The translations under genes and the position numbers were made by a program. A model generated the notes under the pieces. The model saw nothing but the letters and a program-made list of their open reading frames with translations. It was not told the origin of the DNA and did not search any database. A stretch of 64,000 nt of DNA from Minisyncoccota bacterium. GTDB taxonomy: Bacteria > Patescibacteriota > Minisyncoccia > Phycocordibacterales > JABAAK01. This document shows positions 1 through 64,000 of the stretch, piece after piece (the stretch's first letter is position 1; every line of letters starts with the position of its first letter). The stretch is taken from positions 377,548 to 441,547 of the forward strand of contig OZ241963.1 of the NCBI GenBank assembly GCA_965204115.1, given 5' to 3'.

Positions 1-2180
1 CTGACGGCCTGTTTCACATTTTTACTGATGATACTTCTCGTTCGATCGCTCCTCGGATCCCATTTTGCAATGTCGGAGCCTCCTTTTTCAAAGGCGAACG
101 CGAATGCCATAAATGCCTCCTCCATGATGTTTGCCCACAGTATCTGTATCGGGTGTATCGGCAGTGCTGCGCTTGCCAGTAAGCCGCCTGCCACCAGGAT
201 TGCTTCGCTGAGTGAGGTTGATAACAGGTAGATCAGGATTTTTTTCAGATTTCTTATAATTTTCTTCCCTTCAAGTATGGAGGCGGTGATGGTGGAGAAT
301 GAGTTTTTGAGCAGAATGAGGTCTGATGCCTCTTTTGCCACATCGGTTCCGGACGCTACGGCGATACCGATGGATGCTCGGTGCAGTGACGGCGCGTCGT
401 TGACCCCATCACCCGTCATGGCAACCACCTCTTTTTTATCCAGCAGCACGCGCAACAGGCGTGATTTTTGATTTGGCTCCATGCGCGCGAATACCCGCAC
501 CGTCTGTGCTTTTGTGAACAGGTCTTCATCTGTCATGCCTTCTATATCTTTTCCGGTCAGTGTTTCTTTTGAGTCACCTCCTTTGATGATGCCGGCTTTC
601 TCCGCTATGTGCAGCGCGGTGTGTTGATTGTCGCCGGTTACCATGGTGAGTGTCACATGGGAGTCGCGCATTTGCTGTATTGCATCCGGTACATCGGAGC
701 GGACGGTGTCCTCTAACGATAGGAGTGCCAGGAATACGATGCTTTGCTCTTCCTGCTCCATCGCTTTCTTTCGCTGCTCTGCTGTGTCCTTGATGCTTTC
801 TATATCAACATTCACCTCGGTGGAGCCGATGGCGATGACCCGCCGCCCCTTTCCTGCTTCTTCGGCGAGCATGGTGTGCAGTTTTTCTTTATCCGCGTTA
901 GTTAATGCTGTTACCCTCCCTTGCTTATACACCCGCTCTGATTGCTCCAGCACCACCTCCGGCGCGCCGACGGTATAGTAGCGCTGCTCTCCGCTTTGCT
1001 CCTTTGTGACCGCGGAGGAGCATTTTTTTACGGCGTTGAACGGGATGTAGACGACCCGCTTGTCCCGGCTCGGCACTTCTGTACACACTTCCTCACATGC
1101 CCGCACGAGTGATTGCTCAATGGCTGTCCCGCTGAAGACGGTTTCGTCCGGATCTGCGTCGTCGTCGATCTCGCGGTTGAGCCGTTTGCCGTCTGTCGCT
1201 AAGTATGCGTTGTGTACAATTCCCCGTCCGAATGGTGAGATTGTTTCATCTGAGACCTTTTCCCGCTGGTCAGCGTAGAGTATTTCAGTTAACACCATAT
1301 TGCCGTTAGTGAGGGTGCCGGTTTTATCCATCAGTATCCACGAGGTGCCGCCGAGTGTTTCAGCAGCGAGCATATTTCGTATGAGTCCGTTGTTTTTGAG
1401 TACTGACTGCATGCCCAGAACTAATACCACCGTAATCGCTGCCGGCAAGCCGGAAGGAATACCGGCGATCGCCACGGCGATGGCGGTGATCATCACCTCA
1501 GTAACCGGTATGCCCTGCAGTATCCCTATCCCGATGATCAGTGCTACTGCCAAGAATACCAACCCCATAATCCATCGCGCCAATTTTTTAATCTGCTGCT
1601 GCAGCGGCGTCTCCGCCTCTTCTTCGTACAGTTCTTTTGCGATACCGCCGACTGCGGTGCGCTCGCCGGTATTTACCACAACCCCGCTGCCGGTTCCGGT
1701 GATCACGGTCGTCCCCTTCCATGCCATGTTCACCTGCTCTGCAAGCATTTTTTTGTTGGCGAGTGTTACGACCTCTTTGTTCACCGGTGCCCACTCTCCG
1801 GTTAATATTGCCTCGTTGACTTGCAGATTGTTTTCGCGCAGGATTCGCACATCAGCGGGAATCTTTGACCCCGCCTTAAAAAAGATGATGTCCCCCGGCA
1901 CTAAATTGTTTACCGTAATTTCTATCTGCTTTCCGTCGCGCAGTACCAACGCATATTGCCGATCTATGTGGCGCAGCAAATCAAACGCCCGCGACACCTT
2001 GCCCTCCTGTAGCAGGGCAATTGTCATATTGATCACCAGCACTGCCAGAATGATGTGTGCATCCACCGTATAGCTAATGCTGTAGAGAACGATGCTTGAT
2101 AGCAGGAGGATGAGTACGATCGGGTTTTTAATCTGCGCTATAATTCGTCGCAACCATACGAAACGCTTTTTGCGCTGCAT
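1..2180 (-). CDS. P2-type cation-transporting P-type ATPase (SERCA/PMCA-like), 3' end beyond window
   Basis: Minus-strand translation from ATG (rc of 2178-2180) gives MQRKKRF... with DKTGTLT phosphorylation motif (rc of ~1310-1340), IPSGLPA TM4 motif (P2-type, not the CPC motif of copper P1B pumps), and GDGVNDAPSL hinge; reading frame runs off position 1 with no stop. Confidence 0.85.
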   Translation of the reverse strand, partial: MQRKKRFVWLRRIIAQIKNPIVLILLLSSIVLYSISYTVDAHIILAVLVINMTIALLQEGKVSRAFDLLRHIDRQYALVLRDGKQIEITVNNLVPGDIIFFKAGSKIPADVRILRENNLQVNEAILTGEWAPVNKEVVTLANKKMLAEQVNMAWKGTTVITGTGSGVVVNTGERTAVGGIAKELYEEEAETPLQQQIKKLARWIMGLVFLAVALIIGIGILQGIPVTEVMITAIAVAIAGIPSGLPAAITVVLVLGMQSVLKNNGLIRNMLAAETLGGTSWILMDKTGTLTNGNMVLTEILYADQREKVSDETISPFGRGIVHNAYLATDGKRLNREIDDDADPDETVFSGTAIEQSLVRACEEVCTEVPSRDKRVVYIPFNAVKKCSSAVTKEQSGEQRYYTVGAPEVVLEQSERVYKQGRVTALTNADKEKLHTMLAEEAGKGRRVIAIGSTEVNVDIESIKDTAEQRKKAMEQEEQSIVFLALLSLEDTVRSDVPDAIQQMRDSHVTLTMVTGDNQHTALHIAEKAGIIKGGDSKETLTGKDIEGMTDEDLFTKAQTVRVFARMEPNQKSRLLRVLLDKKEVVAMTGDGVNDAPSLHRASIGIAVASGTDVAKEASDLILLKNSFSTITASILEGKKIIRNLKKILIYLLSTSLSEAILVAGGLLASAALPIHPIQILWANIMEEAFMAFAFAFEKGGSDIAKWDPRSDRTRSIISKNVKQAV

Positions 2181-2427
2181 GGTGTTTTCGCCATATTTTC
2201 CCAGCCGTGTGTCCGCCTCGCGTTGAGTCAGACCTTTCAAAGAAGTCCGCAACACTCCCAACACTTCACTCTCTGAGTGTTCTGAGAAATGTCCGGCCTG
2301 TGAAGAGATATCTTTACCTGTACGCAATACTGGTTCCACTTTTAGTAGTATACAATATGCACTGCTTGATGAAATGCACTGCCTGCCGACACGGTATACT
2401 ATGGGTATGCCAATGACATGGTGTCCT

Positions 2428-2517
2428 GGAGAGGTGGCTGAGTGGTCGAAGGCGCTCCCCTGCTAAGGGAGTAAGGGATTAAAACTCCCTTCGAGGGTTC
2501 GAATCCCTCCCTCTCCG
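2428..2517 (+). tRNA. tRNA-Ser (anticodon GCT), long variable arm
   Basis: Manual cloverleaf: acceptor GGAGAGG/CCTCTCC, anticodon stem CTCCC/GGGAG with loop CTGCTAA, long variable arm, T-arm GAGGGTTCGAATCCCTC. Confidence 0.8.
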
Positions 2518-2523
2518 CAACGA

Positions 2524-2541
2524 GAAAATACTTGTATTTTC
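2524..2541 (+). terminator. Short hairpin GAAAATAC-TT-GTATTTTC immediately after tRNA-Ser
   Basis: Perfect 8-bp inverted repeat with 2-nt loop seen directly in sequence; a near-identical hairpin recurs at 9464-9477. Confidence 0.4.
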
Positions 2542-2545
2542 TTGT

Positions 2546-2640
2546 GGAGAGGGAGCAGTGCAATTGAATTTGCCCTGCGAGTATTCTTAGCGAACGAAGT
2601 GATCTTAGAAACTTGACGCCGAATCCCTCCCTCTCCGCAG
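2546..2640 (+). repeat. Degenerate tRNA-Ser-like element: starts GGAGAGGG and ends with an exact copy of the tRNA-Ser(GCT) 3' end (GAATCCCTCCCTCTCCGCA); inverted-repeat partner at 9484-9560
   Basis: 5' end mimics acceptor 5' strand, last 20 nt identical to tRNA 3' end, but no T-stem 5' strand (GACGCC replaces GAGGGTTC), so not a functional tRNA. 2584-2640 is ~93% identical to rc of 9484-9540. Confidence 0.7.
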
Positions 2641-2678
2641 TTAAAAGATGTTTGTGTGTCTGAAAGGGTGGTTTTTGA

Positions 2679-3167
2679 TCACAGAATCAGCAATATCGCT
2701 GCTGCTGCCATACCAAAATTTTCTGTTACTGAAATAGATGTCAGCGGGACTTTCAGAACAGTGCCGAGGCAGGCGCATTGAATATCTGACTGTTTTCTCA
2801 TAGCGAGTATTACACCGGTGCCGCTGAAAATCATCAGTGCCGCCTCTGTCCACAGTAGCCAATCAGGGTGAAATCCCGCGAGCATGACGAGACCGAACGC
2901 AATCTCAAGAAACGGATACACATATCCGTAATCCCGCCAACGCATTGCCAATATATCGTATGTCGCGTACCCTTCAACGAACCCTTTCAAGTTAATAAGT
3001 TTGAAGCCGCCGAACACAAGAAAGAATCCCACCATAGCATGTAGTAGAAATGTGTCTATGCTGCCATCACTGGTTATACCCGCGGATACCCCAATGAGGG
3101 TGAGTGTAACAATGAGCGGTAGGTAGCTTCTTCCTGTGTGCTGTTGTGTGTGTTCTTTGTGCTTCAT
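2679..3167 (-). CDS. MauE/DoxX-family integral membrane protein
   Basis: 162-aa ORF with about four hydrophobic helices, resembling methylamine-utilisation MauE/DoxX thiol-oxidoreductase-associated membrane proteins; sits directly upstream of the multicopper oxidase on the same strand. Confidence 0.5.
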   Translation of the reverse strand: MKHKEHTQQHTGRSYLPLIVTLTLIGVSAGITSDGSIDTFLLHAMVGFFLVFGGFKLINLKGFVEGYATYDILAMRWRDYGYVYPFLEIAFGLVMLAGFHPDWLLWTEAALMIFSGTGVILAMRKQSDIQCACLGTVLKVPLTSISVTENFGMAAAAILLIL

Positions 3168-3171
3168 AAAA

Positions 3172-4599
3172 TTATTGAACGATGACAGAGGTCATCATAC
3201 CGGCATCGGCATGTTCTGTGATGTGGCAGTGGTTCATCCAGATTCCCCGGTCAAGCGGTATCAGGCCGATGTCTACCGTTTCTTTTGAGCTGACAAGGAC
3301 AGTGTCTCTAAAATACTGCTCGCTGACCGGCTGCCCGTTGCGGGAAATAACCTTGAAAAACTGTCCGTGCAGGTGCATTGGGTGTAAACGAAATGATTTA
3401 TTTGTGAAACGAATTTTATTAAACTCTGCGTGTTTTAGTATCACCGGATCATGTTCCGAAAATACTTTGTCATTCATAGTCCACTCAATATCCCCTGAGG
3501 CGGAGGTTCGCGCGTCAAGGATGTACTCTTCGTCAATAGGCGCTTCTGTAGCATCTGACCAGTCCGGCACCTGCGGGTTTGTAGGGTGTGAAAATGTCGG
3601 TGTTTCCACTGCCTCCCCTTCAGCAGTAATAGTTCCGAGTGTGTTTGTGTACGATGTGAAGAAATCACGCACGACAAACGACTTTCCGTTCGCATCGTTC
3701 GGAATGGTGATATCAACATCTATTCTATTACCCGGGGCGAGTGCAAATCCGTCCGCGTTGAAGATCTCCTTGACATACATGCCATCAACGGCGATGACAT
3801 TCGCCTGCAAACTGCTGAAGTGCGGCTTATATACCCGACCGTTTGAGGCATTGATGAGGCGGAGACGAATTCTCTCCCCGGGTCTGACTGACAGAACCTC
3901 TTCTGTTGACCCATTGACCGTGATGACATTCCCCCACCTGCCGTCGTGTGCAAGGTCGTGTCGTGTGACAAAGTGTGGGCTAATCTGATAGCTTTCCTCA
4001 AGCAGCCAGTCGTCAATAACCCACACAATGTCCTGCGAATACTGTTCAACATATTCATCTTCCACAACAACAGTTCCGTACAACCCCCGCTCCATTTGCT
4101 CACTGGTGTTTTTGTGCGGATGAAACCAAAATGTTCCTGCGTCTTTCGGGGTGAATATATACACGAATGAATTACCCGGCTGTACTGCTTCCTGTGTGAC
4201 ATCCGGCACGCCGTCCATTTCGTTCGGCACACGAATGCCGTGAAAGTGTATGGTGCTCTCCTGCGGCAGATTATTCACGAAAGTAAGGCGTAATGTGTCC
4301 CCTTTTTGTATCCGTATTTCCGGCCCCGGAACCGTGCCGTTGTAACTCCACACTGCCGTTGTATGTCCTTCAAAAATCTCTACTGCACTCTCTTCGGCAA
4401 TTACTGTCACCTCCACGATGGTGCCGCCCTGCTCCGCTGTTTCAGTGTATGCCCCTGCAAATTCCTCGGCAAAAGATGTCTTCAGTGAGATGCTGCTTGT
4501 GATGTCAATGCTTCCTGATAGCAGGCATGCAAGGAAAATGAGGGCTGCAACGCACACCACACCAACTGTTGTTTTGTTTTTGGATAGCGCACGGTTCAT
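3172..4599 (-). CDS. Multicopper oxidase (CueO/laccase-like), secreted
   Basis: 475 aa with N-terminal signal/TM region and the four copper-ligand motifs HFHGIRVP, WFHPHKN, HPMHLHG and HCHITEHADAGMM. Confidence 0.85.
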   Translation of the reverse strand: MNRALSKNKTTVGVVCVAALIFLACLLSGSIDITSSISLKTSFAEEFAGAYTETAEQGGTIVEVTVIAEESAVEIFEGHTTAVWSYNGTVPGPEIRIQKGDTLRLTFVNNLPQESTIHFHGIRVPNEMDGVPDVTQEAVQPGNSFVYIFTPKDAGTFWFHPHKNTSEQMERGLYGTVVVEDEYVEQYSQDIVWVIDDWLLEESYQISPHFVTRHDLAHDGRWGNVITVNGSTEEVLSVRPGERIRLRLINASNGRVYKPHFSSLQANVIAVDGMYVKEIFNADGFALAPGNRIDVDITIPNDANGKSFVVRDFFTSYTNTLGTITAEGEAVETPTFSHPTNPQVPDWSDATEAPIDEEYILDARTSASGDIEWTMNDKVFSEHDPVILKHAEFNKIRFTNKSFRLHPMHLHGQFFKVISRNGQPVSEQYFRDTVLVSSKETVDIGLIPLDRGIWMNHCHITEHADAGMMTSVIVQ

Positions 4600-4684
4600 T
4601 GTATTATTAGTATATATGGTAACAGAATGCGGGGTTCTCTTGCGGCACCTTATGTAATAGCGGAGTAGACGCTGCTGGGCATAT

Positions 4685-4705
4685 CCCCCCTCCTCCTCTC
4701 CGCAA
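4685..4705 (+). repeat. Third copy of the tRNA-Ser 3'-end core (CCTCTCCGCAA) in the oxidase/spondin divergent intergenic region
   Basis: 11-12 nt identical to the last nucleotides of tRNA-Ser(GCT), preceded by a C/T-rich tract; chance expectation for a specific 11-mer in this window is ~0.03. Confidence 0.35.
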
Positions 4706-4759
4706 TTTTACACAGTCACAAATAAAAACAACACTGCGTGGCGTATAGTAAGTGTAAAT

Positions 4760-5488
4760 ATGGGCGTAGGGAAAAAACATGTACTCATCATAGTGATAGT
4801 CGGGGCTATCATTGTGTCTATTGTCATGTCGTCAAACTCGTCGGTAACAGAAAACCCGGTGCCGCAAGAAGATGCAGTTATAGATATCACACCGGAAAAT
4901 GAAACAGTGCCGATTGCGACAGAGCAAAATGAAAGGGTGTATACCGTTCGCATGCGCTCATCATGGAGTAAAGATTCGCATCCGAATTTTCATCCCGACG
5001 GATCGCACCTGTCTCCCATGATTGCATGGTCACACACATTTGAAGATACACTATTCAAATCAGGAGCTGTTGCCAGTGAAGGGATGGAGATAATGGCGGA
5101 AACCGGAGCGCCGACAGTAATCACAGAAGAAATAAAGGCACTGATTGCGAAAGGAAGTATTCTTGACTATGGTGTCGGATCGGTGTTTTTCACACCCGGA
5201 GAAGAAGAAGTGCAGGTGAGGGTTTCACCAAGCACACCGTATATAACGGTGGTAAGTATGATTGCACCAAGCCCCGACTGGTTTGTTTCCGCGCGTAATG
5301 TAAAACTCTATGACCAAGGGAAGTGGGTGGAACAAACGAGCATCCCGGCGCCGCTCTACGATGCAGGAACGGACGACGGAGAGGAGTTTACCTCGGCAGA
5401 CAAAGATACACAGCCGAAACAGCCGATTGGGAGATTTGCAGGAGCGCCTTCTGCCTCCATCGTCATTTTTGAATTTATAAGTAATTAA
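4760..5488 (+). CDS. Secreted Spondin_N-domain protein
   Basis: Signal/TM N-terminus, then motifs typical of bacterial spondin-N homologs (SSWSKDSHPNFHPDGSH, MIAPSPDWFVSARN, DAGTDDGEEF). Confidence 0.6.
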   Translation: MGVGKKHVLIIVIVGAIIVSIVMSSNSSVTENPVPQEDAVIDITPENETVPIATEQNERVYTVRMRSSWSKDSHPNFHPDGSHLSPMIAWSHTFEDTLFKSGAVASEGMEIMAETGAPTVITEEIKALIAKGSILDYGVGSVFFTPGEEEVQVRVSPSTPYITVVSMIAPSPDWFVSARNVKLYDQGKWVEQTSIPAPLYDAGTDDGEEFTSADKDTQPKQPIGRFAGAPSASIVIFEFISN

Positions 5489-5499
5489 CTTTCTTCTTT

Positions 5500-5973
5500 A
5501 TGAAAAAAACTGTGGCCATTGTTATTTTAGGAATCATCATCGTTGCGGGCATCGGCTATGCGGCGAGTGTTGGTTCACCTGAAAATGATACAGCGCTTGA
5601 AATATACCCTGACGATGTGACCACCGCCCCGACTGCAGATACCTCACCAAACTCAACAGGCGGCGAATATGTGAACTACAGTGACTCTCTTGTGCAGCAG
5701 ATGCTTGCTGACGGGAAGCGGGTTGTTTTATTCTTCCATGCGGCGTGGTGTCCGACCTGTAATTTGGCAGACAGAAGAATACAAGAAGCGGCACACCAGA
5801 TACCATCTGATGTTGCCATCTTTAGGGTTGATTACGATCGCGAAAAAGCGTTAGTGGATGCGTATGGTGTTTTGTATCAACACACATTCGTGCAGCTTAC
5901 CGAAGGTGGGTCTCTGGTAACCAAGTTCCAAGGCAGCAGCACACTGCCGGCAATACTTGCCAATATACAATAG
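5500..5973 (+). CDS. Membrane-anchored thioredoxin-like protein (TlpA/ResA-like), WCPTC active site
   Basis: 157 aa, N-terminal TM helix, FFHAAWCPTC thioredoxin motif. Confidence 0.8.
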   Translation: MKKTVAIVILGIIIVAGIGYAASVGSPENDTALEIYPDDVTTAPTADTSPNSTGGEYVNYSDSLVQQMLADGKRVVLFFHAAWCPTCNLADRRIQEAAHQIPSDVAIFRVDYDREKALVDAYGVLYQHTFVQLTEGGSLVTKFQGSSTLPAILANIQ

Positions 5974-5978
5974 GAATT

Positions 5979-6725
5979 ATGTTTGGCCTTCTTTTCATTT
6001 CTTTTATTGCAGGCATCTTAACAGTATTTGTTCCCTGTATTTTCCCGCTTATCCCTGTTGTTATTGGTGGCTCTGTTTCCGGTACCGAGCGGAATTCATA
6101 TACTATTATCGGCTCGTTGGTTGTTGCCATTGTCCTTTTTACGGTTGTTATCAAAACTTCTTCCGATGCGCTTGGCGTGCCGACTGAATTTTGGACCTAT
6201 GTTTCCGGTGTGCTGGTTGCCCTGGTCGGGCTTACTTTTGTATTCCCCTCTATGTGGTCTAAGGTTCCCTTAGTGTCTCGGCTTTACAAAAACAGTAACT
6301 CTCTTCTTTCCCGAGGACACCGAAAGTCCGGTACCGTCGGTGATATCATCATCGGCTCTGCGCTGGCACCCGTATTCACCTCCTGCAGCCCCACATACCT
6401 CCTCATACTTGCTGTTATCTTACCGAACAGCTTACTACAGGGAGGTGCTTATTTGCTCGCTTACGCGCTTGGTGTCGGCACCATCCTCTTATTTATATCA
6501 CTCATCGGACAAAGTATTATTCAAAAATTCGGCTGGCTGTCAGACGGTAATAACACATTCAGAAAAATCATCGGCGTCATCATCCTTATCGTCGGCATTA
6601 TGCTCGTTACCGGATATGACAAGGTTTTTGCGGCCTGGATTTTAGACATCGGTTTCATAGACTTCATCGGTGCTGAAGAAACCCTCTTAGAATCTGTAAT
6701 GGACAAACAGGTTACTTCGCAATAG
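5979..6725 (+). CDS. ccdA: CcdA/DsbD-family thiol-disulfide transporter
   Basis: 248 aa polytopic membrane protein with the two conserved Cys-containing segments VFVPCIFPLIPV and FTSCSPTYLL. Confidence 0.8.
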   Translation: MFGLLFISFIAGILTVFVPCIFPLIPVVIGGSVSGTERNSYTIIGSLVVAIVLFTVVIKTSSDALGVPTEFWTYVSGVLVALVGLTFVFPSMWSKVPLVSRLYKNSNSLLSRGHRKSGTVGDIIIGSALAPVFTSCSPTYLLILAVILPNSLLQGGAYLLAYALGVGTILLFISLIGQSIIQKFGWLSDGNNTFRKIIGVIILIVGIMLVTGYDKVFAAWILDIGFIDFIGAEETLLESVMDKQVTSQ

Positions 6726-6736
6726 TGGTGAGAATA

Positions 6737-8185
6737 CTACATCAAAAGAAAGTACTCAAGCGGTATTTTAATAGTGTTATTTTCGGAATCCAGTGATACC
6801 GTGGAGGTGTTATCTACAACAACACTGAACGCTGGATTTGCCCGTTTTGCCGTTTGCTTTACCTGTCTCAAATTTTTACCGCCGGCACTAACCTCAATAA
6901 CGATATTCTTCCCTCCAAAATTAACTACGAAATCAGCACCACCCTCCTTGGCGTCGTAAGTCAGGGTGACATCTGGGGTTTCAGGAGACACATTTACACG
7001 GTGTAGCGTAAGTCCAACTATATCTTCTAACAATTTTCCGTACATTACTTCGGGAGATAGAGTGCTCCCTCCTTTTTTAAAAATTGCCGAGCGAAATACC
7101 GGAGCGATAAACAGAAACTTTGACCTTTGTCGCACTTGGGCGTTGTGTGATGCTGTGTACGCCGGAATGTGCTGTAACATTCCTGCACCCACAAAAGCGT
7201 CAAATAAATTTTTCGTTGTGTGTCGACTGAGATTCAGTGCGTTCTTCCCGAGTGACTCATAACTAATCTGATCTGCAGATGCGAGTAAATATAGTACCGT
7301 TGGTGCTTTCTTAATGGTGCCTATCTTAAAGTTGGATGTTTGTGTTATATCTTCCCCAATGATGCGGTCAAGTATCCTGTTGCAGGAGTTAAACGCTTCT
7401 TCAGGTTGTTTTAGAAGCATGGATGGCAGTGAGCCCATTTTTATATATTTTTTTACTTCGCTTGGGTCAATGGAAGCGTAGTATTTTTTTATTTCACTTT
7501 CCAGAGAAGTGATTTTGTGATACACCTCATCTGCATCCACACTTTCAAAAAATGCTGTGCGTATTTGTTTTTGTATGCCTGCATGCAGTGGCTTTTTGTT
7601 CTTTAGTGTCATATACTCAGTGAAACTGAGTGGCAACATTTTTACAGACTCTTCCCTGCGCACTATATCGTTGTTCTCACTTAAATGCAGCGCGGAGGAT
7701 CCGGTTACATATATAAAAACTTTTCGCTTGGCACGATCATACACATCCTTGAGTGTGATGCCCCATTTTTTGTCATACTGTGCTTCGTCTATGAAGAGAA
7801 TCAATGGTTTTTCACGATTTTCAAAAGCACTGCCGGATATCTCCTCGTACACACGCAGCACATCGAACAGAGACACATTAAATAGCTCCGTGATTCTGTC
7901 CACTGATAAAAACAAAGTGTCGACCTCTTTGCGTGTCATTTCAGAAAGAATCTGCATAAGCATGGTTGTTTTTCCGACACCGCGCAATCCGGTTACGATG
8001 CACCAAGAGTATGTCATATTACCGCCTAAAAAATCGTCTGCGTACGCTTTTACCTGGGTGAAAATGTCTCGCTTTGGGTATTGATTGCCGGAAGGGTCCG
8101 TTGTGTACTGCTCCGCTACAGCACTTGTGTTTGCCATCTGTTCCCGCAAAAAAACCTCTATTTTTTCCCTTGTTTCTATATTCAT
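6737..8185 (-). CDS. AAA+ ATPase (AAA_14/DUF4143 family)
   Basis: Walker A GLRGVGKTT, Walker B ILFIDEAQY. The ORF track starts at 8260, but those first 25 codons are encoded by the palindromic repeat cluster; likely true start is MNIETREK at 8185. Confidence 0.75.
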   Translation of the reverse strand: MNIETREKIEVFLREQMANTSAVAEQYTTDPSGNQYPKRDIFTQVKAYADDFLGGNMTYSWCIVTGLRGVGKTTMLMQILSEMTRKEVDTLFLSVDRITELFNVSLFDVLRVYEEISGSAFENREKPLILFIDEAQYDKKWGITLKDVYDRAKRKVFIYVTGSSALHLSENNDIVRREESVKMLPLSFTEYMTLKNKKPLHAGIQKQIRTAFFESVDADEVYHKITSLESEIKKYYASIDPSEVKKYIKMGSLPSMLLKQPEEAFNSCNRILDRIIGEDITQTSNFKIGTIKKAPTVLYLLASADQISYESLGKNALNLSRHTTKNLFDAFVGAGMLQHIPAYTASHNAQVRQRSKFLFIAPVFRSAIFKKGGSTLSPEVMYGKLLEDIVGLTLHRVNVSPETPDVTLTYDAKEGGADFVVNFGGKNIVIEVSAGGKNLRQVKQTAKRANPAFSVVVDNTSTVSLDSENNTIKIPLEYFLLM

Positions 8186-8345
8186 ACTTCTATTGAAATA
8201 TACAAGGAACAGGTATTCCTTGTATAGTGTAGTATACAAGGAATTAGTATTTCTTGTCAAGTGTAGTATACAAGGAATGAAATTTGGAAAAATATGCTTT
8301 TAAATAAGGGTATTTTTGTGAATTCCTTGTATAGTGGTTTTATAA
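8186..8345. repeat. Cluster of 5-6 copies of 11-mer TATACAAGGAA in both orientations (e.g. TTCCTTGTATAGTGTAGTATACAAGGAA)
   Basis: Seen at ~8209, 8225, 8242, 8275, 8321, 8341; lies between the bcp stop and the ATPase start, so likely operator or decayed miniature repeat. Confidence 0.6.
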
Positions 8346-8801
8346 GGAACCTATGAGGGCAAGTACTTGCTGTGCATGCCCTTGCGCTTTGACCGTTTTC
8401 CAATGCTTGAGGATGGTGCCGCTTTCATCTACCAATACCGTACTGCGGACGATGCCCATTGATTTTTTGCCGAAATTGTTCTTTTCCCGCCATGCGCCGT
8501 ACGCCTCAATCATTTCGCCATTTTCATCACTGAGCAAGTCAATACCAAACCCATGCTTATCACAAAACTTCTTGTGTGAGGTGACAGAATCTTTCGAAAT
8601 ACCGAATACAACGGTGTTTTGTTTTTCAAATTCCTTACGCAACGCCGAAAACTCCAATCCCTCAGTTGTACACCCCGGCGTGTCGTCTTTCGGATAGAAG
8701 TACAGTACTACCCGCTTCCCTGCCAGATCAGCAAGTGAAACCATCTCACCGTCCTGGTTTTCCAACGAAAATGCCGGCGCCTTTTGCCCTTCCATACTCA
8801 T
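8340..8801 (-). CDS. bcp: Peroxiredoxin Bcp (thiol peroxidase)
   Basis: Core aligns to Bcp (FSLENQDGEMVSL..VVLYFYPKDDTPGCTTE). The ORF track extends to 8942, but that 47-aa extension (twice TRNATSVS) is encoded by REP-like palindromes; start placed at MSMEGQ. Confidence 0.8.
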   Translation of the reverse strand: MSMEGQKAPAFSLENQDGEMVSLADLAGKRVVLYFYPKDDTPGCTTEGLEFSALRKEFEKQNTVVFGISKDSVTSHKKFCDKHGFGIDLLSDENGEMIEAYGAWREKNNFGKKSMGIVRSTVLVDESGTILKHWKTVKAQGHAQQVLALIGSL

Positions 8802-8822
8802 TACTGACAGTGTAGCACAGGA

Positions 8823-8853
8823 GCAACGCGACACGGATGTCGCGTTGCGAGTA
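8823..8853. repeat. REP-like 31-bp palindromic element GCAACGCGACACGGATGTCGCGTTGCGAGTA (copy A)
   Basis: Stem CAACGCGACA / TGTCGCGTTG with 4-nt loop. Partial second copy at 8884-8907, exact reverse-complement copy at 12673-12703. Confidence 0.75.
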
Positions 8854-8883
8854 AGATGCGGCTGCCAAGTCGCACAATAAAAT

Positions 8884-8907
8884 GACACGGATGTCGCGTT
8901 GCGAGTA
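8884..8907. repeat. REP-like palindromic element, partial copy B
   Basis: GACACGGATGTCGCGTTGCGAGTA, identical to the 3' 24 nt of copy A. Confidence 0.65.
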
Positions 8908-8983
8908 GGCGCAAATTGAATTTTGCGCCGCGAGGCAGGCATATTTCCCGTGGCGACCTCTCTCTTGTGTTACAATCCTAATA

Positions 8984-9055
8984 CTCCTCGTAGTTCAACG
9001 GATAGAACGCGGGCTTGCGGAGCCCGTAATGCAGGTTCGATTCCTGCCGAGGAGG
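8984..9055 (+). tRNA. tRNA-Arg (anticodon GCG by manual fold)
   Basis: Acceptor CTCCTCG/CGAGGAG, D-arm GTTC-AACGGATA-GAAC, anticodon stem CGGGC/GCCCG with loop TTGCGGA, T-arm GCAGG-TTCGATT-CCTGC. Confidence 0.6.
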
Positions 9056-9074
9056 CTTGGGAGTAATACAGTGT

Positions 9075-9455
9075 ATGTTTAAATACTATATAACAGGTAT
9101 AAAAAAATCCATGGATTTTGACGGGAGGGCGAGAAGGAGAGAGTTTTGGGTTTTTGCGCTTATGCACGCAGTTATCTCTTCTGCAATATTAGTCGCATTC
9201 ATATCTATCGTTCCTACGATCCCGTACGGGGGTACAGAGTTGATAGTATTAACATGGTACTTTCTTACAGCCATTCCATTGTTGGCAGCTGTGTGCCGGA
9301 GATTGCACGATACAGGGAAAAGTGGATGGTGGATTTTTATACAGTTTGTTCCGCTTGTCGGACCTATTTGGCATCTCATAAATTTGTTATCAGATAGTGA
9401 GCCAGGAGGCAATCAGTATGGTCCGAATCCGAAACAGCGATCTGTGTCGACATAG
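9075..9455 (+). CDS. DUF805 (YhaH/YhaI-like) inner-membrane protein
   Basis: DFDGRARRREFW, RRLHDTGKSGWW and C-terminal GGNQYGPNP match the DUF805 family pattern; start moved to MFKYY to clear the tRNA. Confidence 0.75.
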   Translation: MFKYYITGIKKSMDFDGRARRREFWVFALMHAVISSAILVAFISIVPTIPYGGTELIVLTWYFLTAIPLLAAVCRRLHDTGKSGWWIFIQFVPLVGPIWHLINLLSDSEPGGNQYGPNPKQRSVST

Positions 9456-9460
9456 AAAAT

Positions 9461-9560
9461 AACAAATACAAGTATTTTCTACTTGCGGAGGGGGAGGGAT
9501 TCGGCGTCGAGTTTCTAAGCTCACTTCGTTCGCTAAGAACTCCCTGCCCGGGCTCGGCGA
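9461..9560 (-). repeat. Inverted-repeat partner of 2524-2640: hairpin AAATAC-AA-GTATTT plus copy of the tRNA-Ser(CGA) 3' end (GAATCCCTCCCCCTCCGCA) plus shared arm
   Basis: rc of 9484-9540 aligns to 2584-2640 (TTCTTAGCGAACGAAGTGA-CTTAGAAACT-GACGCCGAATCCCTCC-CTCCGCA). The copy carries the CGA-isoacceptor-specific CCCCC variant. Confidence 0.7.
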
Positions 9561-9684
9561 CAATTTTATTCCGCTTCGCTCCATAAAATCGTAGACCGCC
9601 TGCGCCTTTCGAATCCTCCGCAACGCGAAATACTATTCGCGCTGCTCCCCTCCTCGTAATAAAAATGTAAACATTTTTTAACTG

Positions 9685-9775
9685 CGGAGGGGGAGGGATT
9701 CGAACCCTCGATACGAGTGTATACTCGTATACCGGTTTTCGAAACCGGCGCTTTCAACCACTCAGCCACCCCTCC
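9685..9775 (-). tRNA. tRNA-Ser (anticodon CGA)
   Basis: rc gives GGAGGGGTGGCTGAGTGGTTGAAAGCG..; anticodon stem CCGGT/ACCGG with loop TTCGAAA, long variable arm, T-arm GAGGGTTCGAATCCCTC. Confidence 0.75.
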
Positions 9776-9803
9776 AGTGTGTATGGTGTATATGATACCG
9801 TAT

Positions 9804-10883
9804 TTAGTCGTTGGCACCCTCTTCCGCCTCTCCTGCGGCGATTTTTTCCAGCGACTGCACCACTGCCTCATTGGTGAGGAGTGAGGTGATGTAGGTGTGG
9901 ATCTGGTCGTCGGTCATATCAGTTTGCTTTTTCTTGAAGCGTTCCACCTCTCTTTCTACTTCATCTATGCCGGCGCGGATATTCTCCTGTGTGCTGATGG
10001 TGTTCATAATGAGCTGTATTTTTGCCCGTTTTCGCGCGTCTTCCCGCAACTGTTCCCACAGCTTCCCTTCTGACATTTTTTGTGCTTTGAGGTAATCCTC
10101 TATAGTGGTGTTGAAATGCTCTGCCTGTGCCTTCATCTCCTCGTATGCTCGCTTACTCTCCTCTTCAATCATTATTTCCGGCAGGGTAATGGTGGTTTGC
10201 TCTGCGATGGTGTCCAGTAGTTTTTGGCGGAATAGTGCACGCGCCTGCAATGCTTTTTCCTGTGTTATAGATTCCTGTATTCCTTTTTTGAAACTTTCTA
10301 CATCTTTGTGCTGTTGTGATACTTCCTGCACATATTCGTCAGTGAGCTCCGGCAAATCACTATCATCTTTCGGAATATCTTTTTCCGGATGCGCTTTTTT
10401 GTATAACCCCCTTCGCACATCCAAGAGTACTTGCTGCATTTCCTCATCGGTCGCCTCTTTTGGCTCTTCCGGCTTTTCCATCTTTTGCAAGAGTGGCTTG
10501 TAGTCCGGCAGTGTTACTTTCGGCATCATGTAAAACTCAATTTGAAACGACACATCATGCTTGTCAGCGATATTGGTTATCTGCATCTGCGGCTGCCCCA
10601 GTGGCACCACACCCTCCCCCGCCACGATGTCGGCAAAATGTTTTGTTATCACTTCCTGTGCGCTTTGTCGCCAAATCTCTAACGGGCCGATTTCTCGCTC
10701 CACGACCTCCGGCGGCGCGTTCCCCTCTCTGAATCCGTCTATTTTTTTCTCTGCCCCGATTCTCTGCAGCACCTCATCACGCACCGCCGCTATCATGTCT
10801 TTCGGCACCACGCCGTCAATCTTGGCGTGTGCTTTTTCATCGTCCTTGTGTATTTGTATTGAAAATTGTTCTTGTGTAGTCAT
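9804..10883 (-). CDS. tig: Trigger factor (N-terminal ribosome-binding and C-terminal chaperone domains; no PPIase domain)
   Basis: KIDGFREGNAPPEVVE matches the TF signature GFRxGxxP; the C-terminal region LPELTDEYVQE.. resembles the TF C-domain. At 359 aa it is too short to hold an FKBP domain. Confidence 0.65.
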   Translation of the reverse strand: MTTQEQFSIQIHKDDEKAHAKIDGVVPKDMIAAVRDEVLQRIGAEKKIDGFREGNAPPEVVEREIGPLEIWRQSAQEVITKHFADIVAGEGVVPLGQPQMQITNIADKHDVSFQIEFYMMPKVTLPDYKPLLQKMEKPEEPKEATDEEMQQVLLDVRRGLYKKAHPEKDIPKDDSDLPELTDEYVQEVSQQHKDVESFKKGIQESITQEKALQARALFRQKLLDTIAEQTTITLPEIMIEEESKRAYEEMKAQAEHFNTTIEDYLKAQKMSEGKLWEQLREDARKRAKIQLIMNTISTQENIRAGIDEVEREVERFKKKQTDMTDDQIHTYITSLLTNEAVVQSLEKIAAGEAEEGAND

Positions 10884-10890
10884 GGTAGTA

Positions 10891-11253
10891 TTATTCTTTT
10901 TCTTCCCCTTCTTCCTCTGTCAAATCTGTTAAAATTTCTGTTTCGAGCTCTTTTAATTTCTCCTGATTTTTTTCTCCGGATTGCAGAAGGGTATTTATTA
11001 TTCGCACCGCCTCAGCATCGGTTAGGTTTTCGTAGAGTATGGTGCCTTGCGGGGTGGCGTTGCTGTCCGGCAGACCCTCTACGACAATGTTTTTTTGTGA
11101 TTGCTCTTCCTGCACTTCTCTTTTATCATTGAGAATCTTTTTGATCGCGTTATATGCCATACCGATAACAATGAGCACTATCAGTATCATTGCGAAAATC
11201 GCACCATAGGTTGAACTGTATTTTTGGCTATCTTCCATACTTGCACGATACAC
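10891..11253 (-). CDS. Hypothetical membrane-anchored protein
   Basis: ORF with a single N-terminal TM helix and acidic C-terminus; no recognised domain. Confidence 0.4.
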   Translation of the reverse strand: MYRASMEDSQKYSSTYGAIFAMILIVLIVIGMAYNAIKKILNDKREVQEEQSQKNIVVEGLPDSNATPQGTILYENLTDAEAVRIINTLLQSGEKNQEKLKELETEILTDLTEEEGEEKE

Positions 11254-11290
11254 TGCTCTTTTGGTTTACGCAACCGCGTCCCACCCCGCG

Positions 11291-11941
11291 TTACCGATCA
11301 CCCTTTGTTACCGAATTTATCTTGACAAAGAGCAGTGCGATTTCTCTTCGTAGGGCGTATGATTGCTCCTGTATCTCATTCAAGTTGCTAATAATGCTTT
11401 TTTGGTTCAGATGGTGCAGGAGCCATTCGGTAAATGAGGTGTAAAGGCCGTACTTTTGCACTATCGCATAGCTCAACGGTGCATCACTTTCTATGTAGGG
11501 GAAAACAGCCACCTTCAGCCGCTCCGCCTCAAAGGCATGCTGATCTATTTCCTCCTGATAGCCGTTTTTCAGCTTTGTGGGAAAGTTTTCGATGAGCGTA
11601 TATAGTATCTTCGTTAGTTCGTTGTTTTCTTTTATCCCCTGTGCAATACGCGCCCGGTATTCATCAACATCCCGTGCATAGTCGTGCGCCCCCTCCGGCA
11701 CCCGCTTTTTCACCTTCCCGAAGAGTGATGAGATGAGTACGCTGTATTCTTTGTCGGCAATGGAGATAATCAGCTGATCATTGGTGACACTTGTTTCTGC
11801 GGCAACATGCCAGAGCGGAAATGATGCCGTTGCCACGAGCAGCAGTAGCGTCACCACCAAAACTAACGCATCAGATATAATCCCGCTCTTTTTTATTCCG
11901 ACCTCTTCACTGGTGATGTTTTTGTTTGGGATGAAATACAT
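11291..11941 (-). CDS. Hypothetical membrane-anchored protein
   Basis: 216-aa ORF with one TM helix; no recognised domain. Confidence 0.45.
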   Translation of the reverse strand: MYFIPNKNITSEEVGIKKSGIISDALVLVVTLLLLVATASFPLWHVAAETSVTNDQLIISIADKEYSVLISSLFGKVKKRVPEGAHDYARDVDEYRARIAQGIKENNELTKILYTLIENFPTKLKNGYQEEIDQHAFEAERLKVAVFPYIESDAPLSYAIVQKYGLYTSFTEWLLHHLNQKSIISNLNEIQEQSYALRREIALLFVKINSVTKGDR

Positions 11942-11950
11942 ATGATGGGG

Positions 11951-12481
11951 TTATTTACTGAATTTCTCTTTATACAATTTGCGCGACCGTTCAAATGCTT
12001 CTTTTGCTTCCGCCGCTGTGCCGACACCCTGTATATCTATCACCTTGTTCTGAATCTTTTTGTAGGTTTCAAAAAAGTGCTGTATCTCCTTTACCGTGTG
12101 CTTGTTCACATCACCGATATCTTTCACCTCGTCAAAGCGCGGATCATCCGCCGGCACACTGAGAATCTTATCATCGCTCTCACCGTCATCTATCATTTTG
12201 AAAACGCCGACCGGCCGCACCGGAACAAGAATACCGGGATACAGCGGGTAGGTAGTGATGACAGCGATATCCAGCGCATCGTCATCGTCCCACAAAGTTT
12301 GCGGGACAAATCCGTAGTCGACCGGATAGTCCTGAGCGGTATGCATCGCGCGATCAAGCGCAATGATGCCCGTCTCTTTGTCTATCTCATATTTGTTTTT
12401 TGATCCGCGAGGTATCTCTATGATGGCATGCATCACATCAGCATTACCCGGGTCAATGTCGTGTAACAAATTCATACACAC
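11951..12481 (-). CDS. ppa: Inorganic pyrophosphatase
   Basis: Aligns along its length to E. coli PPase (IIEIPRGSKNKYEIDKETG, DALDIAV, RPVGVFKMIDDGESDDKI, HFFETYK). Confidence 0.9.
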   Translation of the reverse strand: MCMNLLHDIDPGNADVMHAIIEIPRGSKNKYEIDKETGIIALDRAMHTAQDYPVDYGFVPQTLWDDDDALDIAVITTYPLYPGILVPVRPVGVFKMIDDGESDDKILSVPADDPRFDEVKDIGDVNKHTVKEIQHFFETYKKIQNKVIDIQGVGTAAEAKEAFERSRKLYKEKFSK

Positions 12482-12531
12482 TATTTGTTTACCTTTCTAT
12501 TGTACCCTAAAAAAATGATTGTGCAAGTACA

Positions 12532-13854
12532 CTATTCCCCAATCTCTTCAGTGTTTTTTTCGGCCTCATCTTTGACATCTTCTGCTTCTGTGGTTTTGCT
12601 TTCTGGTGCTGCTTCTTCTGTTTCAGTTGGTTTGTCTTCTTCTGTTGTTTTTTCGTCTTCGCTGCTTTCTTCTACTCGCAACGCGACATCCGTGTCGCGT
12701 TGCTCCTCCCTTTTAAATATTGTTATGTCCCCTTCTACGGTTGATTGTGCTACTTCTGTGCCGCCCGGGTCGGTGATGACAACTTCCCAGTCGGTCAGCT
12801 TTGCCGCGAGTTTGAGGTTCTGCCCGCCGCGGCCGATGGCAACCGGTATCTGATCATCGCTTGTTTTTACCAGTGCTCGCTTGCTCTCCTCGTTGATTTC
12901 CACTCCCATCACTTCTGCCGGCAACAATGCTTCGCCGATAAACTCTGAGATATCGCTCGGCCAGTTGATGATGTCAATCTGCTCGCCGTTCAGTTCACTC
13001 TTCACGGTCATCACCCGCACCCCCCGCTGCCCGACAAATGCTCCCACCGGATCCACCGACGGACTTTTGCTCTCAACCGCGATTTTGGTGCGGACACCCG
13101 GATCGCGTGCGATTGCTTTTATCTCAAGCGTTCCTTCGGTCAGTTCCGGCACTTCCGTTTCAAATAGCCGCACGACAAATTTTTCATCGGCTCGGGATAG
13201 TCGCACAAAGCCGCCGCTTCGCCGCTCGGTGTTTATTGACTGCACAAAGGCGCGGATGGTATCCCCTTGATTAAATCGTTCACCGCGTATCTGCTCTGAG
13301 AAAGGTAGTATTGCTACTGTTCTCCCGAGATCAACAAATACATTTCCCCGCTCCACGCGCTGCACCTGTCCGTGTACCAGTTTTCCTTCTTTTCCTTGAA
13401 ACTCTTCCACTGCCGCGTCTCGCTCCGCCTCGTGTATCTTTTGGGTTATCGCCTGTCGTGCTGATTGCGCTGCAATTCTGCCGAAATCGGTTTTCGACTC
13501 CAGCGGGAAGAGAATTTCTTCTCCCTGCTTCACCCCCTGCCGCACTAGCTGCGCATCGTCCACCATCATGTGTCGCTCAGGATTGAATCGCACCCGCTCT
13601 TCATCCTCTTCTTTTGGTGCCTCGTCTTCCGGGAGGATGTGTGCCTCATCTAATACCTGCTTCACCTGAAAAAAAGTTGACTCCCCCGTGCTTTGATTGA
13701 TTCTGCAGCGGACAATCTGATCACTCTTGCCATATTCCCGCTTATACGCCGTCGCAAACGCCGTTTCTAGCGCCTCCCATAGTGCATCCTCCGGCAAGTG
13801 CCGATCCTCTGCTATTTGTTGTACTACCGCTTTTATTTCTTTAATATCAAACAT
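12532..13854 (-). CDS. nusA: Transcription termination/antitermination factor NusA, with acidic C-terminal tail containing an in-frame REP-like element
   Basis: N-terminal domain, S1 and KH-like regions are recognisable. The C-terminal ~80 aa are E/D/K/T-rich, and codons for EEQRDTDVALRVEE are the 31-bp palindrome at 12673-12703. Confidence 0.85.
   Translation of the reverse strand: MFDIKEIKAVVQQIAEDRHLPEDALWEALETAFATAYKREYGKSDQIVRCRINQSTGESTFFQVKQVLDEAHILPEDEAPKEEDEERVRFNPERHMMVDDAQLVRQGVKQGEEILFPLESKTDFGRIAAQSARQAITQKIHEAERDAAVEEFQGKEGKLVHGQVQRVERGNVFVDLGRTVAILPFSEQIRGERFNQGDTIRAFVQSINTERRSGGFVRLSRADEKFVVRLFETEVPELTEGTLEIKAIARDPGVRTKIAVESKSPSVDPVGAFVGQRGVRVMTVKSELNGEQIDIINWPSDISEFIGEALLPAEVMGVEINEESKRALVKTSDDQIPVAIGRGGQNLKLAAKLTDWEVVITDPGGTEVAQSTVEGDITIFKREEQRDTDVALRVEESSEDEKTTEEDKPTETEEAAPESKTTEAEDVKDEAEKNTEEIGE
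12673..12703. repeat. REP-like 31-bp palindromic element, copy C (exact reverse complement of 8823-8853)
   Basis: TACTCGCAACGCGACATCCGTGTCGCGTTGC; 31/31 identity to rc of copy A. Confidence 0.8.
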
Positions 13855-14130
13855 AGTTTTTCGCTTATATCTGCCGATTTTTAATAAAAAATCCCGCCCA
13901 AGGCGGAATACTTACATCAGATACTTAAAGTATATCCCTTTTTATCCCTTGTGTCAACCAATCTTTCCACCGTTTACACCCCTCTACTCCCGACACTCCC
14001 TTCCCCGCAATGTTATACTGCGAACAGAGCATTTGTTTGCTCACTATGCGAGATATATGGGTAAACCATATACCCGCTCATTCGGAGCATAAGAAAATAA
14101 ACTTTGTTTCTTTTCTTGTTTCCTCATTAT

Positions 14131-14201
14131 GCGAGTATAGTTTAGTGGTAGAACGCGGCCTTGCCATGGCTGAGACGGGAGTTCGATTCTCCCTACTCGC
14201 A
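14131..14201 (+). tRNA. tRNA-Gly (anticodon GCC)
   Basis: Acceptor GCGAGTA/TACTCGC, anticodon loop TTGCCAT, T-arm GGGAGTTCGATTCTCCC. Confidence 0.8.
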
Positions 14202-14246
14202 CTGACATCATACAGATGTGACGCTTTTCTTTTTTCGCAGTGAGTT

Positions 14247-14972
14247 CTAACGGTGCTTTTTCAGGTGCGTCGTAAAAAATGCAAGTGCATCTTCCAGTAT
14301 CTCTCTTTTCATAGGTTTAAAAAACTCTTTTTTGTGAATTGGCTGATTTACTTTTCTATCCCCTTCTAAAAGGGTGATGATATGCAGTGTGTAATCGAAG
14401 TAAGACATGAGAGTGTGGGTGCTGGCACTGCCGAATTTTTTCTCTTTGAAAATATCGGAGTAATCTCCTCCGAGCTGGCTTTCAAATTGAAACAATACAA
14501 CTTCTGCGTCAGGAGACATTTCTTTAATAAAGGATCCGTCAATTAGCACTCGTTTTATCATCGCATTTTCTGCGTATGATTTACATTCAATGGCCATAAC
14601 GAGATTCTCTCTGATGTATACTGGCACATCTATCTTAAACTTGTAGGAATAATCTTTTATATTTTTCTTTATGTAACCAGCTACCTCTTTATCCTGCACT
14701 CTTTTCAGGTAGTCCTTTTTCAGCGGAACAGTCACAGCGCCCTTGTTAGTTCTTAAATCAGAAATGTCACCAGTTAGGTTAAACCACGCTCTTTTGACAA
14801 GTCCGCGTGCAAACGCTTCAACAAAAGAACCTTTGATGGACCGCTCTATCCCGCCGGATGCCCGCTGCCTGTCCTGCACTTTAAAATCTACATCCTCAAC
14901 TAATGAATTATATGCCTCCAGCAACTCATCAATTGTTGGGATGTCGGGAATATTTGGAGCATCTTGTGACAT
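14247..14972 (-). CDS. Putative Type II restriction endonuclease (PD-(D/E)xK-like)
   Basis: 241 aa, AT-rich, immediately downstream of and co-oriented with a DNA methyltransferase. Candidate catalytic motif IDVPVY..ENLVMAIECKSY (D..E-x-K). Confidence 0.5.
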   Translation of the reverse strand: MSQDAPNIPDIPTIDELLEAYNSLVEDVDFKVQDRQRASGGIERSIKGSFVEAFARGLVKRAWFNLTGDISDLRTNKGAVTVPLKKDYLKRVQDKEVAGYIKKNIKDYSYKFKIDVPVYIRENLVMAIECKSYAENAMIKRVLIDGSFIKEMSPDAEVVLFQFESQLGGDYSDIFKEKKFGSASTHTLMSYFDYTLHIITLLEGDRKVNQPIHKKEFFKPMKREILEDALAFFTTHLKKHR

Positions 14973-14983
14973 ATACTTCTGTA

Positions 14984-16225
14984 TTAGAGCAGTCTACCAC
15001 TTAATCGTCTTTTTGCAACATCACAATATTCTTTTGATATATCAATTCCCAAATATCTTCTGTCAAGTGTGTGGGCAACACTAGTGGTCGTCCCAACGCC
15101 ATTAAAAACATCTAATATTACATCGTTTTTAAAACTAAACAACTTTAGACATCGTATCACAAGGTTTTCAGGAAACATTGCAGGATGGCCGTATTCTTTC
15201 ATTTTTCTTTCTGGTGCGATAGACCACTTAGCGACAACCCATTTTTTAAACTCCTCTGCTGATATATCAATGTTTTCTGCATCTCCTGCATGCTTTAAGT
15301 CACCCTTGCAAAAAACCTCAATGAATTCCCATGTGTACTTGAGGTATGGGCTGCTCGGACTCTTCCAACTACCCCACGCTGTATACTTGCAATTATAGTT
15401 GTTTTTTTCCCACAATATCTCCCCTTTCCAAAGCATGCCGATATCCAACAGGTACTTGGAAATAAGATGATGTGTCGGGATGTAATCTGAAAACAATGGT
15501 TGCACATTCACAATCATTCGCCCTCCGTGTTTTAACACTCGCCTTGTTTCATTTAGTATAGCGAAAAGTTGCGTAAAGTACTCATCCCATCTTTTATCAT
15601 CTTCACCACTTTCATATTCAAGACCAAAGTTGTATGGTGGCGATGTTACCATCACATCAATGCAATTGTCAGGTAATTTTTTGAGCACCTCCAAACTGTC
15701 ACCGCATACTATCGCGTTTTCATATTCAGATGGCAAGATGTTTGTTTGTGTGTCGTTTTTATTATTTTTTTTCTTTACGCTGGCAGTTCTCTTCTCAGAT
15801 TTTTCTTTTCTGTTCTTTACCTTTCGCTCCTTATTAAAATTAATATATACTCTTTTCCCGCTTCGCAATCCATATGAACCAATGCTGTCGACCGCCTCAA
15901 CGAAATCGTCAATTAAATCTACCATTACCAGATCTTCACCTTCACTTGCTTTTATCTCTAATGCTCGTATTTTGAACTTTTCAAAGTTAAGATTATTAAC
16001 AAAAAGCTTTACTTCCCTTGCTCCCTTTGGCTCAAAGTAGATATGGTTATCAAATTCGTTGAAAAACGAGCGCATGACATCTTGGCTTTTCTTGTCAAAT
16101 TGATGCCTGGTTCTCAATGCAACCTCTTTATATTCCATATGTTTAGTATATCTCACAAAATTTATTGTCAATAATGATATCCCGAATTGATGAATGATTG
16201 CAAAATGCGCAGTAAATCTTATCAA
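14984..16225 (-). CDS. Beta-class DNA methyltransferase (SPPY motif, probably N4-cytosine or N6-adenine) with N-terminal extra domain
   Basis: Motif IV TSPPY precedes the C-terminal AdoMet motif I VILDVFNGVGTT (beta-class order). The N-terminal ~160 aa is unassigned; an internal start at MEYKEV (~16138) is possible. Confidence 0.8.
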   Translation of the reverse strand: MIRFTAHFAIIHQFGISLLTINFVRYTKHMEYKEVALRTRHQFDKKSQDVMRSFFNEFDNHIYFEPKGAREVKLFVNNLNFEKFKIRALEIKASEGEDLVMVDLIDDFVEAVDSIGSYGLRSGKRVYINFNKERKVKNRKEKSEKRTASVKKKNNKNDTQTNILPSEYENAIVCGDSLEVLKKLPDNCIDVMVTSPPYNFGLEYESGEDDKRWDEYFTQLFAILNETRRVLKHGGRMIVNVQPLFSDYIPTHHLISKYLLDIGMLWKGEILWEKNNYNCKYTAWGSWKSPSSPYLKYTWEFIEVFCKGDLKHAGDAENIDISAEEFKKWVVAKWSIAPERKMKEYGHPAMFPENLVIRCLKLFSFKNDVILDVFNGVGTTTSVAHTLDRRYLGIDISKEYCDVAKRRLSGRLL

Positions 16226-16283
16226 GCAGCATAGACAGCAAATTGATTATATTCCGATTCTTTGTTACAGTTACATTCTCACA

Positions 16284-18281
16284 TTAATCTAAACCGAGGC
16301 GGTGAAAAAAAATATTATTCCTTTCCTCAGCGTCAGTTAATAATTGATCCCAAGTGACATATTCTATGTGTAGATTATAGGCACTATGCCACTTTACCCA
16401 TCTATGCCCATTTGGCAATTGCTTAAACTCTCTTCTTTCCAGCCAGATTTTTACCTTTTCCGAATAATCAGCAATAATATATCCATAAAATGGCGTATTG
16501 TCTGAAATCTGTATCGGCCTGTTTTGCGGACTTTTTATTTCTCCGCTTTTAATTTTCTCAACATAACGAATGATTTGATCATGGGAATCCTCTTTCGAAG
16601 AGGGGTTGGCAAAACTATCCTCGCCAGGTCTTTTAAATTCGAATATGGATACAGGATTACTCGGAACATCTGACCCCCTGAATGTTACTTTTTTATTAAA
16701 CACAATTAAATCAGCTCTGTCCTTGCATTTTTCAACAAAATCTTGATCTGACCTTAAATACTCAACAAAATTTAACCTTTCATCTAGTATCCAGAGATTG
16801 TGGTCACGGAAATGAACTTGTTCAGAGTCTTTCTTTGCGGGAAAAATTATATTGTGTAATGTATTTTCTTTTTCATGTTTTTTGTCTTCACCTATACCCA
16901 AGGCTCTGGTAAAAACATCTAAGTAAATTTTTCTCAATGTAACATAGTGCGCCAATTCACTCTGTTTTGCAGTGTCAATTTTTTCAAATGCCTCTTCTAT
17001 TTTCTTTTCTACATCCCCGTCAAAATTTTTCAAGACATCATTTATTTTCTCTCTACCGTCTTTTTCTTCTAGATATCTTGCGTTGTGAAAAACATCCTCC
17101 ATATCGTCATCTGATGGATTCATTGGTAATTTATCTAGGCCAATTTTTTCCTCGTAATGTTTATACCAAGGGTGCTTGTCTAGATATTCAGACACTTTCT
17201 GCTTCTTTTTTTCTCGCCTACTTTTCAAATCATCAGAATAAGTATTTTTCACAATTTCAGCGACTTTTTCTTCTATTTCCTTTTGAGAAAACGGATGCAG
17301 CATATCTTTTTCTTTATTAAACTTGAAACCTGATCTCTCCATGTTGACATTATCATTTAAGTATTTTCCTAAAACATAAGCCTTTATTATGTAATTCTTT
17401 TTGACCAACTTATTTCCCTTGGCAGACTCAGATTCTTCATAAAAATCATCATCGAACTCTGTAACATAATCAGAAAAATTCGCTGTGTCAACTTCTCTAT
17501 TGTGTGCAGTAAAGACCATCCTGCTTTTCTGTGAATTTGTAAAAAATACTTTAAACATTTTTACCTGGAAAGACTCTTTTCTGTTTTCATTTTTTAATAA
17601 AAATTTCTCTTCCTCATCCAAGAATATTTCATCACTATTATTAAACAAATCATTTAGAACTATCTCTTCGCACCCCTCTTCCTTTAAGACTATTTTTGGC
17701 ATTTTATCAGAAGAAACGAAGTACACAAGCATCCTTTCTAATATATTTCGTGCAACTGTTTTCAATTCTTTATCAAACCTCTTGTCTCCTAAAAGCCTGT
17801 TTAATAGAATAGTTGTTCCTGTTTCTTGAGCAATGTCTTTATCATATTTTGGGTTTTCTACTATGTCTCGCTTCTTGCCAAAATTAAATTCAATTGATTT
17901 TTGCTCATTTTTATCTTCATAGGTTGATTTAACTATAACTTTATCAAAATATTCTATATATGAAAATCTACCAAATCCTTTGCCACCTTTTGCGACTTTA
18001 TCATCTGTGTAAAGGGTATCAAAGGCATCTAGGTTATTTTTGTTTAAACCAATCCCGTTATCAAAGATTTCAACATTCAAAAAATGATTTTTTCCTGCGC
18101 TCTCCATCAATTTTTGCTGGTTTTCATCTCGTTTGAAAGTGACGGATATCAAACCGTCATCGTGATTTCCTTTCTCCTCAATTGCCTCAATACTGTTCAT
18201 TATTGCCTCAATAATAGGATGATAGACGGTACTTTTTCCACTCATATGTCTAACCACTCCCTCAATGTTTATCTTTGACAT
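16284..18281 (-). CDS. GHKL (Bergerat-fold) ATPase fused to a C-terminal restriction-endonuclease-like domain; paraMORC-like defence candidate
   Basis: N-box HPIIEAIMNSIEA, G1 box DNGIGL, G2 box GGKGFGRFS; long K/E-rich helical middle; C-terminal ADLIVFNKK..VSIFEFKRP is D..E-x-K-like. First gene of an apparent GHKL-M-R operon. Confidence 0.6.
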   Translation of the reverse strand: MSKINIEGVVRHMSGKSTVYHPIIEAIMNSIEAIEEKGNHDDGLISVTFKRDENQQKLMESAGKNHFLNVEIFDNGIGLNKNNLDAFDTLYTDDKVAKGGKGFGRFSYIEYFDKVIVKSTYEDKNEQKSIEFNFGKKRDIVENPKYDKDIAQETGTTILLNRLLGDKRFDKELKTVARNILERMLVYFVSSDKMPKIVLKEEGCEEIVLNDLFNNSDEIFLDEEEKFLLKNENRKESFQVKMFKVFFTNSQKSRMVFTAHNREVDTANFSDYVTEFDDDFYEESESAKGNKLVKKNYIIKAYVLGKYLNDNVNMERSGFKFNKEKDMLHPFSQKEIEEKVAEIVKNTYSDDLKSRREKKKQKVSEYLDKHPWYKHYEEKIGLDKLPMNPSDDDMEDVFHNARYLEEKDGREKINDVLKNFDGDVEKKIEEAFEKIDTAKQSELAHYVTLRKIYLDVFTRALGIGEDKKHEKENTLHNIIFPAKKDSEQVHFRDHNLWILDERLNFVEYLRSDQDFVEKCKDRADLIVFNKKVTFRGSDVPSNPVSIFEFKRPGEDSFANPSSKEDSHDQIIRYVEKIKSGEIKSPQNRPIQISDNTPFYGYIIADYSEKVKIWLERREFKQLPNGHRWVKWHSAYNLHIEYVTWDQLLTDAEERNNIFFHRLGLD

Positions 18282-18401
18282 ACTGTTTATTTTAACATTA
18301 AATATCCTAATTTTTAATTATCTTAGATGTATTTTGGGCGCCCGCTTGATTCGGATATGTCGTATGTCGTAAAAGAGTAATCTGCGAGTGAGTGATGTTG
18401 G

Positions 18402-19415
18402 TTATTCAACCGTGAGGACGATGCCGTCTTTTTGGTGGTGGGTTGCCCAGGAGAACCAGAGCTCGAAGTAGCCGGGTAGTTGTTTGTTGTTTGTGTGGGC
18501 TGTTATTTCGCCGCCGTTGCGGGTGATGGTGAGTGTTTTTCCTTGAATGATGAATGTTTGTGTGCCGTCTGTGAATTGTCGGTATGGGAGGGCGATTGAC
18601 TTTTCGCCGAGGGGGATGACATACATCAGCTCTTTCGCATGAAACCGTTTGTCTGAAACTGATACCGGAAATATGGTGTTTTCTGTTTCGGTGTAGCCGG
18701 CGTATGGGTTGGCTGTGTAGTTTCGCGAAAACCCGGTGTCGGTGCTCAGCACTTCTGTGTTTGGATATTTTTCCCGTACTTCACTCAGGGTTATAACCTG
18801 TAGCGGCAATATGGAGAGTTTTTCTCCGGTGTATGCGCCGACAACTGCATCAGTTCGCGCTTGTGACCACAGCGACTCAGTGGCGGTGTCGTACATAAGC
18901 AGATTGGATTCAAATAATAGTCCGCTCACACCGAAGCTGAGTGTTGTGCCTCCGACACGGCGGTCAAATACGATACCTGAGTCACAGAGCGGGCAGAAGG
19001 TGACGGCAATCGGTGTTTCACCTATCGTGTCGTTCACGATCTCATGCCAGACAAGAATGCTGTACGGATAAAAACGGCGTACTCCGTGCAGTGCGGCAAG
19101 AATGCCTCGTGCATCGTCCGCGACCTCTGTTTCGGAGAGTGGTACAAATGTCGGGTTGTTGATAGCAGGAATCCCGTCTTTCCCTGGCCCGCCGGACAAG
19201 ATGTCCTGGAGGTCAATGGTTTTCTTTGTGGTGTCAGTTTTGAGGCCGAAGGTAGGTAAGAATGACCGCTCTGCCGGCTCTGACGGTGCTGTTTTGTGCT
19301 GCCTGTTATAGAGCCCGGTAAGCAAGAGGAGTATAAAAAGGGTTATGGCGATTCCGGTGATGGATTTCCTGCTGAGTTCCTGTTGTGTCTTGCTTTTTGT
19401 GTTACATGTAGTCAT
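18402..19415 (-). CDS. DUF3179-family secreted protein
   Basis: N-terminal TM/signal region; GGPGKDGIPAINNPTF and a CPLCDSG motif typical of DUF3179. Confidence 0.6.
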   Translation of the reverse strand: MTTCNTKSKTQQELSRKSITGIAITLFILLLLTGLYNRQHKTAPSEPAERSFLPTFGLKTDTTKKTIDLQDILSGGPGKDGIPAINNPTFVPLSETEVADDARGILAALHGVRRFYPYSILVWHEIVNDTIGETPIAVTFCPLCDSGIVFDRRVGGTTLSFGVSGLLFESNLLMYDTATESLWSQARTDAVVGAYTGEKLSILPLQVITLSEVREKYPNTEVLSTDTGFSRNYTANPYAGYTETENTIFPVSVSDKRFHAKELMYVIPLGEKSIALPYRQFTDGTQTFIIQGKTLTITRNGGEITAHTNNKQLPGYFELWFSWATHHQKDGIVLTVE

Positions 19416-19454
19416 ATTGAGATACCTTGTGTGGATTCAGCGAGGGTTCCGATG

Positions 19455-22400
19455 CTACTCCGCATCGTTGGAGTGGGTGGCGCCAATATTGCCCGCTCTG
19501 TCACGCACGATGAAACAGACGCCGTTTAGAGCGGTGGTGGGCAACTCGTAGAAGGTGAACGGTGTGTATTCGTCGCCATCGGTCGGGAAGACGGTGAGCG
19601 CGTCACATTCGGTTTTGGTCATCGCCTTTACCGCGACGGTGTCAACAGAGTCAACGGCCGCGGGCGGATCGCTGGGCGCGCCGAAGATGACTATGTCTTC
19701 GCTGCCAGTGATATTCCGGTCTTCTATACGAGAGAGCTGCATGCGCGGACTATTGACATCAATGGCAACGGTAAATTGTTCGGATTCCTGAGAGGTGTTC
19801 CCTGCGATGTCGGTCGCGGTCGCGGTGAGGGCGATAAGTCGTGATTCCTCAGGTAGGGTTCGGGTGATGGTGGCGGGAGTCCCGTCACTTCCAATGACTC
19901 CACTCGCGCCTCCTGAATCGGACAAAACAGCAACGGTATTCGGTTCAGCGCTTATCAAGAAGGTCAGATCGGTGAAGCGGTTGGTAATCCCATCCGAATT
20001 GCTCAAGCCGCTATCGTATTCGGTGGCGAGCGTGATGGCGGATGGCGGCGCGGGCGCGGTGGTGTCAATAATAATATCAAGCTGCTGTGTTGAAGTGGTC
20101 ACATTGCCCGGTATGTCCGAGACCGTTATACTCACCTGCTGCGGCTTGTTCTCGTCGTCGGGTTGCACGATGTAGGAGGCGTTGTAGCTGCCGGGGACAC
20201 CGGTTACCGACAGCGCGGTGCCGATCGCATCTGTGCCGGTGAATATACGCACGGTCGGTAGGGCGTTGTTGAAATTCAAATCTGACTCGGAAAATACTAT
20301 GTTGATGGTGTCACCCGCTTTCGCGTACTTACCGGTGTTGTTGACGGTGCCGGATGTGTTCGTGATGATCTCACCGACGAAAGGCGGTGTGGTGTCTATG
20401 TCAATGATACGCGCCGAGCGGGCGAACGAGACATTGCCGACTGCGTCGCGGGCGCGGAAACAGACATACTGCCCGTTGTACGCTTCGTCGTCCAGCACGA
20501 TACTTCCTCCGGAGGTGTAGAGATCGCCGTCTGTGTCGCTGTCAATCAGGGTTTCGTCACAGACATCACTTGTGATGACATATCGGTCGCCGGCATCCAC
20601 GGCAAGACCGGTCACGCTCGCGCTGACGACTTTTAGCCGGGCAGGGTCGGATGTCGGTCCGAATGGTGTTATGACCGGACCGGTTCGGTCTATGCCGGTA
20701 ATCTGCGCCGAGCGGGCGAACGAGACATTGCCGATTTCGTCGCGGGCGCGGTAACAGATGTAGCGTCCGTTGTATGCCTCGTTGTCCAGCACGATATTCC
20801 TGCCTGAAACATACAGATCACCATCGGCATCACTCGCGATTACGGTTTCATCACAGGCCCCGTCCGTGATGACATATCGGTCGCCGGCATCCACGGCAAG
20901 ACCGGTCACGCTCGCGCTGACGACTTTTAGCCGTGCTGTGCCGGGTTCCGGTCCGAATGGTGTTATGACCGGACCGCTCTGGTCTATGCCGATAATCTGA
21001 TCAGATCGCGTGAATGAGATATTGCCGACTGTATCAGCGGCGCGGAAACAGACATGCTGCCCGTTGTATGCTTCGTCGTCCAGCACGATACTCTCTCCGG
21101 AGGTGTAGAGCTCGCCGTCTGTGTCGGTTCTGATCAGGTCGGAATCACACGCATCGCCGGAGATGATGTAGCGGCTCTTTGCTACATCGGCATCGCCGGT
21201 GATACTGGCACTGACACTCTTGACGAGCGCCGGCTCGGTCGTTAGATCAGCAACCGCAATGGTCGGTGCTGTGGTGTCTATCCCGTCTATCTGTAGTGAG
21301 CGCACAAACGAGACATTGCCGGCTTCATCGCGGGCGCGGTAACAGATGTAGCGTCCGTTGTATGCCTCGTTGTCCAGCACGATATTCCTGCCTGAAACAT
21401 ACAGATCACCATCGGCATCACTCGCGATTACGGTTTCATCACAGGCCCCGTCCGTGATGACATATCGGTCGCCGGCATCCACGGCAAGACCGGTCACGCT
21501 CGCGCTGACGACTTTTAGCCGTGCTGTGCCGGGTTCCGGTCCGAATGGTGTTATGACCGGCGGTGTTCGGTCTATGCCGGTGATCTGTGCGGAACGGGCG
21601 AATACGATATTACCGATAGCGTCTCGTGTACGGAAACAGACATGCTGCCCGTTGTACGACTCACTGTTTAGCGCGACATTTGTGCCGGGAATATAGAGTT
21701 CGCCGTCGATATCGCTTGCAATCAGCGCTTCATCACAGGGCTCGCCTGAAATGATGTACCGCGTACCCGTGGCAACCAGTGAGAGATCCGTGATTTCTGC
21801 GCTGATGTTTTTTATTCGTGCCGTACCCCCGGAAAGCGCGGCGACATTGATAGACGGACCGGAGGTGTCTATCCCGTTTATTTGCTGCGAGCGGGCGAAC
21901 GAAACATTGCCGATCGCATCGCGGGCGCGGTAGCAGATGTAGCGTCCGTTCTGCTCCCGATCATCCAGTATGATACTGCCGCCGGAGGTATACGCCTCGC
22001 CGTCGGCATCACTCGCGATCACGGTTTCATCACAGACCTCGTCCGTGATGACATATCGGTTACCGACCGCCTCAGCGAAGCCGGTTACCCGTGCGTTGGC
22101 GACTTTCAGCCGCGCCGCGCCGGATTCCGGTCCGAACGGTGTGATGACCGGACCGCTGCGGTCTATGCCGGTGATCTGCGCGGAACGGGCGAACGAGACA
22201 TTGCCGATCGCGTCGCGCGCGCGGAAACAGACATATTGCCTGTTGTACGCTTCATCATCCAGCACGATACCGCCGCTCGGGGTATATGCTTCGCCGTCGG
22301 TATCACTTGCGATCACGGTTTCATCACAGACCCCGCCCGTGATGACATATCGGTTGCCGGCGTCTGCGGCAAGGCCGGTAATACTCACTGCGGCGACTTT

Positions 22401-25400
22401 TACCTGCAAGGTACCGGGTTCCGGACCGACCGGTGTGATGACCGGTGGTGTCCTATCTATGTCGGTTATTTGCTCAGATCGGGCGAACGAGACATTGCCG
22501 ACCGTGTCAGCGGCGCGGAAACAGATATATTGCCCATTGTACGATTCATCGTCAAGCGCGATATCCGTGCCGGAGGTATACGGCTGTCCGTCTGCGCTAC
22601 TGCCGATGAGAGAGGCATCGCAGGCACCAGTTGAAATAGCATACTGACTACCGACGGTTGCTGATCTGTCGGTTATCACTGCGCTGACGGTCTTCTCTTG
22701 TGAGGTTCCCGATGCCGGATTGTTCAGGGTGATAGTCGGACCGACACGGTCAATGCCGGTGATCTGCTCAGATCGGGCGAACGAAACATTGCCGACCGTG
22801 TCTGCTGAGCGGAAGCAGACATACTGCCCGTTGTATGTCTCGTTGTCCAGCGTAATGTCCGCGCCGGGGACATAGGGTTCGCCATCTGAGTCGCTGCCGA
22901 TGAGGTCTGTGTCGCAGGCGCCGTTTGCAATACGGTACCGACTACCCGCTGCTGCAACATTGCCAGTAATGGTGGCACTGACGGTTTTTGTCTGTGCTTC
23001 ACCGGTGATTGGTTCAGTAATAGTGATCACCGGAGCAGTTCGGTCTATCCCGCTGATCTGTTCGGAACGGGCGAATGCGATGTTACCCACTTCATCGCGA
23101 GCGCGGAAACAGACATAGTGTCCGTTGTGTGCCTCTTCATCCAGCACGATGTTCTCGCCGGCGGTGTAATTCACGCCATCTGAGTCGCTACTGATGAGTC
23201 TGCTGTCACAGTTTCCGTCTGAGAGTATATATTGCGTACCGGTGTCAACAGGCAGTCCGGTCGCGCTCGCGCTCGCGACTTTCAGCCGCGCAAGACCGGC
23301 TGACGGACCGAGTGTCGTGATAACCGGTGGTGTCCTATCTATGCCGGTGATCTGCTCAGATCGGGCGAACGAAACATTGCCGACCAAATCTGAAGCGCGG
23401 AAACAGGCGTACTGCCCGTTGTATGTCTCATCGTTGAGCGCGATGGTCGCGCCGGAGGTGTACGGTCTGCCGGTCGCGCTGTTACCGATGAGCGATTCAT
23501 CACAGGAGGCATCTGAAATGATATAGCGTGTGTCCGTCGTGATTGCACCGTCGGTAACAATCGCGCTGACAAACTTCTCCTGCGCGGCACCTGTTGACGG
23601 GTCGTTCAGGGTGATGGTCGGACCGGTGCGATCTATGTCAGTGATACGCGCCGAACGGACGAACGAGACATTGCCTGCCGCGTCTCGAGCGCGGAAACAG
23701 ACATGTTGCCCGTTGTATGACTCGTCGTCAAGCGTGATATCCGTGTCGGAGGCATAGAGTTCGCCATCCGCGTCGCTACTGATGAGGGTCGCATCACAGG
23801 CGGATGATGTAATAAGGTATCGCGTGCTCTCAGCGACCGCATCACCGGTGATGACGGCACTCACCAGTTTTTCCCGCGCGTCGCCGAATGCCGGATCAAC
23901 CACCCGCACTGTCGGTGCAGTGCGGTCTATGCCGGTGATCTGCGCGGAACGCGTGAACGAGACATTACCGACCGCGTCGCGAGCGCGGAAGCAGACATAC
24001 TGTCCGTTGTATGCCTCGTCATCAAGTGTGATACTCTTGCCGGAGGTGTATGCTTCGCCGGCAATGTCGCCGCTGATAAGGGTTGCATTGCAGACACTGC
24101 CGGCAATAGTGTACCTGCTGCCGGTAATAGCGGCATCCTCGGCAATCGCAGCGCTGACGGTCTTTTCCCGCGCCGCTCCCACTACCGGATCGGTTACTGT
24201 TACTGTCGGACCGGTACGATCTATGCCGGTGATCTGCTCAGATCGGGCGAACGAGACATTACCGACCGCGTCGCGTGCGCGGAAGCAGACATATTGCCTG
24301 TTGTACGCCTCGTCGTTGAGTATGATGGTCGCGCCGGAGATATACGGTCTGCCGGTCGCGCTGTTACCGATGAGCGATTCATCACAGGAGGCATCTGAAA
24401 TGATATAGCGTGTGTCCGTCGTGATTGCACCGTCGGTAACAATCGCGCTGACAAACTTCTCCTGCGCGGCACCTGTTGACGGGTCGTTCAGGGTGATGGT
24501 CGGGCCGGTGCGATCTATGTCGGCTATCTGCGCGGAGCGGGCGAATGAGACATTGCCTGCCGCATCCGAGACGCGGAAGCAGACATACTGTCCGTTGTAT
24601 GCTTCATCGTTGAGCGCGATATTTGTGCCGGAGGCATAGAGTTCACCATCTGTATTACTGCTGATGAGTGCTGCGTCACAGGCGGATGATGTAATAAGGT
24701 ATCGCGTGCTCTCAGCGACCGCATCACCGGTGATGACGGCACTCACCAGTTTTTCCCGCGCGTCGCCGAATGCCGGATCAACCACCCGCACTGTCGGTGC
24801 AGTGCGGTCTATGCCGGTGATCTGCGCGGAACGCGTGAACGAGACATTACCGACCGCGTCGCGCGCCCGGAAGCAGACATACTGCCCGTTTTGCAGCTCA
24901 TTGTTCAGTGTAACCTCCTCTCCGGAGGTGTATGCTGCCCCTTCGGTATCGCTGCCGATGAGATCAGCATCACAATCTTCAGAAGAGATGGCGTACCTGC
25001 TGCCGGCAGTAGCGGCATCTTCGGCAATCGCAGCGCTGACGGACTTCTCTCGCGCTGTTTCTCCTGCCGGATTGGTCACTGATACTGTCGGACCGGTACG
25101 ATCTATGCCGGTTATCCGCGCGGATCGGGCGAAGACGATGTTATTCACTGTGTCACGCGCCCGGAAGCAGACATACTGTCCGTTGTATGCCTCGTCATCA
25201 AGTGTGATACTCTCGCCGGAGGTGTATGCCGTTCCCTCAGTATCGCTTCCGATGATGTCCGCATCGCAGTCCTCGGTTGTGATGTCATATCGGCTTGCCG
25301 CGGCAATCAGGTGGGTGTCCTCAATCTCCGCGCTGATACTCTTCAGCTGTGCCGCTCCTGATGTCGGCTCGGTGATACTGATTGACGGCTTAATCCGGTC

Positions 25401-28400
25401 AATACCGTCAATCTGCGCCGACCGAGTGAACGAGACATTGCCGACTGCGTCGCGTGCCCTGAAGCAGACATGTTGCCCGTTGTACTCTTCCTTATCCAGG
25501 TTGATGGTATTACCGGCGGTGTAGGAGGTGCCGTCTGTGTCGCTGCCGATGAGATCACTGTCGCAGTCTTCGGTTGTAATGGCATATCGGCTACCGATGG
25601 CGATCGCGATGCCGGTAATACTCGCGCTGACCACTTTCAGCGGCGAGACCCCCGCTGTCAAGCCGAGTGTCGTAATAGTCGGACCGGTGCGGTCTATGCC
25701 GGTTGTCTGCGCGGAACGGGCGAATGAAATATTGCCGGCACTGTCGGATGCCCGGAAGCAGATATGCTGCCCGTTGTATACCTCATCATTAAGGGTTATG
25801 CTCTCTCCGGATTGGTATGTCTGCGCATTGAAACCGATAAATAGTTCAGTATCACAATCTTCGTCTGCAATGCGGTACTTTGTTTCCGTCGCTGATGAGT
25901 CCGTGATCTTGGCACTCACGGTTTTTGTCCGCGCCGCGCCGGTTGCCGCCTCGGTGATGGTGATGTTCGGACCGCCGGTGTCAATGGTTACAGTGATGTC
26001 AGATGTCCATGCGTCCGTATTGCCGGCATCGTCCAGCGCCTGTAAGTATATCCGTTGTGGACTGCGGTTCTCGTCACCGACAGCGATGGTATAGGTGCCA
26101 GTATAGGTGCCGTCGGCACCCTTATTCACCGTTACACTTTCACCGCTTGTCTTCCCGCTGCTGAAAATTCGCATAACCGGATCGGTTCCCAAATGCTCGT
26201 CAACGATCACAGCGTTCACGGTGATGGTATCCCCCGTGCCGGCATAGGTAGTGCCGTCAGCGTCGGAACCTGAGCTCGTTATGGTTACTCCCCCGAAGGT
26301 CGGTTCCGTTCGGTCAATGTTGTCAATCACCGAAGAGCGCGCGAAACGCACATTACCCGCTTCGTCGCGTGCCCGGAAACAGACATACTGCCCGTTTTGC
26401 AGCTCATTGTTCAGTGTAACCTCCTCTCCGGAGGTGTACGCTGTCCCTTCGGTATCGCTGCCGATGAGATCAGCATCACAATCTTCAGAAGAGATGGCGT
26501 ACCTGTTCCCCACACTGACCGGGTTCGCGTCCGTGATGGTCGCGGCAACGGTTTTCTCCCGCGCTGCGCCTTCCGCCGGTTCTGTGACGCTGATTGTCGG
26601 TGCGCTTCGGTCTATTCCGGTGATCACCGATGAGCGCGCGAATGAGATATTGCCGATAATATCCCGGGCGCGGAAACAGACATACTTACCGTTATGCTGC
26701 TCACTGTTCAGATCAATGTCCGTGCCGGAGATGTATGCATTGCCGCTACTGTTGTCGCTGATAAGGTTTTCATCGCATGCGCTCTCTGAAATGACATACC
26801 GTGCACCGGCGATAACGATGTTTTTGTCCGTGATGCCCGCTTTGAGCGTCTTTTCCTGTGCCGCGCCGGTGGCGAGTGATCCGACACTGATAACCGGATC
26901 AACTGTGTCAATGATGACTCCGATATCGACTCCGCGTCCGCTGAGGTTTCCGGCTGCGTCACGCGCCTCCATGTGCAGGAGTTGCGTTGAACGATCTTCA
27001 TCGTCGGCACGCACGGTGTAGGTCGCGGTGTAGGTGCCGTCGTTGTTGTCGGTCACTTGCATTGCTTCGCCGAGTGTGCTGTTCTCGCTGAAAATCTTGA
27101 CTGTGGGCAGTCCGCTGAAGTTCGTGTCCGATACAGAGAGTGTGGCGGTGATGGTGTCTCCCGCTCCGGCATAGTAGGTGCTTTCGTAGGCACTGTCTGT
27201 GGTGACCGAAACGGTGCTAATAACCGGATTCGTTCGGTCAATGCCGGTGATCACTTTTGAGCGGGCGAACGAAATATTGCCCACCGCATCGCGCGTCCTA
27301 ACACAGAGGTACTTGCCGTTGTAGGTTTCACTGTTGAATGCGATGCCGCTGCCGGAAACATACCGATCGCCTTCAGTGTCCGAACCGATGACCTCCTCGT
27401 CACAGGAGCCGTTCGCAATGATCGCGCGGCGAGTGCCGGCGGCAATTGCATCCGCACTGATGGTCACACTAATTGTCTTTGTGTTCGTTACACCGTCCGG
27501 ATGAATAATACTGATTGTCGGCCCGGTGCGGTCAATACCGCTTATTTTCGCCGATCTCGCGAAGACGACATTCCCCGCCTTGTCCCGCGCGCGGAAGCAG
27601 ACATACTGCTCGTTATACGCTTCGTCGTTCAGCGTGATCTCCGCGCCGGAGGTGTAACTGTTGCCGCTCGTGTCGCTTGCGATGAGGTCTTTATCGCATG
27701 TTTTGTCTGAGATACTGTAGCGAGTGCCGCTCGTGAGTATGCCGCTGCCGACATCACTGAGTGTCGCGCTGACTGTTTTCTCCCGTGATCCGCCTGCTGG
27801 TATAGCGGTAACACTGACAGTCGGCGCCGCGGTATCAATGACCACCCCGAGTGTGCCGGTGCCGGTGCTGACATTGTCGGCGTCATCCTGCGCCCGCACA
27901 AATATCTTTTGCACAGCACTGTCTTCGTCATCAGGGCGTACTGTGTGGGTTAGCGTATAGTTTCCATTATCAATTCTGTTCACCGTCATAGCGGTGCCGC
28001 CCGTCGTTGTCTCGCTGAATATCCGCGCTTCCGGAAGTGCGATGAGATTTGAATCGGCAATGAGTACGGTTCCGGTGATAATATCCCCCGCTTTCGCATA
28101 CTTCACACCGTTGGCAGTGATGCCGGTGGTGGTGATATGTATATTACCGATCGCCGGACTGATTCGGTCTATTCCGGTGATCATCGACGAGCGGGCGAAC
28201 ACGATATTGCCGGCACTGTCACGCGCGCGGAAGCAAACATACTTCTCGTTGTAATGTTCACTGTCCAGCGCGACATTATTACCGGAAGTATATGCCTTGC
28301 CATCATCGTCATTGCCAATGAGGTCTGCATCACAATCGTCTGCTGAAATAGTGTAGCGGGTGCCGCTGGTGTCCGCGTCCGCGCTGACAATCGCGCTGAT

Positions 28401-31400
28401 GCCTTTCTCCCGCTGCACGCCGCTCCTCGCCTCGGTAATACTGATGGTCGGTGCCGTGGTGTCTATGCCCGTCACTTGTGTCGAACGCGCGAATGAGACA
28501 TTGCCCGCGACATCAATTGTCCGAAAGCAGACATAACTGCCATTTTGCGCTTCGTCGTCCAACACAATCGCGCGACCGGAGGTGTAGGGTTCGCTGTTCG
28601 CACTGGCTGCCAGGGTACTCTCGTTGCAGATTGAGCTTTTTGAAATGAGGTATCGCGCACTTTTGGGGTTCGCGTCTATTATTTTCGCACTAACGGTTTT
28701 TTCCTGTGCCGTGCCGCTTGATGCTTCGGTAACGGTAATCGTCGGTACGGTGGTGTCAACAATTATTGTTTTTCCGTATCCGTCGGTACCGCCGGCGTAG
28801 GTGGTGTCGGGAATGGTGTTACCCACTGCATCGGCAATTGCCTTGATGGTGAAGCTTAGATCACCGTTCTCCCCCGCGACAACAGTGTGTACCCATTGAA
28901 AAATTTTCGCATTATTCGCGCCGTCTTGCGACAAAATGATCGGTGTGCCGGTGACGGTCTCTCCGTCCAGATGTATCGCTATGCGACTAACCGCGTTATC
29001 CGAGAAACTGAGCTGGTCAGCGACGGTTGCCTGGATGGTTATCTGATCTCCCGCCTGTGCGGCAGTTGTAATCTCGTTGTTCGTGGTCGCGTGTACGCTT
29101 GAGAGTGTCGGCGGGGTGGTTTCCGCTTCAATAATCTTAATTTCCTGACTTTCGTCGGGTGCTGCGTTTCCCGCATTGTCCTTTAAATCGGTAACAGACC
29201 ATCTCAACACGCCGTTGTCTCCGGGCTGGATCGTGTACGGGTACCGTACATGACCGGCGGCGGCACCCTCAACAGTACCCGCTTCCGCATCTCGGTACGC
29301 TTCGTCGCCGAACTTTACTTTCCAGAGCCCCGCGCTGTGCGAAGAAAAGCCGCTGGCGCTCACTTCGTTGTTGTATCTCCGTTCAATGATGATCGTACTG
29401 CCTGCCGGAAGGTACTTAACGACGCCGTCAAATCTTTTTTTGGCGGCATCGCTGGTGCCGTTGATGTAATAATCGGTTGCACTTGCAACCGGTCTCGTGG
29501 TGTCTATGACCACCCCGATGTCAACGCGATGACCTCCGGCATTACCGGCATCATCACGCGCCTCCAGGTGAATCTTTTTCGGGGTTTTACTCTCATCGCC
29601 CGACTGGACGGTATAGGTGGCGATGTACCCCTGCTCGCCGGTTTTCCTCACGGTCATGCCGGTGCCGCCGGCAGCGCTCTCGCTGAATACTCGCATCACC
29701 GGAAGCGTGGTCAGGTGCTCGTCAGAAACGGTTGTAGTCGCGACGATGTCATCCCCCGCTTTTGCGTATTTATTGGTGCCGTAGACATTGCCCGAAGTGG
29801 TTACGGCGATATTCCCTATTACCGGATTTGTGCGGTCTATGTCGGCGATTTGCGCCGAACGCGCGAATGAGACATTGCCGAGTGTGTCACGCGCGCGGAA
29901 ACAGATGTAGGAACCGTTCTCATCTTCCCTGTTCAGCGTGATAACACTGCCGGAGGTGTAGTTCACACCGGCGGTGTCACTCCCGATAACACTTTCGTCG
30001 CAGTCCTCAGATGAAACTGTGAAACGGATACTGCCGGTGACGGCAGTTGCGTCAATTGTCGCGTGCATGGTTTTCTGTCGAGCAGCACCTCCTCCGGGTC
30101 CGACAGTGGTGATAGATGGTCCCGTCCGGTCTATGCCGTTTATCCGCGCAGATCGCGCGAACGAAATATTACCCGCTTTATCGCGTGCCCGAAAACAGAG
30201 ATATGTGCCGTTGTACCCTTCATTTTTCAGGACGACAGCTTCGCCTGAAGTCCATGCGCTCCCCACCCCATCACTACCGATGAGTGCTTCGTCACAAGTC
30301 GCGCTTGAGATAACATAACGGTTGCCGGTTGCGTCCGTGTTGGTGTCTGTTACGGTCGGGGTTATGCTCTTGCTCTGCGCTGCGCCTGACGCAGGGTCGG
30401 AGATGCTGAGTGCCGGGCTTGTGGTATCGATTTTCATCGCGTTCGTTGACACCTGCACGGTTGTGCTTTTGCCGTCGCTTGCCGCGAAACAGGCATATTT
30501 GCCGGAATGATTTTCTGTGTTGAAAGTTGCCGTGTACTCCTCGCCACGCTCCGGTGACGGAACGACCACAAAGGATGTTGGCGGTGTGGTGCCGTTATAT
30601 GTGGAATTATCGAGGCATTCTGCACTGGTTTCGACTTGCTGATAGCTCAAGTACAGCGTGTCATTTGGGTTAACATCACTAAGGCGCACGGTAAAGCCGT
30701 GCGATCTTGCCCAAGTGTTCGGGATATCATTAATTATTGTCAGTATCGGTGGGGTATTTTGTGGTGCGATAGCCGGAGAGACAGCACTGCGTATGTTTCC
30801 TGAGTAATCTTCCGCATAGACGCATATCTTGTCGGACAGGGCATTCGGCACGGTATACGAGTAGGACACCTCCTTTGGTAATCCCCCCGGTTCCACGACT
30901 TTCCCGCTGCTGACCTCGTTGTAGGTATCGCAGGCAGTTGAGTCCTCAGACCCGCTGATTTTTAGTGCGCCGTAGCGGTATATACCTGACTGGCTGTCTG
31001 TAATATTGATCGTATAGTTTTTTTCCACTTCTGGTGTGCCTGGAAAGGTTATAATAGGGGTGGTGTTATCCGGCTCATCTGCTTCAATGCTGTTGAGTGT
31101 CCAGGTTTCGTTATTCGCAGTGTTGCCCGCATTGTCGCTCGGTCCGGTGAGGGAAAATTTGAGTACGCCGTCGTCGCCAGGAGCGATGGTGTATGAGTAC
31201 CTCACCCTGCTGTTGCTGTCAAACACGGTGCCGTTGCTCATATTCCTCCACCGTCCGTTGCCGAATCTGATCCGCGCTACGCCGGCGTTCCCCGGAGACA
31301 GACCGCTCTCTCTTCCTTCGTTGGCGTACAACAGCATAATGGCAATCCGGGTGCCGGCGTTCACTTTACTGTGAACATTGAGATTTTTCTTCACCTCGTT

Positions 31401-31907
31401 AATGAAATAGTCAGTTGTGGTGCGTACCGGAGGTCTGGAATCTATTCGCAGTGTTCCGTGGAGCGGTATGTTCACGATGCCCCATGTGTCAAAAAACGAC
31501 ACGCATGCCTTGTTTGTTACTGTAAATAAACCGTGCTTAATGGGAAACTGTATGTTCCTTGTCTGTTCTCGATTACCCGGCACACTCAGCTGTACGCTAT
31601 TTGAAATTTCAGTCGCGTGGCCGTTGCAATTTGGATGTGAAAAATTGAGAAGACGCATCTCGGGGCGCACGGTCGCGGAGCTGAATGTCCGGTAGGTGAA
31701 GGTTACCCATGCGGCGATAGTATCGTTGTTACCCAGCCACCTGTTAATATTTGAAGTGTACGAAGCCCTGTTCGCCGCAAAAACATTCGGCATAAACACC
31801 GTTAAACCGATGAACGGCACAAAACATATGAGTAAAATATAAAGGGCTACTCGATACCTGCGAACGAAAAAAGACCTGTCCATAGGTGATGGGACTAAAA
31901 TTGACAA
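19455..31907 (-). CDS. Giant (4150 aa) membrane-anchored surface protein with ~35-40 tandem ~95-aa Ig-like repeats
   Basis: Single 12.45-kb ORF with N-terminal TM helix. Repeat unit ..GIDRTGPTI(T/S)..G.A.EKTVSA.I.D....RY.IS...CD..LIGSD..G..YTSG..I.LDDEAYNGQYVCFRARDAVGNVSFARSAQIT. Many repeats are near-identical at the DNA level. Confidence 0.85.
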   Translation of the reverse strand: MSILVPSPMDRSFFVRRYRVALYILLICFVPFIGLTVFMPNVFAANRASYTSNINRWLGNNDTIAAWVTFTYRTFSSATVRPEMRLLNFSHPNCNGHATEISNSVQLSVPGNREQTRNIQFPIKHGLFTVTNKACVSFFDTWGIVNIPLHGTLRIDSRPPVRTTTDYFINEVKKNLNVHSKVNAGTRIAIMLLYANEGRESGLSPGNAGVARIRFGNGRWRNMSNGTVFDSNSRVRYSYTIAPGDDGVLKFSLTGPSDNAGNTANNETWTLNSIEADEPDNTTPIITFPGTPEVEKNYTINITDSQSGIYRYGALKISGSEDSTACDTYNEVSSGKVVEPGGLPKEVSYSYTVPNALSDKICVYAEDYSGNIRSAVSPAIAPQNTPPILTIINDIPNTWARSHGFTVRLSDVNPNDTLYLSYQQVETSAECLDNSTYNGTTPPTSFVVVPSPERGEEYTATFNTENHSGKYACFAASDGKSTTVQVSTNAMKIDTTSPALSISDPASGAAQSKSITPTVTDTNTDATGNRYVISSATCDEALIGSDGVGSAWTSGEAVVLKNEGYNGTYLCFRARDKAGNISFARSARINGIDRTGPSITTVGPGGGAARQKTMHATIDATAVTGSIRFTVSSEDCDESVIGSDTAGVNYTSGSVITLNREDENGSYICFRARDTLGNVSFARSAQIADIDRTNPVIGNIAVTTSGNVYGTNKYAKAGDDIVATTTVSDEHLTTLPVMRVFSESAAGGTGMTVRKTGEQGYIATYTVQSGDESKTPKKIHLEARDDAGNAGGHRVDIGVVIDTTRPVASATDYYINGTSDAAKKRFDGVVKYLPAGSTIIIERRYNNEVSASGFSSHSAGLWKVKFGDEAYRDAEAGTVEGAAAGHVRYPYTIQPGDNGVLRWSVTDLKDNAGNAAPDESQEIKIIEAETTPPTLSSVHATTNNEITTAAQAGDQITIQATVADQLSFSDNAVSRIAIHLDGETVTGTPIILSQDGANNAKIFQWVHTVVAGENGDLSFTIKAIADAVGNTIPDTTYAGGTDGYGKTIIVDTTVPTITVTEASSGTAQEKTVSAKIIDANPKSARYLISKSSICNESTLAASANSEPYTSGRAIVLDDEAQNGSYVCFRTIDVAGNVSFARSTQVTGIDTTAPTISITEARSGVQREKGISAIVSADADTSGTRYTISADDCDADLIGNDDDGKAYTSGNNVALDSEHYNEKYVCFRARDSAGNIVFARSSMITGIDRISPAIGNIHITTTGITANGVKYAKAGDIITGTVLIADSNLIALPEARIFSETTTGGTAMTVNRIDNGNYTLTHTVRPDDEDSAVQKIFVRAQDDADNVSTGTGTLGVVIDTAAPTVSVTAIPAGGSREKTVSATLSDVGSGILTSGTRYSISDKTCDKDLIASDTSGNSYTSGAEITLNDEAYNEQYVCFRARDKAGNVVFARSAKISGIDRTGPTISIIHPDGVTNTKTISVTISADAIAAGTRRAIIANGSCDEEVIGSDTEGDRYVSGSGIAFNSETYNGKYLCVRTRDAVGNISFARSKVITGIDRTNPVISTVSVTTDSAYESTYYAGAGDTITATLSVSDTNFSGLPTVKIFSENSTLGEAMQVTDNNDGTYTATYTVRADDEDRSTQLLHMEARDAAGNLSGRGVDIGVIIDTVDPVISVGSLATGAAQEKTLKAGITDKNIVIAGARYVISESACDENLISDNSSGNAYISGTDIDLNSEQHNGKYVCFRARDIIGNISFARSSVITGIDRSAPTISVTEPAEGAAREKTVAATITDANPVSVGNRYAISSEDCDADLIGSDTEGTAYTSGEEVTLNNELQNGQYVCFRARDEAGNVRFARSSVIDNIDRTEPTFGGVTITSSGSDADGTTYAGTGDTITVNAVIVDEHLGTDPVMRIFSSGKTSGESVTVNKGADGTYTGTYTIAVGDENRSPQRIYLQALDDAGNTDAWTSDITVTIDTGGPNITITEAATGAARTKTVSAKITDSSATETKYRIADEDCDTELFIGFNAQTYQSGESITLNDEVYNGQHICFRASDSAGNISFARSAQTTGIDRTGPTITTLGLTAGVSPLKVVSASITGIAIAIGSRYAITTEDCDSDLIGSDTDGTSYTAGNTINLDKEEYNGQHVCFRARDAVGNVSFTRSAQIDGIDRIKPSISITEPTSGAAQLKSISAEIEDTHLIAAASRYDITTEDCDADIIGSDTEGTAYTSGESITLDDEAYNGQYVCFRARDTVNNIVFARSARITGIDRTGPTVSVTNPAGETAREKSVSAAIAEDAATAGSRYAISSEDCDADLIGSDTEGAAYTSGEEVTLNNELQNGQYVCFRARDAVGNVSFTRSAQITGIDRTAPTVRVVDPAFGDAREKLVSAVITGDAVAESTRYLITSSACDAALISSNTDGELYASGTNIALNDEAYNGQYVCFRVSDAAGNVSFARSAQIADIDRTGPTITLNDPSTGAAQEKFVSAIVTDGAITTDTRYIISDASCDESLIGNSATGRPYISGATIILNDEAYNRQYVCFRARDAVGNVSFARSEQITGIDRTGPTVTVTDPVVGAAREKTVSAAIAEDAAITGSRYTIAGSVCNATLISGDIAGEAYTSGKSITLDDEAYNGQYVCFRARDAVGNVSFTRSAQITGIDRTAPTVRVVDPAFGDAREKLVSAVITGDAVAESTRYLITSSACDATLISSDADGELYASDTDITLDDESYNGQHVCFRARDAAGNVSFVRSARITDIDRTGPTITLNDPSTGAAQEKFVSAIVTDGAITTDTRYIISDASCDESLIGNSATGRPYTSGATIALNDETYNGQYACFRASDLVGNVSFARSEQITGIDRTPPVITTLGPSAGLARLKVASASATGLPVDTGTQYILSDGNCDSRLISSDSDGVNYTAGENIVLDEEAHNGHYVCFRARDEVGNIAFARSEQISGIDRTAPVITITEPITGEAQTKTVSATITGNVAAAGSRYRIANGACDTDLIGSDSDGEPYVPGADITLDNETYNGQYVCFRSADTVGNVSFARSEQITGIDRVGPTITLNNPASGTSQEKTVSAVITDRSATVGSQYAISTGACDASLIGSSADGQPYTSGTDIALDDESYNGQYICFRAADTVGNVSFARSEQITDIDRTPPVITPVGPEPGTLQVKVAAVSITGLAADAGNRYVITGGVCDETVIASDTDGEAYTPSGGIVLDDEAYNRQYVCFRARDAIGNVSFARSAQITGIDRSGPVITPFGPESGAARLKVANARVTGFAEAVGNRYVITDEVCDETVIASDADGEAYTSGGSIILDDREQNGRYICYRARDAIGNVSFARSQQINGIDTSGPSINVAALSGGTARIKNISAEITDLSLVATGTRYIISGEPCDEALIASDIDGELYIPGTNVALNSESYNGQHVCFRTRDAIGNIVFARSAQITGIDRTPPVITPFGPEPGTARLKVVSASVTGLAVDAGDRYVITDGACDETVIASDADGDLYVSGRNIVLDNEAYNGRYICYRARDEAGNVSFVRSLQIDGIDTTAPTIAVADLTTEPALVKSVSASITGDADVAKSRYIISGDACDSDLIRTDTDGELYTSGESIVLDDEAYNGQHVCFRAADTVGNISFTRSDQIIGIDQSGPVITPFGPEPGTARLKVVSASVTGLAVDAGDRYVITDGACDETVIASDADGDLYVSGRNIVLDNEAYNGRYICYRARDEIGNVSFARSAQITGIDRTGPVITPFGPTSDPARLKVVSASVTGLAVDAGDRYVITSDVCDETLIDSDTDGDLYTSGGSIVLDDEAYNGQYVCFRARDAVGNVSFARSARIIDIDTTPPFVGEIITNTSGTVNNTGKYAKAGDTINIVFSESDLNFNNALPTVRIFTGTDAIGTALSVTGVPGSYNASYIVQPDDENKPQQVSITVSDIPGNVTTSTQQLDIIIDTTAPAPPSAITLATEYDSGLSNSDGITNRFTDLTFLISAEPNTVAVLSDSGGASGVIGSDGTPATITRTLPEESRLIALTATATDIAGNTSQESEQFTVAIDVNSPRMQLSRIEDRNITGSEDIVIFGAPSDPPAAVDSVDTVAVKAMTKTECDALTVFPTDGDEYTPFTFYELPTTALNGVCFIVRDRAGNIGATHSNDAE

Positions 31908-32018
31908 TGACTATACTAAACTCTCTTCACGATACTTTCAGTATACCCCGCCTTTAAGCCAACATACCCCGTGCATAGCACGGGGTGTGTTTATCAGGAT
32001 AGGTGATTCAACAGGTGA

Positions 32019-33179
32019 TTAGTCACGGATGGTGACTACTTGCCCGTTTTCAATTCGCTTTTTGACATGGGAGACGCCGGTTATGTCGCCGTTTTCGTCA
32101 AATTCGTGTTTTCCGGTGACACCGTCATATCCTTCCAGGTCGTCCAAGTACTTTCTGATCGCGTCGGTGTCTTCCGAGCCGACTGCCGCAACAGCTTCGG
32201 CAAGGATGTAGACATTGTCATATGCGGCACCGGTGTAGTACTCAATGCTCAGGTGACCGTATCGTCTTTCGTATTCCTCCAGGAATTCCACCGCTTTCGG
32301 GTCACTGTGATCCAGCTCAGGGTTGTCAAAGAAAGTGAGTCCCTCTATCGCATCACCGGCGGTTTGGATCACTTCCGCGCTTGAGAGCACATTGGTCCCG
32401 TACAGCGGAACAGTGATGCCTGCTTCTTTGATCTGCTTGATGATCGTGGCACCGGCGTCTCCTTGTGGGTTGATAAAGATCGCTTCGGGATTCGTCGACT
32501 TTATTCTCGCGATAATGTCACTGAAGTCAGTCGTGCCGGGAGCGAATCGCTCACTGTCAAGGATGGTTCCGCCGGCCTTCACGAAGTGTCCCTCAAGCAC
32601 CCGCTCCAAGGCGAGCGCATATTCGGTCTCTTCGGCAATCGTCGCGATCTTCTTATACCTTTTCAGAATTACATCAGCCAGAAAGAACCCGCCGGCCGCG
32701 TCAGACGGACTACTACGGAAGAAGTATCTCCCTGCACCGGTCAGGTTTGGGCTGGATGCTGAAGGTGAGAAGACAATTACTTTCTCTCCCTCGGTAACCG
32801 CGAGCATCGCCTGCGTTTCACTGCTGCAAACGCCGCCGATGATCATTTTCACTTTGTCAACATTCACCAGCTTGTATGCTACCTCCACGGCATCTTTAGC
32901 GGTACATTTACCGTCTTCATAGACCACCCGTAGCTCCCGACCGTTTATTCCGCCGGCGGCATTAATGTTATCTACTGCCATCTCGACACCATTGCGAATC
33001 GGGTTTCCGTATGATGCCGCACTTCCGGTCAATGCGCCGATGAACCCGATGGTAACCGGACTCGTGTCCTGAGGAGCGCGCGACCCCGAAGTTAATTCTG
33101 ATTGTGATATATATTGATACCCGAACCATAGTGCTATAACTGCAGCGATACCAATTACCACTTTTGTTGTTGTATTCAT
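32019..33179 (-). CDS. LivK-like (Peripla_BP_6) solute-binding protein, N-terminal TM anchor
   Basis: 386 aa; matches branched-chain amino acid SBP-family motifs; paralog of 33311..34507 and 61611..62743. Confidence 0.8.
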   Translation of the reverse strand: MNTTTKVVIGIAAVIALWFGYQYISQSELTSGSRAPQDTSPVTIGFIGALTGSAASYGNPIRNGVEMAVDNINAAGGINGRELRVVYEDGKCTAKDAVEVAYKLVNVDKVKMIIGGVCSSETQAMLAVTEGEKVIVFSPSASSPNLTGAGRYFFRSSPSDAAGGFFLADVILKRYKKIATIAEETEYALALERVLEGHFVKAGGTILDSERFAPGTTDFSDIIARIKSTNPEAIFINPQGDAGATIIKQIKEAGITVPLYGTNVLSSAEVIQTAGDAIEGLTFFDNPELDHSDPKAVEFLEEYERRYGHLSIEYYTGAAYDNVYILAEAVAAVGSEDTDAIRKYLDDLEGYDGVTGKHEFDENGDITGVSHVKKRIENGQVVTIRD

Positions 33180-33310
33180 GTTTTTTCTGTTTTTTGATAA
33201 TTATATATACGAACATTTTCGGCGTATACATCTTTATGATAGCACTCAAGTATACCTTAAAACAGCATTTTCAACATAGCCATGCGGATGGGTAAAACGC
33301 TCCTTAGTGC

Positions 33311-34507
33311 TTACCGAATAGTTAGCACCTCGCCGCCTTCAATCTTTTTCTCCACATGCACAATGCCGGTTATGTCGCCATTTTCATCAAATGCATGCCT
33401 ACCGATTACCCCGTCAAAGTCCTTCATAGTGCGCAGGTAGTTTCTGATTGCATCGGTATTCTCTGAGCCGACCCGCTTAATGGCTTCAGTGAGGATGTGT
33501 ACAGCGTCATAGGCGGCACCAGTGTAAAATTCTACACCCGGATCGTCGTAGGTATCTTTGTACCGCTCCAAAAACGATACCGCCTTCGGGCTGTTTAGGG
33601 TTATGTCAGGGTTGTCAAAGAAGGTGAGTCCTTCTATTGCCTCACCGGCGGCTTGGATCACTTCCGCGCTTGAGAGCACATTCGTCCCGTACAGCGGAGC
33701 GGTGACGCCCGCTTCCCTGATCTGCCGTACAATAATTCCGCCGGCATCTCCCTGCGGATTAACAACAACCGCTTCGGGCGAGAGTGCTTGCATTTTCGCG
33801 ATTTTATCCGTGAAATCTTTTGTGCCGGGAGCGAATCGCTTGCTTATAAGGATTGTGCCGCCATTCTTGGCGAAAGTGTCCTCAAACACCTGTTCCAGTG
33901 CGAGCGTGTATTCGGTCTCCTCAGCAATTGTCGCTATCGTTGTGTATTTTTCCAGAATCAAATCTGCCAGAAACGAACCGCCTTTGGCATCAGACGGACT
34001 GCTGCGGAAGAAGTAGTCCCCCGCGCCGGTCAGGTTGGGGCTTGATGCCGACGGTGATAGGACAATCACCTTTTTTTCCTCAGTAACCGCGAGCATCGCC
34101 TGCGTTTCACTGCTGCAAACGCCGCCGATGATGATACGTACCCCGGCTGCATTCACCAGATTATCCGCCGCATGTACGCCGCCGTTGGCAGTACACTTAC
34201 TGTTTTCATAGAGTACCTTCAAAGACCTGCCGTTCACGCCGCCGGCAGCGTTAATATCATTGACCGCCATCTCAACAGCATTGCGAATCGGCACTCCCCA
34301 GATTGCCGCGTCTCCGGTCAGCGCGCCGGCAAATCCGATGGTGATTGGCAGAGCAGTGTCTGTGGCACCGGCAGGGTCAGCAGCATTTTTCGAATGCACG
34401 CGTTCGTTTGTGTCTCTGGTATTGTTTTGTGGTAGGTATTGGTAACCAGACCATAGTAACGCTGCAATTGCAGCAATACCAATTATCACCTTTACTACTG
34501 TGTTCAT
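33311..34507 (-). CDS. LivK-like (Peripla_BP_6) solute-binding protein, N-terminal TM anchor (tandem paralog)
   Basis: 398 aa, high similarity to the neighbouring SBP over its whole length. Confidence 0.8.
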   Translation of the reverse strand: MNTVVKVIIGIAAIAALLWSGYQYLPQNNTRDTNERVHSKNAADPAGATDTALPITIGFAGALTGDAAIWGVPIRNAVEMAVNDINAAGGVNGRSLKVLYENSKCTANGGVHAADNLVNAAGVRIIIGGVCSSETQAMLAVTEEKKVIVLSPSASSPNLTGAGDYFFRSSPSDAKGGSFLADLILEKYTTIATIAEETEYTLALEQVFEDTFAKNGGTILISKRFAPGTKDFTDKIAKMQALSPEAVVVNPQGDAGGIIVRQIREAGVTAPLYGTNVLSSAEVIQAAGEAIEGLTFFDNPDITLNSPKAVSFLERYKDTYDDPGVEFYTGAAYDAVHILTEAIKRVGSENTDAIRNYLRTMKDFDGVIGRHAFDENGDITGIVHVEKKIEGGEVLTIR

Positions 34508-34679
34508 AGGTCTTGTGGTATATGTGAGCGATTTTTAATACTCTATATATTGAGTATAGTAGCATGTGTCTTTCTGCGTACGGTAAGCAAATGGTGGGCT
34601 GTGGTGGATAATTCGTTGTCGGAGTACCCTATGTCTGACGCTCCGCTCTTAATTTTCCTCATTCCTCTTATGGGTCAGG

Positions 34680-36248
34680 ATGTTGAGTGGCGCCTATATA
34701 GAACAGATGGTACACTTACCATATATTTGTATGGTTACTTTTATCAATGGTGTGCAGCGGTGGCTGGATGGGATTGCGATGTATCGGGTGGTTACGCTCG
34801 GGCTTTGCTTTTTGGTTGGGGTGAGCTTGGCGCTGGGTGGTGCGGGGCTGCTGCCGTACAGTTTTTTGGAGCAAGGGGTTTCACTGGTGGTTGTGGTTAG
34901 TGTCGCAGTTGCCGGAAATGTGGTGTTCGCGCGTTTGTTTCGGATGTCTGCTAATCACGAGTCAGCGGTTATTACTGCGTTGATTATTTTCTTTCTCGTC
35001 ATTCCTGCCACCTCATTTTCCGGACAGTGGGTTGTTGCCGTCATCGCCCTTCTTGCGGTCGCTTCAAAATTTCTTCTCGCGGTGAGGCGGCAGCACATTG
35101 TTAACCCTGCCGCGTTTGGCGTGCTTGCACTGAGTGCGCCGAACATTGTTGAGGCGGCGTGGTGGGTCGGAAGTTCGTGGTTGTTTGTGCCGCTTGTTGT
35201 CGTAGGGTGTCTTGTGGTTATGAAGATACGGCGGTGGCCGCTTGTGGTGTGGTGTGTGGGTACCGCGTTTGTTGTGTATGTATTTGAGGCGTGGCGGCTC
35301 GGCACTGATGTTTTTGCCTCTGTGCCGGTCTTTTTTCTGTCGTGGCCGATACTGTTCCTTGCGTTTTTTATGCTTACTGAGCCATTCACCATGCCGCCGA
35401 CAAAAAAACTGCAGGCATATTACGGCGCGCTGGTCGGCGGGCTTTCCAGTGCCGCTTTTTTCGCGCCGTATGTCGCGATGTCCCCGGAGCTCGCACTGAT
35501 TATCGGCAATCTTGCTTTTTATTATTTCTCTTTGCGCAGGAAGTTACACCTGACGCTCACTGAAACAAAAGAGGTCGCGAAAAATACCCGGGAATTTGTT
35601 TTCACCAAGCCGGAAGGGGTGCAGTTTCACGCCGGGCAATATCTTGAGTGGATGCTGCCGCACAACAAGCCGGACAATCGCGGGACACGGCGGTATTTTA
35701 CCATCGCCTCCGCGCCGCATGAGGGAGTGCTGCGTATTGTGGTGCGGTTTTCTGAGGGCGGGAGTACATACAAGCAGGCGTTGCAAAAACTGCAGCCCGG
35801 TGATCGTATTGTTGCCAGTCAGCGGGCAGGAGATTTCTTGCTGCCGGATGATCTTGCGACAAAGCTTGCCTTTATTGCCGGCGGGATTGGTGTTACCCCG
35901 TTTTTGAGCCACCTTGGATATATTACTCAGCAGGGTATCCCGCGGGACATTGTTTTGTTCTACTGCAACAACACGAGTGCAGAAGTTGCCTATCGGGAAA
36001 CATTTGACGCGCTTGCCGCTTCCGGACAGTGCAGAGTGGTGCACTCGTTGGAGCGAGAGAAAAAGGCGGGCTGCGAACATGGACGCCTTACTGAGAATGT
36101 TATCAAAAAACATACTCCTGATTATCGAGAGCGGGTTTGGTATCTTTCCGGTCCGCCCGGCATGGTGTATGCCTATACCGCACTCCTGAGTGGCGCAGGT
36201 GTGCCGAAGCGGAATATTATTCGTGACTTCTTTCCCGGATTGGCGTAG
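34680..36248 (+). CDS. Membrane-embedded oxidoreductase: N-terminal polytopic domain fused to ferredoxin-NADP-reductase-like FAD/NAD(P)-binding domain
   Basis: ~300 aa with 8-10 TM helices, then RRYFTIAS (RxY[ST] FAD motif) and GGIGVTP (NAD(P) motif). Start uncertain (possibly MYRVV at ~34779). Confidence 0.7.
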   Translation: MLSGAYIEQMVHLPYICMVTFINGVQRWLDGIAMYRVVTLGLCFLVGVSLALGGAGLLPYSFLEQGVSLVVVVSVAVAGNVVFARLFRMSANHESAVITALIIFFLVIPATSFSGQWVVAVIALLAVASKFLLAVRRQHIVNPAAFGVLALSAPNIVEAAWWVGSSWLFVPLVVVGCLVVMKIRRWPLVVWCVGTAFVVYVFEAWRLGTDVFASVPVFFLSWPILFLAFFMLTEPFTMPPTKKLQAYYGALVGGLSSAAFFAPYVAMSPELALIIGNLAFYYFSLRRKLHLTLTETKEVAKNTREFVFTKPEGVQFHAGQYLEWMLPHNKPDNRGTRRYFTIASAPHEGVLRIVVRFSEGGSTYKQALQKLQPGDRIVASQRAGDFLLPDDLATKLAFIAGGIGVTPFLSHLGYITQQGIPRDIVLFYCNNTSAEVAYRETFDALAASGQCRVVHSLEREKKAGCEHGRLTENVIKKHTPDYRERVWYLSGPPGMVYAYTALLSGAGVPKRNIIRDFFPGLA

Positions 36249-36282
36249 GTTTTGCTGCTCTCTTGTGCTATAGTAACGGTAT

Positions 36283-36783
36283 ATGCTTCTCGTTTTCGTT
36301 ATTATTATCGGTGTAGTTGTGATTGCAGGTTTAGCATTTTTCCTTTTGCCGAACAGACAGCCACCGGAACCGCCTGCAACATCCGCAACAGCGACCGTTA
36401 CCGAAACTGACTTCCCTGCCGTTCCGCCGGCGGAGCGCCGTGAGAATGTAGTGCCGCTTGAACCTGCTGTGCCGACGCAAACGAATGTTTATCGTGATGG
36501 CACCTACACCGCCAACGCGGAATACTACACGCCAAAGCGGCGAAAGCATGTCATCTCTGTTACGCTTTCATTGCAGGATGATGTGATTGCCGGTGCTGAT
36601 GTGCAGTATGACGGCGCAGAAGCGAAGACGCCGAGTCACATACGGTTTGACGGCGCTTATGAGACGCTTGTCCTCGGTGTGGAAATGGATGATCTTGACC
36701 TATCACGAGTCGGCGGCGCTTCCCTTACCACTACCGCTTTTAATGAGGCATTGGGAGACATTACTTCAGATGCGTCTCTATGA
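36283..36783 (+). CDS. FMN_bind-domain protein (NqrC/RnfG-like), membrane-anchored, candidate flavinylation substrate
   Basis: N-terminal TM helix, YRDGTYTA start of the FMN_bind domain, C-terminal DLSRVGGASLTTTA resembling the D..[ST]GA[ST] flavinylation motif; overlaps apbE by 4 bp (ATGA). Confidence 0.55.
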   Translation: MLLVFVIIIGVVVIAGLAFFLLPNRQPPEPPATSATATVTETDFPAVPPAERRENVVPLEPAVPTQTNVYRDGTYTANAEYYTPKRRKHVISVTLSLQDDVIAGADVQYDGAEAKTPSHIRFDGAYETLVLGVEMDDLDLSRVGGASLTTTAFNEALGDITSDASL

Positions 36784-37664
36784 CGATACAGCTTAAAGAG
36801 ATTCCCGCACTCGGCACCCATTGGTGGTTTGACTTGTTTGGCGTGCCGCTGTCACGAGAAAAAGAAATTGCTGACCGGCTTATCAGCCGCCTGAATACTT
36901 TTGAGCAACAGTACTCCCGTTTTTTACATACTTCTTATATTGGTGTCCTGAATAAAACAGGTACGCTTAACAACCCGTCTGCTGAGCTTGTCTCTCTGCT
37001 GCAGTTCGGGCAAAAACTGTACCGAGACACCGGCGGGATGTTTAATTTTCTTTCCGCTCACACACAGGTCTCCCGTGGCTATGGTTCTCTGGACAGCGTG
37101 CGTGCAGGTGAAAGTGCGGCGATTGCTGACCCTACGGTCGACCTCGTTGTTGACCGGCAGTACATCACGCTGCATCGCGGCGCTGTTGATCTCGGCGGTT
37201 TCGGGAAGGGGTGGCTCATTGATGACTTGGCTGCTCTGCTGCGGACATCTCTCGGTGTGCGGCACTTTCTTATAAACGGTGGGGGTGATATATACGCGAG
37301 TACGCTCCCTGATGATTCACCGGTTCCTATTTTTGTTGAGCATCCGACCGAGCAAAAACAAATTATTGCGAAAGTGCCGCTTACTAACCAAGGGTTTGCC
37401 GGCTCCGGCACGTACAAGCGCCGCTGGCAGCGCGCCGGTACACCGCAGCACCATATCATAGCCGAACACACCGCTGACATAACAGCTCACACTGTTGCTG
37501 ATACTGCACTTACCGCTGATGTCTTCGCCACGCTCGCCTGCGCAGTTGCGCCTTCAGATGCCCCTCATTTGCTGCGTGATAATAACCTTGACTACCTCCT
37601 CATACAGCGCAATGCGGTTTCCTGTTCGGAATATTTCAAACAGTGCCTGCTCTCCCCCGCATAA
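36780..37664 (+). CDS. apbE: FAD:protein FMN transferase ApbE
   Basis: 294-aa ORF matching the ApbE family; translationally coupled to the FMN_bind gene upstream. Confidence 0.7.
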   Translation: MTIQLKEIPALGTHWWFDLFGVPLSREKEIADRLISRLNTFEQQYSRFLHTSYIGVLNKTGTLNNPSAELVSLLQFGQKLYRDTGGMFNFLSAHTQVSRGYGSLDSVRAGESAAIADPTVDLVVDRQYITLHRGAVDLGGFGKGWLIDDLAALLRTSLGVRHFLINGGGDIYASTLPDDSPVPIFVEHPTEQKQIIAKVPLTNQGFAGSGTYKRRWQRAGTPQHHIIAEHTADITAHTVADTALTADVFATLACAVAPSDAPHLLRDNNLDYLLIQRNAVSCSEYFKQCLLSPA

Positions 37665-37693
37665 CGCCGCACGCTTCACTATGTGGTCGCCCG

Positions 37694-39610
37694 CTACCAC
37701 ACAAACGCATCGTTGAGATAGCGCAGCAGGTCTTGTGTGTCGGTGAAGGCGTTTTCTGAGTTGAGTATGACTGTTATAACATGCCCCTTTTGCTTTGGTG
37801 CTTTGGAAATTATTGCGAGATTGCTTTTTGCTCTCGGTGTTGTGCCGGTTTTACCGCCCAGTATCTGTAGTGGGAGGTCTTGGCTGCTGAGCAGTTCGTT
37901 GGTTGTTGTTATCGGTACGGTTCGATTGTCATTTACGGTGGTGATGATGTGTTCATCTTTTTGCAGGATTGCAAAGATGTCTTTCTTGTTCTTGAATAGA
38001 TGCTGCAGGAGTGCCACGACGTCTGATACGGTTGCGTGGTTCAGGTCGCTGCTTCCCTGTTCCGGGTCAAGTCCGGTTGTGTTGAAGAAGTGTGTGTTGA
38101 GCATTTTTAGCTGGCGAGCTCTGTTGTTCATTTTTTGTATAAATTTTTCCCTGCCGATTGTTTCTGCGATTGCGATTGCGACTTCGTTATTTGATTCTAT
38201 CAAAATCGCATGCAGCGCGTCGTTGAGTGTTAGTGTTTCTCCTGCGGTAAATTTTCCTGACACACCTTTTCCGCTCAACGCGCTCCGGTTGATGGTGATG
38301 TGGCTGTTTCGCTGCAGGGTCTCCGTCGCGACTAGTGCGGTCATTAGTTTGGTGATACTCGCGATTGGTACTTCCCTTTCTTTATTTTTTTGTAGGAGTG
38401 CTTGGTTTGTACGGTTTGCGTTTATTGCTATTGCCACAGCGCTGTCCGCGGACAGTGTGGGCTCTTCACTGTTGCTGCGCTTTAGGATTGGGGACGGTGT
38501 TGTTCGTCGCGCTGCCGGCAGCACGAGTTCGGCATGCCACACATCGTTTTGCCAGCGCCAGTCAGCATCCATGCCGCCGAAGATCCACATCTTATCTTTA
38601 AATATAATTGAGGAGAAATCTTCCCGCCCCTTCCATTGCGGATCAGTCACGGTCTTGCTCCAGATGATTCCGTCTTCGGTATACCACACATTGTTCGGTC
38701 CGCCGTTTCTTGCATCGTTAAATCTCCCGATGAGCCACAGTTTTCCTTTGTATGCTTCCATCGCGTGACCCTGCCGGCTTTCCCATGGCGGGTTGTCGGT
38801 GAGCAGCCGCCAGTCCATACCGTTTTCGGTTACCCAGACATCACTAAAGATTGCGTTGTTCAAATCCATACCGCCGGTTAGGAATAGTTTTCCGTTGAAC
38901 GCCGCGGTTGCGTGATCCCACCGCGACTCCCACGGCGCTTCCTTCGCCTCTGTCCAGGTGACTCCGTCTTCGGAGTACCACACATCGTTTTTCGTTTCTC
39001 GGTCGTCATAGTTCACGCCGCCGATGAGCCAAATCTTATCCTGAAAAATTTCCACCAACTGCCCTTCCCGTGCCGGCCACGCTGCCTCCTTGACCACCTG
39101 TGTCCAGTGCACTCCGTCAACTGATGACCAGATATCGTTTGTGTATCCGGTTACCGGACTCCACCCGCCGAACATCCACAAGGTGTCTTTAAAGAGCACT
39201 ACTGACATTGATCGCCTCGGTGGCCATGCAGCTTCTGCTGTCGCCTGTTGCCACACCACACCGTCTTCGGAGTGCCATACATCGTTGAAGTGTGGTGCCT
39301 TCCAGTAGTCGATGGTTTTGTCTCCCCTGACTGTTTGGTTGCCGTTGATCCCCCCCATCATCCAGATTTTATTTTGGAATATAAATGCCTCGGCAGAATC
39401 TCGTGCCTCCCATGGTGCCGCTGCTGTTACCTTTGTCCAACGCATATCCTGCCGTCGTGGTGTTGCTGGCTTTTGGTCGGTGCCGTTTTGTGCGATCTTT
39501 TTTTCGTCATCTGTAGCGTCCGGTTCGGTGGATGGACCGACCATGTGGTACATACCGAAAACGAAGAGGGCGAAGACAGCCGCAAAGATGACGAATTCAA
39601 ACCATTTCAT
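37694..39610 (-). CDS. Fusion protein: N-terminal Asp-box (BNR-like) beta-propeller + C-terminal D-Ala-D-Ala carboxypeptidase (S11, DacA-like)
   Basis: Five S-x-D-G-x-x-W boxes (HSEDGVVW, SSVDGVHW, YSEDGVTW, VTENGMDW, YTEDGIIW). C-terminal SITK (SxxK), SNN (SxN) and KTG motifs of PBP5-type peptidases; N-terminal TM anchor. Confidence 0.75.
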   Translation of the reverse strand: MKWFEFVIFAAVFALFVFGMYHMVGPSTEPDATDDEKKIAQNGTDQKPATPRRQDMRWTKVTAAAPWEARDSAEAFIFQNKIWMMGGINGNQTVRGDKTIDYWKAPHFNDVWHSEDGVVWQQATAEAAWPPRRSMSVVLFKDTLWMFGGWSPVTGYTNDIWSSVDGVHWTQVVKEAAWPAREGQLVEIFQDKIWLIGGVNYDDRETKNDVWYSEDGVTWTEAKEAPWESRWDHATAAFNGKLFLTGGMDLNNAIFSDVWVTENGMDWRLLTDNPPWESRQGHAMEAYKGKLWLIGRFNDARNGGPNNVWYTEDGIIWSKTVTDPQWKGREDFSSIIFKDKMWIFGGMDADWRWQNDVWHAELVLPAARRTTPSPILKRSNSEEPTLSADSAVAIAINANRTNQALLQKNKEREVPIASITKLMTALVATETLQRNSHITINRSALSGKGVSGKFTAGETLTLNDALHAILIESNNEVAIAIAETIGREKFIQKMNNRARQLKMLNTHFFNTTGLDPEQGSSDLNHATVSDVVALLQHLFKNKKDIFAILQKDEHIITTVNDNRTVPITTTNELLSSQDLPLQILGGKTGTTPRAKSNLAIISKAPKQKGHVITVILNSENAFTDTQDLLRYLNDAFVW

Positions 39611-39635
39611 TTTTGTAGTGTAGCATTATATATCA

Positions 39636-39920
39636 ATGACCCCGTTTAAGAAAAGAGTGTTTGCCATTGTTTCCCGCATCCCGAAAGGGTCGGTGATGAC
39701 CTATGGAGAGGTCGCGGCGCGAGCAGGATCACCCGGCGCGGCGCGAGCGGTTGGGAGCAGCATGGCACAAAATGTTGACCCCGCAGTTCCCTGCCACAGA
39801 GTTGTGCGATCTGACGGCAAAATCGGAAAATATAACCGAGGAGGGGTTTCCCGGAAAAAACAGCTTTTGCAAGATGAAGGTGTGGTGGTTATCGGTGATC
39901 GAGTAAAGTGTTTCACATAG
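39636..39920 (+). CDS. MGMT-family DNA-binding domain protein (O6-alkylguanine-DNA alkyltransferase C-domain only), PCHRVV active site
   Basis: 94 aa; the YGEVAARAG..RAVG...NP..VPCHRVV pattern is the MGMT C-terminal domain with catalytic Cys retained. Confidence 0.7.
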   Translation: MTPFKKRVFAIVSRIPKGSVMTYGEVAARAGSPGAARAVGSSMAQNVDPAVPCHRVVRSDGKIGKYNRGGVSRKKQLLQDEGVVVIGDRVKCFT

Positions 39921-40390
39921 CGACATGTTTCACGTGAAACACTCCATTTGAGAAAAACCTTGATTTTTCGTTGGGGTGTTTCACATAGCCACATGTTTCA
40001 CGTGAAACACTTTTGACGCTTTCCTATGTGAAACATGTTTCACGTGAAACACTCCATTTGAGAAAAAACCTTGATTTTTCGTTGGGGTGTTTCACATAGC
40101 CACATGTTTCACGTGAAACACTTTTTTAAAAAACCTTGATTTTGTGTAGAGTGTTTCACATAGCGACATGTTTCACGTGAAACACTTTTGCTGCTTTCCC
40201 TTGTGAAACATGTTTCACGTGAAACACTCCATTTGAGAAAAAACCTTGATTTTTCGTTGAGGTGTTTCACATAGCCACATGTTTCACGTGAAACACTTTT
40301 TTAAAAAACCTTGATTTTGTGTAGAGTGTTTCACATAGCGACATGTTTCATGTGAAACACTTTTCTCTGTGAAACATGTGAAACACTTTT
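39917..40390. promoter_or_regulatory. Tandem array of 8 parS centromere sites (7 perfect TGTTTCACGTGAAACA, 1 with a central C-to-T change), plus half-sites, in ~240-bp higher-order repeats
   Basis: Perfect 16-mers at 39926-39941, 39994-40009, 40036-40051, 40105-40120, 40169-40184, 40211-40226, 40280-40295; variant TGTTTCATGTGAAACA at 40344-40359. Matches the Bacillus/general ParB-Spo0J parS consensus TGTTNCACGTGAAACA. Confidence 0.75.
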
Positions 40391-40497
40391 TTGTAAAAAA
40401 TCATAATTTGTATTATTGTCAAAGTTATGGTTTAATATTTTTTTAAGTTGCTTGATTCTGTGTTCCGTCTTCCGGTGCTTATATACTGTGTATAACT

Positions 40498-40863
40498 ATG
40501 TTCATATTGTGTAAATTTTTTGGAAATATTGGGGAGAAGTATGCTGAAAAGTATTTGAAAAGTTGTGGATATAAAATTATAGCTCGACAGCACAATGCAA
40601 AATTTGTGGAAATTGATATCCTGGCTCAGCGAGAGGGAACACTCTATCTCTTTGAGGTTAAAACTTCTTCGCGAAGCATCTCCGATCACTCACCATTCCA
40701 CCCCGCTTATCGCGTCAACCAACGCAAGATCAAAAAGATGAGTCAGTTCGCTGACGCCTATTTGAATAACCATCAGGAATATGTCGGAGCTGCTATTGGA
40801 GTCATCGTTGTTTCTCTCGCTGAGGAATTGTCACACCCGGAGATTGAGATCATTTGGACTTGA
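40498..40863 (+). CDS. yraN: YraN/UPF0102-family predicted endonuclease
   Basis: GEKYAEKYLKSCGYKIIARQHNAKFVEIDILAQREGTLYLFEVKTS matches the UPF0102 pattern (GE.A..YL...G..I..RN.R...GEIDII....TLVFVEVK). The first half of the gene is unusually AT-rich. Confidence 0.6.
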   Translation: MFILCKFFGNIGEKYAEKYLKSCGYKIIARQHNAKFVEIDILAQREGTLYLFEVKTSSRSISDHSPFHPAYRVNQRKIKKMSQFADAYLNNHQEYVGAAIGVIVVSLAEELSHPEIEIIWT

Positions 40864-40926
40864 TCTTCGTAGAGCAGGGAAGTGTCTCGCTCCCATGTTA
40901 CAATTCTTATGTGATGGTGCCGCTTA

Positions 40927-40999
40927 CGGGGAATGGTGTAACGGCTAACATGCCCGCTTTGGGAGCGGGTGATTCCGGGTTCGAATCCCGGTTCCCCGA
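40927..40999 (+). tRNA. tRNA-Pro (anticodon TGG)
   Basis: Acceptor CGGGGAA/TTCCCCG, anticodon loop TTTGGGA, T-arm CCGGGTTCGAATCCCGG. Confidence 0.8.
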
Positions 41000-41077
41000 C
41001 TGACTATCTGATGATCCTGCTATCTGTTTTTTGTGATTGGTGATCTGGCATATTTGGTTGTATAGTGTTGGTGTGGG

Positions 41078-41149
41078 CGGAGAGTGGTGTAACGGTAACA
41101 TACACGATTCGGGTTCGTGTGACTCCGGGTTCGATTCCCGGCTCTCCGA
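41078..41149 (+). tRNA. tRNA-Pro (anticodon CGG)
   Basis: Acceptor CGGAGAG/CTCTCCG, anticodon stem CACGA/TCGTG with loop TTCGGGT, T-arm CCGGGTTCGATTCCCGG. Confidence 0.75.
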
Positions 41150-41503
41150 CATCTCTATTAGGCACCTGCTTGCCGGACGGCTATCTTGACTTTTACTGGT
41201 AGAGTAGTTATATAATAAATCTATGGCTTTGGCAAGCGTTTTCCACCCCTTGCGCTTCTGGAGAAAATTGGTGTATTATATAGGTGTCGCCTGTAGGCGA
41301 CCGATTATCAACTAAACGAAACATTTTATGTTTACTATCATGAATTCTGATGACCCAACTGAGAAGAACCCGAGCGATCAGCCAATGGATGGGTAATGAC
41401 TAATGCAATTCGACCTACAGAAATAGTTTAATCACAAAAGCGGAGCACCATGCTCCGCTTTTGTGTTTGAGGTGCTTCTTTTGCGGTATACTGCTGGTGT
41501 TCA

Positions 41504-41574
41504 GCGGGCGTAGTTTAGTGGTAGAACATCCGCCTTCCAAGCGGAAAATGAGAGTTCGATTCTCTCCGTCCGCA
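41504..41574 (+). tRNA. tRNA-Gly (anticodon TCC)
   Basis: Acceptor GCGGGCG/CGTCCGC, anticodon loop CTTCCAA, T-arm GAGAGTTCGATTCTCTC; the D-arm is identical to that of tRNA-Gly(GCC) at 14131. Confidence 0.8.
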
Positions 41575-41591
41575 CTTTAGCCGAGAATCTA

Positions 41592-43040
41592 ATGAAAATT
41601 ATTGACTTGTATATGCCCGGCGAGTATACTGTCGTATATATGCGTGTTGTCACCAAGCAATCACAGGCAGAGCAGCCGGAGGTCATTGTGTATTCTTTTA
41701 ACCCCGATGATTTTATGAGTGGGTTGCAGATGCTCAGCGCGTCTCTTGCAGCGATTGCGGAGCGGAAAGGGTTGAAAGGGGAAGTCGGTGATGTTGTTGT
41801 TGGGATGAATACTGACGGCATTCAGATGTACTGTGTTGTTACTGATCGTTCTGATGGGGTGAGAACACGGGATGCCGGGGGTGCCTGTGCTGCGTGGGCG
41901 ATAGGGGAGCGTCTAAATATAGTAGAGATGGCGGAAGGAGTGCCGGAGGACTTTGTGGAAGGGTTTTTGCTGCGTAACTATGTGTTTTCTGAGTATAAGA
42001 CGGTTGAGGATAAAAAGATGGCGACTGTTGCGTCCGTGCTGACAGCAAGCCCTTTTCCCGAGGGGCGCCTGCACAGTGTACGGGCGAACCATGCTGCGCG
42101 TGATTTTATGAATGAGCCGCCTAATGCCCTCCATCCTGCCCGATACGCTGAAAAAATACAAACACTCTTTGCTGATACGGCAGTTTCTGTTGAGGTGCTG
42201 GGGGAGGAAACCCTGGAAAAGCTCGGTATGCGCGCGTTGCTCGCGGTTGGTCGGGGGTCGGCACATGAGAGCAAGGTTGTCGTTATGCGCTGGCAGGGCG
42301 GGCAGGATGCCGCTGTTGACCTTGCGCTCGTCGGGAAAGGGGTTACCTTTGATACCGGTGGTATATCCCTCAAGCCGGGTGGGCAGATGGATGCGATGCG
42401 GTGGGATATGGGCGGCTCAGCGGCAGTTGTGGGTGCTCTGTATGCGGCAGCGAAAAACAATGTGCAGTGCAGCATTGTCGGGGTGGTTGGTTTGGTGGAG
42501 AATATGCCGGACGGCAGTTCGTACAGACCCGGAGACATTGTTACCAGCATGTCCGGAAAGACGATTGAAATCATAAATACCGATGCTGAAGGTCGTATGG
42601 TACTCGCTGATGCGCTCTGGTATGTGCAGGAGCGGTTTTCTCCCTGTGAAATCATTGATTTTGCCACCCTCACTGGTGCGATTGTTGCTGCGCTTGGTGC
42701 TGAGTATGGTGGACTTTTCACTAATAATACCGCATTCGCGGAACGGCTTGTGTATGCCGGTGAGCGATCCGGTGAGCCCGTGTGGCATATGCCGATTCAC
42801 GATAACTACATCAAGCGCATGAAGTCACGGACCGCTGATTTGCGGAATATGAGCGTTTTGTGCGAGGACACAGGCGCAGGGACTGCTGCGGCGTTCCTTC
42901 GCGAATTCATCAAGAAAGATTCCGTGTGGGCACACATTGATATTGCCGGCTGCGCATTTCCATCTAAGCATAATAAGCTCGCAGGTGAAGATCCGAGCGG
43001 ATTCGGCGCCCGTTTCATACATTCCTATCTCACGGAGTAG
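41592..43040 (+). CDS. pepA: Leucyl aminopeptidase (M17 family)
   Basis: NTDAEGRMVLADAL M17 signature, two-domain length (482 aa). Confidence 0.85.
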   Translation: MKIIDLYMPGEYTVVYMRVVTKQSQAEQPEVIVYSFNPDDFMSGLQMLSASLAAIAERKGLKGEVGDVVVGMNTDGIQMYCVVTDRSDGVRTRDAGGACAAWAIGERLNIVEMAEGVPEDFVEGFLLRNYVFSEYKTVEDKKMATVASVLTASPFPEGRLHSVRANHAARDFMNEPPNALHPARYAEKIQTLFADTAVSVEVLGEETLEKLGMRALLAVGRGSAHESKVVVMRWQGGQDAAVDLALVGKGVTFDTGGISLKPGGQMDAMRWDMGGSAAVVGALYAAAKNNVQCSIVGVVGLVENMPDGSSYRPGDIVTSMSGKTIEIINTDAEGRMVLADALWYVQERFSPCEIIDFATLTGAIVAALGAEYGGLFTNNTAFAERLVYAGERSGEPVWHMPIHDNYIKRMKSRTADLRNMSVLCEDTGAGTAAAFLREFIKKDSVWAHIDIAGCAFPSKHNKLAGEDPSGFGARFIHSYLTE

Positions 43041-43054
43041 CGGCGTGGTTTTTG

Positions 43055-44728
43055 CTATTTCGGCTCGTCAAGGAGGTGCAATATTGTTTTCTTAGGAAGT
43101 GCCCAGAGGAAGGTGCCGAGGCGCGGGCCGCTGTTTTTGGTGACGAGGAGTTGGTAGAGGTGTTTGAATAGGTTGCGCTGTGCCTTTTTGAGTTCTTTTT
43201 CATCAGTATAATCTTTTTTGGGTAGGGAATAGATCTGCTCCTCTAAGTTTTGTACCGATGGTTTTTCACTCTTTTTCAGGTAGTCGCACATATTTTTGAT
43301 ATATTGCCTGTTTTTTTCATCTATTGTTTCCCAGTGTGCAGCATTCTTGTCTTCACGCACGGCAATTACTGCTTCTTTGTTATACTTAGTCAGCCATGCT
43401 TTTGCTTTCGGGAGGCGGGATCGTATTGATTTTGTGTCAAAAGAGAGGTTTGATGCGGTGAGTATCATCTGCATCTTACTCATATCCCACTGCGCAATTT
43501 GGGCAAAGCCGGTGAGGTTGCGAAAGGAGATGGGGTTTTTGTAGACATTGTGCGGATATACACTTTTGACCGCTTCGGTGATTCTTTTCTCTGTATTATC
43601 TTCCGCCGTTTGTTTTTTGAACCATTTGGCAAAAAAGTTTGCGCGCTTTTTGGTGAATGCTCGGTCTAATTCGTCGTATTGACGGTACACCTCTGTATCA
43701 AGGGCGAGGGAAAAGGTCTGGTTGGGGAGTCGGCGGAGGTACATCCAGAGGAGGAGTGCCGGCTCATAGATGGAGAGCAGTGTGCCGGGAGTGATTGTCG
43801 CGCCTTTTGATCCGGACATTTTGGTTGATCCGCCATGTATGCCGACAAAGCCGTATTCGGTGAATATCGGCGGTTCGGCGTTGAATATCTCTTTTGCAAT
43901 AGCAGCAGAGGCATCGTAGCTGCCGCCCGGTGCCGCATGATCGCTGCCGCCCGGCTCAAAGCAGACCTCTTCATACCCCCAGCGCATTGCCCAGTCCACT
44001 TTCCAGCTCAGTTTTGCGATGCGTGTTTCTGTGAGGTCTACCGTCTCTTCTTTTTTGGTTATTTTGCAGCGGTAGCGGACTGTTTTCTCACCATCGTAGT
44101 CAAGTATTTCCGTCGCATCTTTGCCGGTGAAGCGGGAGTAGAGTGAGATAGGGAAGTAGGTTTCGCGGTACTCGCTGTCTACTATATTTTTATTCTTTTT
44201 TCCTTTTTCTGTCATAAAAGAGAGCAGGATGTCGGCTATCTCTTTTCTCTTGCGCAGCGCTGTGATTATATGCTCGTCGTAGGTGCCTGATTGGTATAAT
44301 TTTGTCTGGTATTTATAGGTCGGTGTGATGTTGAACGCCTCTAACGCTTTTTCAAACTCCTGTTGGTAGTATGCGGCGTACGATACGCTTTGGTTGTGCG
44401 GTGATGGTATGTCTGACAGTGCTTTGCCAATGTGTTCCTCGTATGCTTGATCAATGTTCGCCGGCACTTTTCTGAAACGATCAAAGTCGTCCCATGAGTA
44501 GATAAACTCTGCCTGCTTGCCTTTTTCCTGCAGTGCCTTGACTACTGCAAAGGTGGTGATGACCTCGCGCAGATTGCCGAAATGGATCGGTCCCGATGGG
44601 CTGATGCCCGATGCGCAGACAAATTTTTGCTTGTTTGGATACCGCTGTATGAGGTAATCGGCGATGCCGTCTGCCCAATATGCCGCTTTTCCGTATTCTT
44701 CTCCTCCTATTCTGGTGCCGTGTTTCAT
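43055..44728 (-). CDS. Lysine--tRNA ligase, class I (archaeal-type LysRS)
   Basis: SGISPSGPIHFGN (HIGH-type motif of class I LysRS) and KMSGSKG (KMSKS); 557 aa. Confidence 0.8.
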   Translation of the reverse strand: MKHGTRIGGEEYGKAAYWADGIADYLIQRYPNKQKFVCASGISPSGPIHFGNLREVITTFAVVKALQEKGKQAEFIYSWDDFDRFRKVPANIDQAYEEHIGKALSDIPSPHNQSVSYAAYYQQEFEKALEAFNITPTYKYQTKLYQSGTYDEHIITALRKRKEIADILLSFMTEKGKKNKNIVDSEYRETYFPISLYSRFTGKDATEILDYDGEKTVRYRCKITKKEETVDLTETRIAKLSWKVDWAMRWGYEEVCFEPGGSDHAAPGGSYDASAAIAKEIFNAEPPIFTEYGFVGIHGGSTKMSGSKGATITPGTLLSIYEPALLLWMYLRRLPNQTFSLALDTEVYRQYDELDRAFTKKRANFFAKWFKKQTAEDNTEKRITEAVKSVYPHNVYKNPISFRNLTGFAQIAQWDMSKMQMILTASNLSFDTKSIRSRLPKAKAWLTKYNKEAVIAVREDKNAAHWETIDEKNRQYIKNMCDYLKKSEKPSVQNLEEQIYSLPKKDYTDEKELKKAQRNLFKHLYQLLVTKNSGPRLGTFLWALPKKTILHLLDEPK

Positions 44729-44813
44729 ATAGGTAGTGTATCATAGCGGGTTTGTTTGTGTATATAAAGAAGTTGCCCCGAGCGGATGCTCGGGGCTGAT
44801 GGGAAGAATTGAT

Positions 44814-45278
44814 CTAGCGGCGACTTTTCACTCGCTTGCTTGTTCGCCGCCTCTCGTCGGCGCGCTCTGGCGCCTGATGCGTTGCCCGACTCCGACTCGC
44901 TTGTCGGCGGGACGACTGATAGGTCGTCTTGCTCCGGCTCACCTGCTGGCGAGTGCGGGACGACTGGTAGGTCGTCTTGCTCCGACTGGTGGAGTGGGGG
45001 TATGACCTCCGCACTTGCCGTGGGGCAGCAGGGGCGGATGGGACATATCGGGTGTGGCGTCGGGGAGGGGCGTACCTGTGTGACGAAGGGGTGTGGTACG
45101 TCTTCTCCACCACCACCGTCCTGTAGTAGGAGCGGTGGTGCCGGTGGGTACACCCGTACCCACTACATATCGTGCAGTACGCACGGGTGGTGCGGTGCGG
45201 TGCGGTGTCGTGGACTACTACGGTGCACCCACCGAGCGATACCATCAATAGTGTCGCTATCAGGAAAAGATTTCTCAT
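44814..45278 (-). CDS. Low-complexity basic lipoprotein-like ORF (Arg/Ser/Tyr-rich, tandem SRSKTTYQSSR repeats) in a GC-rich patch
   Basis: MRNLFLIATLLMVSLGGC lipobox-like N-terminus. ~45-bp tandem DNA repeats; three mutually overlapping ORFs occupy this GC-rich segment, so the coding assignment is uncertain. Confidence 0.35.
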   Translation of the reverse strand: MRNLFLIATLLMVSLGGCTVVVHDTAPHRTTRAYCTICSGYGCTHRHHRSYYRTVVVEKTYHTPSSHRYAPPRRHTRYVPSAPAAPRQVRRSYPHSTSRSKTTYQSSRTRQQVSRSKTTYQSSRRQASRSRATHQAPERADERRRTSKRVKSRR

Positions 45279-45359
45279 TTCTTTTCCCTCCTTTTTTTTA
45301 AAGATTGTGGTGCAAAGGCACCGCTTTAATTATACCACAATATAGTTATTTTGTCAATG

Positions 45360-45437
<78 letters not shown>

Positions 45438-45506
45438 CTTAGATTGTACACCATTGTTCATCTATCTGTCTGAAACTTGTATTTTTGCGTTTTAGGCGCA
45501 ATGTTG

Positions 45507-45590
45507 TGCCCAGGAAAGGACTTGAACCTTCACGAGATTGCTCCCATACGCTCCTGAAGCGTACGCGTCTACCAATTCCGCCACCTGGGC
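45507..45590 (-). tRNA. tRNA-Leu (anticodon CAG), long variable arm
   Basis: rc gives GCCCAGGTGGCGGAATTGGTAGACGC..; anticodon stem TACGC/GCGTA with loop TTCAGGA; T-arm AAGGTTCAAGTCCTT. Confidence 0.8.
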
Positions 45591-45664
45591 TCTACAAGGA
45601 GTATACCGCATGTGCGCTCTTTTTTTACCCCTTGTCGGCTGCTGGGTATATACTGTTGGTAAGT

Positions 45665-47155
45665 ATGACTGGAAAAAATACGCTCTCTTTGTCGGTGCCC
45701 GACTTTGTCGTGGGGGTCGCGCAGACACTCCATACCGCCGGATTTGAGGTGTACCTTGTCGGCGGGTGTGTGCGAGGACTGATTATGGGGCGGGAGATTG
45801 CTGACTGGGATTTCACGACGAATGCCACGCCGGAGCAGATACAGGGACTGTTTGAGCATACGGTATGTGAGAATGACTTCGGCACGGTTGGGGTGGTGCT
45901 GGATGGGATCCCTGACGGCGAACAGGATCATACCGTTGTTGAGGTGACTCCGTATCGCAAGGAGAAAGGATACAGTGATAACCGCCGTCCGGATGAAGTG
46001 GTTTTTTGTGATTCTCTTGACGAAGATTTGTCGCGGCGGGACTTTACCATTAACGCGCTGGCGTATAATCCGGTGACGAAAGATTTGGTGGATCAGTATG
46101 GCGGCATTGCTGACCTCCACCAGGGGCTTATCCGCTCGGTCGGCGATCCCGCGGAGCGATTTGAGGAGGACGCGCTGCGCCTTATGCGCGCAGTGCGCAT
46201 TGCCACACAGCTCAACGGCACGATTGAAGCGGGAACCCTTCGGGTAATACAGGAGAAGTCCGATACACTCGTGTCTATTGCCGCGGAGCGTGTGCGGGAT
46301 GAGTTTGTGAAACTTGTCATGGCTGAAACACCGGATGTCGGCCTTCGACTTTTATTGCAGACCGGCCTGCTGGCGCACATCATTCCTGAGTTGCTGGAGG
46401 GAGACGGCGTTGAGCAGAGTCAGGCACACCGGTACGATGTGCTGGAGCACAGCATCCGGACACTCGCGCATAGCGGCGTGAAGCAGTTTCGTCTTGAGGT
46501 GCGGCTTGCGGCACTGCTGCACGATATCGCCAAACCGAAGACCCGGGAGTGGCATGAGGGTCGGGGGGATTGGTCGTTTCACGCGCACGAGGTGGTTGGC
46601 GCGCGGATGGTGAGAAAGATTTTGCGGCGGCTAAGGTTTTCAAAAGAGGTTGCTGATACTGTCACGCTGTTTGTCCGATGGCATATGTTTTTCTCCGATC
46701 CTGATAAGGTTTCTCTCTCCGGGGTGCGGCGGATGGTCGCGCGGGTGGGCGAGCAGCATATCTGGGATTTAATTGACTTGCGAGTGTGCGATCGTATCGG
46801 CACCGGCAGGCCGAAAGAGCAACCCTACCGATTGCGCAAGTATATTTCCCTCATTGAAGAGGTGCTGCGGGAACCGGTTACCCCCGGCACACTTGTTATA
46901 GACGGGACGGCGTTGATGCAGGAGCTTGATCTTAAACCCGGACCGATGGTCGGACACATCCTCCACATTCTGCTTGCGGAAGTGCTGGATGATCCTGAGA
47001 AAAATACCGCGGATGCGCTGCTTGCCCGCGCGAAAGAGTTGTCAGTACTGCCTGAGAAAGAGCTCGCCATACTCGGCAAGCAGGGAAGGGTGCGGCGGTT
47101 TGAGGAGGAGGAGGGGCAGGTTGCAGAGATTCGGAAAAAGTACAAAGTTGATTGA
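45665..47155 (+). CDS. cca: CCA-adding enzyme / class II tRNA nucleotidyltransferase with HD domain
   Basis: YLVGGCVRGLIMGREIADWDFTT (GGxVRD..DxD head-domain motif) and HDIAKP HD motif. The ORF track start at 45485 would overlap tRNA-Leu; start placed at MTGKN (ATG 45665). Confidence 0.8.
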   Translation: MTGKNTLSLSVPDFVVGVAQTLHTAGFEVYLVGGCVRGLIMGREIADWDFTTNATPEQIQGLFEHTVCENDFGTVGVVLDGIPDGEQDHTVVEVTPYRKEKGYSDNRRPDEVVFCDSLDEDLSRRDFTINALAYNPVTKDLVDQYGGIADLHQGLIRSVGDPAERFEEDALRLMRAVRIATQLNGTIEAGTLRVIQEKSDTLVSIAAERVRDEFVKLVMAETPDVGLRLLLQTGLLAHIIPELLEGDGVEQSQAHRYDVLEHSIRTLAHSGVKQFRLEVRLAALLHDIAKPKTREWHEGRGDWSFHAHEVVGARMVRKILRRLRFSKEVADTVTLFVRWHMFFSDPDKVSLSGVRRMVARVGEQHIWDLIDLRVCDRIGTGRPKEQPYRLRKYISLIEEVLREPVTPGTLVIDGTALMQELDLKPGPMVGHILHILLAEVLDDPEKNTADALLARAKELSVLPEKELAILGKQGRVRRFEEEEGQVAEIRKKYKVD

Positions 47156-47238
47156 TACCTGTTTTTTGGTACAATGTGGTACAGAATTGATTTTGAAACA
47201 CACAGCAGTATATTTTTAGTTATAAGGAGAAAATACTA

Positions 47239-47634
47239 ATGGCTGAACAAGAATTGATGGCAGAGTCACCTTTGTATCTCTTGCTGCTCCCGCAGATTGA
47301 GCGGGAAACGATTACCGTGCGTCCGACACACCGGAAGGAAACAACGCTTGAGGTGCCGCTCTTGTCTCAGAATAATGAAGTACCCCTCACCACCGGCAAC
47401 AAACAAACGATCAACGCCATGCGAGATATTGCGCTGGAAAAGAATGAGGTGGTGTGTATTACTATTGAGCCCCACGAGAGTTTGCAGTTCTTTCTGGAAT
47501 TCTTCTTTTATATGAACGATGTAAAGGTTGCCTTTTTTGATGCGGACAGCCAAAAGTACACAGTACTTAACGGCGCGCCTCGGAAAATAAGAAACCGAGA
47601 GCGGGGGATCTTGCAGGAATTTTTTCCGGCGTAG
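47239..47634 (+). CDS. Hypothetical protein
   Basis: AGGAG RBS 8 nt upstream, followed by a rho-independent terminator on the same strand. The overlapping minus-strand ORF 47266..47643 is rejected. Confidence 0.5.
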   Translation: MAEQELMAESPLYLLLLPQIERETITVRPTHRKETTLEVPLLSQNNEVPLTTGNKQTINAMRDIALEKNEVVCITIEPHESLQFFLEFFFYMNDVKVAFFDADSQKYTVLNGAPRKIRNRERGILQEFFPA

Positions 47635-47650
47635 TAACACCATTAAAACA

Positions 47651-47676
47651 AAGGGCTGTTTTCAGCCCTTTTTTCT
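47651..47676 (+). terminator. Rho-independent terminator (AGGGCTG-TTTT-CAGCCCT + T6)
   Basis: 7-bp GC-rich stem followed by TTTTTT, seen directly in sequence. Confidence 0.7.
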
Positions 47677-47720
47677 GTACCGGATATGCCTGACACGGTG
47701 CGTGTTGTATACTGCAAGCA

Positions 47721-48131
47721 ATGGCAGAAACTATTTTTCAAAAAATCATTGATGGGGGAGTGCCGGCAGACAAAGTGTATGAGACGGATCAGGTGTTGGC
47801 GTTTTTAGACATCAAGCCGGTGCACAAAGGACACACACTGGTGATACCGAAAACAGCAGTTCGGGATATTTTTTCACTTAGTGATGAAGATGCGGCACAT
47901 GTAATGCAGGCGATTGTGGTGGTGGCAAACGCGGTGAAGCAGGTGACTGATGCGCCCGGGGTGAACATTATCTCAAACAATGGCTCTGCGGCTGGGCAGG
48001 AAGTGTTTCACTTACATTTTCATATCATTCCACGGTTTGAGAAAGGTGAGTTCCATCCGTTTCCACACACATCGTATGAAAGTGATGATGAGCGAGCGGC
48101 ATATGCGAGGAGAATTATGGGTGCGGTATAG
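47721..48131 (+). CDS. HIT-family (histidine triad) nucleotide hydrolase
   Basis: VFHLHFHIIPR histidine-triad motif; 136 aa. Confidence 0.85.
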   Translation: MAETIFQKIIDGGVPADKVYETDQVLAFLDIKPVHKGHTLVIPKTAVRDIFSLSDEDAAHVMQAIVVVANAVKQVTDAPGVNIISNNGSAAGQEVFHLHFHIIPRFEKGEFHPFPHTSYESDDERAAYARRIMGAV

Positions 48132-48141
48132 GGTGTGGTTT

Positions 48142-48708
48142 TTATAGTTTCACTGCACCTTGACGCAATATTTTTATAGCACTGCCGCGCGCATCCACGA
48201 CCGTGCTTGCCGGTCCGCGTAGTTCTCCTGCGTCAATTGCCACGGTGATGCCGCTCGGTATCTGCTGCAGGATTTCGCTGACGGTGTGCGGATCTTCTTC
48301 GCCGCTGATATTCGCACTCGTTGCGGTGATTGGTCCGTATGCGGTAGCGAGGGTGCGGCACAGCTCGTTGTCCGGTATGCGGACACCGATTGTCTCTTCA
48401 GGGTTTTTCTTACTCTTGAGGATGATGGTCAGTTTGCCCGGGAGATGTTTGGACAGTGCTGCAGCGGTGTCGGTGAGATGTGCGTATTGCCGCACCTGCT
48501 CAAGGTCTGAGAAAATGTATGACACCTTTCTCTCCTGCGGGCGCTGTTTGAGTGCGAACAGTTTTTTCATAGCATCCGGCTGTTGCGGATCCGCTCCGAG
48601 CGCGTAGAGCGTGTCGGTCGGGTATACGATTATGCTGCCCGCTGCAAGTGTTTCGCACATCTTCTTAATAGGGGTTTCTTTTTCAGTGTAGATAATCGTT
48701 TCACTCAT
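48142..48708 (-). CDS. tsaC: L-threonylcarbamoyladenylate synthase TsaC/YrdC
   Basis: IIVYPTDTLYALGADP .. KLFALKQRP .. TSANISGE pattern of the YrdC/Sua5 family; 188 aa. Confidence 0.8.
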   Translation of the reverse strand: MSETIIYTEKETPIKKMCETLAAGSIIVYPTDTLYALGADPQQPDAMKKLFALKQRPQERKVSYIFSDLEQVRQYAHLTDTAAALSKHLPGKLTIILKSKKNPEETIGVRIPDNELCRTLATAYGPITATSANISGEEDPHTVSEILQQIPSGITVAIDAGELRGPASTVVDARGSAIKILRQGAVKL

Positions 48709-48716
48709 AGGTAATA

Positions 48717-49262
48717 CTATGCGCTGTTGTCGGCAATGTCTGTGACTGGTTTTCTCGGAGTTCGTTCTTCCGTTTCATTTGCCTTCTGTGTTGGTTTGCC
48801 GACCGCTATAGCGGCAAAGATTTCGTACTCCTTTTTATCCACACCTAATTCACTGTACGCGCGCACTTCATCAAAACCGCCCATCGCATGCGCGCTCAGT
48901 CCAATGAGGTGCGCCTGCAGCGCCAATGCCATCCATGCGGCGCCGGTGTCAAAGGCGTAGTGTCTGTTTTGCTCTCCGGTCTCGCTGAGTATTCGTTTCG
49001 CCGCGAGGAAAAAAATGATTCCTGCGTTTTTTGCCCACTCCTGATTCCCGTCAAAAAGTAGATTGAGGAATTTCTTCTGCTGATTGTCGGTTTTGGGGTA
49101 GAAAAATTTCCACGGTTGCTCGTTATAGCTGGACGGCGTCCAGCGCGCTGCTTCAAGCAGTGTGTCTATCTGCTCCTGCGTGAGCGCCGTGCCGTCATAA
49201 TCACGACTGCTCCATCGGTTGATGAATTGCGGTGCGACTCCTTCTGCGTCGGTCTTTTTCAT
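48717..49262 (-). CDS. Nitroreductase-family oxidoreductase
   Basis: RWSSRDY .. LLEAARWTPSSYNEQPW typical of the nitroreductase fold; 181 aa. Confidence 0.75.
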   Translation of the reverse strand: MKKTDAEGVAPQFINRWSSRDYDGTALTQEQIDTLLEAARWTPSSYNEQPWKFFYPKTDNQQKKFLNLLFDGNQEWAKNAGIIFFLAAKRILSETGEQNRHYAFDTGAAWMALALQAHLIGLSAHAMGGFDEVRAYSELGVDKKEYEIFAAIAVGKPTQKANETEERTPRKPVTDIADNSA

Positions 49263-49290
49263 TGTCTGTAGTATAGCAACGGTATTTGTT

Positions 49291-49385
49291 TCTGTGAAAC
49301 GAGTGTATCAAAAAGCTTGAAAAATAAAGGCGGGTTGTCCTGTGAAACGCGTGAAACACCGTTTCACGCGTTTCACAGGTCATCC
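49291..49385. promoter_or_regulatory. Nested near-perfect 39-bp palindrome CTGTGAAACGCGTGAAACACCGTTTCACGCGTTTCACAG plus an extra CTGTGAAACG copy; candidate operator in a divergent intergenic region
   Basis: Arms are exact reverse complements. Half-sites are related to, but arranged differently from, the parS half-site GTGAAACA. Confidence 0.5.
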
Positions 49386-49484
49386 ACAGAACACCCATAA
49401 CGGATTCACAAATTATATTTGTATCTGCTATAGTATGAACAGGGTTTGTGTACATTCTATTTCTATCTTGTAGGAGGTTTTAAA

Positions 49485-49841
49485 ATGTATGTACTCATTA
49501 GGGTAAAGGAGGCAGGTTTAGAGAAAAAGTTTGGATTTCTGTCAACTCCCAAGCCGGATGGTTTGTTTCGACGAATGGTGTATGAGATAAAATTTCTTAT
49601 TTCATACTTTAAGTTTAGATTTCATTGTACGAATGTAGAAGTCCGAAAAGGTGAGCGACCTCCGAGATTTCCGGTTTTAGTGCTTGAAAGGCCTATTTCA
49701 AAAGATTCCGGAGGGTTGCTCAAAAAATTCCACCACGGGTGTGAGGCCGTGGTTGAAAAACATAGAGGGAACTATTATGTTGTATGCTCTGACAACTCGT
49801 TATGGTATCCTGGTGACACAGTTTCTGTTGAAAGCGTGTGA
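49485..49841 (+). CDS. Hypothetical protein
   Basis: AGGAGG RBS 8 nt upstream of ATG 49485; followed by the hairpin at 49851-49870; no recognised domain. Confidence 0.45.
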   Translation: MYVLIRVKEAGLEKKFGFLSTPKPDGLFRRMVYEIKFLISYFKFRFHCTNVEVRKGERPPRFPVLVLERPISKDSGGLLKKFHHGCEAVVEKHRGNYYVVCSDNSLWYPGDTVSVESV

Positions 49842-49850
49842 TCCCTGAGT

Positions 49851-49880
49851 CGCAGATTGGTAGATCTGCGGCTCTTTTCT
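49851..49880. terminator. Bidirectional terminator hairpin between convergent genes (CGCAGAT-N6-ATCTGCG + T-run)
   Basis: 7-bp stem followed by CTCTTTTCTTT on the + strand, located between the stop of the + gene and the pgk stop. Confidence 0.5.
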
Positions 49881-51041
49881 TTATGCGGCAGGAACCGCTT
49901 CCGTTTGCTTGATTTTCTTCTTGAATGCCTCAAGGACCGGCAAGGTTCCTTTCGCGAGGTAGGTGAGAAGCGACCCGCCGCCGGTTGAGATAAATTTCCA
50001 GTCGTCCATTAGGTCGTGCTGCTCCAGCAGCGCGGTTGTTTCGCCACCGCCGGCGAATGAATATGTTTGTGTTTTTGCGACGAGTGCGGAGAGTGCGGCG
50101 GTCTGAGCGTAGAACCCTTTTTCATACCAGCCGAGAGGTCCGCTCAGGAGTACTGTCTTCGCGCCTTCGAGGTGGTGCTGTATCGCCTTGAGCGTTTTAT
50201 CACCGATGTCAACAATTATTTCATCGGGTTCAATTTCTTGTAATGGTATCATTCTCGTTTCGGTGAAATCTTCTTTTGCGACGATGACATCATGCGGCAA
50301 GATAATATTTCTATTGTTTATTGTGCTCTCTGCGATAGGAGTGTCGGTCACCTTTGATGCGCCGATTTGTAAGCCTCGCTGTTTGAGCATGGTGTTCGCG
50401 ATGACGCCGCTGACAAAAACGGTTTGGTATGAATCCAGTAGCCGTTCAATGAGTGGTATTTTTGTTTCGCACTTCGCACCGCTGACGATCGCGATTGCCG
50501 GTCTTTCCAGTCGTTCTGTAAGGCGGAGTGTCGCGGTTACTTCTTCATAGAAAAGCACGCCCGCGTATGATGGAAGTTCATTGATGAGTCCTGTCGTTGA
50601 TGCGTGCTCCCGGTGCGCTGCGGAGAAGTCATCAAAGACAAACAAGTCGGTTTGCGCCACGATCTCTTCAACCAGTAGATTGTCATTCTCCACCTCTCTC
50701 GGATCTGTTCTGGTGTTTTCAAGGAGCACTGCTTCACCGGGTTGCAAGTTCTTCCGCGCGGCATAGGGCACTTCGCCTGTTAGGTGCGGGACGAAGGAGA
50801 GTGGTGTTATCTTGTTCAGCGCCTGATGCACCGGCGCGAGCGTTTCGCCCTCTCTGCCAAGATGCCCGATCACAGTAATGCACGCGCCTTTTTGTTTGAG
50901 CAGATCAATTGTTCGCGCGGTTTTTTGCAGGCGGAACAGTCCGGCGACTTCGCCGTCTTGAATCGGCGCATTGAGTGATGCGCGCAGCAGCACGCGCGCG
51001 CCGTGTGGAAGGTGTGTTTGCTGTATTGACGGGAATAACAT
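49881..51041 (-). CDS. pgk: Phosphoglycerate kinase
   Basis: RASLNAP, GHLGRE, DDFSAAHREHAS, GGGET and STGGGS motifs align with the Pgk family; 386 aa. Confidence 0.9.
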   Translation of the reverse strand: MLFPSIQQTHLPHGARVLLRASLNAPIQDGEVAGLFRLQKTARTIDLLKQKGACITVIGHLGREGETLAPVHQALNKITPLSFVPHLTGEVPYAARKNLQPGEAVLLENTRTDPREVENDNLLVEEIVAQTDLFVFDDFSAAHREHASTTGLINELPSYAGVLFYEEVTATLRLTERLERPAIAIVSGAKCETKIPLIERLLDSYQTVFVSGVIANTMLKQRGLQIGASKVTDTPIAESTINNRNIILPHDVIVAKEDFTETRMIPLQEIEPDEIIVDIGDKTLKAIQHHLEGAKTVLLSGPLGWYEKGFYAQTAALSALVAKTQTYSFAGGGETTALLEQHDLMDDWKFISTGGGSLLTYLAKGTLPVLEAFKKKIKQTEAVPAA

Positions 51042-51042
51042 A

Positions 51043-51780
51043 CTACAAGGTGTGAAGAATGGTGTTCGCGGTTTCTGCGTTGGTGCTTGCGCGGCCGAGG
51101 AGGAAGCCGTTTGCTCCCGCTGTTTCTGTGATCCCTTCCGCGTTTTCCACGCTGACTGATCCGCCGTACAGGATTGGGGCGTCCTGTATGCTGTTTTTAC
51201 TGAGAACAGCTCGGAGCAGGTCGGTGGTGTGTTTTATTTTTTCGGGTGCGAGCGCGTCCTGCGCGCCGATGTACGCTGTTGGTTCGTATGCCACGATGAT
51301 GCGCGGTGCGTTGCCGGATTTTTTTTGCAGTTCCTCTTTGTTCAGTCGCAGCACCTCTTCTAACTGCTGCGCTACCTCTTCGCCGTTGCCGTCTTCATTT
51401 TCCTCCTGCTCACTCAGGCAGAGTATCGGTGTCAGTCCGGACAGCAGTGCATGTTGTGTTTTGTCGGCGACCATGGGGTTGGTGACTCCCGCTGCGCGGG
51501 TTTCTGCGTGTCCGACGATGGTGTGGGACATGCCCGCAGCGGCTGCCTGCGCGCCGGATATATTTCCGGTTCTCGGGTTGTCGGGGGAGATGGAGATGTC
51601 CTGCGCTCCGAGTGCGATATTTTTGCCGTGTATCGTTTTTGCAACATCCTGAATATGGAGTGCTGATGGGCATACCACAACCTCCACCCTGTCGGAATCT
51701 TCCAGCGCGCCCGCAAGAGTGACCGCGTCATTCGCGGTGGTGATGTAGGTTTTCCAATTGTAGACCAGGAAAGGTTTCAT
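51043..51780 (-). CDS. tpiA: Triosephosphate isomerase
   Basis: YNWKTY, GHAETR, AYEPTAYIG and YGGSV motifs; start placed at MKPFLVYNWK (an internal Met of the listed ORF). Confidence 0.85.
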   Translation of the reverse strand: MKPFLVYNWKTYITTANDAVTLAGALEDSDRVEVVVCPSALHIQDVAKTIHGKNIALGAQDISISPDNPRTGNISGAQAAAAGMSHTIVGHAETRAAGVTNPMVADKTQHALLSGLTPILCLSEQEENEDGNGEEVAQQLEEVLRLNKEELQKKSGNAPRIIVAYEPTAYIGAQDALAPEKIKHTTDLLRAVLSKNSIQDAPILYGGSVSVENAEGITETAGANGFLLGRASTNAETANTILHTL

Positions 51781-51848
51781 ATCTATAATTGTACACCGCA
51801 TACTTCGGCTGTTGCGTATATGGGAATTGTAGGGTACAGTATAGGTAT

Positions 51849-52094
51849 ATGGCTAAACAATGTCCAATCTCACAAAAGACCGGCGCTGTTGGAGGCGGGT
51901 ATAGTAATCGTACCCGTGCGACGAAGTATAACCCGACCGGCAAAGTGCGTAAGCAGACAAACACCCACAAGAAGAAGATATTTGTTCCGTCACTCGGTAA
52001 GACGGTGAAGGTTGCTATGACCACAAAAGGACTTCGCACCCTGAAAAAGAACGGTGCTGAAAAAGTGCTGCGGAAGGCGAAGGTGGTTTCGTAG
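51849..52094 (+). CDS. rpmB: 50S ribosomal protein L28
   Basis: MAKQCPISQKTGAVGGGYSNRTRATK.. matches the bL28 family; the ORF-track N-terminal extension is rejected and the start placed at MAKQC. Confidence 0.8.
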   Translation: MAKQCPISQKTGAVGGGYSNRTRATKYNPTGKVRKQTNTHKKKIFVPSLGKTVKVAMTTKGLRTLKKNGAEKVLRKAKVVS

Positions 52095-52103
52095 TTGTGG
52101 CTG

Positions 52104-52784
52104 CTACCACTCAATTGGTTGTTTGTTGTGCTGTTTGAGGTAGTCGTTTGCTTGACTGAAGTGTTTGCAGCCGAAGAAGCCGCTCGCGGCGGAGTAGGGA
52201 GAAGGATGCGGGGCAGTGAGGATGCAGTGGTTGCTTTCATCTATAAGGTGCTGTTTTTGTTTTGCGAAATTGCCCCAGAGCAAAAAGACGAGGTTGTCCC
52301 GCTTGTCTGACAAGAGGCGGATGACATCGTCGGTGAATTGTTCCCAGCCGATGTCGCGGTGCGAGGTGGGCTTGCGGGCTTCCACCGTGAGGATGGCGTT
52401 GAGCAGGAAGACTCCCTGCGCTGCCCAGCGGGTGAGGTCGCCGTTGGGAGGCGGGGTAGTGCCGAGATCGCTTTGTATCTCTTTAAAAATGTTTTGCAGG
52501 GAGGGCGGAGAGTTGGTGCCTTCCGGAACTGAGAAGCAGAGGCCGTGTGCCTGCCCGATGCCGTGGTATGGATCCTGCCCGAGTATGACAACCGCCACCT
52601 TGTCAAACGGACAGGAATCAAAGGCGTTGAAAAGATTTTTCGGGTCAGGGTAGATGGCTTTTGTCGGGTCTTGATATCGCTGCCGCACGGTGTCCCGCAG
52701 GTCGCGCATATATGGCTCGGCGAGTATTGGTGCCAGGTTTTCTTTCCATGATGGCTCAATTTTGATGTCTGATTTCTCGGTCAT
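52104..52784 (-). CDS. ung: Uracil-DNA glycosylase (family 1)
   Basis: VVILGQDPYHGIGQAHGLCFSV and the NAFDSCPFD region align with E. coli Ung. Confidence 0.9.
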   Translation of the reverse strand: MTEKSDIKIEPSWKENLAPILAEPYMRDLRDTVRQRYQDPTKAIYPDPKNLFNAFDSCPFDKVAVVILGQDPYHGIGQAHGLCFSVPEGTNSPPSLQNIFKEIQSDLGTTPPPNGDLTRWAAQGVFLLNAILTVEARKPTSHRDIGWEQFTDDVIRLLSDKRDNLVFLLWGNFAKQKQHLIDESNHCILTAPHPSPYSAASGFFGCKHFSQANDYLKQHNKQPIEW

Positions 52785-53430
52785 TGTACATTTTTGGTAA
52801 CATTGATTTTGGATCCCACTGCCGCATCATTTCGTCAAGGTTTTCGGTTGTTTGGTATTTACTGCCTTGCTGTATGTAGTTATCCAGCTTTATCTCTCCT
52901 GTGTCAAAAAATATAATTTGTGCGATGCGTCTCCCCACGATGAGGGGGATGCGGTGATGCCTTGAGTTGTTTGTTATCTCCATTGTCCACCGATTGGTGT
53001 AGCCGACATCACCCCAGCCGGCGCATTTACATACTTCAATAAAGTTTCTCCCCCATGATGAACGGGCTTTCATCATCGTGGTGATGTGAATTCGCCCACC
53101 GATAAATTCTTCAGTGTGTGCCAGCACGGTCTCCCCCGGAGAGAGGACGATCACCCGGTCATCTTCAGCGATGCCCGTGAACTCAAACGGTTCATTTTTA
53201 AACACTTCTTTTGCCGGCTTTGCCTGCTGTGGTTCGGTGCCCCATACCTGCTCCACATCCTGCTGATTGCATGGATTGTATACATCATGCGTGTTATTTT
53301 TTTCTGAAAAATAATACTCGCCAAGTGCTACATCATAACTTGCGGTTGAGAGGTTTTCCTCCTTGAACGGGGTGATAACGATGTGCCCCTTTTCCATCTC
53401 ATCAAGGATTCTCTTGTCTGATAACGCCAT
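52756..53430 (-). CDS. dcd: dCTP deaminase-like (dUTPase-superfamily) protein
   Basis: N-terminus MALSDKRILDEMEKGHIVITPF..SYDVALG parallels Dcd; the 3' end overlaps the ung start by 29 nt. Confidence 0.6.
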   Translation of the reverse strand: MALSDKRILDEMEKGHIVITPFKEENLSTASYDVALGEYYFSEKNNTHDVYNPCNQQDVEQVWGTEPQQAKPAKEVFKNEPFEFTGIAEDDRVIVLSPGETVLAHTEEFIGGRIHITTMMKARSSWGRNFIEVCKCAGWGDVGYTNRWTMEITNNSRHHRIPLIVGRRIAQIIFFDTGEIKLDNYIQQGSKYQTTENLDEMMRQWDPKSMLPKMYNDREIRHQN

Positions 53431-53515
53431 ACCGTAGTATACAATATGTTCAGTGCCGGCGAAAAGAGGCGTAACTGCCCATATTGCCAGAATAATCTGC
53501 CGGCACTCCCTATTT

Positions 53516-53588
53516 CCACCTGTAGCTCAATTGGTAGAGCGCGTGTCTTATACACACGTGGTTCCTGGTTCGAGTCCAGGCGGGTGGA
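53516..53588 (+). tRNA. tRNA-Ile (anticodon TAT)
   Basis: Acceptor CCACCTG/CGGGTGG (one G-T pair), anticodon stem CGTGT/ACACG with loop CTTATAC, T-arm CCTGGTTCGAGTCCAGG. Confidence 0.65.
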
Positions 53589-53696
53589 CTGTTTTAGGTA
53601 ACTAAAGAAATCTATTTATGTATTCCCTGTACTCATATGTTTGTGCGCCTTAGTGCATGGAGCGATCTGGTGGAATGTGCCTCGTACGCTTCGTAG

Positions 53697-54233
53697 TCAC
53701 TTTTTCATCTTCATATGCTCAAGTGCGAGTTTGCGCATGGAGATGGCGTTTTTTTCTGTGGCGGTCATTTCGGCAAAGGTCTCTTCATAACCATCAGGGA
53801 TGAATATCGGATCCCAACCGAAGCCACCGGTGCCACGAACGGTCTTTGATATCGTGCCGGAGATTTCTCCGACGAATATATGAGGTTGTGTGCCGTCAAA
53901 GAACCCTACTGCTGTTTTTGCCACCGCTTTACGATTTGTCTCGTCAGCGAGCATCTTGAGGATGCCCTCATTGCCGACCGTGTCAAGGAACCACTTGACA
54001 AGTGCTCCGGGGAGTCCCTTCCATGCGACATATTCCAGACCAGTGTCTTCAACCAATACAATCTTGTCGGTTTTATGAAAGGCGTCCTCGGCTTTTTCAC
54101 GCACGATATTCTCTACATCTACATCTTGCGGCTCGAAAAGATCAACTGAAATTTGCTTGAGATCCCGACCGAGGATTTCATTCACCTCGCGCCACTTATC
54201 TTCATTTGTGGTAGCAAAAAATTCCGGATACAT
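53697..54233 (-). CDS. Non-canonical purine NTP pyrophosphatase (Ham1/RdgB/ITPase family)
   Basis: FGWDPIF and upstream motifs of the Ham1 family; 178 aa. Confidence 0.8.
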   Translation of the reverse strand: MYPEFFATTNEDKWREVNEILGRDLKQISVDLFEPQDVDVENIVREKAEDAFHKTDKIVLVEDTGLEYVAWKGLPGALVKWFLDTVGNEGILKMLADETNRKAVAKTAVGFFDGTQPHIFVGEISGTISKTVRGTGGFGWDPIFIPDGYEETFAEMTATEKNAISMRKLALEHMKMKK

Positions 54234-54249
54234 ATGAATTATTTTACTA

Positions 54250-54290
54250 TATACACGCAGGCTCTTGGTTCAAGTCCAGACGCATGGCTG
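54250..54290 (+). pseudogene. tRNA-Ile 3'-half remnant (T-arm + acceptor 3' strand)
   Basis: TATACACGCAGGCTCTTGGTTCAAGTCCAGACGCATGG aligns to the 3' half of tRNA-Ile(TAT) at 53546-53588, with the T-arm 15/17 identical. Confidence 0.6.
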
Positions 54291-54316
54291 TATAATAGAT
54301 ATATCTTAAAAGACCT

Positions 54317-55453
54317 ATGAAAAATAATGTGCTCATACTTCTTATATCCTTTTTGCTCCTGCTGGTACTTGGCGGCTTGGTGGTGCCGAACTATCTCAAT
54401 AACACACCGCCGTCAGATACTGCAGGCATAGATGGTGATCTTAAGAAGAAGGTCGGGCAAATTTTTATTATTGGTCTTCCGGGTGTGACCTCTGTGGATG
54501 ATGGGGTGCGGAGTGTACTTGAGGATATTAATCCGAGTGGCATTGCAATCTTTAGGAGTAATATTGAGTCGCCGGAACAACTTAAAGGACTCATTGCTGA
54601 TTTACAAAAAATACCGGAAACTCCTTACTTCATTGCCATTGATGCGGAAGGTGGTGTCATTAATCGCCTGGTCACCGAAAAAGGATTTGCCATTGTCACA
54701 CCATCGGCGCAGACGCTCGGCAAAAGATCTGTAGAAAAAACAGGGGTAGCGATTCGAACGCTCTCATCTCAATTACAATCACTCGGTATTAACTGGAACT
54801 TTGCGCCGGTTGTTGCTGTTAACATTAACCCGGAGGGCGAAGCAATCGGTGCTCTTGAGCGATCGTTCAGTGCTGATCCGGAAATCGTTATCTCGCATGC
54901 GAAAGCATTTATACAAGCATCTGAATCCTTTAATGTTATACCGACGATCAAGCATTTTCCCGGTCTCGGCAGTGCGGCAAACAACACTGATTTTGCGACA
55001 GCTGACACTACAGACACCTTCCGATCGGATGAGGAGCTTCTGCCATACAGACACCTTATCGGAACCTTTGACTATAACAGTCCCGTTATGGTGACGCATG
55101 TTATAAACAGGGATCTTGATCCGAGCGGTCTCCCCGCATCACTGTCAAAAAGAATTACGACTGACCTTTTGCGGGATCAGATGGGCTTTGAAGGAGTTAT
55201 CGTGGTTGATGACATGCAGGCGGCGGCCATTGTTCAAAATTTTGATATTTCAGATGCGACCATTAAGGCAATACTAGCCGGTGTTGATATCATAATGTTT
55301 GATAATACACGCACCACATTTCCTCTGCAAGCGACTACTGCCGCGCGGGATGCCGTACTTCAGGCGGTGAAAGATGGTACGATCACCGAAGAGCAATTCA
55401 ACACCTCCCTGCAACGCATCAAAAAACTAAGGGAAAAGTTTGGTGTTGAGTAA
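54317..55453 (+). CDS. Glycoside hydrolase family 3 N-terminal-domain protein (NagZ-like beta-N-acetylhexosaminidase), membrane-anchored
   Basis: IDAEGGVINRL and KHFPGLGS GH3 motifs; N-terminal TM helix; 378 aa. Confidence 0.75.
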   Translation: MKNNVLILLISFLLLLVLGGLVVPNYLNNTPPSDTAGIDGDLKKKVGQIFIIGLPGVTSVDDGVRSVLEDINPSGIAIFRSNIESPEQLKGLIADLQKIPETPYFIAIDAEGGVINRLVTEKGFAIVTPSAQTLGKRSVEKTGVAIRTLSSQLQSLGINWNFAPVVAVNINPEGEAIGALERSFSADPEIVISHAKAFIQASESFNVIPTIKHFPGLGSAANNTDFATADTTDTFRSDEELLPYRHLIGTFDYNSPVMVTHVINRDLDPSGLPASLSKRITTDLLRDQMGFEGVIVVDDMQAAAIVQNFDISDATIKAILAGVDIIMFDNTRTTFPLQATTAARDAVLQAVKDGTITEEQFNTSLQRIKKLREKFGVE

Positions 55454-55563
55454 CCAAACGACCCTGGTGGTGAATCACACAATGGTGGATTATTCTGCTA
55501 TATATGGCGTACCATACTATACTAGGTGAACTTTAAAAAACAACACAGAAAGGAAGGATAGAT

Positions 55564-56511
55564 ATGAAACTTCAAGGCATTGACTTTGGGAATGTTCTCG
55601 GAGCATCAGGGGTGCAGGGGTTTTTCGGCGAGGGATACTGGTTCCACAAGGTATACAAGGTGATCGGCATGGATCTTTCAGCGATGACTTTTGTCTCCAA
55701 GACCGCAACAGCACGCCCGGAAGAGGGGAATATGCCCCTGACTAAGCGCTACACACCCAGGCAACTTCTTCCGGATTGCATCCGTGTGCGGATGGGTGAG
55801 GGGGCGGTGCTCAACGCCGTCGGGCTGAGTAACCCCGGGCTCTGCACACTTCTTGGGGTGGGGGAGTGGCAGCGGCGCATCAAGCCGTTCTTCATCTCAC
55901 TCACTTCGCTGGCAAACACTCGGGAAGGGCGTCGTCGTGAATTCCAACTTATGGTGGAACAATTGCATGCTGTTAAACACTTTTCAGCTCCATTCGGCGT
56001 GCAGCTCAACTTCTCCTGCCCCACAGAGCGTGTTAAGTCGTGGGAGATGATGCAGGAATCAGAAGAGATTCTCACTATAATGGGACAGCTCGGCGTGCCG
56101 GTAATGGCGAAATACAGTATCGCTTCGGCCTCGATAGACGCAGTTGTGGCCTTGGAAGATCACCCTGCCTGTGATGCGATTTGCGTGTCAAACACGATTC
56201 CATTCGGCTGGTGGCGGATTGATTGGAAAAGGGTGTGGGGAAGTGAGACCTCGCCGCTTGAACAGTATGGCGGCGGCGGGCTCTCCGGTGCTCCACTCGC
56301 CCGCATCGTGCCCAGATGGATCGACCGCCTTCGCGAAGCGGGCTTCACCAAGCCGATCAACGGTGGCGGTGGCATACTCCATCCGAGCGATGTGGACCGG
56401 TATCACCGATACGGTGCGTCCTCGATCTTTCTCGGCTCAGTTGTAATGCTGCGCCCATGGCAGATTCAAAAGATTATTGATCGTGCAAACACACTTTCCT
56501 GGGACAGATGA
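55564..56511 (+). CDS. Dihydroorotate dehydrogenase-family TIM-barrel flavoprotein (PyrD-like)
   Basis: NAVGLSNPG substrate/FMN motif and C-terminal GGGGILHPSD..GASSIFLGS pattern typical of the DHOD/DHPD-like family. Confidence 0.55.
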   Translation: MKLQGIDFGNVLGASGVQGFFGEGYWFHKVYKVIGMDLSAMTFVSKTATARPEEGNMPLTKRYTPRQLLPDCIRVRMGEGAVLNAVGLSNPGLCTLLGVGEWQRRIKPFFISLTSLANTREGRRREFQLMVEQLHAVKHFSAPFGVQLNFSCPTERVKSWEMMQESEEILTIMGQLGVPVMAKYSIASASIDAVVALEDHPACDAICVSNTIPFGWWRIDWKRVWGSETSPLEQYGGGGLSGAPLARIVPRWIDRLREAGFTKPINGGGGILHPSDVDRYHRYGASSIFLGSVVMLRPWQIQKIIDRANTLSWDR

Positions 56512-56537
56512 CGGAGGAGGTAGCATTGATCACAAGA

Positions 56538-56578
56538 GGTGCAGAAGCAAAAAGCTTCTGCACCCTTTTTCCTTTTTC
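56538..56578 (+). terminator. Rho-independent terminator (GGTGCAGAAGC-AAAAA-GCTTCTGCACC + T-run)
   Basis: 11-bp perfect stem followed by CTTTTTCCTTTTTC. Confidence 0.75.
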
Positions 56579-56705
56579 TCATCTTTTAATTGCCAAGCCC
56601 GAAAGTTGTTGGTGCCGTCTGAACGACAGTGGGGTATTTTATTGAGTAGAGTGGTTTTGTTGATACGCAGTATGTTGTGTTGAGGTGGTGTTATAGTATG
56701 GTTGT

Positions 56706-57083
56706 ATGTTCGTGAGGAAAAATATTGGGGAGATAGTGAGGGTGAGTACGGTTCCGGCGCTTATTGCGTCGTTGTGTTGTTTTTCTCCGGTATTGCTCGT
56801 GTCATTTGGGGTTATTTCGGTCAGTGTTGCCGGTGATCTTGCTCACACGCTCTATGGGGAATATAAGTGGCTGTTTCGCGCCGCAGGGTTTGTTGCGCTC
56901 ATTGTTTTTCTTGTTGCGTATCTCAAGAGGAAGAAAAATATCTGCACCCTGAATGATGTGAAGAGGCGGAGAAACGAGATTATTAATACCATCGCCCTGG
57001 CACTCATTGCCGGTTCTGTACTCTATATCATTTTTCTGTACGGCGTTGTTGAGTTGATTGGCATGGCGTTGGGTATTTGGTAG
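56706..57083 (+). CDS. Hypothetical small membrane protein (3-4 TM helices)
   Basis: 125-aa ORF, hydrophobic throughout. Confidence 0.4.
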   Translation: MFVRKNIGEIVRVSTVPALIASLCCFSPVLLVSFGVISVSVAGDLAHTLYGEYKWLFRAAGFVALIVFLVAYLKRKKNICTLNDVKRRRNEIINTIALALIAGSVLYIIFLYGVVELIGMALGIW

Positions 57084-57135
57084 AGTTTCACACCACTCTT
57101 GCTGCGGGGTGGGTTATTTTGATTTTTGTGCTTTC

Positions 57136-57408
57136 CTATTGCGTCAGTTGAATGAGTATTGCTTCTTTGTCCTCTACTGTTTTGAGGCAGAAACGATTTA
57201 CATCGTTCAGCAGCTGTTCGTTTTGAGATAATTCCTCTATGTCAAGTTTTGGCTTGCCTGTTATCTCTTCAACACACTTTTTTACTGCTTCTATGTCGGT
57301 TACCGGATCGTAGGTGTGCTTGATTTTCTTCGGCTGCGTGAGCATGATTCCGACGAGGATGGTAACGCCCACCACCACTGCTATACCTATTGCTTTATTT
57401 TTATTCAT
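57136..57408 (-). CDS. Hypothetical small membrane-anchored protein
   Basis: The ORF track extends to 57552, which would overlap tRNA-His on the other strand; shortened to internal start MNKNKAIGIAVVVG. Confidence 0.35.
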   Translation of the reverse strand: MNKNKAIGIAVVVGVTILVGIMLTQPKKIKHTYDPVTDIEAVKKCVEEITGKPKLDIEELSQNEQLLNDVNRFCLKTVEDKEAILIQLTQ

Positions 57409-57480
57409 TAGTATAAGTATACAACACTGTTTTTGTGGGATGTGTTGTTTTGCACTCTTGCGGTGTATAATTGAGATTGT

Positions 57481-57553
57481 GGTGCCTATGGTGTAATGGT
57501 TAGCACTTGGGCTTGTGGAGCCCACGGAGAGGGTTCGAATCCCTCTAGGCACC
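57481..57553 (+). tRNA. tRNA-His (anticodon GTG) with encoded G-1
   Basis: G-1 pairs with discriminator C73; acceptor GTGCCTA/TAGGCAC, anticodon loop TTGTGGA, T-arm GAGGGTTCGAATCCCTC. Confidence 0.8.
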
Positions 57554-57877
57554 CCTTAGAAATTACTATTTTCAGGTTAATTCGTGGGGTCCTTATTTTT
57601 TACGGTATTTCCTCCGGTATTTCCTCATTTGTTTGACAAGATCAGGGTTCTATCTTTTGGTTTTTGTCAAGGTTGTTGATATTGTGGAAGTGGGTATAAT
57701 GATTGGGATGGTGTGTGGCTTTGATACCTGCCTACGGCAACCCAAACAGTGGTCGGAGCTGGAAGATCTCACATCTTTAATGGTCACCCGACTTACAACA
57801 AAAACACTCGCGCATACCTGCGCGAGTGTTTTTGTTTGGGCGGTATGGTGTATTTTCGTGATATACTTTTTGCAGGT

Positions 57878-59416
57878 ATGCGCTTCATTTCTCGCAAGAA
57901 TGTCGGTGTTGTGTTAGCAGTCATTATGCTGGCTGTGGGTGCATACTTTATTATGATACAACCTATGTCAGAACAAAAAAACCGTACACAGGTTACGCTT
58001 GCCAAACATCAGGATTTTGTAATTGCGACAGGACGCGTTGAAGCGCGGGATGATGTTACGCTCTCATTTGAGGGCGGCGGCTCTGTTTCTCATGTTGCCC
58101 GTCAGGCGGGGGACACTGTTTCCGCGGGAGGCACCATCGCTTCGCTGGACGCAGGAACTTTGCGGGCAGATGTTGAGGCGCAGCGGCTGCGCGTTGAGCA
58201 GGCATCCATTCGGCTGAACAGCTTTGTTGACGGCCCTGAGGACGCTGAGCGGATGCGGGTTGAGGCAGATGTCACTGTCGCCGATAAGACGATGGATAAG
58301 GAGGTGCACCTTGCCCTTGTGTCGGCACAGAAGATTGCCAACAACGTTGAGAATATGGTACGCACGGAGTTTGACACTCTGTTTGATCGATCCGGTGATG
58401 ATTTTCGCTTTAAGATGAATATTTCCTCCACCGACAGGCAGCGAGTTAGTGAGATTCGTGAAGGTTTTGAGAAGGTGCTTGATCGCTGGCGTATTTGGCT
58501 CAACAACAGTGAGTTTACCTACCATCAATCCATTATTATTTCAAAACAACTTGAGCGTGATCTGCGCTTGCTTCTTGAGGGGGTCGTTGAAATCTATGAT
58601 TTTGTGCTACCGTTCCGGGACTCTCAGGTGGAAGGGGAGAATGTGTTCCTGCTTTCTTCAAGGCTGCGTGGAGTGCTTGTCACGGCGATTGCGGATGTGG
58701 TGCGCGCTCTTAACGCTGTTGAGGTGGCGCGGGCAAAATATCAGCTTTCTGTCGCCCGATCAAAAGAGATTCTTGCCGGCAGCACCAAATCAGACCAAAA
58801 AACACAGGAAGCACAGATTGATATTGAGCGAAAAAAGCTGCAGCGACTTGAGTTGCAGCTGGCGAAGACGGAGATCAAGGCGCCGTTTGATGGTGTGGTC
58901 GGTGAGATCTTCGTGACTGAGGGTGAGGTCGTCACCGCAGGTGCTGATGCTGTTCGCTTCATTTCTCAGGAAGGGTTCACTTTGTCGGTTGATGTGACCG
59001 AGGTTGAGATACAGGATGTTGTGCCGAAACAGGAGATGCAGGCGTATGTGGAGGCGACCGGTACGGAGATATCTGTTCGGGTGCGTACCATTGATGCAAC
59101 GGAGAACCGCGTGAATGATGTGCCGGTGTATACCGTTGTCCTTGATGTTGGTGAGGAGCACACCTCGCTTCGCCCGGGTATGACGGTGGATGTGTATATC
59201 CCTTCCGGTGATGCGACCGATGTGTTTTCTGTGCCGCGGGCTGCTATCGTGGCGAAGGACGGAAAAGATTTTGTGGTGATCGAACGAGGAGGCGATACTA
59301 TGCAGGTTCCGGTTGTTGTTGGTGCTTCACTTGATAACGGTTTTGTTGCGGTAACCGGTGACTTACTCAAAGACGATGTGGTCGTGTTCACAAAGAACTC
59401 ACCTGATCGGCGGTAA
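57878..59416 (+). CDS. HlyD/MacA-family periplasmic adaptor (membrane fusion protein)
   Basis: N-terminal TM helix, long coiled-coil region and C-terminal beta-barrel-type segment. The ORF-track start at 57749 is rejected in favour of ATG 57878 just before the TM helix. Confidence 0.7.
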   Translation: MRFISRKNVGVVLAVIMLAVGAYFIMIQPMSEQKNRTQVTLAKHQDFVIATGRVEARDDVTLSFEGGGSVSHVARQAGDTVSAGGTIASLDAGTLRADVEAQRLRVEQASIRLNSFVDGPEDAERMRVEADVTVADKTMDKEVHLALVSAQKIANNVENMVRTEFDTLFDRSGDDFRFKMNISSTDRQRVSEIREGFEKVLDRWRIWLNNSEFTYHQSIIISKQLERDLRLLLEGVVEIYDFVLPFRDSQVEGENVFLLSSRLRGVLVTAIADVVRALNAVEVARAKYQLSVARSKEILAGSTKSDQKTQEAQIDIERKKLQRLELQLAKTEIKAPFDGVVGEIFVTEGEVVTAGADAVRFISQEGFTLSVDVTEVEIQDVVPKQEMQAYVEATGTEISVRVRTIDATENRVNDVPVYTVVLDVGEEHTSLRPGMTVDVYIPSGDATDVFSVPRAAIVAKDGKDFVVIERGGDTMQVPVVVGASLDNGFVAVTGDLLKDDVVVFTKNSPDRR

Positions 59417-59459
59417 GGTTCGGATAATTTGTGGGTGTTATTTTATATAAGTAGGTATT

Positions 59460-60794
59460 ATGAAAAAGAATGATCTTTCTGTCGGCTCTTTTCTGACACT
59501 GCGGTACATTCGCGGCGCGAATCGCTGGACAACCGCGCTTATTATATTCGTGATGGTGCTGACTTTTTTAAACTTAACCGTTATCGGCGGTTTGCTGGAG
59601 GGTATTGTGGTCGGATCGTTTGTCGGGCTGCGTGATCGCGCGATTGGGGATGTGTTTATCTCTGCGAAGGAGGGTGAGTCCGCTGTCGGGAGGACGCAAT
59701 ACATCCTGCGTGATCTGCGCGGTGATGCCCGGGTTATGTCGTTCTCGCCGCGGTATAGTACGCGCGTTGAAGCGATTACTGAGGACGATGTGTATATGGT
59801 GACCAACGCTCGTGAGATGCGAAAGTCTGTGACCGCAACTGCACTCGGTGTTGATCCGGACGCAGAGCGGCGCACCACTAACCTGCAGAATAGTTTGCTT
59901 GAAGGCAGCTATTTCAGTCCGTCCGGTTCGCGGCGTGAGATTCTTATCGGCAGTGCGTTGCTGGAGCGATACTCACCGTTCGGCGCTGAGGTGCTCTCTG
60001 ATGTATACCCCGGGGACTTTATCTTTTTGCGCATGGGAGGCAGTGGGGGAAGCGGTTTTGGGTACGATACCGACGATGACCGGCTGAGCCAGAATGCGCT
60101 CTCCGGAAAACGCGATGCTGTTTCCGGTACGATACTGCAAAAATATCAGGTTCGCGGCGTATATCGCACTAAAGCAGGTGAGCTTGACTTGGCGATTATT
60201 ATGCATGATGACGAGGTTCGCGCACATAACCCTATTCCCGGTAATAACGCAAACAGTATCGCCATTCGCCTCGCTGATCCTAATAGCGCTGTTTCCGTGC
60301 GGGATGATTTGCTCGGTTCATTCGGACGGTACGCAAAGGTTGAGACGGTTGAAGATGCTATCGGGCCATTTCTCGGTGATATCCGAACGGTATTCAAGAT
60401 GCTCGGTTCTGTGGTCGGTGCTATCGGGCTGGCGGTTGCGTCGGTGACTATTTTTATCATTATTTTTGTTACCGCTGTTTCACGCAGTCGGTTTATTGGC
60501 ATCCTGAAAGCGATCGGTATCACGCCGAATGCCATACGGATATCGTATGTTTTGTACGCCCTGTCATTTGCAGTGGTTGGCTCGCTTGTCGGCCTGTCAA
60601 TACTGTACTTTGTGTTGGTGCCGTTCTTTGCGGCAAATCCGATACCGTTTCCTTTTAGTGACGGTATTTTATACATCACGCCGAGCGGGGTTGGCATACA
60701 AGTCGCCCTCCTGTTTGTCGCCACCCTTATTGCCGGACTCATTCCGGCACATCGCGTGGTGAGGCGCCCGGCGATACAGGCGATACGAGGATGA
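59460..60794 (+). CDS. FtsX-like ABC transporter permease (MacB/LolE-type)
   Basis: N-terminal TM helix, large extracytoplasmic domain, and C-terminal three-helix FtsX bundle; 444 aa. Confidence 0.75.
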   Translation: MKKNDLSVGSFLTLRYIRGANRWTTALIIFVMVLTFLNLTVIGGLLEGIVVGSFVGLRDRAIGDVFISAKEGESAVGRTQYILRDLRGDARVMSFSPRYSTRVEAITEDDVYMVTNAREMRKSVTATALGVDPDAERRTTNLQNSLLEGSYFSPSGSRREILIGSALLERYSPFGAEVLSDVYPGDFIFLRMGGSGGSGFGYDTDDDRLSQNALSGKRDAVSGTILQKYQVRGVYRTKAGELDLAIIMHDDEVRAHNPIPGNNANSIAIRLADPNSAVSVRDDLLGSFGRYAKVETVEDAIGPFLGDIRTVFKMLGSVVGAIGLAVASVTIFIIIFVTAVSRSRFIGILKAIGITPNAIRISYVLYALSFAVVGSLVGLSILYFVLVPFFAANPIPFPFSDGILYITPSGVGIQVALLFVATLIAGLIPAHRVVRRPAIQAIRG

Positions 60795-60834
60795 GTTATA
60801 GGCGGTGTATTCAGGCAGTGTATTATAGAGGTGT

Positions 60835-61554
60835 ATGAGCAAGAAAAAGAAGGGGCGCGCGAAGACGGCTGCGGTGCGGGCTGAGGACCTGGTGAAGTCT
60901 TTCATTGACGGAGATCAGGAGATACAGGTCTTGCGGGAAGTTGATTTTTCTGTTGCGCAGGGTGAATTTGTTGCTATCACCGGTGCGTCCGGTACCGGCA
61001 AGAGTACTTTGGTGTATCAGATGGGACTGCTGGATGAGCCGACGAGTGGTTCAGTGTATGTGGGGAGCCGGCTTGCCGGGAATATGTCGGTTTCTGAGCG
61101 GACAGCGTATCGGCTGCAACATTTCGGGTTTGTGTTTCAGGATTACGCGCTTATCCCTGAGCTGCGGGCGTGGGAGAATGTCGCACTGCCGGTGTTGATG
61201 CGTGGTGTCAGCATGCGAAAGGCGCGGAAGGCGGCATCCGCGATGCTGGATCAATTCGGTATGGGGGATCGGGTTAACCATTTTCCGAATCAGCTGTCCG
61301 GCGGGGAAGGGCAGCGGGTTTCTATTGCGCGGGCGATTGTACACCGTCCGAAAGTGTTGTTTGCCGATGAGCCGACTGCTAATCTTGATTCTGACCGGTC
61401 ACGACAGATTATTGATATTTTTCATGAGCTGCACCGCGGCGGGCAGACTATTGTGATGGTCACCCATGAGATGGAGTACGCGAGAGAGGCGGGGCGGTTG
61501 GTTGTTATGCATGCTGGTAAAGTGGAGTGTATGTCCACTAGGCGCAAGCGGTAG
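60835..61554 (+). CDS. ABC transporter ATP-binding protein (MacB/LolD-type)
   Basis: Walker A GASGTGKST, signature LSGGEGQRVSIAR, Walker B VLFADEPT, H-loop VTHE. Confidence 0.9.
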   Translation: MSKKKKGRAKTAAVRAEDLVKSFIDGDQEIQVLREVDFSVAQGEFVAITGASGTGKSTLVYQMGLLDEPTSGSVYVGSRLAGNMSVSERTAYRLQHFGFVFQDYALIPELRAWENVALPVLMRGVSMRKARKAASAMLDQFGMGDRVNHFPNQLSGGEGQRVSIARAIVHRPKVLFADEPTANLDSDRSRQIIDIFHELHRGGQTIVMVTHEMEYAREAGRLVVMHAGKVECMSTRRKR

Positions 61555-61657
61555 TTTGTGTCGTTGCAAAACATGCTATACTTTTTGTAATTAACACTTA
61601 AATTTTTTATATGAAAAATATTGTCAAATTAGTAGGGGGGGGGTAATTTTTGTTTTA

Positions 61658-62743
61658 TTGGTTATTGTGATTTTTTCTGCACAATCCGGTGAACAAGATG
61701 CTTTGCTGGTATCCGGCGACACTGTTACCATTGGTTGGATTGGTCCTCTTACCGGAGATGCTGCTGCGGTCGGTACCGACAGCGCCAAGATGGCACAGCT
61801 GTCTGTTGACGCTGTTAATGCACAGGGTGGTATTGATGGGAAGATGCTTCATTTGATTGTTGAGGACGATAAATACTCCACCGAGAAATCAATTGGTGCG
61901 TATGAAAAGTTGGTCAGAGTTGATGGCGTGAAGATTATTTTGATGCAGACCTACGGGTCATTGTTCGCTTTATCTGACAGGGCGGAGAGGGATGGTGTGG
62001 TGTTGGTTGGTGTTTTGGATAGCAATGACAATTTGGCTAACTTGGGGAAGCATGTTTTTTCGCTTGGTGTTGAATCAGAAAGTATTTCGAAGATGTTATC
62101 TGGCTATGCTAATACACAAGGATTTAAGAAGGCGGGAATATTGTATTTTGAGAGTGATACCTTTTTCCCTTATATAAAAGACCTTTTCGTGTCACTCTTT
62201 GACGGTGCGTCAGTGGCTGAGGGATATGTTGCCGGATTGCACGATTTTCGAACACCGCTCTTAAAGATGAAGGATGAGGGTGTAGATGTCTTTGTCTGCT
62301 TTGGGTATGACGAGTGTGGTAGTGCAATTTATCAGGCAAGGACACTTGGTATTGATACCCCCCTCCTTATGGCCGGAACTATTATGAGTCCTGCATTGCA
62401 TGAATTGGCGAGAGGGTACGCAGAGGGAGGCGTCTTTACTTTTTGGATAGCGTCTAAAGACAAGGAACCGGCGAGATCTGTTTTGGAGCGGTTCAAGGCG
62501 AAAGAGGGGAGGATGCCTTTTGTTGATGTGTTCTCACTACCTGCTTACGATGCGGTTCAGGCGACATCTTCTGCACTCTCCTCCTCTGGGGATTACAGTG
62601 TGAATTCTTTTTCTCGGTCGCTCAGAAATGTTCGTGGACTGCGAGGGGTGACCGGTGCGGTTAATTTTTCTGATGACGGAACTGCAAGGATACCATTCTC
62701 ATTATTCAGGTTAGAGCAAGGAGCTCCGGTGCCAATTAGGTAG
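61658..62743 (+). CDS. LivK-like (Peripla_BP_6) solute-binding protein; annotated from a TTG start, but the probable true ATG (61611) and signal peptide are out of frame because of a G9 homopolymer
   Basis: Body is a paralog of the SBPs at 32019 and 33311. Upstream ATG 61611 plus the G tract 61635-61643 would encode MKNIVKLVGGGVIFVLLVIVIFSAQS if the tract were G10. Confidence 0.7.
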   Translation: MVIVIFSAQSGEQDALLVSGDTVTIGWIGPLTGDAAAVGTDSAKMAQLSVDAVNAQGGIDGKMLHLIVEDDKYSTEKSIGAYEKLVRVDGVKIILMQTYGSLFALSDRAERDGVVLVGVLDSNDNLANLGKHVFSLGVESESISKMLSGYANTQGFKKAGILYFESDTFFPYIKDLFVSLFDGASVAEGYVAGLHDFRTPLLKMKDEGVDVFVCFGYDECGSAIYQARTLGIDTPLLMAGTIMSPALHELARGYAEGGVFTFWIASKDKEPARSVLERFKAKEGRMPFVDVFSLPAYDAVQATSSALSSSGDYSVNSFSRSLRNVRGLRGVTGAVNFSDDGTARIPFSLFRLEQGAPVPIR

Positions 62744-62821
62744 ATGTCTGTTGGGTTATTCTTTTCGCAGGCGGCAATGCGCGCTCCGCAGGGTGATTAT
62801 ATTGCTATACTATAGGCGTCT

Positions 62822-63052
62822 ATGGCGTATGGTGTCCTTATACTTCTTTTTGTGATCGTGGTGATGGTTATTTTTTTCATCGTTGTGAGCGGTGGGATTT
62901 CTGATATGTGGGACACCGCGAAGGATGTTTTTCAATACAAGGCGACGAGTGCGATGCTGGGGGCGGGGATTTTACTGATACTTCTTATCATTGTCGGCGG
63001 AGGTGTCGCCCGGGAGGGGTTGACAATTATGGATATTCTGTTGTGGCAGTAG
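62822..63052 (+). CDS. Hypothetical small membrane protein (2 TM helices)
   Basis: 76-aa hydrophobic ORF. Confidence 0.35.
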   Translation: MAYGVLILLFVIVVMVIFFIVVSGGISDMWDTAKDVFQYKATSAMLGAGILLILLIIVGGGVAREGLTIMDILLWQ

Positions 63053-63167
63053 CGGCTTTGCTTTTTTGCTGTTTTATGGTATTGTATAGGCGGGACTGGT
63101 TGGGGTTACCCTGACCTTGTACTCACAATTTTACTATAAGATTTTGCTGTAAGGAGGCAAAAAACAA

Positions 63168-64000
63168 TGAGGTATTTGATTGCAGTAGTTCTCTGGTTAT
63201 TAGTGTTTTTGATTGCAGTCCTTTATGCTTCCTATTCTGTGGAAGCATCGGGTATGGAAACTTCGGACGCAGAGACATTGAGCCAGACGGGTGTGGAGCA
63301 GGAAGTGGTGGAAGAGGGGATTCAGGAAGATTCTCAGGATGTGGATTCCTTGAACGATATGAGGGATACTGAGGAGATTCAAGAAGATTCTCAAAGTACG
63401 GATATCATCCCGATTGATGCAGAGGAGATCCGGGAAGACTCTCAAGATACGGATTCTTTGAGTGATGTGGAGGATACTGAGGAACTTTCAGCTGACCCTC
63501 TTCCTGAGTTCTCATTGTCATCAGAGGCGGAGAAGCGGCTTTCCGAAAGGATCAGAGAGATATCGGAGGAGGCGCAGAGACGGGAGCGGTCCAGTTATGC
63601 CCTATCTTACCTTGCTGGCTACACCGATCAAGGTGTTGATGAGGTCCTCCCGGAACATTTTTTCCAAGGACATATTGTTTCTCAGGGAATCGCATTCTCG
63701 CATCGCGCCGGTTTTCGGCTTGCTATTGAGAACCTTACCAGCATTGCTGGCGGGGGATTTAGCGATATGGGAGACAGGACACTGCTGAGTGCCGAGGTTT
63801 GGAAAAAATCCGGTTTTCTGTATGGTTCCGTCCAGCATCGATGGGTGCATGCGAATTATAGGGTGAGCGAAGATTTTTTCTTTGGTGACAGGCACAGAAC
63901 GGCCGTGCGAGTCGGGCTGATGATCGGACCACTACAGCCGCATGCCTTCGTCGCATCTGATCTTCCGGCATATATGTCAGTCAATGAGATGGCTGTGTAC
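63168..64000 (+). CDS. Secreted protein with acidic IQEDSQD(V/T)DSL repeats, 3' end beyond window
   Basis: AGGAGG RBS at 63152-63157, signal/TM N-terminus MRYLIAVVLWLLVFLIAV, three acidic ~19-aa repeats, open frame to the window end. Confidence 0.55.

Follow-up and report, generated by a model that had tools for sequence, protein, structure and literature searches.

A single gene of a Kaiserbacteria-like CPR bacterium, lying in the 64-kb window analyzed here (the whole stretch of DNA, 64,000 nucleotides long), probably encodes a fibrillar surface or adhesin protein that would be exported by the Sec pathway and stabilized by predicted disulfides. Along its chain about 40 beta-sandwich domains of all types are set in series, among them 27 copies of a canonical unit of 98 aa (294 bp) that account for 64% of the protein. 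The first-pass annotation had described a protein composed almost entirely of 35–40 repeats of ~95 aa; the tandem repetition is real, but its measured period is 294 bp or 98 aa, the canonical units fall well short of the whole chain, and a figure of about 40 is reached only as the total over all beta-sandwich types.

The gene had been correctly recognized as one uninterrupted frame, and its 12.4 kb contain neither an internal stop nor an N (Table 1). Its true start is probably the ATG at 31883 (Met9), which gives a 4142-aa form identical to the database protein P0006; the product is an acidic protein of ~431 kDa (pI 4.45, about 4.5). The earlier placement of the host among CPR/Patescibacteria-like bacteria is borne out by PGK, whose closest matches are Ca. 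Kaiserbacteria and Paceibacterota MAGs at 58–60% identity, and by the 661,662-bp contig. The genomes of CPR bacteria are tiny, and since this gene fills ~1.9% of a 0.66-Mb contig, its product is probably central to the contact of the cell with its host or surroundings; no other gene of the small genome is likely to be larger. Several plus-strand ORFs, the longest of 286 aa, are nested within the gene; as none of them extends beyond this gene, which is itself under purifying selection, the view that they are artefacts remains the simplest reading. Promoter and terminator scans around the giant gene returned nothing convincing.

Table 1. Coordinates of the giant gene, its domains, its longest exact repeat and the adjacent DUF3179 gene (positions in the window)
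Feature	Position	Strand	Details
Giant ORF	19455..31907	-	4150 codons from TTG at 31907; stop codon 19455-19457
Sec-type signal peptide or signal anchor (predicted), aa 9-44	31776..31883	-	N-terminal; read from translation
Unique N-terminal domain, aa 45-154	31446..31775	-	cysteine pair C94/C135; hhalign, Pfam, AF2
A1 (aa 155-285), then degenerate B1 (286-395) and B2 (396-504)	30396..31445	-	translation, hhalign, HMM
Proximal half, aa 505-1983	25959..30395	-	four R-R-I super-modules plus A2 and C
Uninterrupted array R9-R27, aa 1984-3847	20367..25958	-	19 canonical units; spacing 294 or 297 bp
C-terminal region: I5 (aa 3848-3954), Big_13 (3955-4054), degenerate T (4055-4150)	19458..20366	-	
Longest exact repeat within the gene, 233 bp	20740..20972 = 21328..21560		units R26 and R24; offset 588 bp
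DUF3179 protein, 337 aa	18402..19415	-	39 nt downstream of giant-gene stop; Pfam DUF3179, 257 bits

The chain can be parsed into a unique N-terminal domain, the 27 canonical units (R1–R27), three degenerate units, and nine cysteine-free Ig-like domains, namely five of type I, two of type A, one of type C and one Big_13. It begins with what appears to be a Sec-type export signal: a basic n-region (MDRSFFVRRYR) is followed by ~20 hydrophobic residues and then by PNVFA|AN, with a Kyte-Doolittle maximum of 2.63 (19-residue window). The hydrophobic N-terminus noted at first pass is present, and a cleavable Sec signal peptide fits it as well as the membrane anchor that it was called. A lipoprotein signal before Cys28 was considered and rejected, as the sequence there is LLIC, with an Ile at -1 that is unlike the usual lipobox pattern. 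The unique domain that follows shows an hhalign probability of ≤1% against every other domain type of the protein and no match in a Pfam scan, and a word-index homology search with the N-terminal segment aa 38–503 gave zero matches; single-sequence AF2 predicts it as all-beta at a pLDDT of 47.6, a model that is unusable. Of the degenerate units next to it, B2 shows a relationship with the canonical unit (hhalign 93%, HMM E=9e-6), and both B1 and B2 keep their cysteine pairs (326/362 and 431/473, respectively).

The proximal half is built of the super-modules R1-R2-I1, R3-R4-I2, R5-R6-I3 and R7-R8-I4, with A2 (aa 812–935) and C (aa 936–1060) inserted behind I1. A2 is paralogous to A1, the two having motifs in common in translation, and hhalign links the canonical unit to the I domain, in its C-terminal half (89.5%). 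Beyond the uninterrupted distal array, the Big_13 domain (PF19077) is recognized in a whole-protein scan at aa 3955–4050, covering profile positions 4–101 of 102, and when the C-terminal segment is scanned alone it reaches 41.7 bits (cut-off 27), a match that applies to this one domain only. The terminal unit T, with cysteines C4101 and C4131, is another relative of the canonical unit (hhalign 91%).

The canonical units are far from near-identical, as had been claimed for them: pairwise amino-acid identity averages 53% (range 40–90%), and only three pairs are close, i.e., R24/R26 at 90%, R14/R17 at 88% and R13/R16 at 86%. At the DNA level they are mostly 60–70% identical. Likewise, identity over more than 230 bp, earlier ascribed to several repeats, is found in one pair only (Table 1); the duplicate reported at 20770–21000 and 21358–21590 is real, but these intervals overshoot the exact stretch and are 95.7% identical. 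The next-longest exact repeats, of 188 and 161 bp, lie at an offset of 882 (R12–14 versus R15–17) and are bordered by stretches at 64–83% identity, a mosaic of exact and diverged patches of the kind that is typical of gene conversion. The string put forward as an invariant core is a consensus, as only 13 positions are invariant across the 27 units: K10, C34, N62, C67, R69, D72, N76, F79, R81, S82, I88, D89 and P93.

The evolutionary behavior of the gene can be followed at a syntenic ortholog locus in a relative that was assembled independently (L001). The two proteins align over 3213 aa, comprising the first 22–23 units, with only two gaps (of 3 residues and 1 residue), and a dN/dS of about 0.22 over 2243 gap-free codons indicates that the gene is under purifying selection. 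The giant proteins are 81% identical, as against 92–93% for the flanking DUF3179 and NusA proteins, and such faster change than in the neighbors is typical of fast-evolving surface proteins. This change is unevenly spread: units R1–R13 have one-to-one positional counterparts (73–86% identity in R1–R8 and 81–88% in R9–R13), whereas at R14–R22 the identity by position is only 46–78%, a sign of unit turnover in that part. The sequence of L001 breaks within the distal array at a 100-N scaffold gap, and a reading of the break as a frameshift or pseudogene was discarded on that account.

This comparison also bears on the rival view of the gene as a product of misassembly or a pseudogene in decay, with an apparent length owed to mis-joined repeats. 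The exact internal repeats of 161–233 bp, the gap in the distal array of L001 and the antisense ORFs that its automatic gene calls list in the repeat region speak for that view. Yet the frame runs open through its whole length, the two assemblies agree over the aligned residues, the dN/dS speaks for a maintained protein, and the units, being mostly only 60–70% identical in DNA, are easy to assemble. An under-resolved repeat number, which the first-pass annotation thought probable, could at most concern R12–R17 and R24–R26, by multiples of 2–3 units. An artefactual or decaying gene is thus very improbable, and an intact gene with a stable proximal half and a fast-turnover distal half is the reading we adopt; together with the domain map and the cysteine pair, this division offers handles for experiments.

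The most constant feature of the unit is its pair of cysteines. The protein has 63 cysteines, which resolve into one in the signal peptide and 31 within-domain pairs, with one conserved pair in each of the 27 canonical and three degenerate units. Both C34 and C67 are invariant in 27/27 canonical units, and they are the sole invariant columns in an alignment of 47 diverse family units taken from many proteins. Of 1231 family domains, 75% have a Cys at position 67; among those that align at position 34, 81% have one at that site. From the conservation of the pair, C34–C67 can be proposed as a candidate intradomain disulfide. AF2 models one canonical unit at a pLDDT of 83.1 as a generic beta-sandwich of five strands that also has one short helix; Foldseek searches of this model against the PDB and BFVD returned nothing at E≤0.001, and a PDB sequence-profile search with the unit returned nothing below E about 1.

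The first-pass annotation could not assign the unit to a named family, and indeed no curated Pfam family matches the canonical unit. Two units of the giant protein gave a lone weak match in Pfam, to Big_6 (PF17936) at E 0.051, and of the 47 diverse family units only 2 had a match in Pfam, at E≥0.006. For Big_3_3 (PF13750) single units show no match to the 157-position profile; the whole protein reaches 54 bits, with a lone stretch at aa 457–521 that falls at a domain junction and covers profile positions 2–74 of 157. What Big_3_3, Big_6 and Big_13 have in common with the unit is a general motif of strand and linker, 'D-x-A-G-N ... I-D-x-T-x-P'. Among named models, a repeated signal comes from one alone, the OmpL47-type NCBIfam model NF047446, whose whole-protein sum of 61.9 bits against a cut-off of 40 is reached with no single stretch passing the cut-off; individual units, at 13.8–18.5 bits over model positions 27–67 of 68, stay far below it. 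The model matches 16/47 of the diverse family units weakly (best E 1.5e-5). Its matches cover only positions 27–65 of 68, the C-terminal 'Y..G...L....N..Y.C....D.AGN' half, and leave out the N-terminal half of the unit with its first cysteine. Leptospira, the source of OmpL47, is a diderm. OmpL47 itself is a 39-kDa protein that was found by experiment to be surface-exposed (PMC2698987).

An exhaustive profile search recovered relatives of the unit in at least 1885 cluster representatives at E≤1e-3, 112 of them at E≤1e-30, many being proteins of 3–7 thousand residues with up to 42 units. Among the best 153 family matches, 36 have a C-terminal transmembrane segment, four carry an LPxTG-type motif (e.g., LPDTG in P0011) and a fifth has a weaker LPSSG; some members terminate in peptidoglycan-binding-like repeats. 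By these transmembrane, LPxTG-type or peptidoglycan-binding-like ends, the family is one of cell-surface proteins. Other searches were far less productive: a word-index search with a three-unit query gave five matches only and missed the protein's own database entry, one with the 47-sequence family profile gave two short fragments, a scan of GTDB representative genomes with repeat-derived patterns gave no relative, the JGI metagenome contigs gave two distant matches only, and IMG/VR viral contigs gave none. The unit thus belongs to a large family of domains, shared by many giant proteins from metagenomes, that lies outside the Pfam release searched and outside solved structures.

Like fibrillar adhesins, the protein has a stalk of many tandem beta-sandwich domains, and no identifiable adhesive tip domain was found in it. 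The latter point, together with the acidic pI, is what might be expected of a structural component of the envelope, such as an S-layer, a sheath or a spacer coat, rather than of a specific adhesin; in Foldseek the unit model also hits the S-layer protein HPI of Deinococcus (E=0.69), and 2/47 family units weakly match the Pfam family S-l_SbsC_C. These matches are, however, all non-significant and generic for beta-sandwiches. A single 431-kDa chain of ~40 domains is closer to fibrillar adhesins than to lattice-forming S-layer proteins, and the LPXTG motifs or C-terminal transmembrane segments of the relatives are single-molecule anchors. We therefore hold a coat function to be rather improbable and continue to favor a fibre.

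How such a fibre might be held at the cell is less apparent from its ends. The C-terminus (...RDRAGNIGATHSNDAE) has no LPXTG or other sorting motif and no transmembrane segment (Kyte-Doolittle maximum 1.01), and a search of the giant protein for a cell-wall-binding Pfam domain found none, so that of the recognizable cell-surface anchors none is present and only the N-terminal hydrophobic segment could serve as one. With neither the motif at its C-terminus nor a sortase in the window, the protein falls outside the sortase-anchored LPXTG class, and with no RTX or T1SS-related Pfam match in it, outside the SiiE/LapA class as well. As there is no recognizable anchor, cleavage of the signal peptide could simply set the protein free. 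It would then be a scaffold for a biofilm or matrix, or else a soluble protein with a binding or decoy function, instead of a cell-attached fibre. A plausible signal-peptidase I site (VFA|A) would allow this, the lack of a sortase gene nearby agrees with it, and the C-terminus is not a conserved anchor, given that the L001 ortholog ends earlier, without the Big_13 and terminal domains. Against release, the ~20-residue hydrophobic core is long enough for an uncleaved signal anchor, non-covalent retention is conceivable, and the family relatives are clearly anchored. On balance, release appears unlikely, and attachment to the cell is the reading carried forward.

The giant gene is flanked by the gene for the DUF3179 protein and by two Peripla_BP_6 genes. 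An adjacent secretion or sortase system, for which the first-pass annotation had suggested a search, is absent: Pfam scans of 40 ORFs in the window turned up no sortase, pilus or dedicated secretion genes, and the HlyD-FtsX-ABC genes at 57.7–61.5 kb are MacAB-like and 26 kb away. The DUF3179 protein has a transmembrane segment at its N-terminus and one CxxC motif only (CPLC, aa 141–144); the DUF3179 family has selenocysteine (UxxC) forms. No terminator-like site was found to separate the two genes on the minus strand, and L001 keeps their adjacency, with DUF3179 proteins that are 91.7% identical. The DUF3179 gene may be functionally linked to the giant gene. As a family-wide rule the adjacency does not hold, being absent beside distant members at L007–L010, and the link therefore concerns two closely related genomes only. 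A doubtful proposal would see the 98-aa unit as an uncurated, disulfide-locked Ig-like family that builds giant surface fibres, with the fibre and DUF3179 genes forming a two-gene module in this Kaiserbacteria-like lineage; the DUF3179 protein would then be a dedicated extracytoplasmic thiol-disulfide oxidoreductase, installing or proof-reading the ~31 predicted disulfides.

In the mechanism that we infer, in which the place at the surface, the disulfides, the extended shape, the adhesion and any partner are all putative, the N-terminal signal would steer the protein into the Sec pathway, and the units would fold extracellularly, each held by one intradomain disulfide. The chain might then reach ~130 nm from the cell, as scaled from SiiE, whose 53 BIg domains span 175 nm (PMC6272769). 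Such a fibre could act as a reach-and-stick adhesin or as a spacer toward a host cell or surface; host attachment, the role suggested at first pass, may be among its functions. The distal uninterrupted array would vary by unit turnover and gene conversion, such that length and surface come to differ.

Several known systems offer parallels. The adhesin of Mobiluncus mulieris, of 7651 aa, has a tandem Ig-like stalk with intradomain cross-links that include disulfides (PMC10619420). With it and with the Cpe0147-type proteins of Clostridium perfringens, fibrillar or giant adhesins of monoderm bacteria, the present protein shares the organization as one giant ORF with an N-terminal export signal and tens of ~100-aa Ig-like domains, as well as a candidate covalent lock in each domain, which is here a cysteine pair. 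Unlike them, it has no LPXTG motif or sortase, no thioester and no recognizable tip, and its domain family is a different one.

CPR bacteria are generally regarded as lacking an outer membrane. A second parallel can be struck with type-I-secreted giant adhesins of diderms (SiiE, LapA and the Bap family), in which dozens of Ig-like repeats likewise form a length-setting stalk with a variable number of repeats (PMC6272769, PMC4647330). The acidic composition, with conserved Asp/Asn residues that might bind Ca2+, is common to both. In contrast, SiiE relies on a T1SS signal at its C-terminus and on an ABC/MFP/OMP operon next to its gene, whereas the giant protein has an N-terminal Sec signal with no adjacent T1SS and, unlike T1SS adhesins, no RTX repeats.

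A third parallel is Vampirococcus lugosii, whose giant membrane proteins of 1392–4163 aa, with PKD, WD40, integrin, fibronectin and DUF11 domains, are predicted to lie at the surface and have been proposed to act in host recognition and attachment (PMC8080830). It too is a CPR bacterium that encodes giant proteins despite a reduced genome, a likeness that is by description only; it belongs to the Absconditabacteria, whereas the host of the giant gene is Paceibacteria/Kaiserbacteria-like. Giant surface proteins of tandem Ig-like domains are already well known, also in the CPR, and the present result refines that picture without overturning it.

The single giant ORF described in the first-pass annotation is borne out: it has no ambiguous bases, and an ATG at 31883, eight codons past the TTG, yields a 4142-aa product identical to a public protein (P0006 in NCBI and ENA; 661,662-bp contig). 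Tandem Repeats Finder detects two arrays with a period of 294 bp and 67% matches, and counting by motif and by profile HMM alike gives 27 canonical 98-aa units (R1–R27, from the N- to the C-terminus), as against the 35–40 near-identical repeats first claimed. Nor are the units near-identical: their pairwise amino acid identity averages 53% (range 40–90%), with only three close pairs (R24/R26, 90%; R14/R17, 88%; R13/R16, 86%), and unit-to-unit DNA identity is mostly 60–70%. The identical stretches of more than 230 bp that had been noted are real in substance, but only one such pair exists (233 bp, 20740–20972 and 21328–21560, about 30 bp off the positions first given); the next longest exact repeats measure 188 and 161 bp, each copy lying 882 bp from its partner. 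Likewise, the core string taken to be invariant reduces to just 13 truly invariant columns, viz., K10, C34, N62, C67, R69, D72, N76, F79, R81, S82, I88, D89 and P93. The GC content of the gene, 55–58% (20001–30000) against about 50% in the flanks, may stem from the Thr/Ala/Gly/Asp-rich make-up of the protein, not from foreign ancestry.

Canonical units account for 64% of the giant protein, and the remainder is modular too. The chain opens with a hydrophobic signal (aa 9–44), a unique domain N (aa 45–154) and domain A1. B1 and B2, degenerate units in which the cysteine pair persists, come next, ahead of four R-R-I super-modules, the first of which is separated from the second by domains A2 and C. 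Then 19 units (R9–R27) run without interruption up to the fifth I domain, and the C-terminal end is formed by a single true Big_13 domain (41.7 bits; cut-off 27) and another degenerate unit (T). In hhalign comparisons with the canonical unit, B2, T and the C-terminal half of the I domain score 93%, 91% and 89.5%, respectively; domain N shows no relation to any other domain of the protein. The overall total of about 40 domains probably accounts for the original repeat count. There are 63 cysteines—one in the signal peptide and 62 in 31 within-domain pairs—and none in the I, A, C and Big_13 domains. After putative cleavage between VFA and A, the predicted mature protein is about 431 kDa with a pI of 4.45.

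Structure prediction of one repeat, suggested at first pass, gave a confident small beta-sandwich (AlphaFold2 with the 27 units as alignment; pLDDT 83.1, pTM 0.70). Foldseek searches with this model found no matches at E ≤ 0.001 in the PDB or among the viral structures of BFVD, and the unit sequence profile reached no lower than E of about 1 against PDB chains. Against Pfam, two single units gave only one weak match (Big_6, E 0.051), and 47 diverse units of the wider family matched Big_3_3 weakly in two cases; the 54 bits that Big_3_3 reaches over the whole protein stem from a single segment where two domains meet. Among named models, NCBIfam NF047446 (OmpL47-type beta-barrel domain) alone gives a recurrent signal: it scores 61.9 bits against the whole protein (cut-off 40) and 13.8–18.5 bits against single units, covering model positions 27–67 of 68, and is weakly matched by 16 of the 47 units (best E 1.5e-5). 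In light of these structure and family searches, the unit is treated here as belonging to the bacterial Ig-like/E-set world, where it forms a branch outside curated families and has the OmpL47-type domain as a distant relative.

Searched exhaustively with the profile, 1.84 billion cluster representatives yielded 1885 proteins at E ≤ 1e-3 (568 at ≤ 1e-10 and 112 at ≤ 1e-30), many of them 3,000–7,000 residues long with 10–42 matched units. Aligning the 47 diverse units, drawn from many of these proteins, leaves no column invariant except the two cysteines. Of 1231 domain matches, 75% have Cys at position 67; at position 34 it is present in 81% of the matches that align over that site. Such conservation argues strongly for a structural role of the pair, which would most simply be an intradomain disulfide. 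Among the top 153 relatives, 36 have a C-terminal transmembrane segment, four have LPxTG-type motifs (a fifth has a weaker LPSSG), and a few finish in peptidoglycan-binding-like repeats; P0011, one of the four with an LPxTG-type motif, has LPDTG, then a transmembrane segment, then a basic tail. Judged by these endings, this is a cell-surface family. That the giant protein is an envelope or S-layer component is a rival reading, and an improbable one. The window protein itself carries none of the three endings, and the adjacent secretion or sortase system that had been proposed for checking did not materialize, there being no sortase, pilus or dedicated secretion system among the 40 window ORFs scanned. 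A released matrix protein would be compatible with the lack of such endings, though the anchored relatives speak against it; this reading is unlikely, if slightly less so than the S-layer role.

A syntenic relative (L001; ENA ERZ23495130, scaffold_1644) has the gene order giant gene, DUF3179, variable genes, NusA. Residues 232–3444 of the window protein are 74.8% identical to its ortholog, with two gaps only (3 residues and 1 residue) in the global alignment; residues 232–2474 align gap-free over 2243 codons, with 81% amino acid identity and a dN/dS of about 0.22, as against 91.7% identity for DUF3179 and 92.9% for NusA. These values indicate that the giant gene is functional and constrained, yet changes at two to three times the rate of its neighbors. 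R1–R13 have one-to-one positional orthologs (73–88% identity); from R14 on, positional identity is 46–78% and the best matches are non-positional. Within the window gene, patches of 100% identity lie between stretches of 64–83% identity, a mosaic that points to gene conversion. Together, these patterns mark the proximal half as stable and the distal array as dynamic, and the C-terminal end is variable as well, its last 200 residues (Big_13 and T) being absent from the L001 ortholog. A frameshift in L001 was rejected, the break being a scaffold gap of 100 N within the distal array (L001 9642–9741). This gap shows that short-read assemblers do struggle there, but two independent assemblies agree over the first 22–23 units, which argues against gross collapse in the window; that the ORF is an assembly artifact is thus very hard to credit. 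The gene is real and well resolved over most of its length. Public gene calls at L001 1516–8573 list antisense ORFs of 88–255 aa without Pfam matches inside the repeat region, an example of how such genes are mis-annotated.

Features of the window
Feature	Position	Strand	Remarks
MauE-like	2679–3167		redox cluster
Multicopper oxidase	3172–4599		redox cluster
Spondin_N domain protein	4760–5488		redox cluster
Thioredoxin	5500–5973		redox cluster
CcdA/DsbD_TM protein	5979–6725		redox cluster
Trigger factor	9804–10883	minus	short, 359 aa; N- and C-terminal domain matches only, no PPIase domain
Low-GC island	14131–18281		33–39% vs about 50% GC; adjoins tRNA-Gly(GCC)
241-aa ORF	within 14131–18281		unassigned
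N6/N4 DNA methylase	14984–16225		in island
HATPase_c_3 protein	16284–18281		665 aa; in island
DUF3179 gene	18402–19415	minus	39 nt downstream of giant gene
Giant ORF	19455–31907	minus	4150 codons from TTG
Peripla_BP_6 (Liv-type), two	within 32019–34507	minus	directly upstream of giant gene
Kelch/beta-propeller repeats + Peptidase_S11	37694–39610	minus	638 aa; D-Ala-D-Ala carboxypeptidase domain
Class-I lysyl-tRNA synthetase	43055–44728	minus	
tRNA-Ile, anticodon TAT (UAU)	53516–53589	plus	ARAGORN
Peripla_BP_6 (Liv-type), third	61658–62743	plus	

The CPR/Patescibacteria origin is upheld by the window PGK, 60% identical to that of a Candidatus Kaiserbacteria MAG and 58% to a Paceibacterota MAG PGK; the 0.66-Mb contig presumably fits it as well, as do the class-I LysRS and short trigger factor, both seemingly in keeping with a reduced genome of CPR type. 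None of the three Peripla_BP_6 paralogues was seen to have an ABC permease or ATPase gene as its immediate neighbor. At the position of the low-GC island, between DUF3179 and NusA, L001 has different genes (IucA/IucC-like and an HNH/DUF8245 protein), and this position looks like a variable defense or mobile-element slot. The combination of Kelch repeats and Peptidase_S11 seems unusual. Among bacteria, which mostly read AUA with a lysidine-modified CAU tRNA, a tRNA-Ile(UAU) is probably rare.

No terminator-like site lies between the giant gene and the DUF3179 gene on their shared strand. The DUF3179 protein carries a transmembrane segment at its N-terminus and, at aa 141–144, just one CxxC motif (CPLC), and its family includes selenoprotein forms with UxxC/T (PMC9312934, PMC13188914), presumably at the same site, which by established reasoning marks that site as redox-active; a role of the protein as thiol oxidoreductase outside the cytoplasm is therefore possible. 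The gene of a membrane-anchored putative oxidoreductase beside that of a protein that would need about 31 disulfides makes a suggestive link, to be taken as a lead only; the adjacency occurs in just two closely related genomes (the window and L001) and is absent beside distant family members (L007–L010). The extracytoplasmic redox gene cluster (2679–6725) bears on how disulfides would be handled in a cell whose probably largest protein contains 31 pairs of cysteines.

The giant protein is best seen as a Sec-exported, disulfide-stabilized, rod-like surface fiber of about 40 domains. Export would proceed via the N-terminal segment, either cleaved or retained; disulfides would form within units, and the fiber would stay at the surface with no recognizable anchor. 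Scaled from SiiE (PMC6272769), with 53 domains in 175 nm, the fiber would reach a length of roughly 130 nm and might act as a long-reach adhesin or spacer, with a presumed binding partner and one or the other end as its tip. The initial reading as a giant CPR surface protein was thus broadly right, with repeat number and similarity overstated. A matching role has already been proposed for the giant surface proteins of Vampirococcus, a CPR predator (PMC8080830), and the proposed fiber resembles the Ig-like stalks, held by cross-links, of giant adhesins from Gram-positive bacteria (PMC10619420); the giant protein is a further case of this already known kind, made from an uncurated disulfide-type Ig-like unit.

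Follow-up and report, generated by a model that had tools for sequence, protein, structure and literature searches.

A predicted NQR/RNF-like flavin operon of a Minisyncoccota bacterium with a divergent FMN_bind subunit and an ApbE lacking an export signal

CPR/Patescibacteria have tiny genomes and are thought to be fermentative; to our knowledge, they are devoid of respiratory chains, haem and quinones. What, then, could be the function of three adjacent genes in a Minisyncoccota bacterium, found in a 64-kb stretch of DNA (hereafter the window), that appear to encode a membrane reductase, an FMN_bind-type protein and an ApbE flavin transferase? The original prediction had described these genes as a module for extracytosolic flavin transfer. 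All three are co-oriented on the + strand at 34680-37664, and the earlier placement of the ORFs was confirmed, including the quoted motifs RRYFTIAS and GGIGVTP and the overlap of 4 bp between the second and the third gene. The layout of the locus, with the genes designated g1, g2 and g3, is as follows:

34508..34730, no strand: divergent intergenic region upstream of g1, in which no element was identified
34680-36248, + strand: longest ORF of g1, 522 aa
34731..36248, + strand: probable coding sequence of g1, 505 aa, with PF03116, PF00970 and PF00175 domains and an AF2 model
36283-36783, + strand: g2, 166 aa, divergent FMN_bind-fold protein, membrane-anchored, predicted ApbE substrate
36780-37664, + strand: g3, 294 aa, ApbE-family FAD:protein FMN transferase (Pfam PF02424)

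The true start of g1 is probably at 34731, because the homologues are mostly 504-522 aa long (505 aa for the nearest relatives) and in the nearest ones the first residue corresponds to Met18 of the ORF. The promoter is presumed to be located within 34508..34730; a promoter/terminator scan of the operon yielded nothing above shuffled expectation on the + strand. The ORFs of g2 and g3 share the sequence ATGA, an arrangement that suggests translational coupling.

Homologues of g1 are present in 80 species representatives, and an ApbE gene adjoins in nearly all of them. Two sub-types can be distinguished. In sub-type A, which includes the window and is present in 41 CPR species representatives, a g2-type gene adjoins g1, while in nearly all loci of sub-type B a canonical FMN_bind gene occupies this place. 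The homologues carry the names Kaiserbacteria (79% identity) and Paceibacterota. The g1-g2-ApbE trio is kept together in about 45 related loci, and therefore a chance juxtaposition is excluded. This conservation, together with the domain assignments described below, bears out the predicted three-gene flavin module. The presence of such a module had been called unexpected in an organism without respiratory chains. However, the "NQR/RNF-like" system, to which the module corresponds, was found primarily in Actinobacteria and CPR by Meheust 2021 (PMC8238504). Given this survey and the 41 CPR representatives of the sub-type, it is not unexpected in this organism.

Among the annotated recurrent neighbour clusters of the 80 related loci, no acceptor or partner gene was found to be conserved beside the trio. 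This bears on a further suggestion of the original prediction, namely, that the module supplies electrons to an extracytoplasmic thiol/copper redox cluster (thioredoxin, CcdA and multicopper oxidase) at 2.6-6.7 kb of the window. The cluster does exist, with genes for MauE, a three-domain multicopper oxidase, Spondin_N, thioredoxin and DsbD_TM, but it is located 28 kb away in separate transcription units, and thioredoxin, DsbD and multicopper oxidase are not among the recurrent neighbours. Moreover, CcdA/DsbD already has a cytoplasmic electron donor, which is thioredoxin. Hybrid DsbD/flavinylation systems occur in other bacteria, but those described by Meheust 2021 (PMC8238504) use DUF3570 and DUF4266, both of which are missing here. 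A connection between the two loci is thus highly improbable.

The predicted features of g1 are the following:

34731..35540, + strand: membrane domain, aa 1-270 (505-aa numbering), about 10 transmembrane helices with the RnfD/NqrB fold
35136..35174, + strand: short outward-facing loop, aa 136-148, in place of the long RnfD/NqrB loop with the flavinylated Thr
35541..36245, + strand: cytoplasmic FNR-type domain, aa 271-505
35688-35711, + strand: RRYFTIAS, FAD-binding motif of the FNR-type domain
35880-35900, + strand: GGIGVTP, NAD(P)H-binding motif of the FNR-type domain

The N-terminal membrane domain, for which the original prediction had called for an assignment, matched Pfam NQR2_RnfD_RnfE (PF03116) with an E value of 7e-7, above the gathering score, and the C-terminal part matched FAD_binding_6 (PF00970, 3e-8) and NAD_binding_1 (PF00175, 8e-16). 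The AF2 model of g1 has a pLDDT of 90.6 and a pTM of 0.86. The motifs QHIxNPAA and FFMLTEPFT are conserved in the membrane domain, and the C-terminus, DFFPGL[AV], is invariant. In an alignment of 10 family members, the segment around GISQAT187 of E. coli RsxD is deleted in g1 as well as in the nine homologues. Because the loop with the flavinylated Thr is deleted, g1 is expected to be without a flavinylation site of its own; an ApbE site elsewhere in g1 was also considered and rejected, as no conserved motif of the [STG]GA[ST] type was found. This agrees with the absence of the flavinylated Thr of NqrB/RnfD from the NQR/RNF-like membrane subunit, as stated by Huang 2024 (PMC11334425).

The NQR/RNF-like system has been defined by Meheust 2021 (eLife, PMC8238504) and modelled by Huang 2024 (mSystems, PMC11334425), and it is known by prediction, since both papers treat it computationally; their interpretation of this architecture is like the one proposed below. 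The definition asks for a single protein with an N-terminal PF03116 and a C-terminal NqrF-type PF00175 domain, which g1 is, and for ApbE or FMN_bind within five genes; here, ApbE is encoded two genes downstream, with g2 in between. The architecture thus matches that of the recently recognised flavinylation modules with which the locus had been compared.

As g1 matches RnfD/NqrB as well as NqrF families, the trio might instead be only one part of a full NQR or RNF complex, with the remaining subunits encoded nearby. However, no NqrA/C/D/E, no RnfA/B/C/E and no Fe-S subunit was detected among the scanned ORFs of at least 150 aa in the window, such subunits are not among the annotated recurrent neighbour clusters of the 80 related loci, and a canonical six-subunit Na+-NQR or RNF operon was found in neither set. 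In addition, all NCBIfam equivalog scores of g1 were far under the cut-offs, and g1 belongs to a separate lineage, marked by its NqrB-NqrF-type fusion and by the missing Thr loop. The idea of a fragment can practically be discarded, and a larger NQR/RNF complex encoded nearby, which the original prediction had named as speaking against it, did not turn up among the scanned ORFs.

The second gene, g2, has the following predicted features:

36286..36345, + strand: N-terminal transmembrane helix (signal anchor), aa 2-21, from the AF2 helix and hydropathy
36346-36489, + strand: disordered tether rich in Pro, Thr and Glu, aa 22-69, AF2 pLDDT 58-71
36490..36780, + strand: FMN_bind-fold domain, aa 70-166, three strands followed by helices
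36703..36732, + strand: flavinylation-type motif SRVGGASLTT, with the predicted FMN acceptor Ser147 (codon 36721-36723)

Scans with g2 gave no Pfam or NCBIfam match at all, even at E<=10, and therefore the FMN_bind label needed other lines of evidence. Of 42 g2 relatives, 12 matched Pfam FMN_bind (PF04205) weakly (best E 0.0013). When the g2 family was compared by hhalign with 17 FMN_bind proteins that adjoin g1 homologues in Ktedonobacteria, all of which pass Pfam PF04205, a probability of 97.2% and an E value of 4e-11 over 99 columns were obtained. The same family gave no hhalign signal with the single sequence of E. coli RsxG, and its profile retrieved no FMN_bind protein from the PDB sequences (best match 4les, E 0.012, in the linker region). 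The modelled domain has the FMN_bind fold, and its top structural match is domain 2 of a multi-FMN protein. Thus, the label failed in profile searches with Pfam and NCBIfam, the outcome that the original prediction had itself named as speaking against it, but it is upheld by the family alignment and the fold.

The C-terminal motif of g2 is, judged from its sequence, a flavinylation site, as had been surmised from its resemblance to known sites, with Ser147 as the predicted acceptor. In the alignment, Ser147 falls on the Thr that is flavinylated in the canonical V-[ST]-G-A-T motif, and R142, G144, G145, A146, S147, L148 and T149 are invariant in the 42 sequences. The motif S-R-V-G-G-A-S deviates from the canonical D-x-x-[ST]-G-A-[ST] at two positions (S for D and G for [ST]), but neither the G-A-[ST] core nor the position of the acceptor is changed. 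ApbE has been found to take Ser and a minimal motif of seven residues, and a D-to-A exchange is reported to be tolerated (PMC12052999). Searches of the window with the strict motif and with that of sub-type A revealed no further flavinylation substrate. Altogether, the S-R-V-G-G-A-S family comprises about 2,700 representative clusters, including members with up to seven repeats.

The third gene, g3, matches Pfam ApbE (PF02424) with an E value of 7e-35 over profile positions 12-264 of 266, and an alignment to E. coli ApbE revealed that the catalytic-type motifs GGGD, SG(T/S), H and AD are retained. However, g3 has neither a signal peptide nor a lipobox, a point that the original prediction had not raised. 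Its first strand (ALGTHWW) begins at residue 10, whereas E. coli ApbE, used as a control, has a lipoprotein signal of 20 aa. Indeed, a signal peptide or transmembrane segment is absent from g3 and from all 71 full-length ApbEs that adjoin g1 homologues. Three explanations were considered and rejected. An upstream start that would provide an export signal is ruled out by an in-frame stop 13 codons upstream of the g3 start. A fusion of ApbE with g2 by readthrough or frameshifting is also ruled out, because the g2-apbE junction varies among loci (overlaps of 4 bp or 1 bp, direct abutment, and gaps from 1 to about 80 nt) and there is thus no consistent relation of the reading frames. Lastly, an internal or C-terminal membrane anchor of ApbE is excluded, as the maximum 19-residue hydropathy is 1.96 and lies in a helix of the conserved core. 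The lack of a signal conflicts with the usual picture, in which an exported substrate is flavinylated extracytosolically. Literature searches yielded nothing on ApbE in Patescibacteria, nor on the combination of ApbE, FMN_bind, cytoplasmic and signal peptide.

Where, then, does the FMN_bind domain of g2 reside? The absence of an export signal from ApbE at every locus examined would be readily explained if the whole flavin chain faced the cytoplasm. In that case, there would be no extracytosolic conduit. The cytoplasmic ApbE would flavinylate a g2 inserted with its N-terminus out and its C-terminus in, and g2 would act as an electron relay between the FNR and the membrane domain of g1 or towards a cytoplasmic or membrane acceptor. 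ApbEs that act in the cytoplasm on cytoplasmic substrates do exist, one of them being that for the fumarate reductase of Klebsiella (PMC12052999), and most g2 proteins of sub-type A have no charged residues ahead of the helix, the hydropathy of which has a family median of 2.72 in a 19-aa window. However, g2 relatives with longer N-termini do have K or R ahead of the helix, the partners in sub-type B begin with MKK or MKR followed by the helix, which is a classic N-in signal anchor, and the tethers are acidic and rich in Pro and Thr. A relative with seven repeats has an N-terminus resembling a cleavable signal peptide, followed by Thr/Pro linkers, and NqrC and RnfG, which are homologous, are located in the periplasm. 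According to the topology read from the model, the FMN loop that g1 lacks would be on the outer face, and the multimer model of Huang 2024 (PMC11334425) docks the subunit, described as extracytosolic, in an intimate complex at this flavin site of the membrane domain, where its covalent FMN is placed. Therefore, a location of the FMN_bind domain of g2 outside the membrane is inferred, in line with the original prediction, and an arrangement of the entire chain on the cytoplasmic side seems quite unlikely.

Taken together, the results lead us to propose, with a probability of roughly 0.7, that the two subunits g1 and g2 form a self-contained transmembrane electron conduit of the NQR/RNF-like type and that the operon also supplies the enzyme for its maturation. 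We infer an outward direction of electron flow, an intermediate flavin, a flavinylated g2 and an external acceptor, as follows. The FNR-type FAD domain of g1 would oxidise NAD(P)H on the cytoplasmic side, and the electrons would cross the 10-helix NqrB/RnfD-like domain, probably via a non-covalent flavin, which is an assumed cofactor, along the riboflavin/FMN path of NqrB in reverse. They would then arrive at an FMN attached covalently to Ser147 of g2, the FMN_bind domain of which would be held outside the membrane by the N-terminal helix and a flexible linker of about 50 residues. This domain may dock where NqrB and RnfD have their own covalent FMN, on the loop that g1 has lost. The electrons may then pass to an external acceptor such as Fe(III) or Cu(II), oxygen, a soluble flavin or quinone, or a partner protein. 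The role of g3 would be the transfer of FMN from FAD to Ser147 in a phosphoester link. As ApbE is signal-less, this flavinylation would most likely take place in the cytoplasm, prior to the export of g2. A more general version of this idea, which we offer tentatively and consider rather less likely than the conduit itself, is that the dedicated cytoplasmic ApbEs of NQR/RNF-like modules flavinylate the C-terminal motif of the FMN_bind protein in its unfolded state, or each repeat of the multi-domain 'flavin wires', before Sec translocation.

The module could also be, exclusively or in addition, a redox-driven ion pump or an oxidoreductase coupled to the ion-motive force, in which the flow from NAD(P)H to the acceptor moves Na+ or H+ and the NqrB/RnfD-like domain of g1 acts together with the F1Fo ATP synthase. 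NqrB and RnfD are part of ion-translocating complexes (PMC12174285), and in 24 of the 45 sub-type A loci the trio directly adjoins the F1Fo ATP synthase operon, in two arrangements, either downstream of atpD or upstream via PGI-atpB. However, no atp genes lie near the trio in the window and in its nearest relatives (L001, L005 and L006), the adjacency may reflect synteny inherited from as few as two events, and genes for UDG, Fpg and MGMT-like proteins recur equally as neighbours. Furthermore, NqrD/E and RnfA/E, which harbor the intramembrane Fe-S centre that is central to current coupling models, are absent from the scanned ORFs, and the driving force would depend on the nature of the acceptor. 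Therefore, we regard ion pumping as unlikely, if somewhat less so than a purely cytoplasmic chain.

The proposed conduit would have several consequences. An all-flavin route encoded by three genes would enable CPR to re-oxidise NAD(P)H and to perform redox chemistry on their own surface or that of the host, for example, metal reduction for uptake, and surface redox could handle oxygen or reactive oxygen species. If g2 is flavinylated before export, neither an FAD exporter nor a secreted transferase would be needed, and the three genes would form a fully self-contained conduit from NAD(P)H to the outside that suits minimal CPR cells. Since none of the associated ApbEs has an export signal, the site at which flavinylation is assumed to occur is called into question. 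Counts of the system in CPR are probably too low, because Pfam misses g2 and ApbE lacks the signal peptide used as a survey filter; a Pfam-based pipeline would probably skip this cluster. If cytoplasmic flavinylation is confirmed, the S-R-V-G-G-A-S family would imply that extracytosolic electron transfer through flavins is widespread among CPR and that the published under-representation is in part a detection artefact. For heterologous reconstitution, a minimal gene set and a predicted acceptor residue, Ser147, are now at hand. If nothing beyond membership holds, the locus would be an ordinary example of an already predicted system.

Several known systems share parts of this architecture. NOX, FRE, the bacterial SpNOX and MsrQ-like-NAD fusions also combine a cytoplasmic FNR-type NAD(P)H dehydrogenase with a membrane domain that carries electrons outward. 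However, their membrane part is a six-helix di-haem ferric-reductase domain, whereas g1 has the RnfD/NqrB fold and the carriers are presumed to be flavins instead of haems, so that the analogy is functional only. In the EET system of Listeria (Ndh2, EetA/B, PplA and FmnB), FMN_bind domains flavinylated by ApbE are likewise tethered to the outside of a cell with a single membrane (monoderm-type), but this system works with a quinone pool, an FAD exporter and an ApbE that is a lipoprotein (FmnB; PMC9973259). The module described here implies no quinone step, its cluster does not encode an exporter, and its ApbE is signal-less. Multi-repeat versions, as in the multi-flavinylated FMN_bind proteins (8p2a, 8p2b), exist here as well. 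The cytoplasmic ApbE of Klebsiella pneumoniae (PMC12052999) shares the absence of a signal peptide, but its substrate is a soluble cytoplasmic fumarate reductase, and not a protein with a signal anchor.

Like Na+-NQR (NqrB, NqrC, NqrF) and RNF (RnfD, RnfG), the module is predicted to carry FMN that ApbE attaches covalently in a phosphoester bond. It has counterparts of only two of the six subunits, however; NqrA and RnfB/C are missing, as is the intramembrane 2Fe-2S pair of NqrD/E and RnfA/E. The FNR module of g1 has no ferredoxin-type 2Fe-2S domain, g1 has no covalent FMN site, and the electron flow is presumed to be one-way outward instead of semicircular. The closest correspondence is to the NQR/RNF-like system, with which the locus shares the fusion of an NqrB/RnfD-like membrane domain without the flavinylated Thr to an NqrF-type NAD-binding domain, the membrane-anchored NqrC/RnfG-like FMN subunit, the adjacent ApbE and the occurrence in CPR. 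The modelled example from Ktedonobacter belongs to the other sub-type, with the gene order FMN_bind-apbE-g1, the motif D-x-V-[ST]-G-A-T and an ApbE of about 247 aa. In contrast, the sub-type of the window has an FMN_bind protein invisible to Pfam with the invariant S-R-V-G-G-A-S and a Ser acceptor, an ApbE of about 290 aa with an extra segment of about 50 aa, and either the order g1-g2-apbE or g1 divergent from g2-apbE; in some loci, g2 is duplicated or multi-domain. An ApbE without a signal peptide is not mentioned in the available text of Meheust 2021 and Huang 2024. Thus, the system itself was already predicted, and new here are the CPR-specific S-R-V-G-G-A-S sub-type, the signal-less ApbEs and the adjacency to the ATP synthase.

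The three genes that had been proposed to form a flavin-transfer operon are co-oriented; the first gene (g1) is separated from the second (g2) by 34 nt, and g2 and the third gene (g3) share 4 bp (ATGA). All three ORFs and the motifs quoted for them were found where they had been noted. Because both flanking genes run on the opposite strand, the trio stands out as a discrete unit:

34680-36248, plus strand: g1, longest ORF, 522 aa, NqrB/RnfD-like membrane domain fused to an FNR-type module
35688-35711, plus strand: RRYFTIAS motif in g1
35880-35900, plus strand: GGIGVTP motif in g1
36283-36783, plus strand: g2, ORF of 166 aa, divergent FMN_bind-type protein
36703-36732, plus strand: SRVGGASLTT motif in g2
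36780-37664, plus strand: g3, ORF of 294 aa, ApbE flavin transferase
ending at 34507, opposite strand: solute-binding protein, upstream flank of g1
ending at 37694, opposite strand: Kelch/D-Ala-D-Ala carboxypeptidase fusion, downstream flank of g3

Taken together, the Pfam domains of g1, the remote homology of g2 and the PF02424 domain of g3 support a three-gene flavin-transfer module. Immediately upstream and divergent from it lie two tandem paralogous Peripla_BP_6 solute-binding proteins (32019-33179 and 33311-34507, minus strand), each with an N-terminal anchor, and a third copy is located at 61658-62743 (plus strand), near an ABC/FtsX/HlyD export set at 57.7-61.6 kb. The downstream neighbor (37694-39610, minus strand, 638 aa) joins a Kelch beta-propeller to a Peptidase_S11 D-Ala-D-Ala carboxypeptidase in one protein. 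In the related locus L001 (7977-10897), two neighboring genes encode the Kelch part and the carboxypeptidase part separately, the latter also with PG_binding_1/VanY, a difference that represents a gene fusion or fission event.

The true start of g1 is probably at 34731, because its closest homologues are 505 aa long and begin at the equivalent of Met18 of the ORF; most g1 homologues have 504-522 aa. The longest ORF, which starts at 34680, opens 17 codons 5' of that point, and the related protein P0058 has a similar extension. The start is ambiguous; a clear Shine-Dalgarno sequence was seen neither at 34680 nor at 34731. The original prediction had asked for a domain assignment of the N-terminal membrane domain, and this domain turned out to be NqrB/RnfD-like, given the match to NQR2_RnfD_RnfE (PF03116; 29.4 bits at a cut-off of 27.7, ORF residues 172-277) and the alignment with E. 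coli RsxD. Further Pfam matches were to FAD_binding_6 and NAD_binding_1, and NCBIfam yielded only sub-threshold likeness to flavohaemoprotein, NqrF, RnfD/RsxD and NqrB. About 10 membrane helices are predicted by the structural model, and basic clusters follow alternate helices (R70, RR117-118, KIRR164-167, KK223-224 and RRK266-268, counted from Met18 in the 505-aa numbering), from which we infer an N-in/C-in topology that would place the FNR domain in the cytoplasm. In the RsxD alignment, family motifs are retained (QHIxNPAA corresponding to RsxD NPFNPA, and FFMLTEPFT to FFILTDPVT), but the long loop with the flavinylated Thr (GISQAT187) is missing in g1 and in 9 of 9 homologues.

To place the operon among its relatives, one genome per GTDB species was scanned, which yielded 180 stretches with g1 relatives, and the best 80 of these 180 were fetched. 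Two architectures are represented among the best 80. Sub-type A comprises 41 of them and, in addition, the window and three metagenomic loci; only CPR taxa occur in it (Kaiserbacteria, Paceibacteria, Parcubacteria, Nomurabacteria and others). Here, a divergent g2 with the SRVGGAS motif is followed by an ApbE of about 290 aa, either colinear after g1 (the window, L001, L005, L006 and L086) or divergent from it, and some loci contain two g2 paralogues. Five Paceibacteria loci (L033-L035, L038 and L039) carry such paralogues, of about 145 aa and 200 aa, in tandem between g1 and apbE. Sub-type B, the remaining 39 loci, occurs mainly in Ktedonobacteria and other Chloroflexota and in some CPR; its order is FMN_bind, ApbE (about 247 aa), g1, with genes that overlap or nearly abut, and its FMN_bind protein has the canonical motif and an N-terminus of MKK or MKR followed by a helix. 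The closest named relative of the window g1 is from a Kaiserbacteria MAG (79% identity). The other genes of the window, which include class I LysRS, glycolytic enzymes and the giant surface protein described below, with no respiratory genes among them, agree with a CPR genome.

Direct profile searches failed for g2: no Pfam or NCBIfam match was obtained even at E<=10, an outcome that the original prediction had named as counting against its FMN_bind call, and the precomputed Pfam fields were empty for 53 of 53 database relatives. Nevertheless, the call is rescued by remote homology and structure, and four lines of evidence mark g2 as a divergent FMN_bind domain. First, weak Pfam FMN_bind matches appeared in 12 of 42 aligned g2 relatives (best E 0.0013), and no other family came close to this number. 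Second, the AF2 model (pLDDT 86.5 overall, above 90 at residues 70-166) begins with a helix (2-21), continues through a disordered linker (22-69) and ends in a domain of three strands plus helices; by itself the fold would not decide the assignment, because nearly equal scores were obtained for IscU/SufU-type domains and for the C-terminal domains of lipoate ligases. Third, the canonical FMN_bind gene upstream of apbE-g1 in Ktedonobacteria and other Chloroflexota encodes proteins of which 17 of 17 pass PF04205, and a profile comparison of the g2 family with these 17 by hhalign gave 97.2% probability (E 4e-11, 99 columns). This alignment pairs S-R-V-G-G-A-S-L-T-T-x-A-F with D-x-V-S-G-A-T-x-T-S-x-A-F, so that Ser147, the predicted FMN acceptor of g2, falls on the flavinylated Thr. 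Fourth, all 42 g2-family sequences share R142, G144, G145, A146, S147, L148 and T149 without exception. Relative to the canonical ApbE motif D-x-x-[ST]-G-A-[ST], g2 has S in place of the D and G at the first [ST] position; according to a review of ApbE, D-to-A effects are minor, and Ser is accepted, albeit less favoured, as the acceptor (PMC12052999).

For the g2 family, the sub-type A profile retrieved 3,228 representatives (50% identity clusters among 1.84 billion proteins) with a cut-off of E<=1e-3, of which 2,697 remained at E<=1e-10. In some g2-type proteins (P0182, P0183 and P0184) a unit with [IV]GGASLTT is repeated in tandem, two, three or seven times; these proteins look like "flavin wires", and their genes neighbor those of signal-less ApbEs. 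P0182 (L087, 3250-6267) has seven repeats with Thr/Pro-rich linkers and a signal-peptide-like N-terminus, and its gene lies directly upstream of a signal-less ApbE; the three-repeat P0183 (L086, 572-1894) is encoded between the g1 gene and a further gene, which is followed by a signal-less ApbE. The L087 gene translated under table 11 differs from the stored P0182 protein, a mismatch that could reflect another genetic code or a discrepancy between the sequences.

The third gene encodes a full-length ApbE domain (PF02424, E 7e-35), in which alignment to E. coli ApbE/Ftp recovers the GGGD, SG, H and AD motifs. In contrast to the E. coli protein, which has a 20-residue lipoprotein signal with the lipobox Cys at its end (12-residue hydropathy maximum 2.68), g3 has no signal peptide: its first fold strand (ALGTHWW) begins already at residue 10, and its reading frame is closed by a stop 13 codons before the ATG. 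All ApbEs adjoining g1 relatives of both sub-types likewise have at most about 10 residues ahead of this strand; a few ORF calls are longer, but their 5' extensions lie over the preceding gene and lack hydrophobic character. A transmembrane-like segment is present in none of 71 full-length ApbEs (19-residue hydropathy maximum 1.96, median 1.17; the g2 anchors reach a median of 2.72). The ApbE that accompanies the whole kind appears to be cytoplasmic. In an alignment of ApbE proteins, the sub-type B enzyme lacks a stretch of about 50 residues that the E. coli and sub-type A enzymes have after their first helical region and ahead of the G-x-G-K-G motif.

This apparently cytoplasmic ApbE is the most interesting point for the whole kind, and no discussion of a signal-less ApbE versus an exported substrate was found in the available portions of the Meheust 2021 and Huang 2024 texts. 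The substrates look exported, because the sub-type B FMN_bind N-termini are K/R-rich ahead of the helix, the g2 tethers are acidic or Pro/Thr-rich, P0182 has a signal-like N-terminus, NqrC and RnfG are periplasmic, and the FMN loop absent from g1 would be on the outer face by the topology reading. Of three possibilities, we tentatively favour flavinylation of the still-unfolded g2 chain in the cytoplasm, followed by Sec export, over a g2 domain located in the cytoplasm and over export of ApbE by a non-classical route. SecYEG tolerates side-chain adducts bigger than FMN. Flavinylation before Sec export is plausible because seven residues are enough for recognition by ApbE (PMC12052999). A g2-ApbE fusion generated by readthrough or frameshifting is unlikely, because the g2-apbE junction differs among loci.

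A conserved gene for an acceptor or partner beside the trio was not found in the related loci. The recurrent sub-type A neighbors are DNA-repair genes (UDG, Fpg, MGMT-like), phosphoglucose isomerase (PGI) and the F1Fo ATP synthase operon. The atp operon directly adjoins the trio in 24 of 45 sub-type A loci, with the trio either downstream of atpD (L008, L010-L014, L016-L018, L025, L032, L033 and L040) or upstream of PGI-atpB (L021, L026, L031, L036, L037 and L041-L045). As NqrB and RnfD belong to ion pumps, this adjacency could hint at a functional link to membrane energisation, but it could equally well be inherited synteny, and it is absent in the window and its closest relatives. Pairing with the thioredoxin/CcdA/multicopper-oxidase cluster had also been proposed. 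That cluster (2.7-6.7 kb) is real, and with a further gene it makes up a set for redox chemistry outside the cytoplasm (2679-8942), but it lies 28 kb from the operon, no such kind is present among the annotated recurrent neighbor clusters of the related loci, and no evidence for a link to the flavin module was found:

2679-3167, minus strand: MauE-like
3172-4599, minus strand: multicopper oxidase, three-domain
4760-5488: Spondin_N
5500-5973: thioredoxin
5979-6725: DsbD_TM/CcdA
8340-8942: AhpC/TSA, further along the cluster

Two other loci of the window deserve mention. A giant ORF of 4,150 aa (19455-31907, minus strand) with scattered bacterial Ig-like domains (Big_3_3, Big_6, Big_13) probably encodes a surface or adhesion protein of a kind common in CPR episymbionts. 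The region 14000-18300, probably a restriction-modification or defence island that was acquired, has a GC content of 0.33-0.39 versus about 0.50 elsewhere and encodes an N6/N4 DNA methylase (14984-16225), a 665-aa HATPase_c_3 protein (16284-18281) and a 241-aa protein without a family.

No further NQR/RNF subunit was found among the scanned window ORFs of 150 aa or more, and no further flavinylation motif in the window, in agreement with the view that the operon is not part of a larger NQR/RNF complex encoded nearby. Meheust 2021 defines an "NQR/RNF-like system" as a flavinylation-associated cluster with a PF03116 and PF00175 fusion (PMC8238504), and Huang 2024 describes an AlphaFold-Multimer model of the Ktedonobacter racemifer complex, in which the Thr of NqrB/RnfD is missing from the membrane domain and the flavinylation site of the partner coincides with what appears to be a non-covalent flavin site in the membrane subunit (PMC11334425). 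Judged from its sequence, the window operon is a member of this computationally defined kind, for which no experimental paper was found in the literature, and a CPR-specific variant of it with a divergent flavinylation motif. Because the operon fits the published description, such a module is not "unexpected" in a CPR organism, contrary to what had been supposed. Extracytosolic flavinylation was reported to be "strikingly underrepresented" in CPR by a survey that required ApbE, FMN_bind, DUF3570 or DUF2271 with a predicted signal peptide (PMC8238504). Sub-type A would tend to escape this survey, because its FMN_bind protein is not recognised by Pfam and its ApbE is signal-less. The reported underrepresentation may partly be an artefact of the survey filters.

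Follow-up and report, generated by a model that had tools for sequence, protein, structure and literature searches.

The Locus and Its Neighbors

In the 64-kb stretch of DNA analysed here, hereafter called the window, a gene whose product is limited to the MGMT DNA_binding_1 domain is followed by yraN, which encodes a UPF0102 member of the PD-(D/E)xK nuclease family (Table 1). The 577 bp between the two genes have a GC content of 35%, compared to 50% for the window as a whole, and are mostly filled by a dense array of 16-bp palindromes of the parS type. The original prediction had placed this array between a minimal MGMT-domain gene and a yraN-like gene, with which the Pfam matches agree.

Other genes of the window encode trigger factor, NusA, pyrophosphatase, PGK, TIM, class-I LysRS, the CCA enzyme, an M17 peptidase, UDG and dCTP deaminase. 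There are 11 tRNA genes, and an Rfam search of the window found tRNAs only. Open reading frames with a ParA or ParB signature, an SMC gene and dnaA were all absent from the 64 kb. The YraN protein is 100% identical to P0001, from a contig of 661,662 bp, and 69% identical to a protein annotated as Candidatus Kaiserbacteria. The window is part of the chromosome of a Kaiserbacteria-like member of the Patescibacteria (CPR), an ultrasmall bacterium.

Table 1. Features of the MGMT-yraN region and a palindrome farther downstream; positions are those of the window.
Feature	Position	Strand	Remarks
MGMT DNA_binding_1-only protein, 94 aa	39636..39920	+	Pfam PF01035, E=8.5e-31
Whole parS array	39908..40385	.	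8 full sites, 10 extra half-sites, 5 spacer motifs
Half-site module GTGTTTCACATAGCSACA	39908..39925	+	6 copies: 39908, 39976, 40087, 40151, 40262, 40326
parS 1, perfect TGTTTCACGTGAAACA	39926..39941	.	Motif scan
Spacer motif AAAAACCTTGATTTT	39953..39967	+	5 copies: 39953, 40064, 40129, 40239, 40304
parS 2, perfect	39994..40009	.	Motif scan
parS 3, perfect	40036..40051	.	Reverse half-site TGTGAAACA directly before, 40027-40035
parS 4, perfect	40105..40120	.	Motif scan
parS 5, perfect	40169..40184	.	Motif scan
parS 6, perfect	40211..40226	.	Reverse half-site TGTGAAACA directly before, 40202-40210
parS 7, perfect	40280..40295	.	Motif scan
parS 8, variant TGTTTCATGTGAAACA (C8T)	40344..40359	.	Motif scan
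Higher-order repeat, copy 1	39908..40082	.	175 bp, three parS
Higher-order repeat, copy 2	40083..40257	.	175 bp, three parS
Higher-order repeat, copy 3, partial	40258..40364	.	About 0.6 unit; two parS, one of them the variant
Terminal direct repeat of two half-sites TGTGAAACATGTGAAACA	40368..40385	+	yraN-proximal end of array
AT-rich leader, array to yraN	40386..40497	+	TTGTCAAAG at 40416; conserved CTGTGTATAACTATG at yraN start
yraN (UPF0102, PD-(D/E)xK nuclease family)	40498..40863	+	Pfam PF02021, E=3.6e-16
41-bp palindrome, four outward-facing parS half-sites	49340..49380	.	CTGTGAAACGCGTGAAAC-ACC-GTTTCACGCGTTTCACAG; divergent promoter region

Structure of the Array

The palindromes match the 16-bp parS consensus tGTTNCACGTGAAACa, seven of them perfectly and one with a single mismatch. 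The chance expectation of parS matches in the window is 0.02, and no shuffled sequence gave eight. A motif scan recovered all of the seven perfect sites, the single-mismatch copy and the half-sites that had been predicted within about 470 bp. Beyond these, the whole 64 kb held one weak match at up to three mismatches. The C8T change of parS 8 is also found in the arrays of L200, L203, L205 and L069.

Half-sites (GTTTCAC or GTGAAAC) occur 25 times within the array, and 10 of the 25 lie outside full parS: six in the GTGTTTCACATAGCSACA modules, two in fusions of TGTGAAACA with TGTTTCACGTGAAACA, and two in the terminal repeat, which has GTGAAACGCGTGAAACAC as its counterpart in L205. Every copy of the module abuts a full parS, and it is kept in L202, L204 and L205. 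The half-site of the first copy, at 39908, overlaps the last codons and the stop codon of the MGMT-like gene.

The spacers between the palindromes measure 26-53 bp. The motif that the original prediction had named in them, AAAAACCTTGATTTT, was counted five times, and each of the five Kaiserbacteria-type arrays has its variant AAAACCYTTRTTTT. By inspection the motif was rejected as an IHF site, given that its reverse complement AATCAAGGTTTTT lacks the final R of WATCAANNNNTTR and the variant of the relatives lacks ATCAA. A curvature signal from phased A/T tracts was significant in the arrays with tandem repeats, in which it can arise from repeat harmonics and from parS itself; it was absent in L107, L062, L068, L086, L119 and L193.

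A higher-order repeat with a period of 175 bp extends over 2.6 copies from 39908 to 40364 with 93% matches and has sub-periods of 64 and 111 bp (Tandem Repeats Finder). Each unit holds three full parS, spaced 64, 42 and 69 bp apart. These values replace the roughly 2.5 repeats of about 240 bp, with two sites each, that had been proposed from the sequence; the ungapped self-identity of the array is 0.82 at a lag of 175 compared to 0.31 at a lag of 240. The array thus consists of tandem direct repeats that each bear predicted partition-protein sites, a feature resembling sopC of the F plasmid. Half-sites of the same kind form the palindrome at 49340, which lies 9 kb from the array and may be a secondary element related to it.

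The Array in Close Relatives

Eight relatives, with YraN identities of 59-93%, have an array in the corresponding MGMT-yraN intergenic region. Those examined at the locus were L200, L202, L203, L204, L205, L206/L207 and L208; the MGMT-like neighbor gene is kept in L200, L202 and L205 to L208. The size of the repeat unit varies. L202 has eight perfect sites and a unit of about 181 bp that holds three, L203 has seven sites, L204 has ten in four 115-bp units, mostly TGTTTCACGTGAAACG, and L205 has ten in three units of about 182 bp, while the units of L200 and L208 are as in the window. When the sites are anchored on the core, two accessory features prove to be shared: the A/T tract AAAACCYTTRTTTT and, in most cases, a GTGTTTCACA half-site preceding each parS.

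The array units of L208 share 97-99% identity with those of the window, and the flanking genes 89-92%. This closer resemblance of the units suggests that the spacers are constrained or homogenised rather than free to drift. All relatives share the AT-rich 5′ half of yraN, from which the original prediction had read a recently built locus. Recent building of the locus is thereby not supported; together with the shared intergenic site and the position upstream of yraN in other CPR classes, the AT-rich half indicates that the locus is old. The idea holds for the repeat: only the 175-bp higher-order amplification appears to be recent, and this three-site repeat would have arisen when an old array was recently duplicated in tandem or homogenised.

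Arrays Upstream of yraN in CPR Bacteria

One genome per species was scanned for stretches with at least three perfect parS 25-55 bp apart (within about 150 bp), and at least 119 such stretches were found in species-representative genomes of many phyla. Among the matches listed, 11 of the 119 are of the Patescibacteria type, and none of these 11 has parAB nearby. In seven of the 11 (L040, L062, L069, L076, L100, L106 and L107) the array is immediately upstream of yraN, a position that these seven, along with L215 and L216, share with the window. No array 5′ of yraN was seen in non-CPR loci among the matches listed. The 16-bp cores of the seven arrays are perfect and their spacers are unrelated, which in seven distant CPR loci argues that the sites as such are under selection. 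In most CPR arrays each spacer is unique, in contrast to the recently amplified higher-order repeat of the window.

The reverse sample consisted of 80 metagenome loci picked only by homology to CPR-type YraN, 69 of which had at least 400 bp of upstream sequence. Three or more parS were present within 1 kb upstream of yraN in seven of the 69, a single parS in two, and in L130 there were five within 1.3 kb. Canonical arrays were thus found in approximately 12% of the sampled CPR yraN loci, a count that would rise if variant palindromes were included and that exceeds the number of independent lineages, several of the positive loci being from one clade. In L147 the position of the array upstream of yraN is taken by seven copies of TGTTTAGCGCTAAACA and three variants; L146 and L142 have fewer copies of TGTTTAGCGCTAAACA than L147, and L150 and L152 have mixed variants. 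Clusters of split half-sites were seen in some other loci negative for the canonical site.

In the clade formed by L076, L172, L151, L153, L215 and L216 the order is tsaD, array, yraN, x, yebC, ruvC, dnaA, dnaN. No parS lies outside the array in the 21-kb loci of L215 and L216, where the array is approximately 2.5 kb from dnaA, and parAB was not found within 10 kb of dnaA in these two array-bearing loci. Neither the recurrent arrangement of an array upstream of yraN nor any account of CPR centromeres or ParB systems was found in the searchable literature.

The arrangement might signify that CPR bacteria have a single compact “regional” centromere of 5-12 predicted ParB sites in 0.2-0.7 kb, anchored at the yraN promoter region and keeping its address despite drift of the palindrome. 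Such a generalization is speculative, and we consider it rather unlikely.

The position could also mean that the array is chiefly an operator, by which a repressor, either ParB or another HTH protein, controls yraN and/or the MGMT-like gene, with a secondary centromere role or none. In loci with both elements, yraN always starts 20-255 bp downstream of the array. L216 and L040 have a consensus promoter, TTGACA-N17-TATAAT, in which the spacer contains GTTTCAC and the −10 box is closely followed by GTGAAAC, and the half-site palindrome at 49340 likewise lies at a promoter region, a divergent one. Half-sites of the form GTTTCAC are bound by ParB, which also represses promoters bearing parS, as seen in Pseudomonas aeruginosa for genes with parS3 or parS4 in their promoters (PMC7022226). 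However, eight to twelve perfect pan-bacterial parS far exceed what an operator needs, and identical arrays adjoin parAB in other phyla. Four CPR arrays (L050, L068, L086 and L119) have no adjacent yraN, while canonical parS is absent upstream of yraN in 59 of the 69 sampled CPR loci. In addition, a scan for sigma-70 promoters and terminators in the MGMT-yraN intergenic region of the window gave no signal above shuffled expectation. An operator as the chief role of the array is therefore improbable.

Relation to the Replication Origin

With respect to nucleotide skew, cumulative G-C falls to 18 kb in the window, is approximately flat from 18 to 41 kb and rises steeply afterwards. The positive GC-skew arm begins at the array, at about 41 kb, with a change of sign as at a replication origin. 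The original prediction of a concentrated ParB nucleation locus gains support here, in that canonical sites on a chromosome lie where the skew switches sign. Since the cumulative minimum is a 23-kb plateau beginning at 18 kb, the term “origin-proximal” is approximate.

A bacterial oriC is a cluster of DnaA boxes beside an AT-rich unwinding element, usually next to dnaA. The array may possibly lie within or adjoin oriC, in which case the sites for segregation and the region of unwinding would belong to a single module. The start of the steep positive arm of the skew at the array is consistent with this, and the intergenic region that holds it is the most AT-rich of the window (65% AT). The highest DnaA-box-like score of the window, 9 compared to a mean of 1.9 (sd 1.6), belongs to 40267-40867. 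Two perfect DnaA boxes lie between array and yraN in L069, and in the L076/L215/L216 clade the array is close to dnaA, as noted above. Against this, the array region of the window has no perfect DnaA box, and its two one-mismatch boxes are explained by the start and promoter of yraN and by codons for a conserved C-G-Y; the total of DnaA-like boxes in the window is at the level of chance. The minimum of the cumulative skew is at 18 kb rather than 40 kb, and dnaA lies outside the window. An origin at the array itself is possible but improbable.

Dense Arrays in Other Genomes

Dense parS arrays are widespread. Eight or more sites are present in 16 arrays among the at least 119 listed, with as many as 12 sites in L053, 18 in L078 and 12 in L068. 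Like the array of the window, the other dense arrays among the matches listed have at least three perfect sites spaced 25-55 bp apart. Open reading frames with both ParA and ParB signature motifs lie alongside 42 of the 119 listed, which ties this type of array to ParABS systems. About one-third of the listed non-CPR arrays abut parA-parB, whereas the array of the window does not.

The closest chromosomal precedent is Myxococcus xanthus, which has 22 parS in approximately 3 kb, about 4 kb from parA/parAB (PMC3899335). Both clusters are dense, are composed of canonical 16-bp sites, lie outside coding sequence on a chromosome, near the origin, and correspond to one partition complex; for the window, the last two are predictions. 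The sites are one per ~140 bp in M. xanthus, compared to one per ~55-60 bp in the window, and the window differs in its 175-bp three-site repeat and in the absence of parAB for at least 24 kb to either side. Origin-proximal sets of sites in other model bacteria comprise three parS in 7 kb on chromosome 1 of Vibrio cholerae, parS1-4 in P. aeruginosa, four parS in Streptococcus pneumoniae and ten in Bacillus subtilis (PMC6238139; PMC7022226). These share with the window the consensus and, presumably, location in the origin domain, loading of ParB-CTP and binding of GTTTCAC. They are kilobases apart and often intragenic, whereas all sites detectable within 64 kb of the window are packed into 0.45 kb of intergenic DNA.

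In view of the at least 119 dense stretches and the precedents of M. xanthus and F sopC, the density of the array by itself is not exceptional. The starting point of the original prediction, a normal scatter of chromosomal parS over kilobases, was overstated.

The prediction had also likened the array to a plasmid-style centromere, and it might be that of an integrated plasmid or mobile element. The centromere of the F plasmid, sopC/parS_F, has twelve 43-bp tandem repeats with ten 16-bp inverted repeats (PMC6238139). As in the window, it is made up of head-to-tail repeats of palindromic ParB-type sites, and one sopC unit suffices. Many of the arrays of other phyla are on small contigs beside parAB, and six triplet stretches were found on viral or plasmid-like contigs, although six is a small number among 2.9 million viral contigs. 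On the other hand, sopC is carried on a plasmid next to sopAB, and its motif for SopB is plasmid-specific, whereas the array of the window is chromosomal, has the pan-bacterial consensus in a composite unit of A/T-tract motif, half-site and full site, and lacks adjacent partition genes. Neither parAB nor rep, integrase or transposase genes occur within tens of kilobases of it. Its neighbors are tRNA, LysRS, CCA enzyme and M17 peptidase genes, the synteny is conserved across species, and the site is common to several CPR classes. A plasmid or mobile-element origin is therefore highly improbable.

Copy Number and Assembly

The caution that tandem repeats may collapse or expand in assembly, raised with the original prediction, was well founded. 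The arrays of L200 and L208 contain scaffold gaps of 100 N, and the Logan short-read contig L201 ends inside its array. With identical YraN proteins, L205 has ten sites and L206 and L207 have four, the difference of 365 bp being exactly two units. Because of these gaps, breaks and differences the number of parS sites is uncertain, and the copy number of the array is unreliable, being either unstable or poorly assembled. It is hardly credible that faulty assembly created the array or its length, since multi-site arrays are present here in independent assemblies of at least eight related genomes, and gap-free arrays of 7-10 sites are present on contigs of 0.49-0.85 Mb in L202, L203 and L204; only the copy number is in doubt.

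CRISPR-like arrays have 23-47-nt repeats beside cas genes. TIGR arrays have 8-12-nt repeats alternating with 9-nt spacers in 36-nt units, beside the Nop-domain gene tas (PMC12045711). A guide array of either kind was rejected here in view of the 16-bp palindrome, the spacers of 26-53 bp and the lack of tas or cas genes nearby.

Function of the Array

The array is probably the chromosomal centromere, in the form of a parS cluster, of a Kaiserbacteria-like member of the Patescibacteria. This reading of the sequence is based on the eight canonical sites, their uniqueness within 64 kb, the switch in skew and the same position in every relative examined.

ParB dimers bind parS, bind CTP, close as clamps and slide to the flanking DNA. 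At the array, a ParB dimer would be bound to each palindrome, and CTP-bound clamps would close and slide outward. Eight loading sites 42-69 bp apart would then give rise to one partition complex of high occupancy, their close spacing leading to a higher rate of loading and a higher local concentration of ParB. The complex would mark the origin-proximal region for segregation dependent on ParA and/or SMC, and SMC would probably be loaded there. Binding of ParB to half-sites could explain the extra half-sites of the array. A single parS is known to suffice, with more sites adding robustness (PMC7022226).

Because the array fills the region upstream of yraN, occupancy by ParB may also dampen yraN transcription. 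YraN is reported to be a single-strand DNA endonuclease that acts with ComM in the resolution of transformation D-loops (bioRxiv 10.1101/2024.02.06.579203). A link of ParB to competence through this role of YraN and ComM is purely hypothetical.

Significance

As judged from its sequence, the array appears to be an ordinary, if unusually dense, parS centromere, and it leaves the understanding of ParABS systems unchanged. Its interest is comparative and lies in the CPR bacteria, almost all of which are uncultured. Arrays of this kind break or collapse in short-read assemblies, and site counts from metagenome-assembled genomes are accordingly not to be trusted. The order of array and yraN, and that of array, yraN, ruvC and dnaA, gives a simple means of recognizing the origin region by sequence where CPR assemblies are fragmented. 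Among the natural arrays, site number, spacing and, in some clades, core sequence vary; the series offers a test set for the effect of parS number and spacing on the loading of ParB clamps, and for the evolution of ParB specificity.

If the regional centromere of CPR bacteria suggested above, doubtful as it is, were real, ParB and parS would have co-evolved at one fixed chromosomal address. The A/T-tract motif and extra half-site of the Kaiserbacteria type would suggest that parS is not bare but part of a composite nucleoprotein unit, and ParB could possibly couple the state of segregation or replication to the expression of yraN, and with it to recombination and competence.

Variation in parS sites and their surroundings

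One single-base variant of parS, TGTTTCATGTGAAACA, in which the central CG is replaced by TG, recurs in the arrays of several genomes (Table). It could be a functional variant that is tolerated, or it could reflect recurrent CpG deamination. Among distant CPR arrays many single parS sites are nested in longer palindromes whose arms vary from site to site, for example CCGAAAA-parS-TTTTCGG and TTGCAA-parS-TTGCAA, AAA...TTT flanks being usual; such embedding was not seen at the window's own parS sites.

A consensus promoter, TTGACA-N17-TATAAT, lies just upstream of yraN in L216, from the clade with the array about 2.5 kb from dnaA, and in L040, a distant CPR locus. Its spacer contains GTTTCAC, and GTGAAAC directly follows the -10 box. 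The split parS formed by these halves overlaps the likely yraN promoter and looks like an operator. A further motif, TTGTCAAA(T/G)T(A/G)T, recurs on each flank of the array, always in one orientation, and is nearly missing from the remainder of the 12-kb loci of two relatives, L202 and L204. The left flank of the array is not immune to rearrangement, since in L203, a relative whose YraN is 65% identical, an inserted IS element (DDE_Tnp_1 transposase) adjoins an MGMT-like gene that is truncated, immediately upstream of the array.

Other features of the window

parS half-sites also occur away from the array in a perfect palindrome, CTGTGAAACGCGTGAAAC-ACC-GTTTCACGCGTTTCACAG, located in the divergent promoter region that separates a nitroreductase gene from an unannotated ORF. 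Its GTGAAACRYGTGAAACAC element also ends the parS array in the window and in L205, a relative with the array at the same position. This shared element suggests that GTGAAACRYGTGAAACAC may be a second type of site for ParB or a related protein.

The cumulative skew minimum of the window falls at the edge of a low-GC island. With its low GC, negative skew and genes for an N6/N4 DNA methylase and two proteins that had no Pfam matches, this stretch probably represents an acquired island for restriction-modification or defence. Much of the flat stretch of the skew curve is due to a single ORF with GC well over the window mean.

Table. Coordinates of features in the window and compared loci
Feature	Locus	Position	Details
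TGTTTCATGTGAAACA	window	40344
TGTTTCATGTGAAACA	L200	5474
TGTTTCATGTGAAACA	L203	5738
TGTTTCATGTGAAACA	L205	5357, 5539, 5722
TGTTTCATGTGAAACA	L069
parS in longer palindromes	L076	2937-3204
parS in longer palindromes	L069	888-1086
parS in longer palindromes	L107	2465-2716
parS in longer palindromes	L062	3889-4343
Likely yraN promoter	L216	~7440-7500
Likely yraN promoter	L040	~7460-7520
TTGTCAAA(T/G)T(A/G)T	L202	5313-5933	5 copies
TTGTCAAA(T/G)T(A/G)T	L204	5259-5908	3 copies
TTGTCAAA(T/G)T(A/G)T	window	40416	1 copy
IS element	L203	4375-5164
Perfect palindrome	window	49340-49380	41 bp; four outward-facing parS half-sites
Nitroreductase gene	window	48717-49262	- strand
Unannotated ORF	window	49446-49841	+ strand
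GTGAAACRYGTGAAACAC at array end	window	40368
Low-GC island	window	14247-18281	33-39% GC vs ~50%; strongly negative GC skew
N6/N4 DNA methylase	window	14984-16225	inside low-GC island
Single ORF	window	19455-31907	4150 aa; - strand; 55-58% GC, skew near zero
Dense array (L028)	OZ245032.1	~0.41 Mb	9 sites in 415 bp
Dense array (L035)	OZ245032.1	~2.16 Mb	8-9 sites in ~360 bp
Helicases and RecA	L215	16387-20471

Arrays in other genomes

Dense parS loci were also found in a scan of other genomes. A complete 3.5-Mb chromosome of a Hyphomicrobiales bacterium (OZ245032.1) has two separate arrays about 1.75 Mb apart, neither adjoined by parAB motif ORFs. A stretch of 8 kb in Gordonibacter faecis (L064) holds 16 perfect sites. 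On a 3.4-kb contig of a Methanobrevibacter bin (L104, NZ_JAZTXC010000110.1) a canonical bacterial parS triplet adjoins ParA and ParB motif ORFs; mis-binning of a bacterial plasmid or contig probably explains this locus in an archaeal MAG.

In L215, a Paceibacterota locus with the order array-yraN-ruvC-dnaA, the stretch 5-9 kb past dnaA encodes RecA, a PIF1 helicase and a helicase of the ComM type with ChlI/Mg_chelatase domains. The reported partner of YraN (ComM-type) and further genes for recombination thus form a cluster in the origin-proximal region that holds the array.

Arrays of a diverged palindrome occupy the equivalent position upstream of yraN in L147, L146, L142, L150 and L152. The L147 array lies roughly 430 bp upstream of the yraN gene (at 728) and holds seven copies of TGTTTAGCGCTAAACA and three of TGTTTGTCGCTAAACA; those of L150 and L152 are mixtures of palindrome variants. 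Compared with parS, the central 6 bp are altered and the outer arms retained, a pattern which may reflect co-evolution of ParB and parS in some CPR clades.
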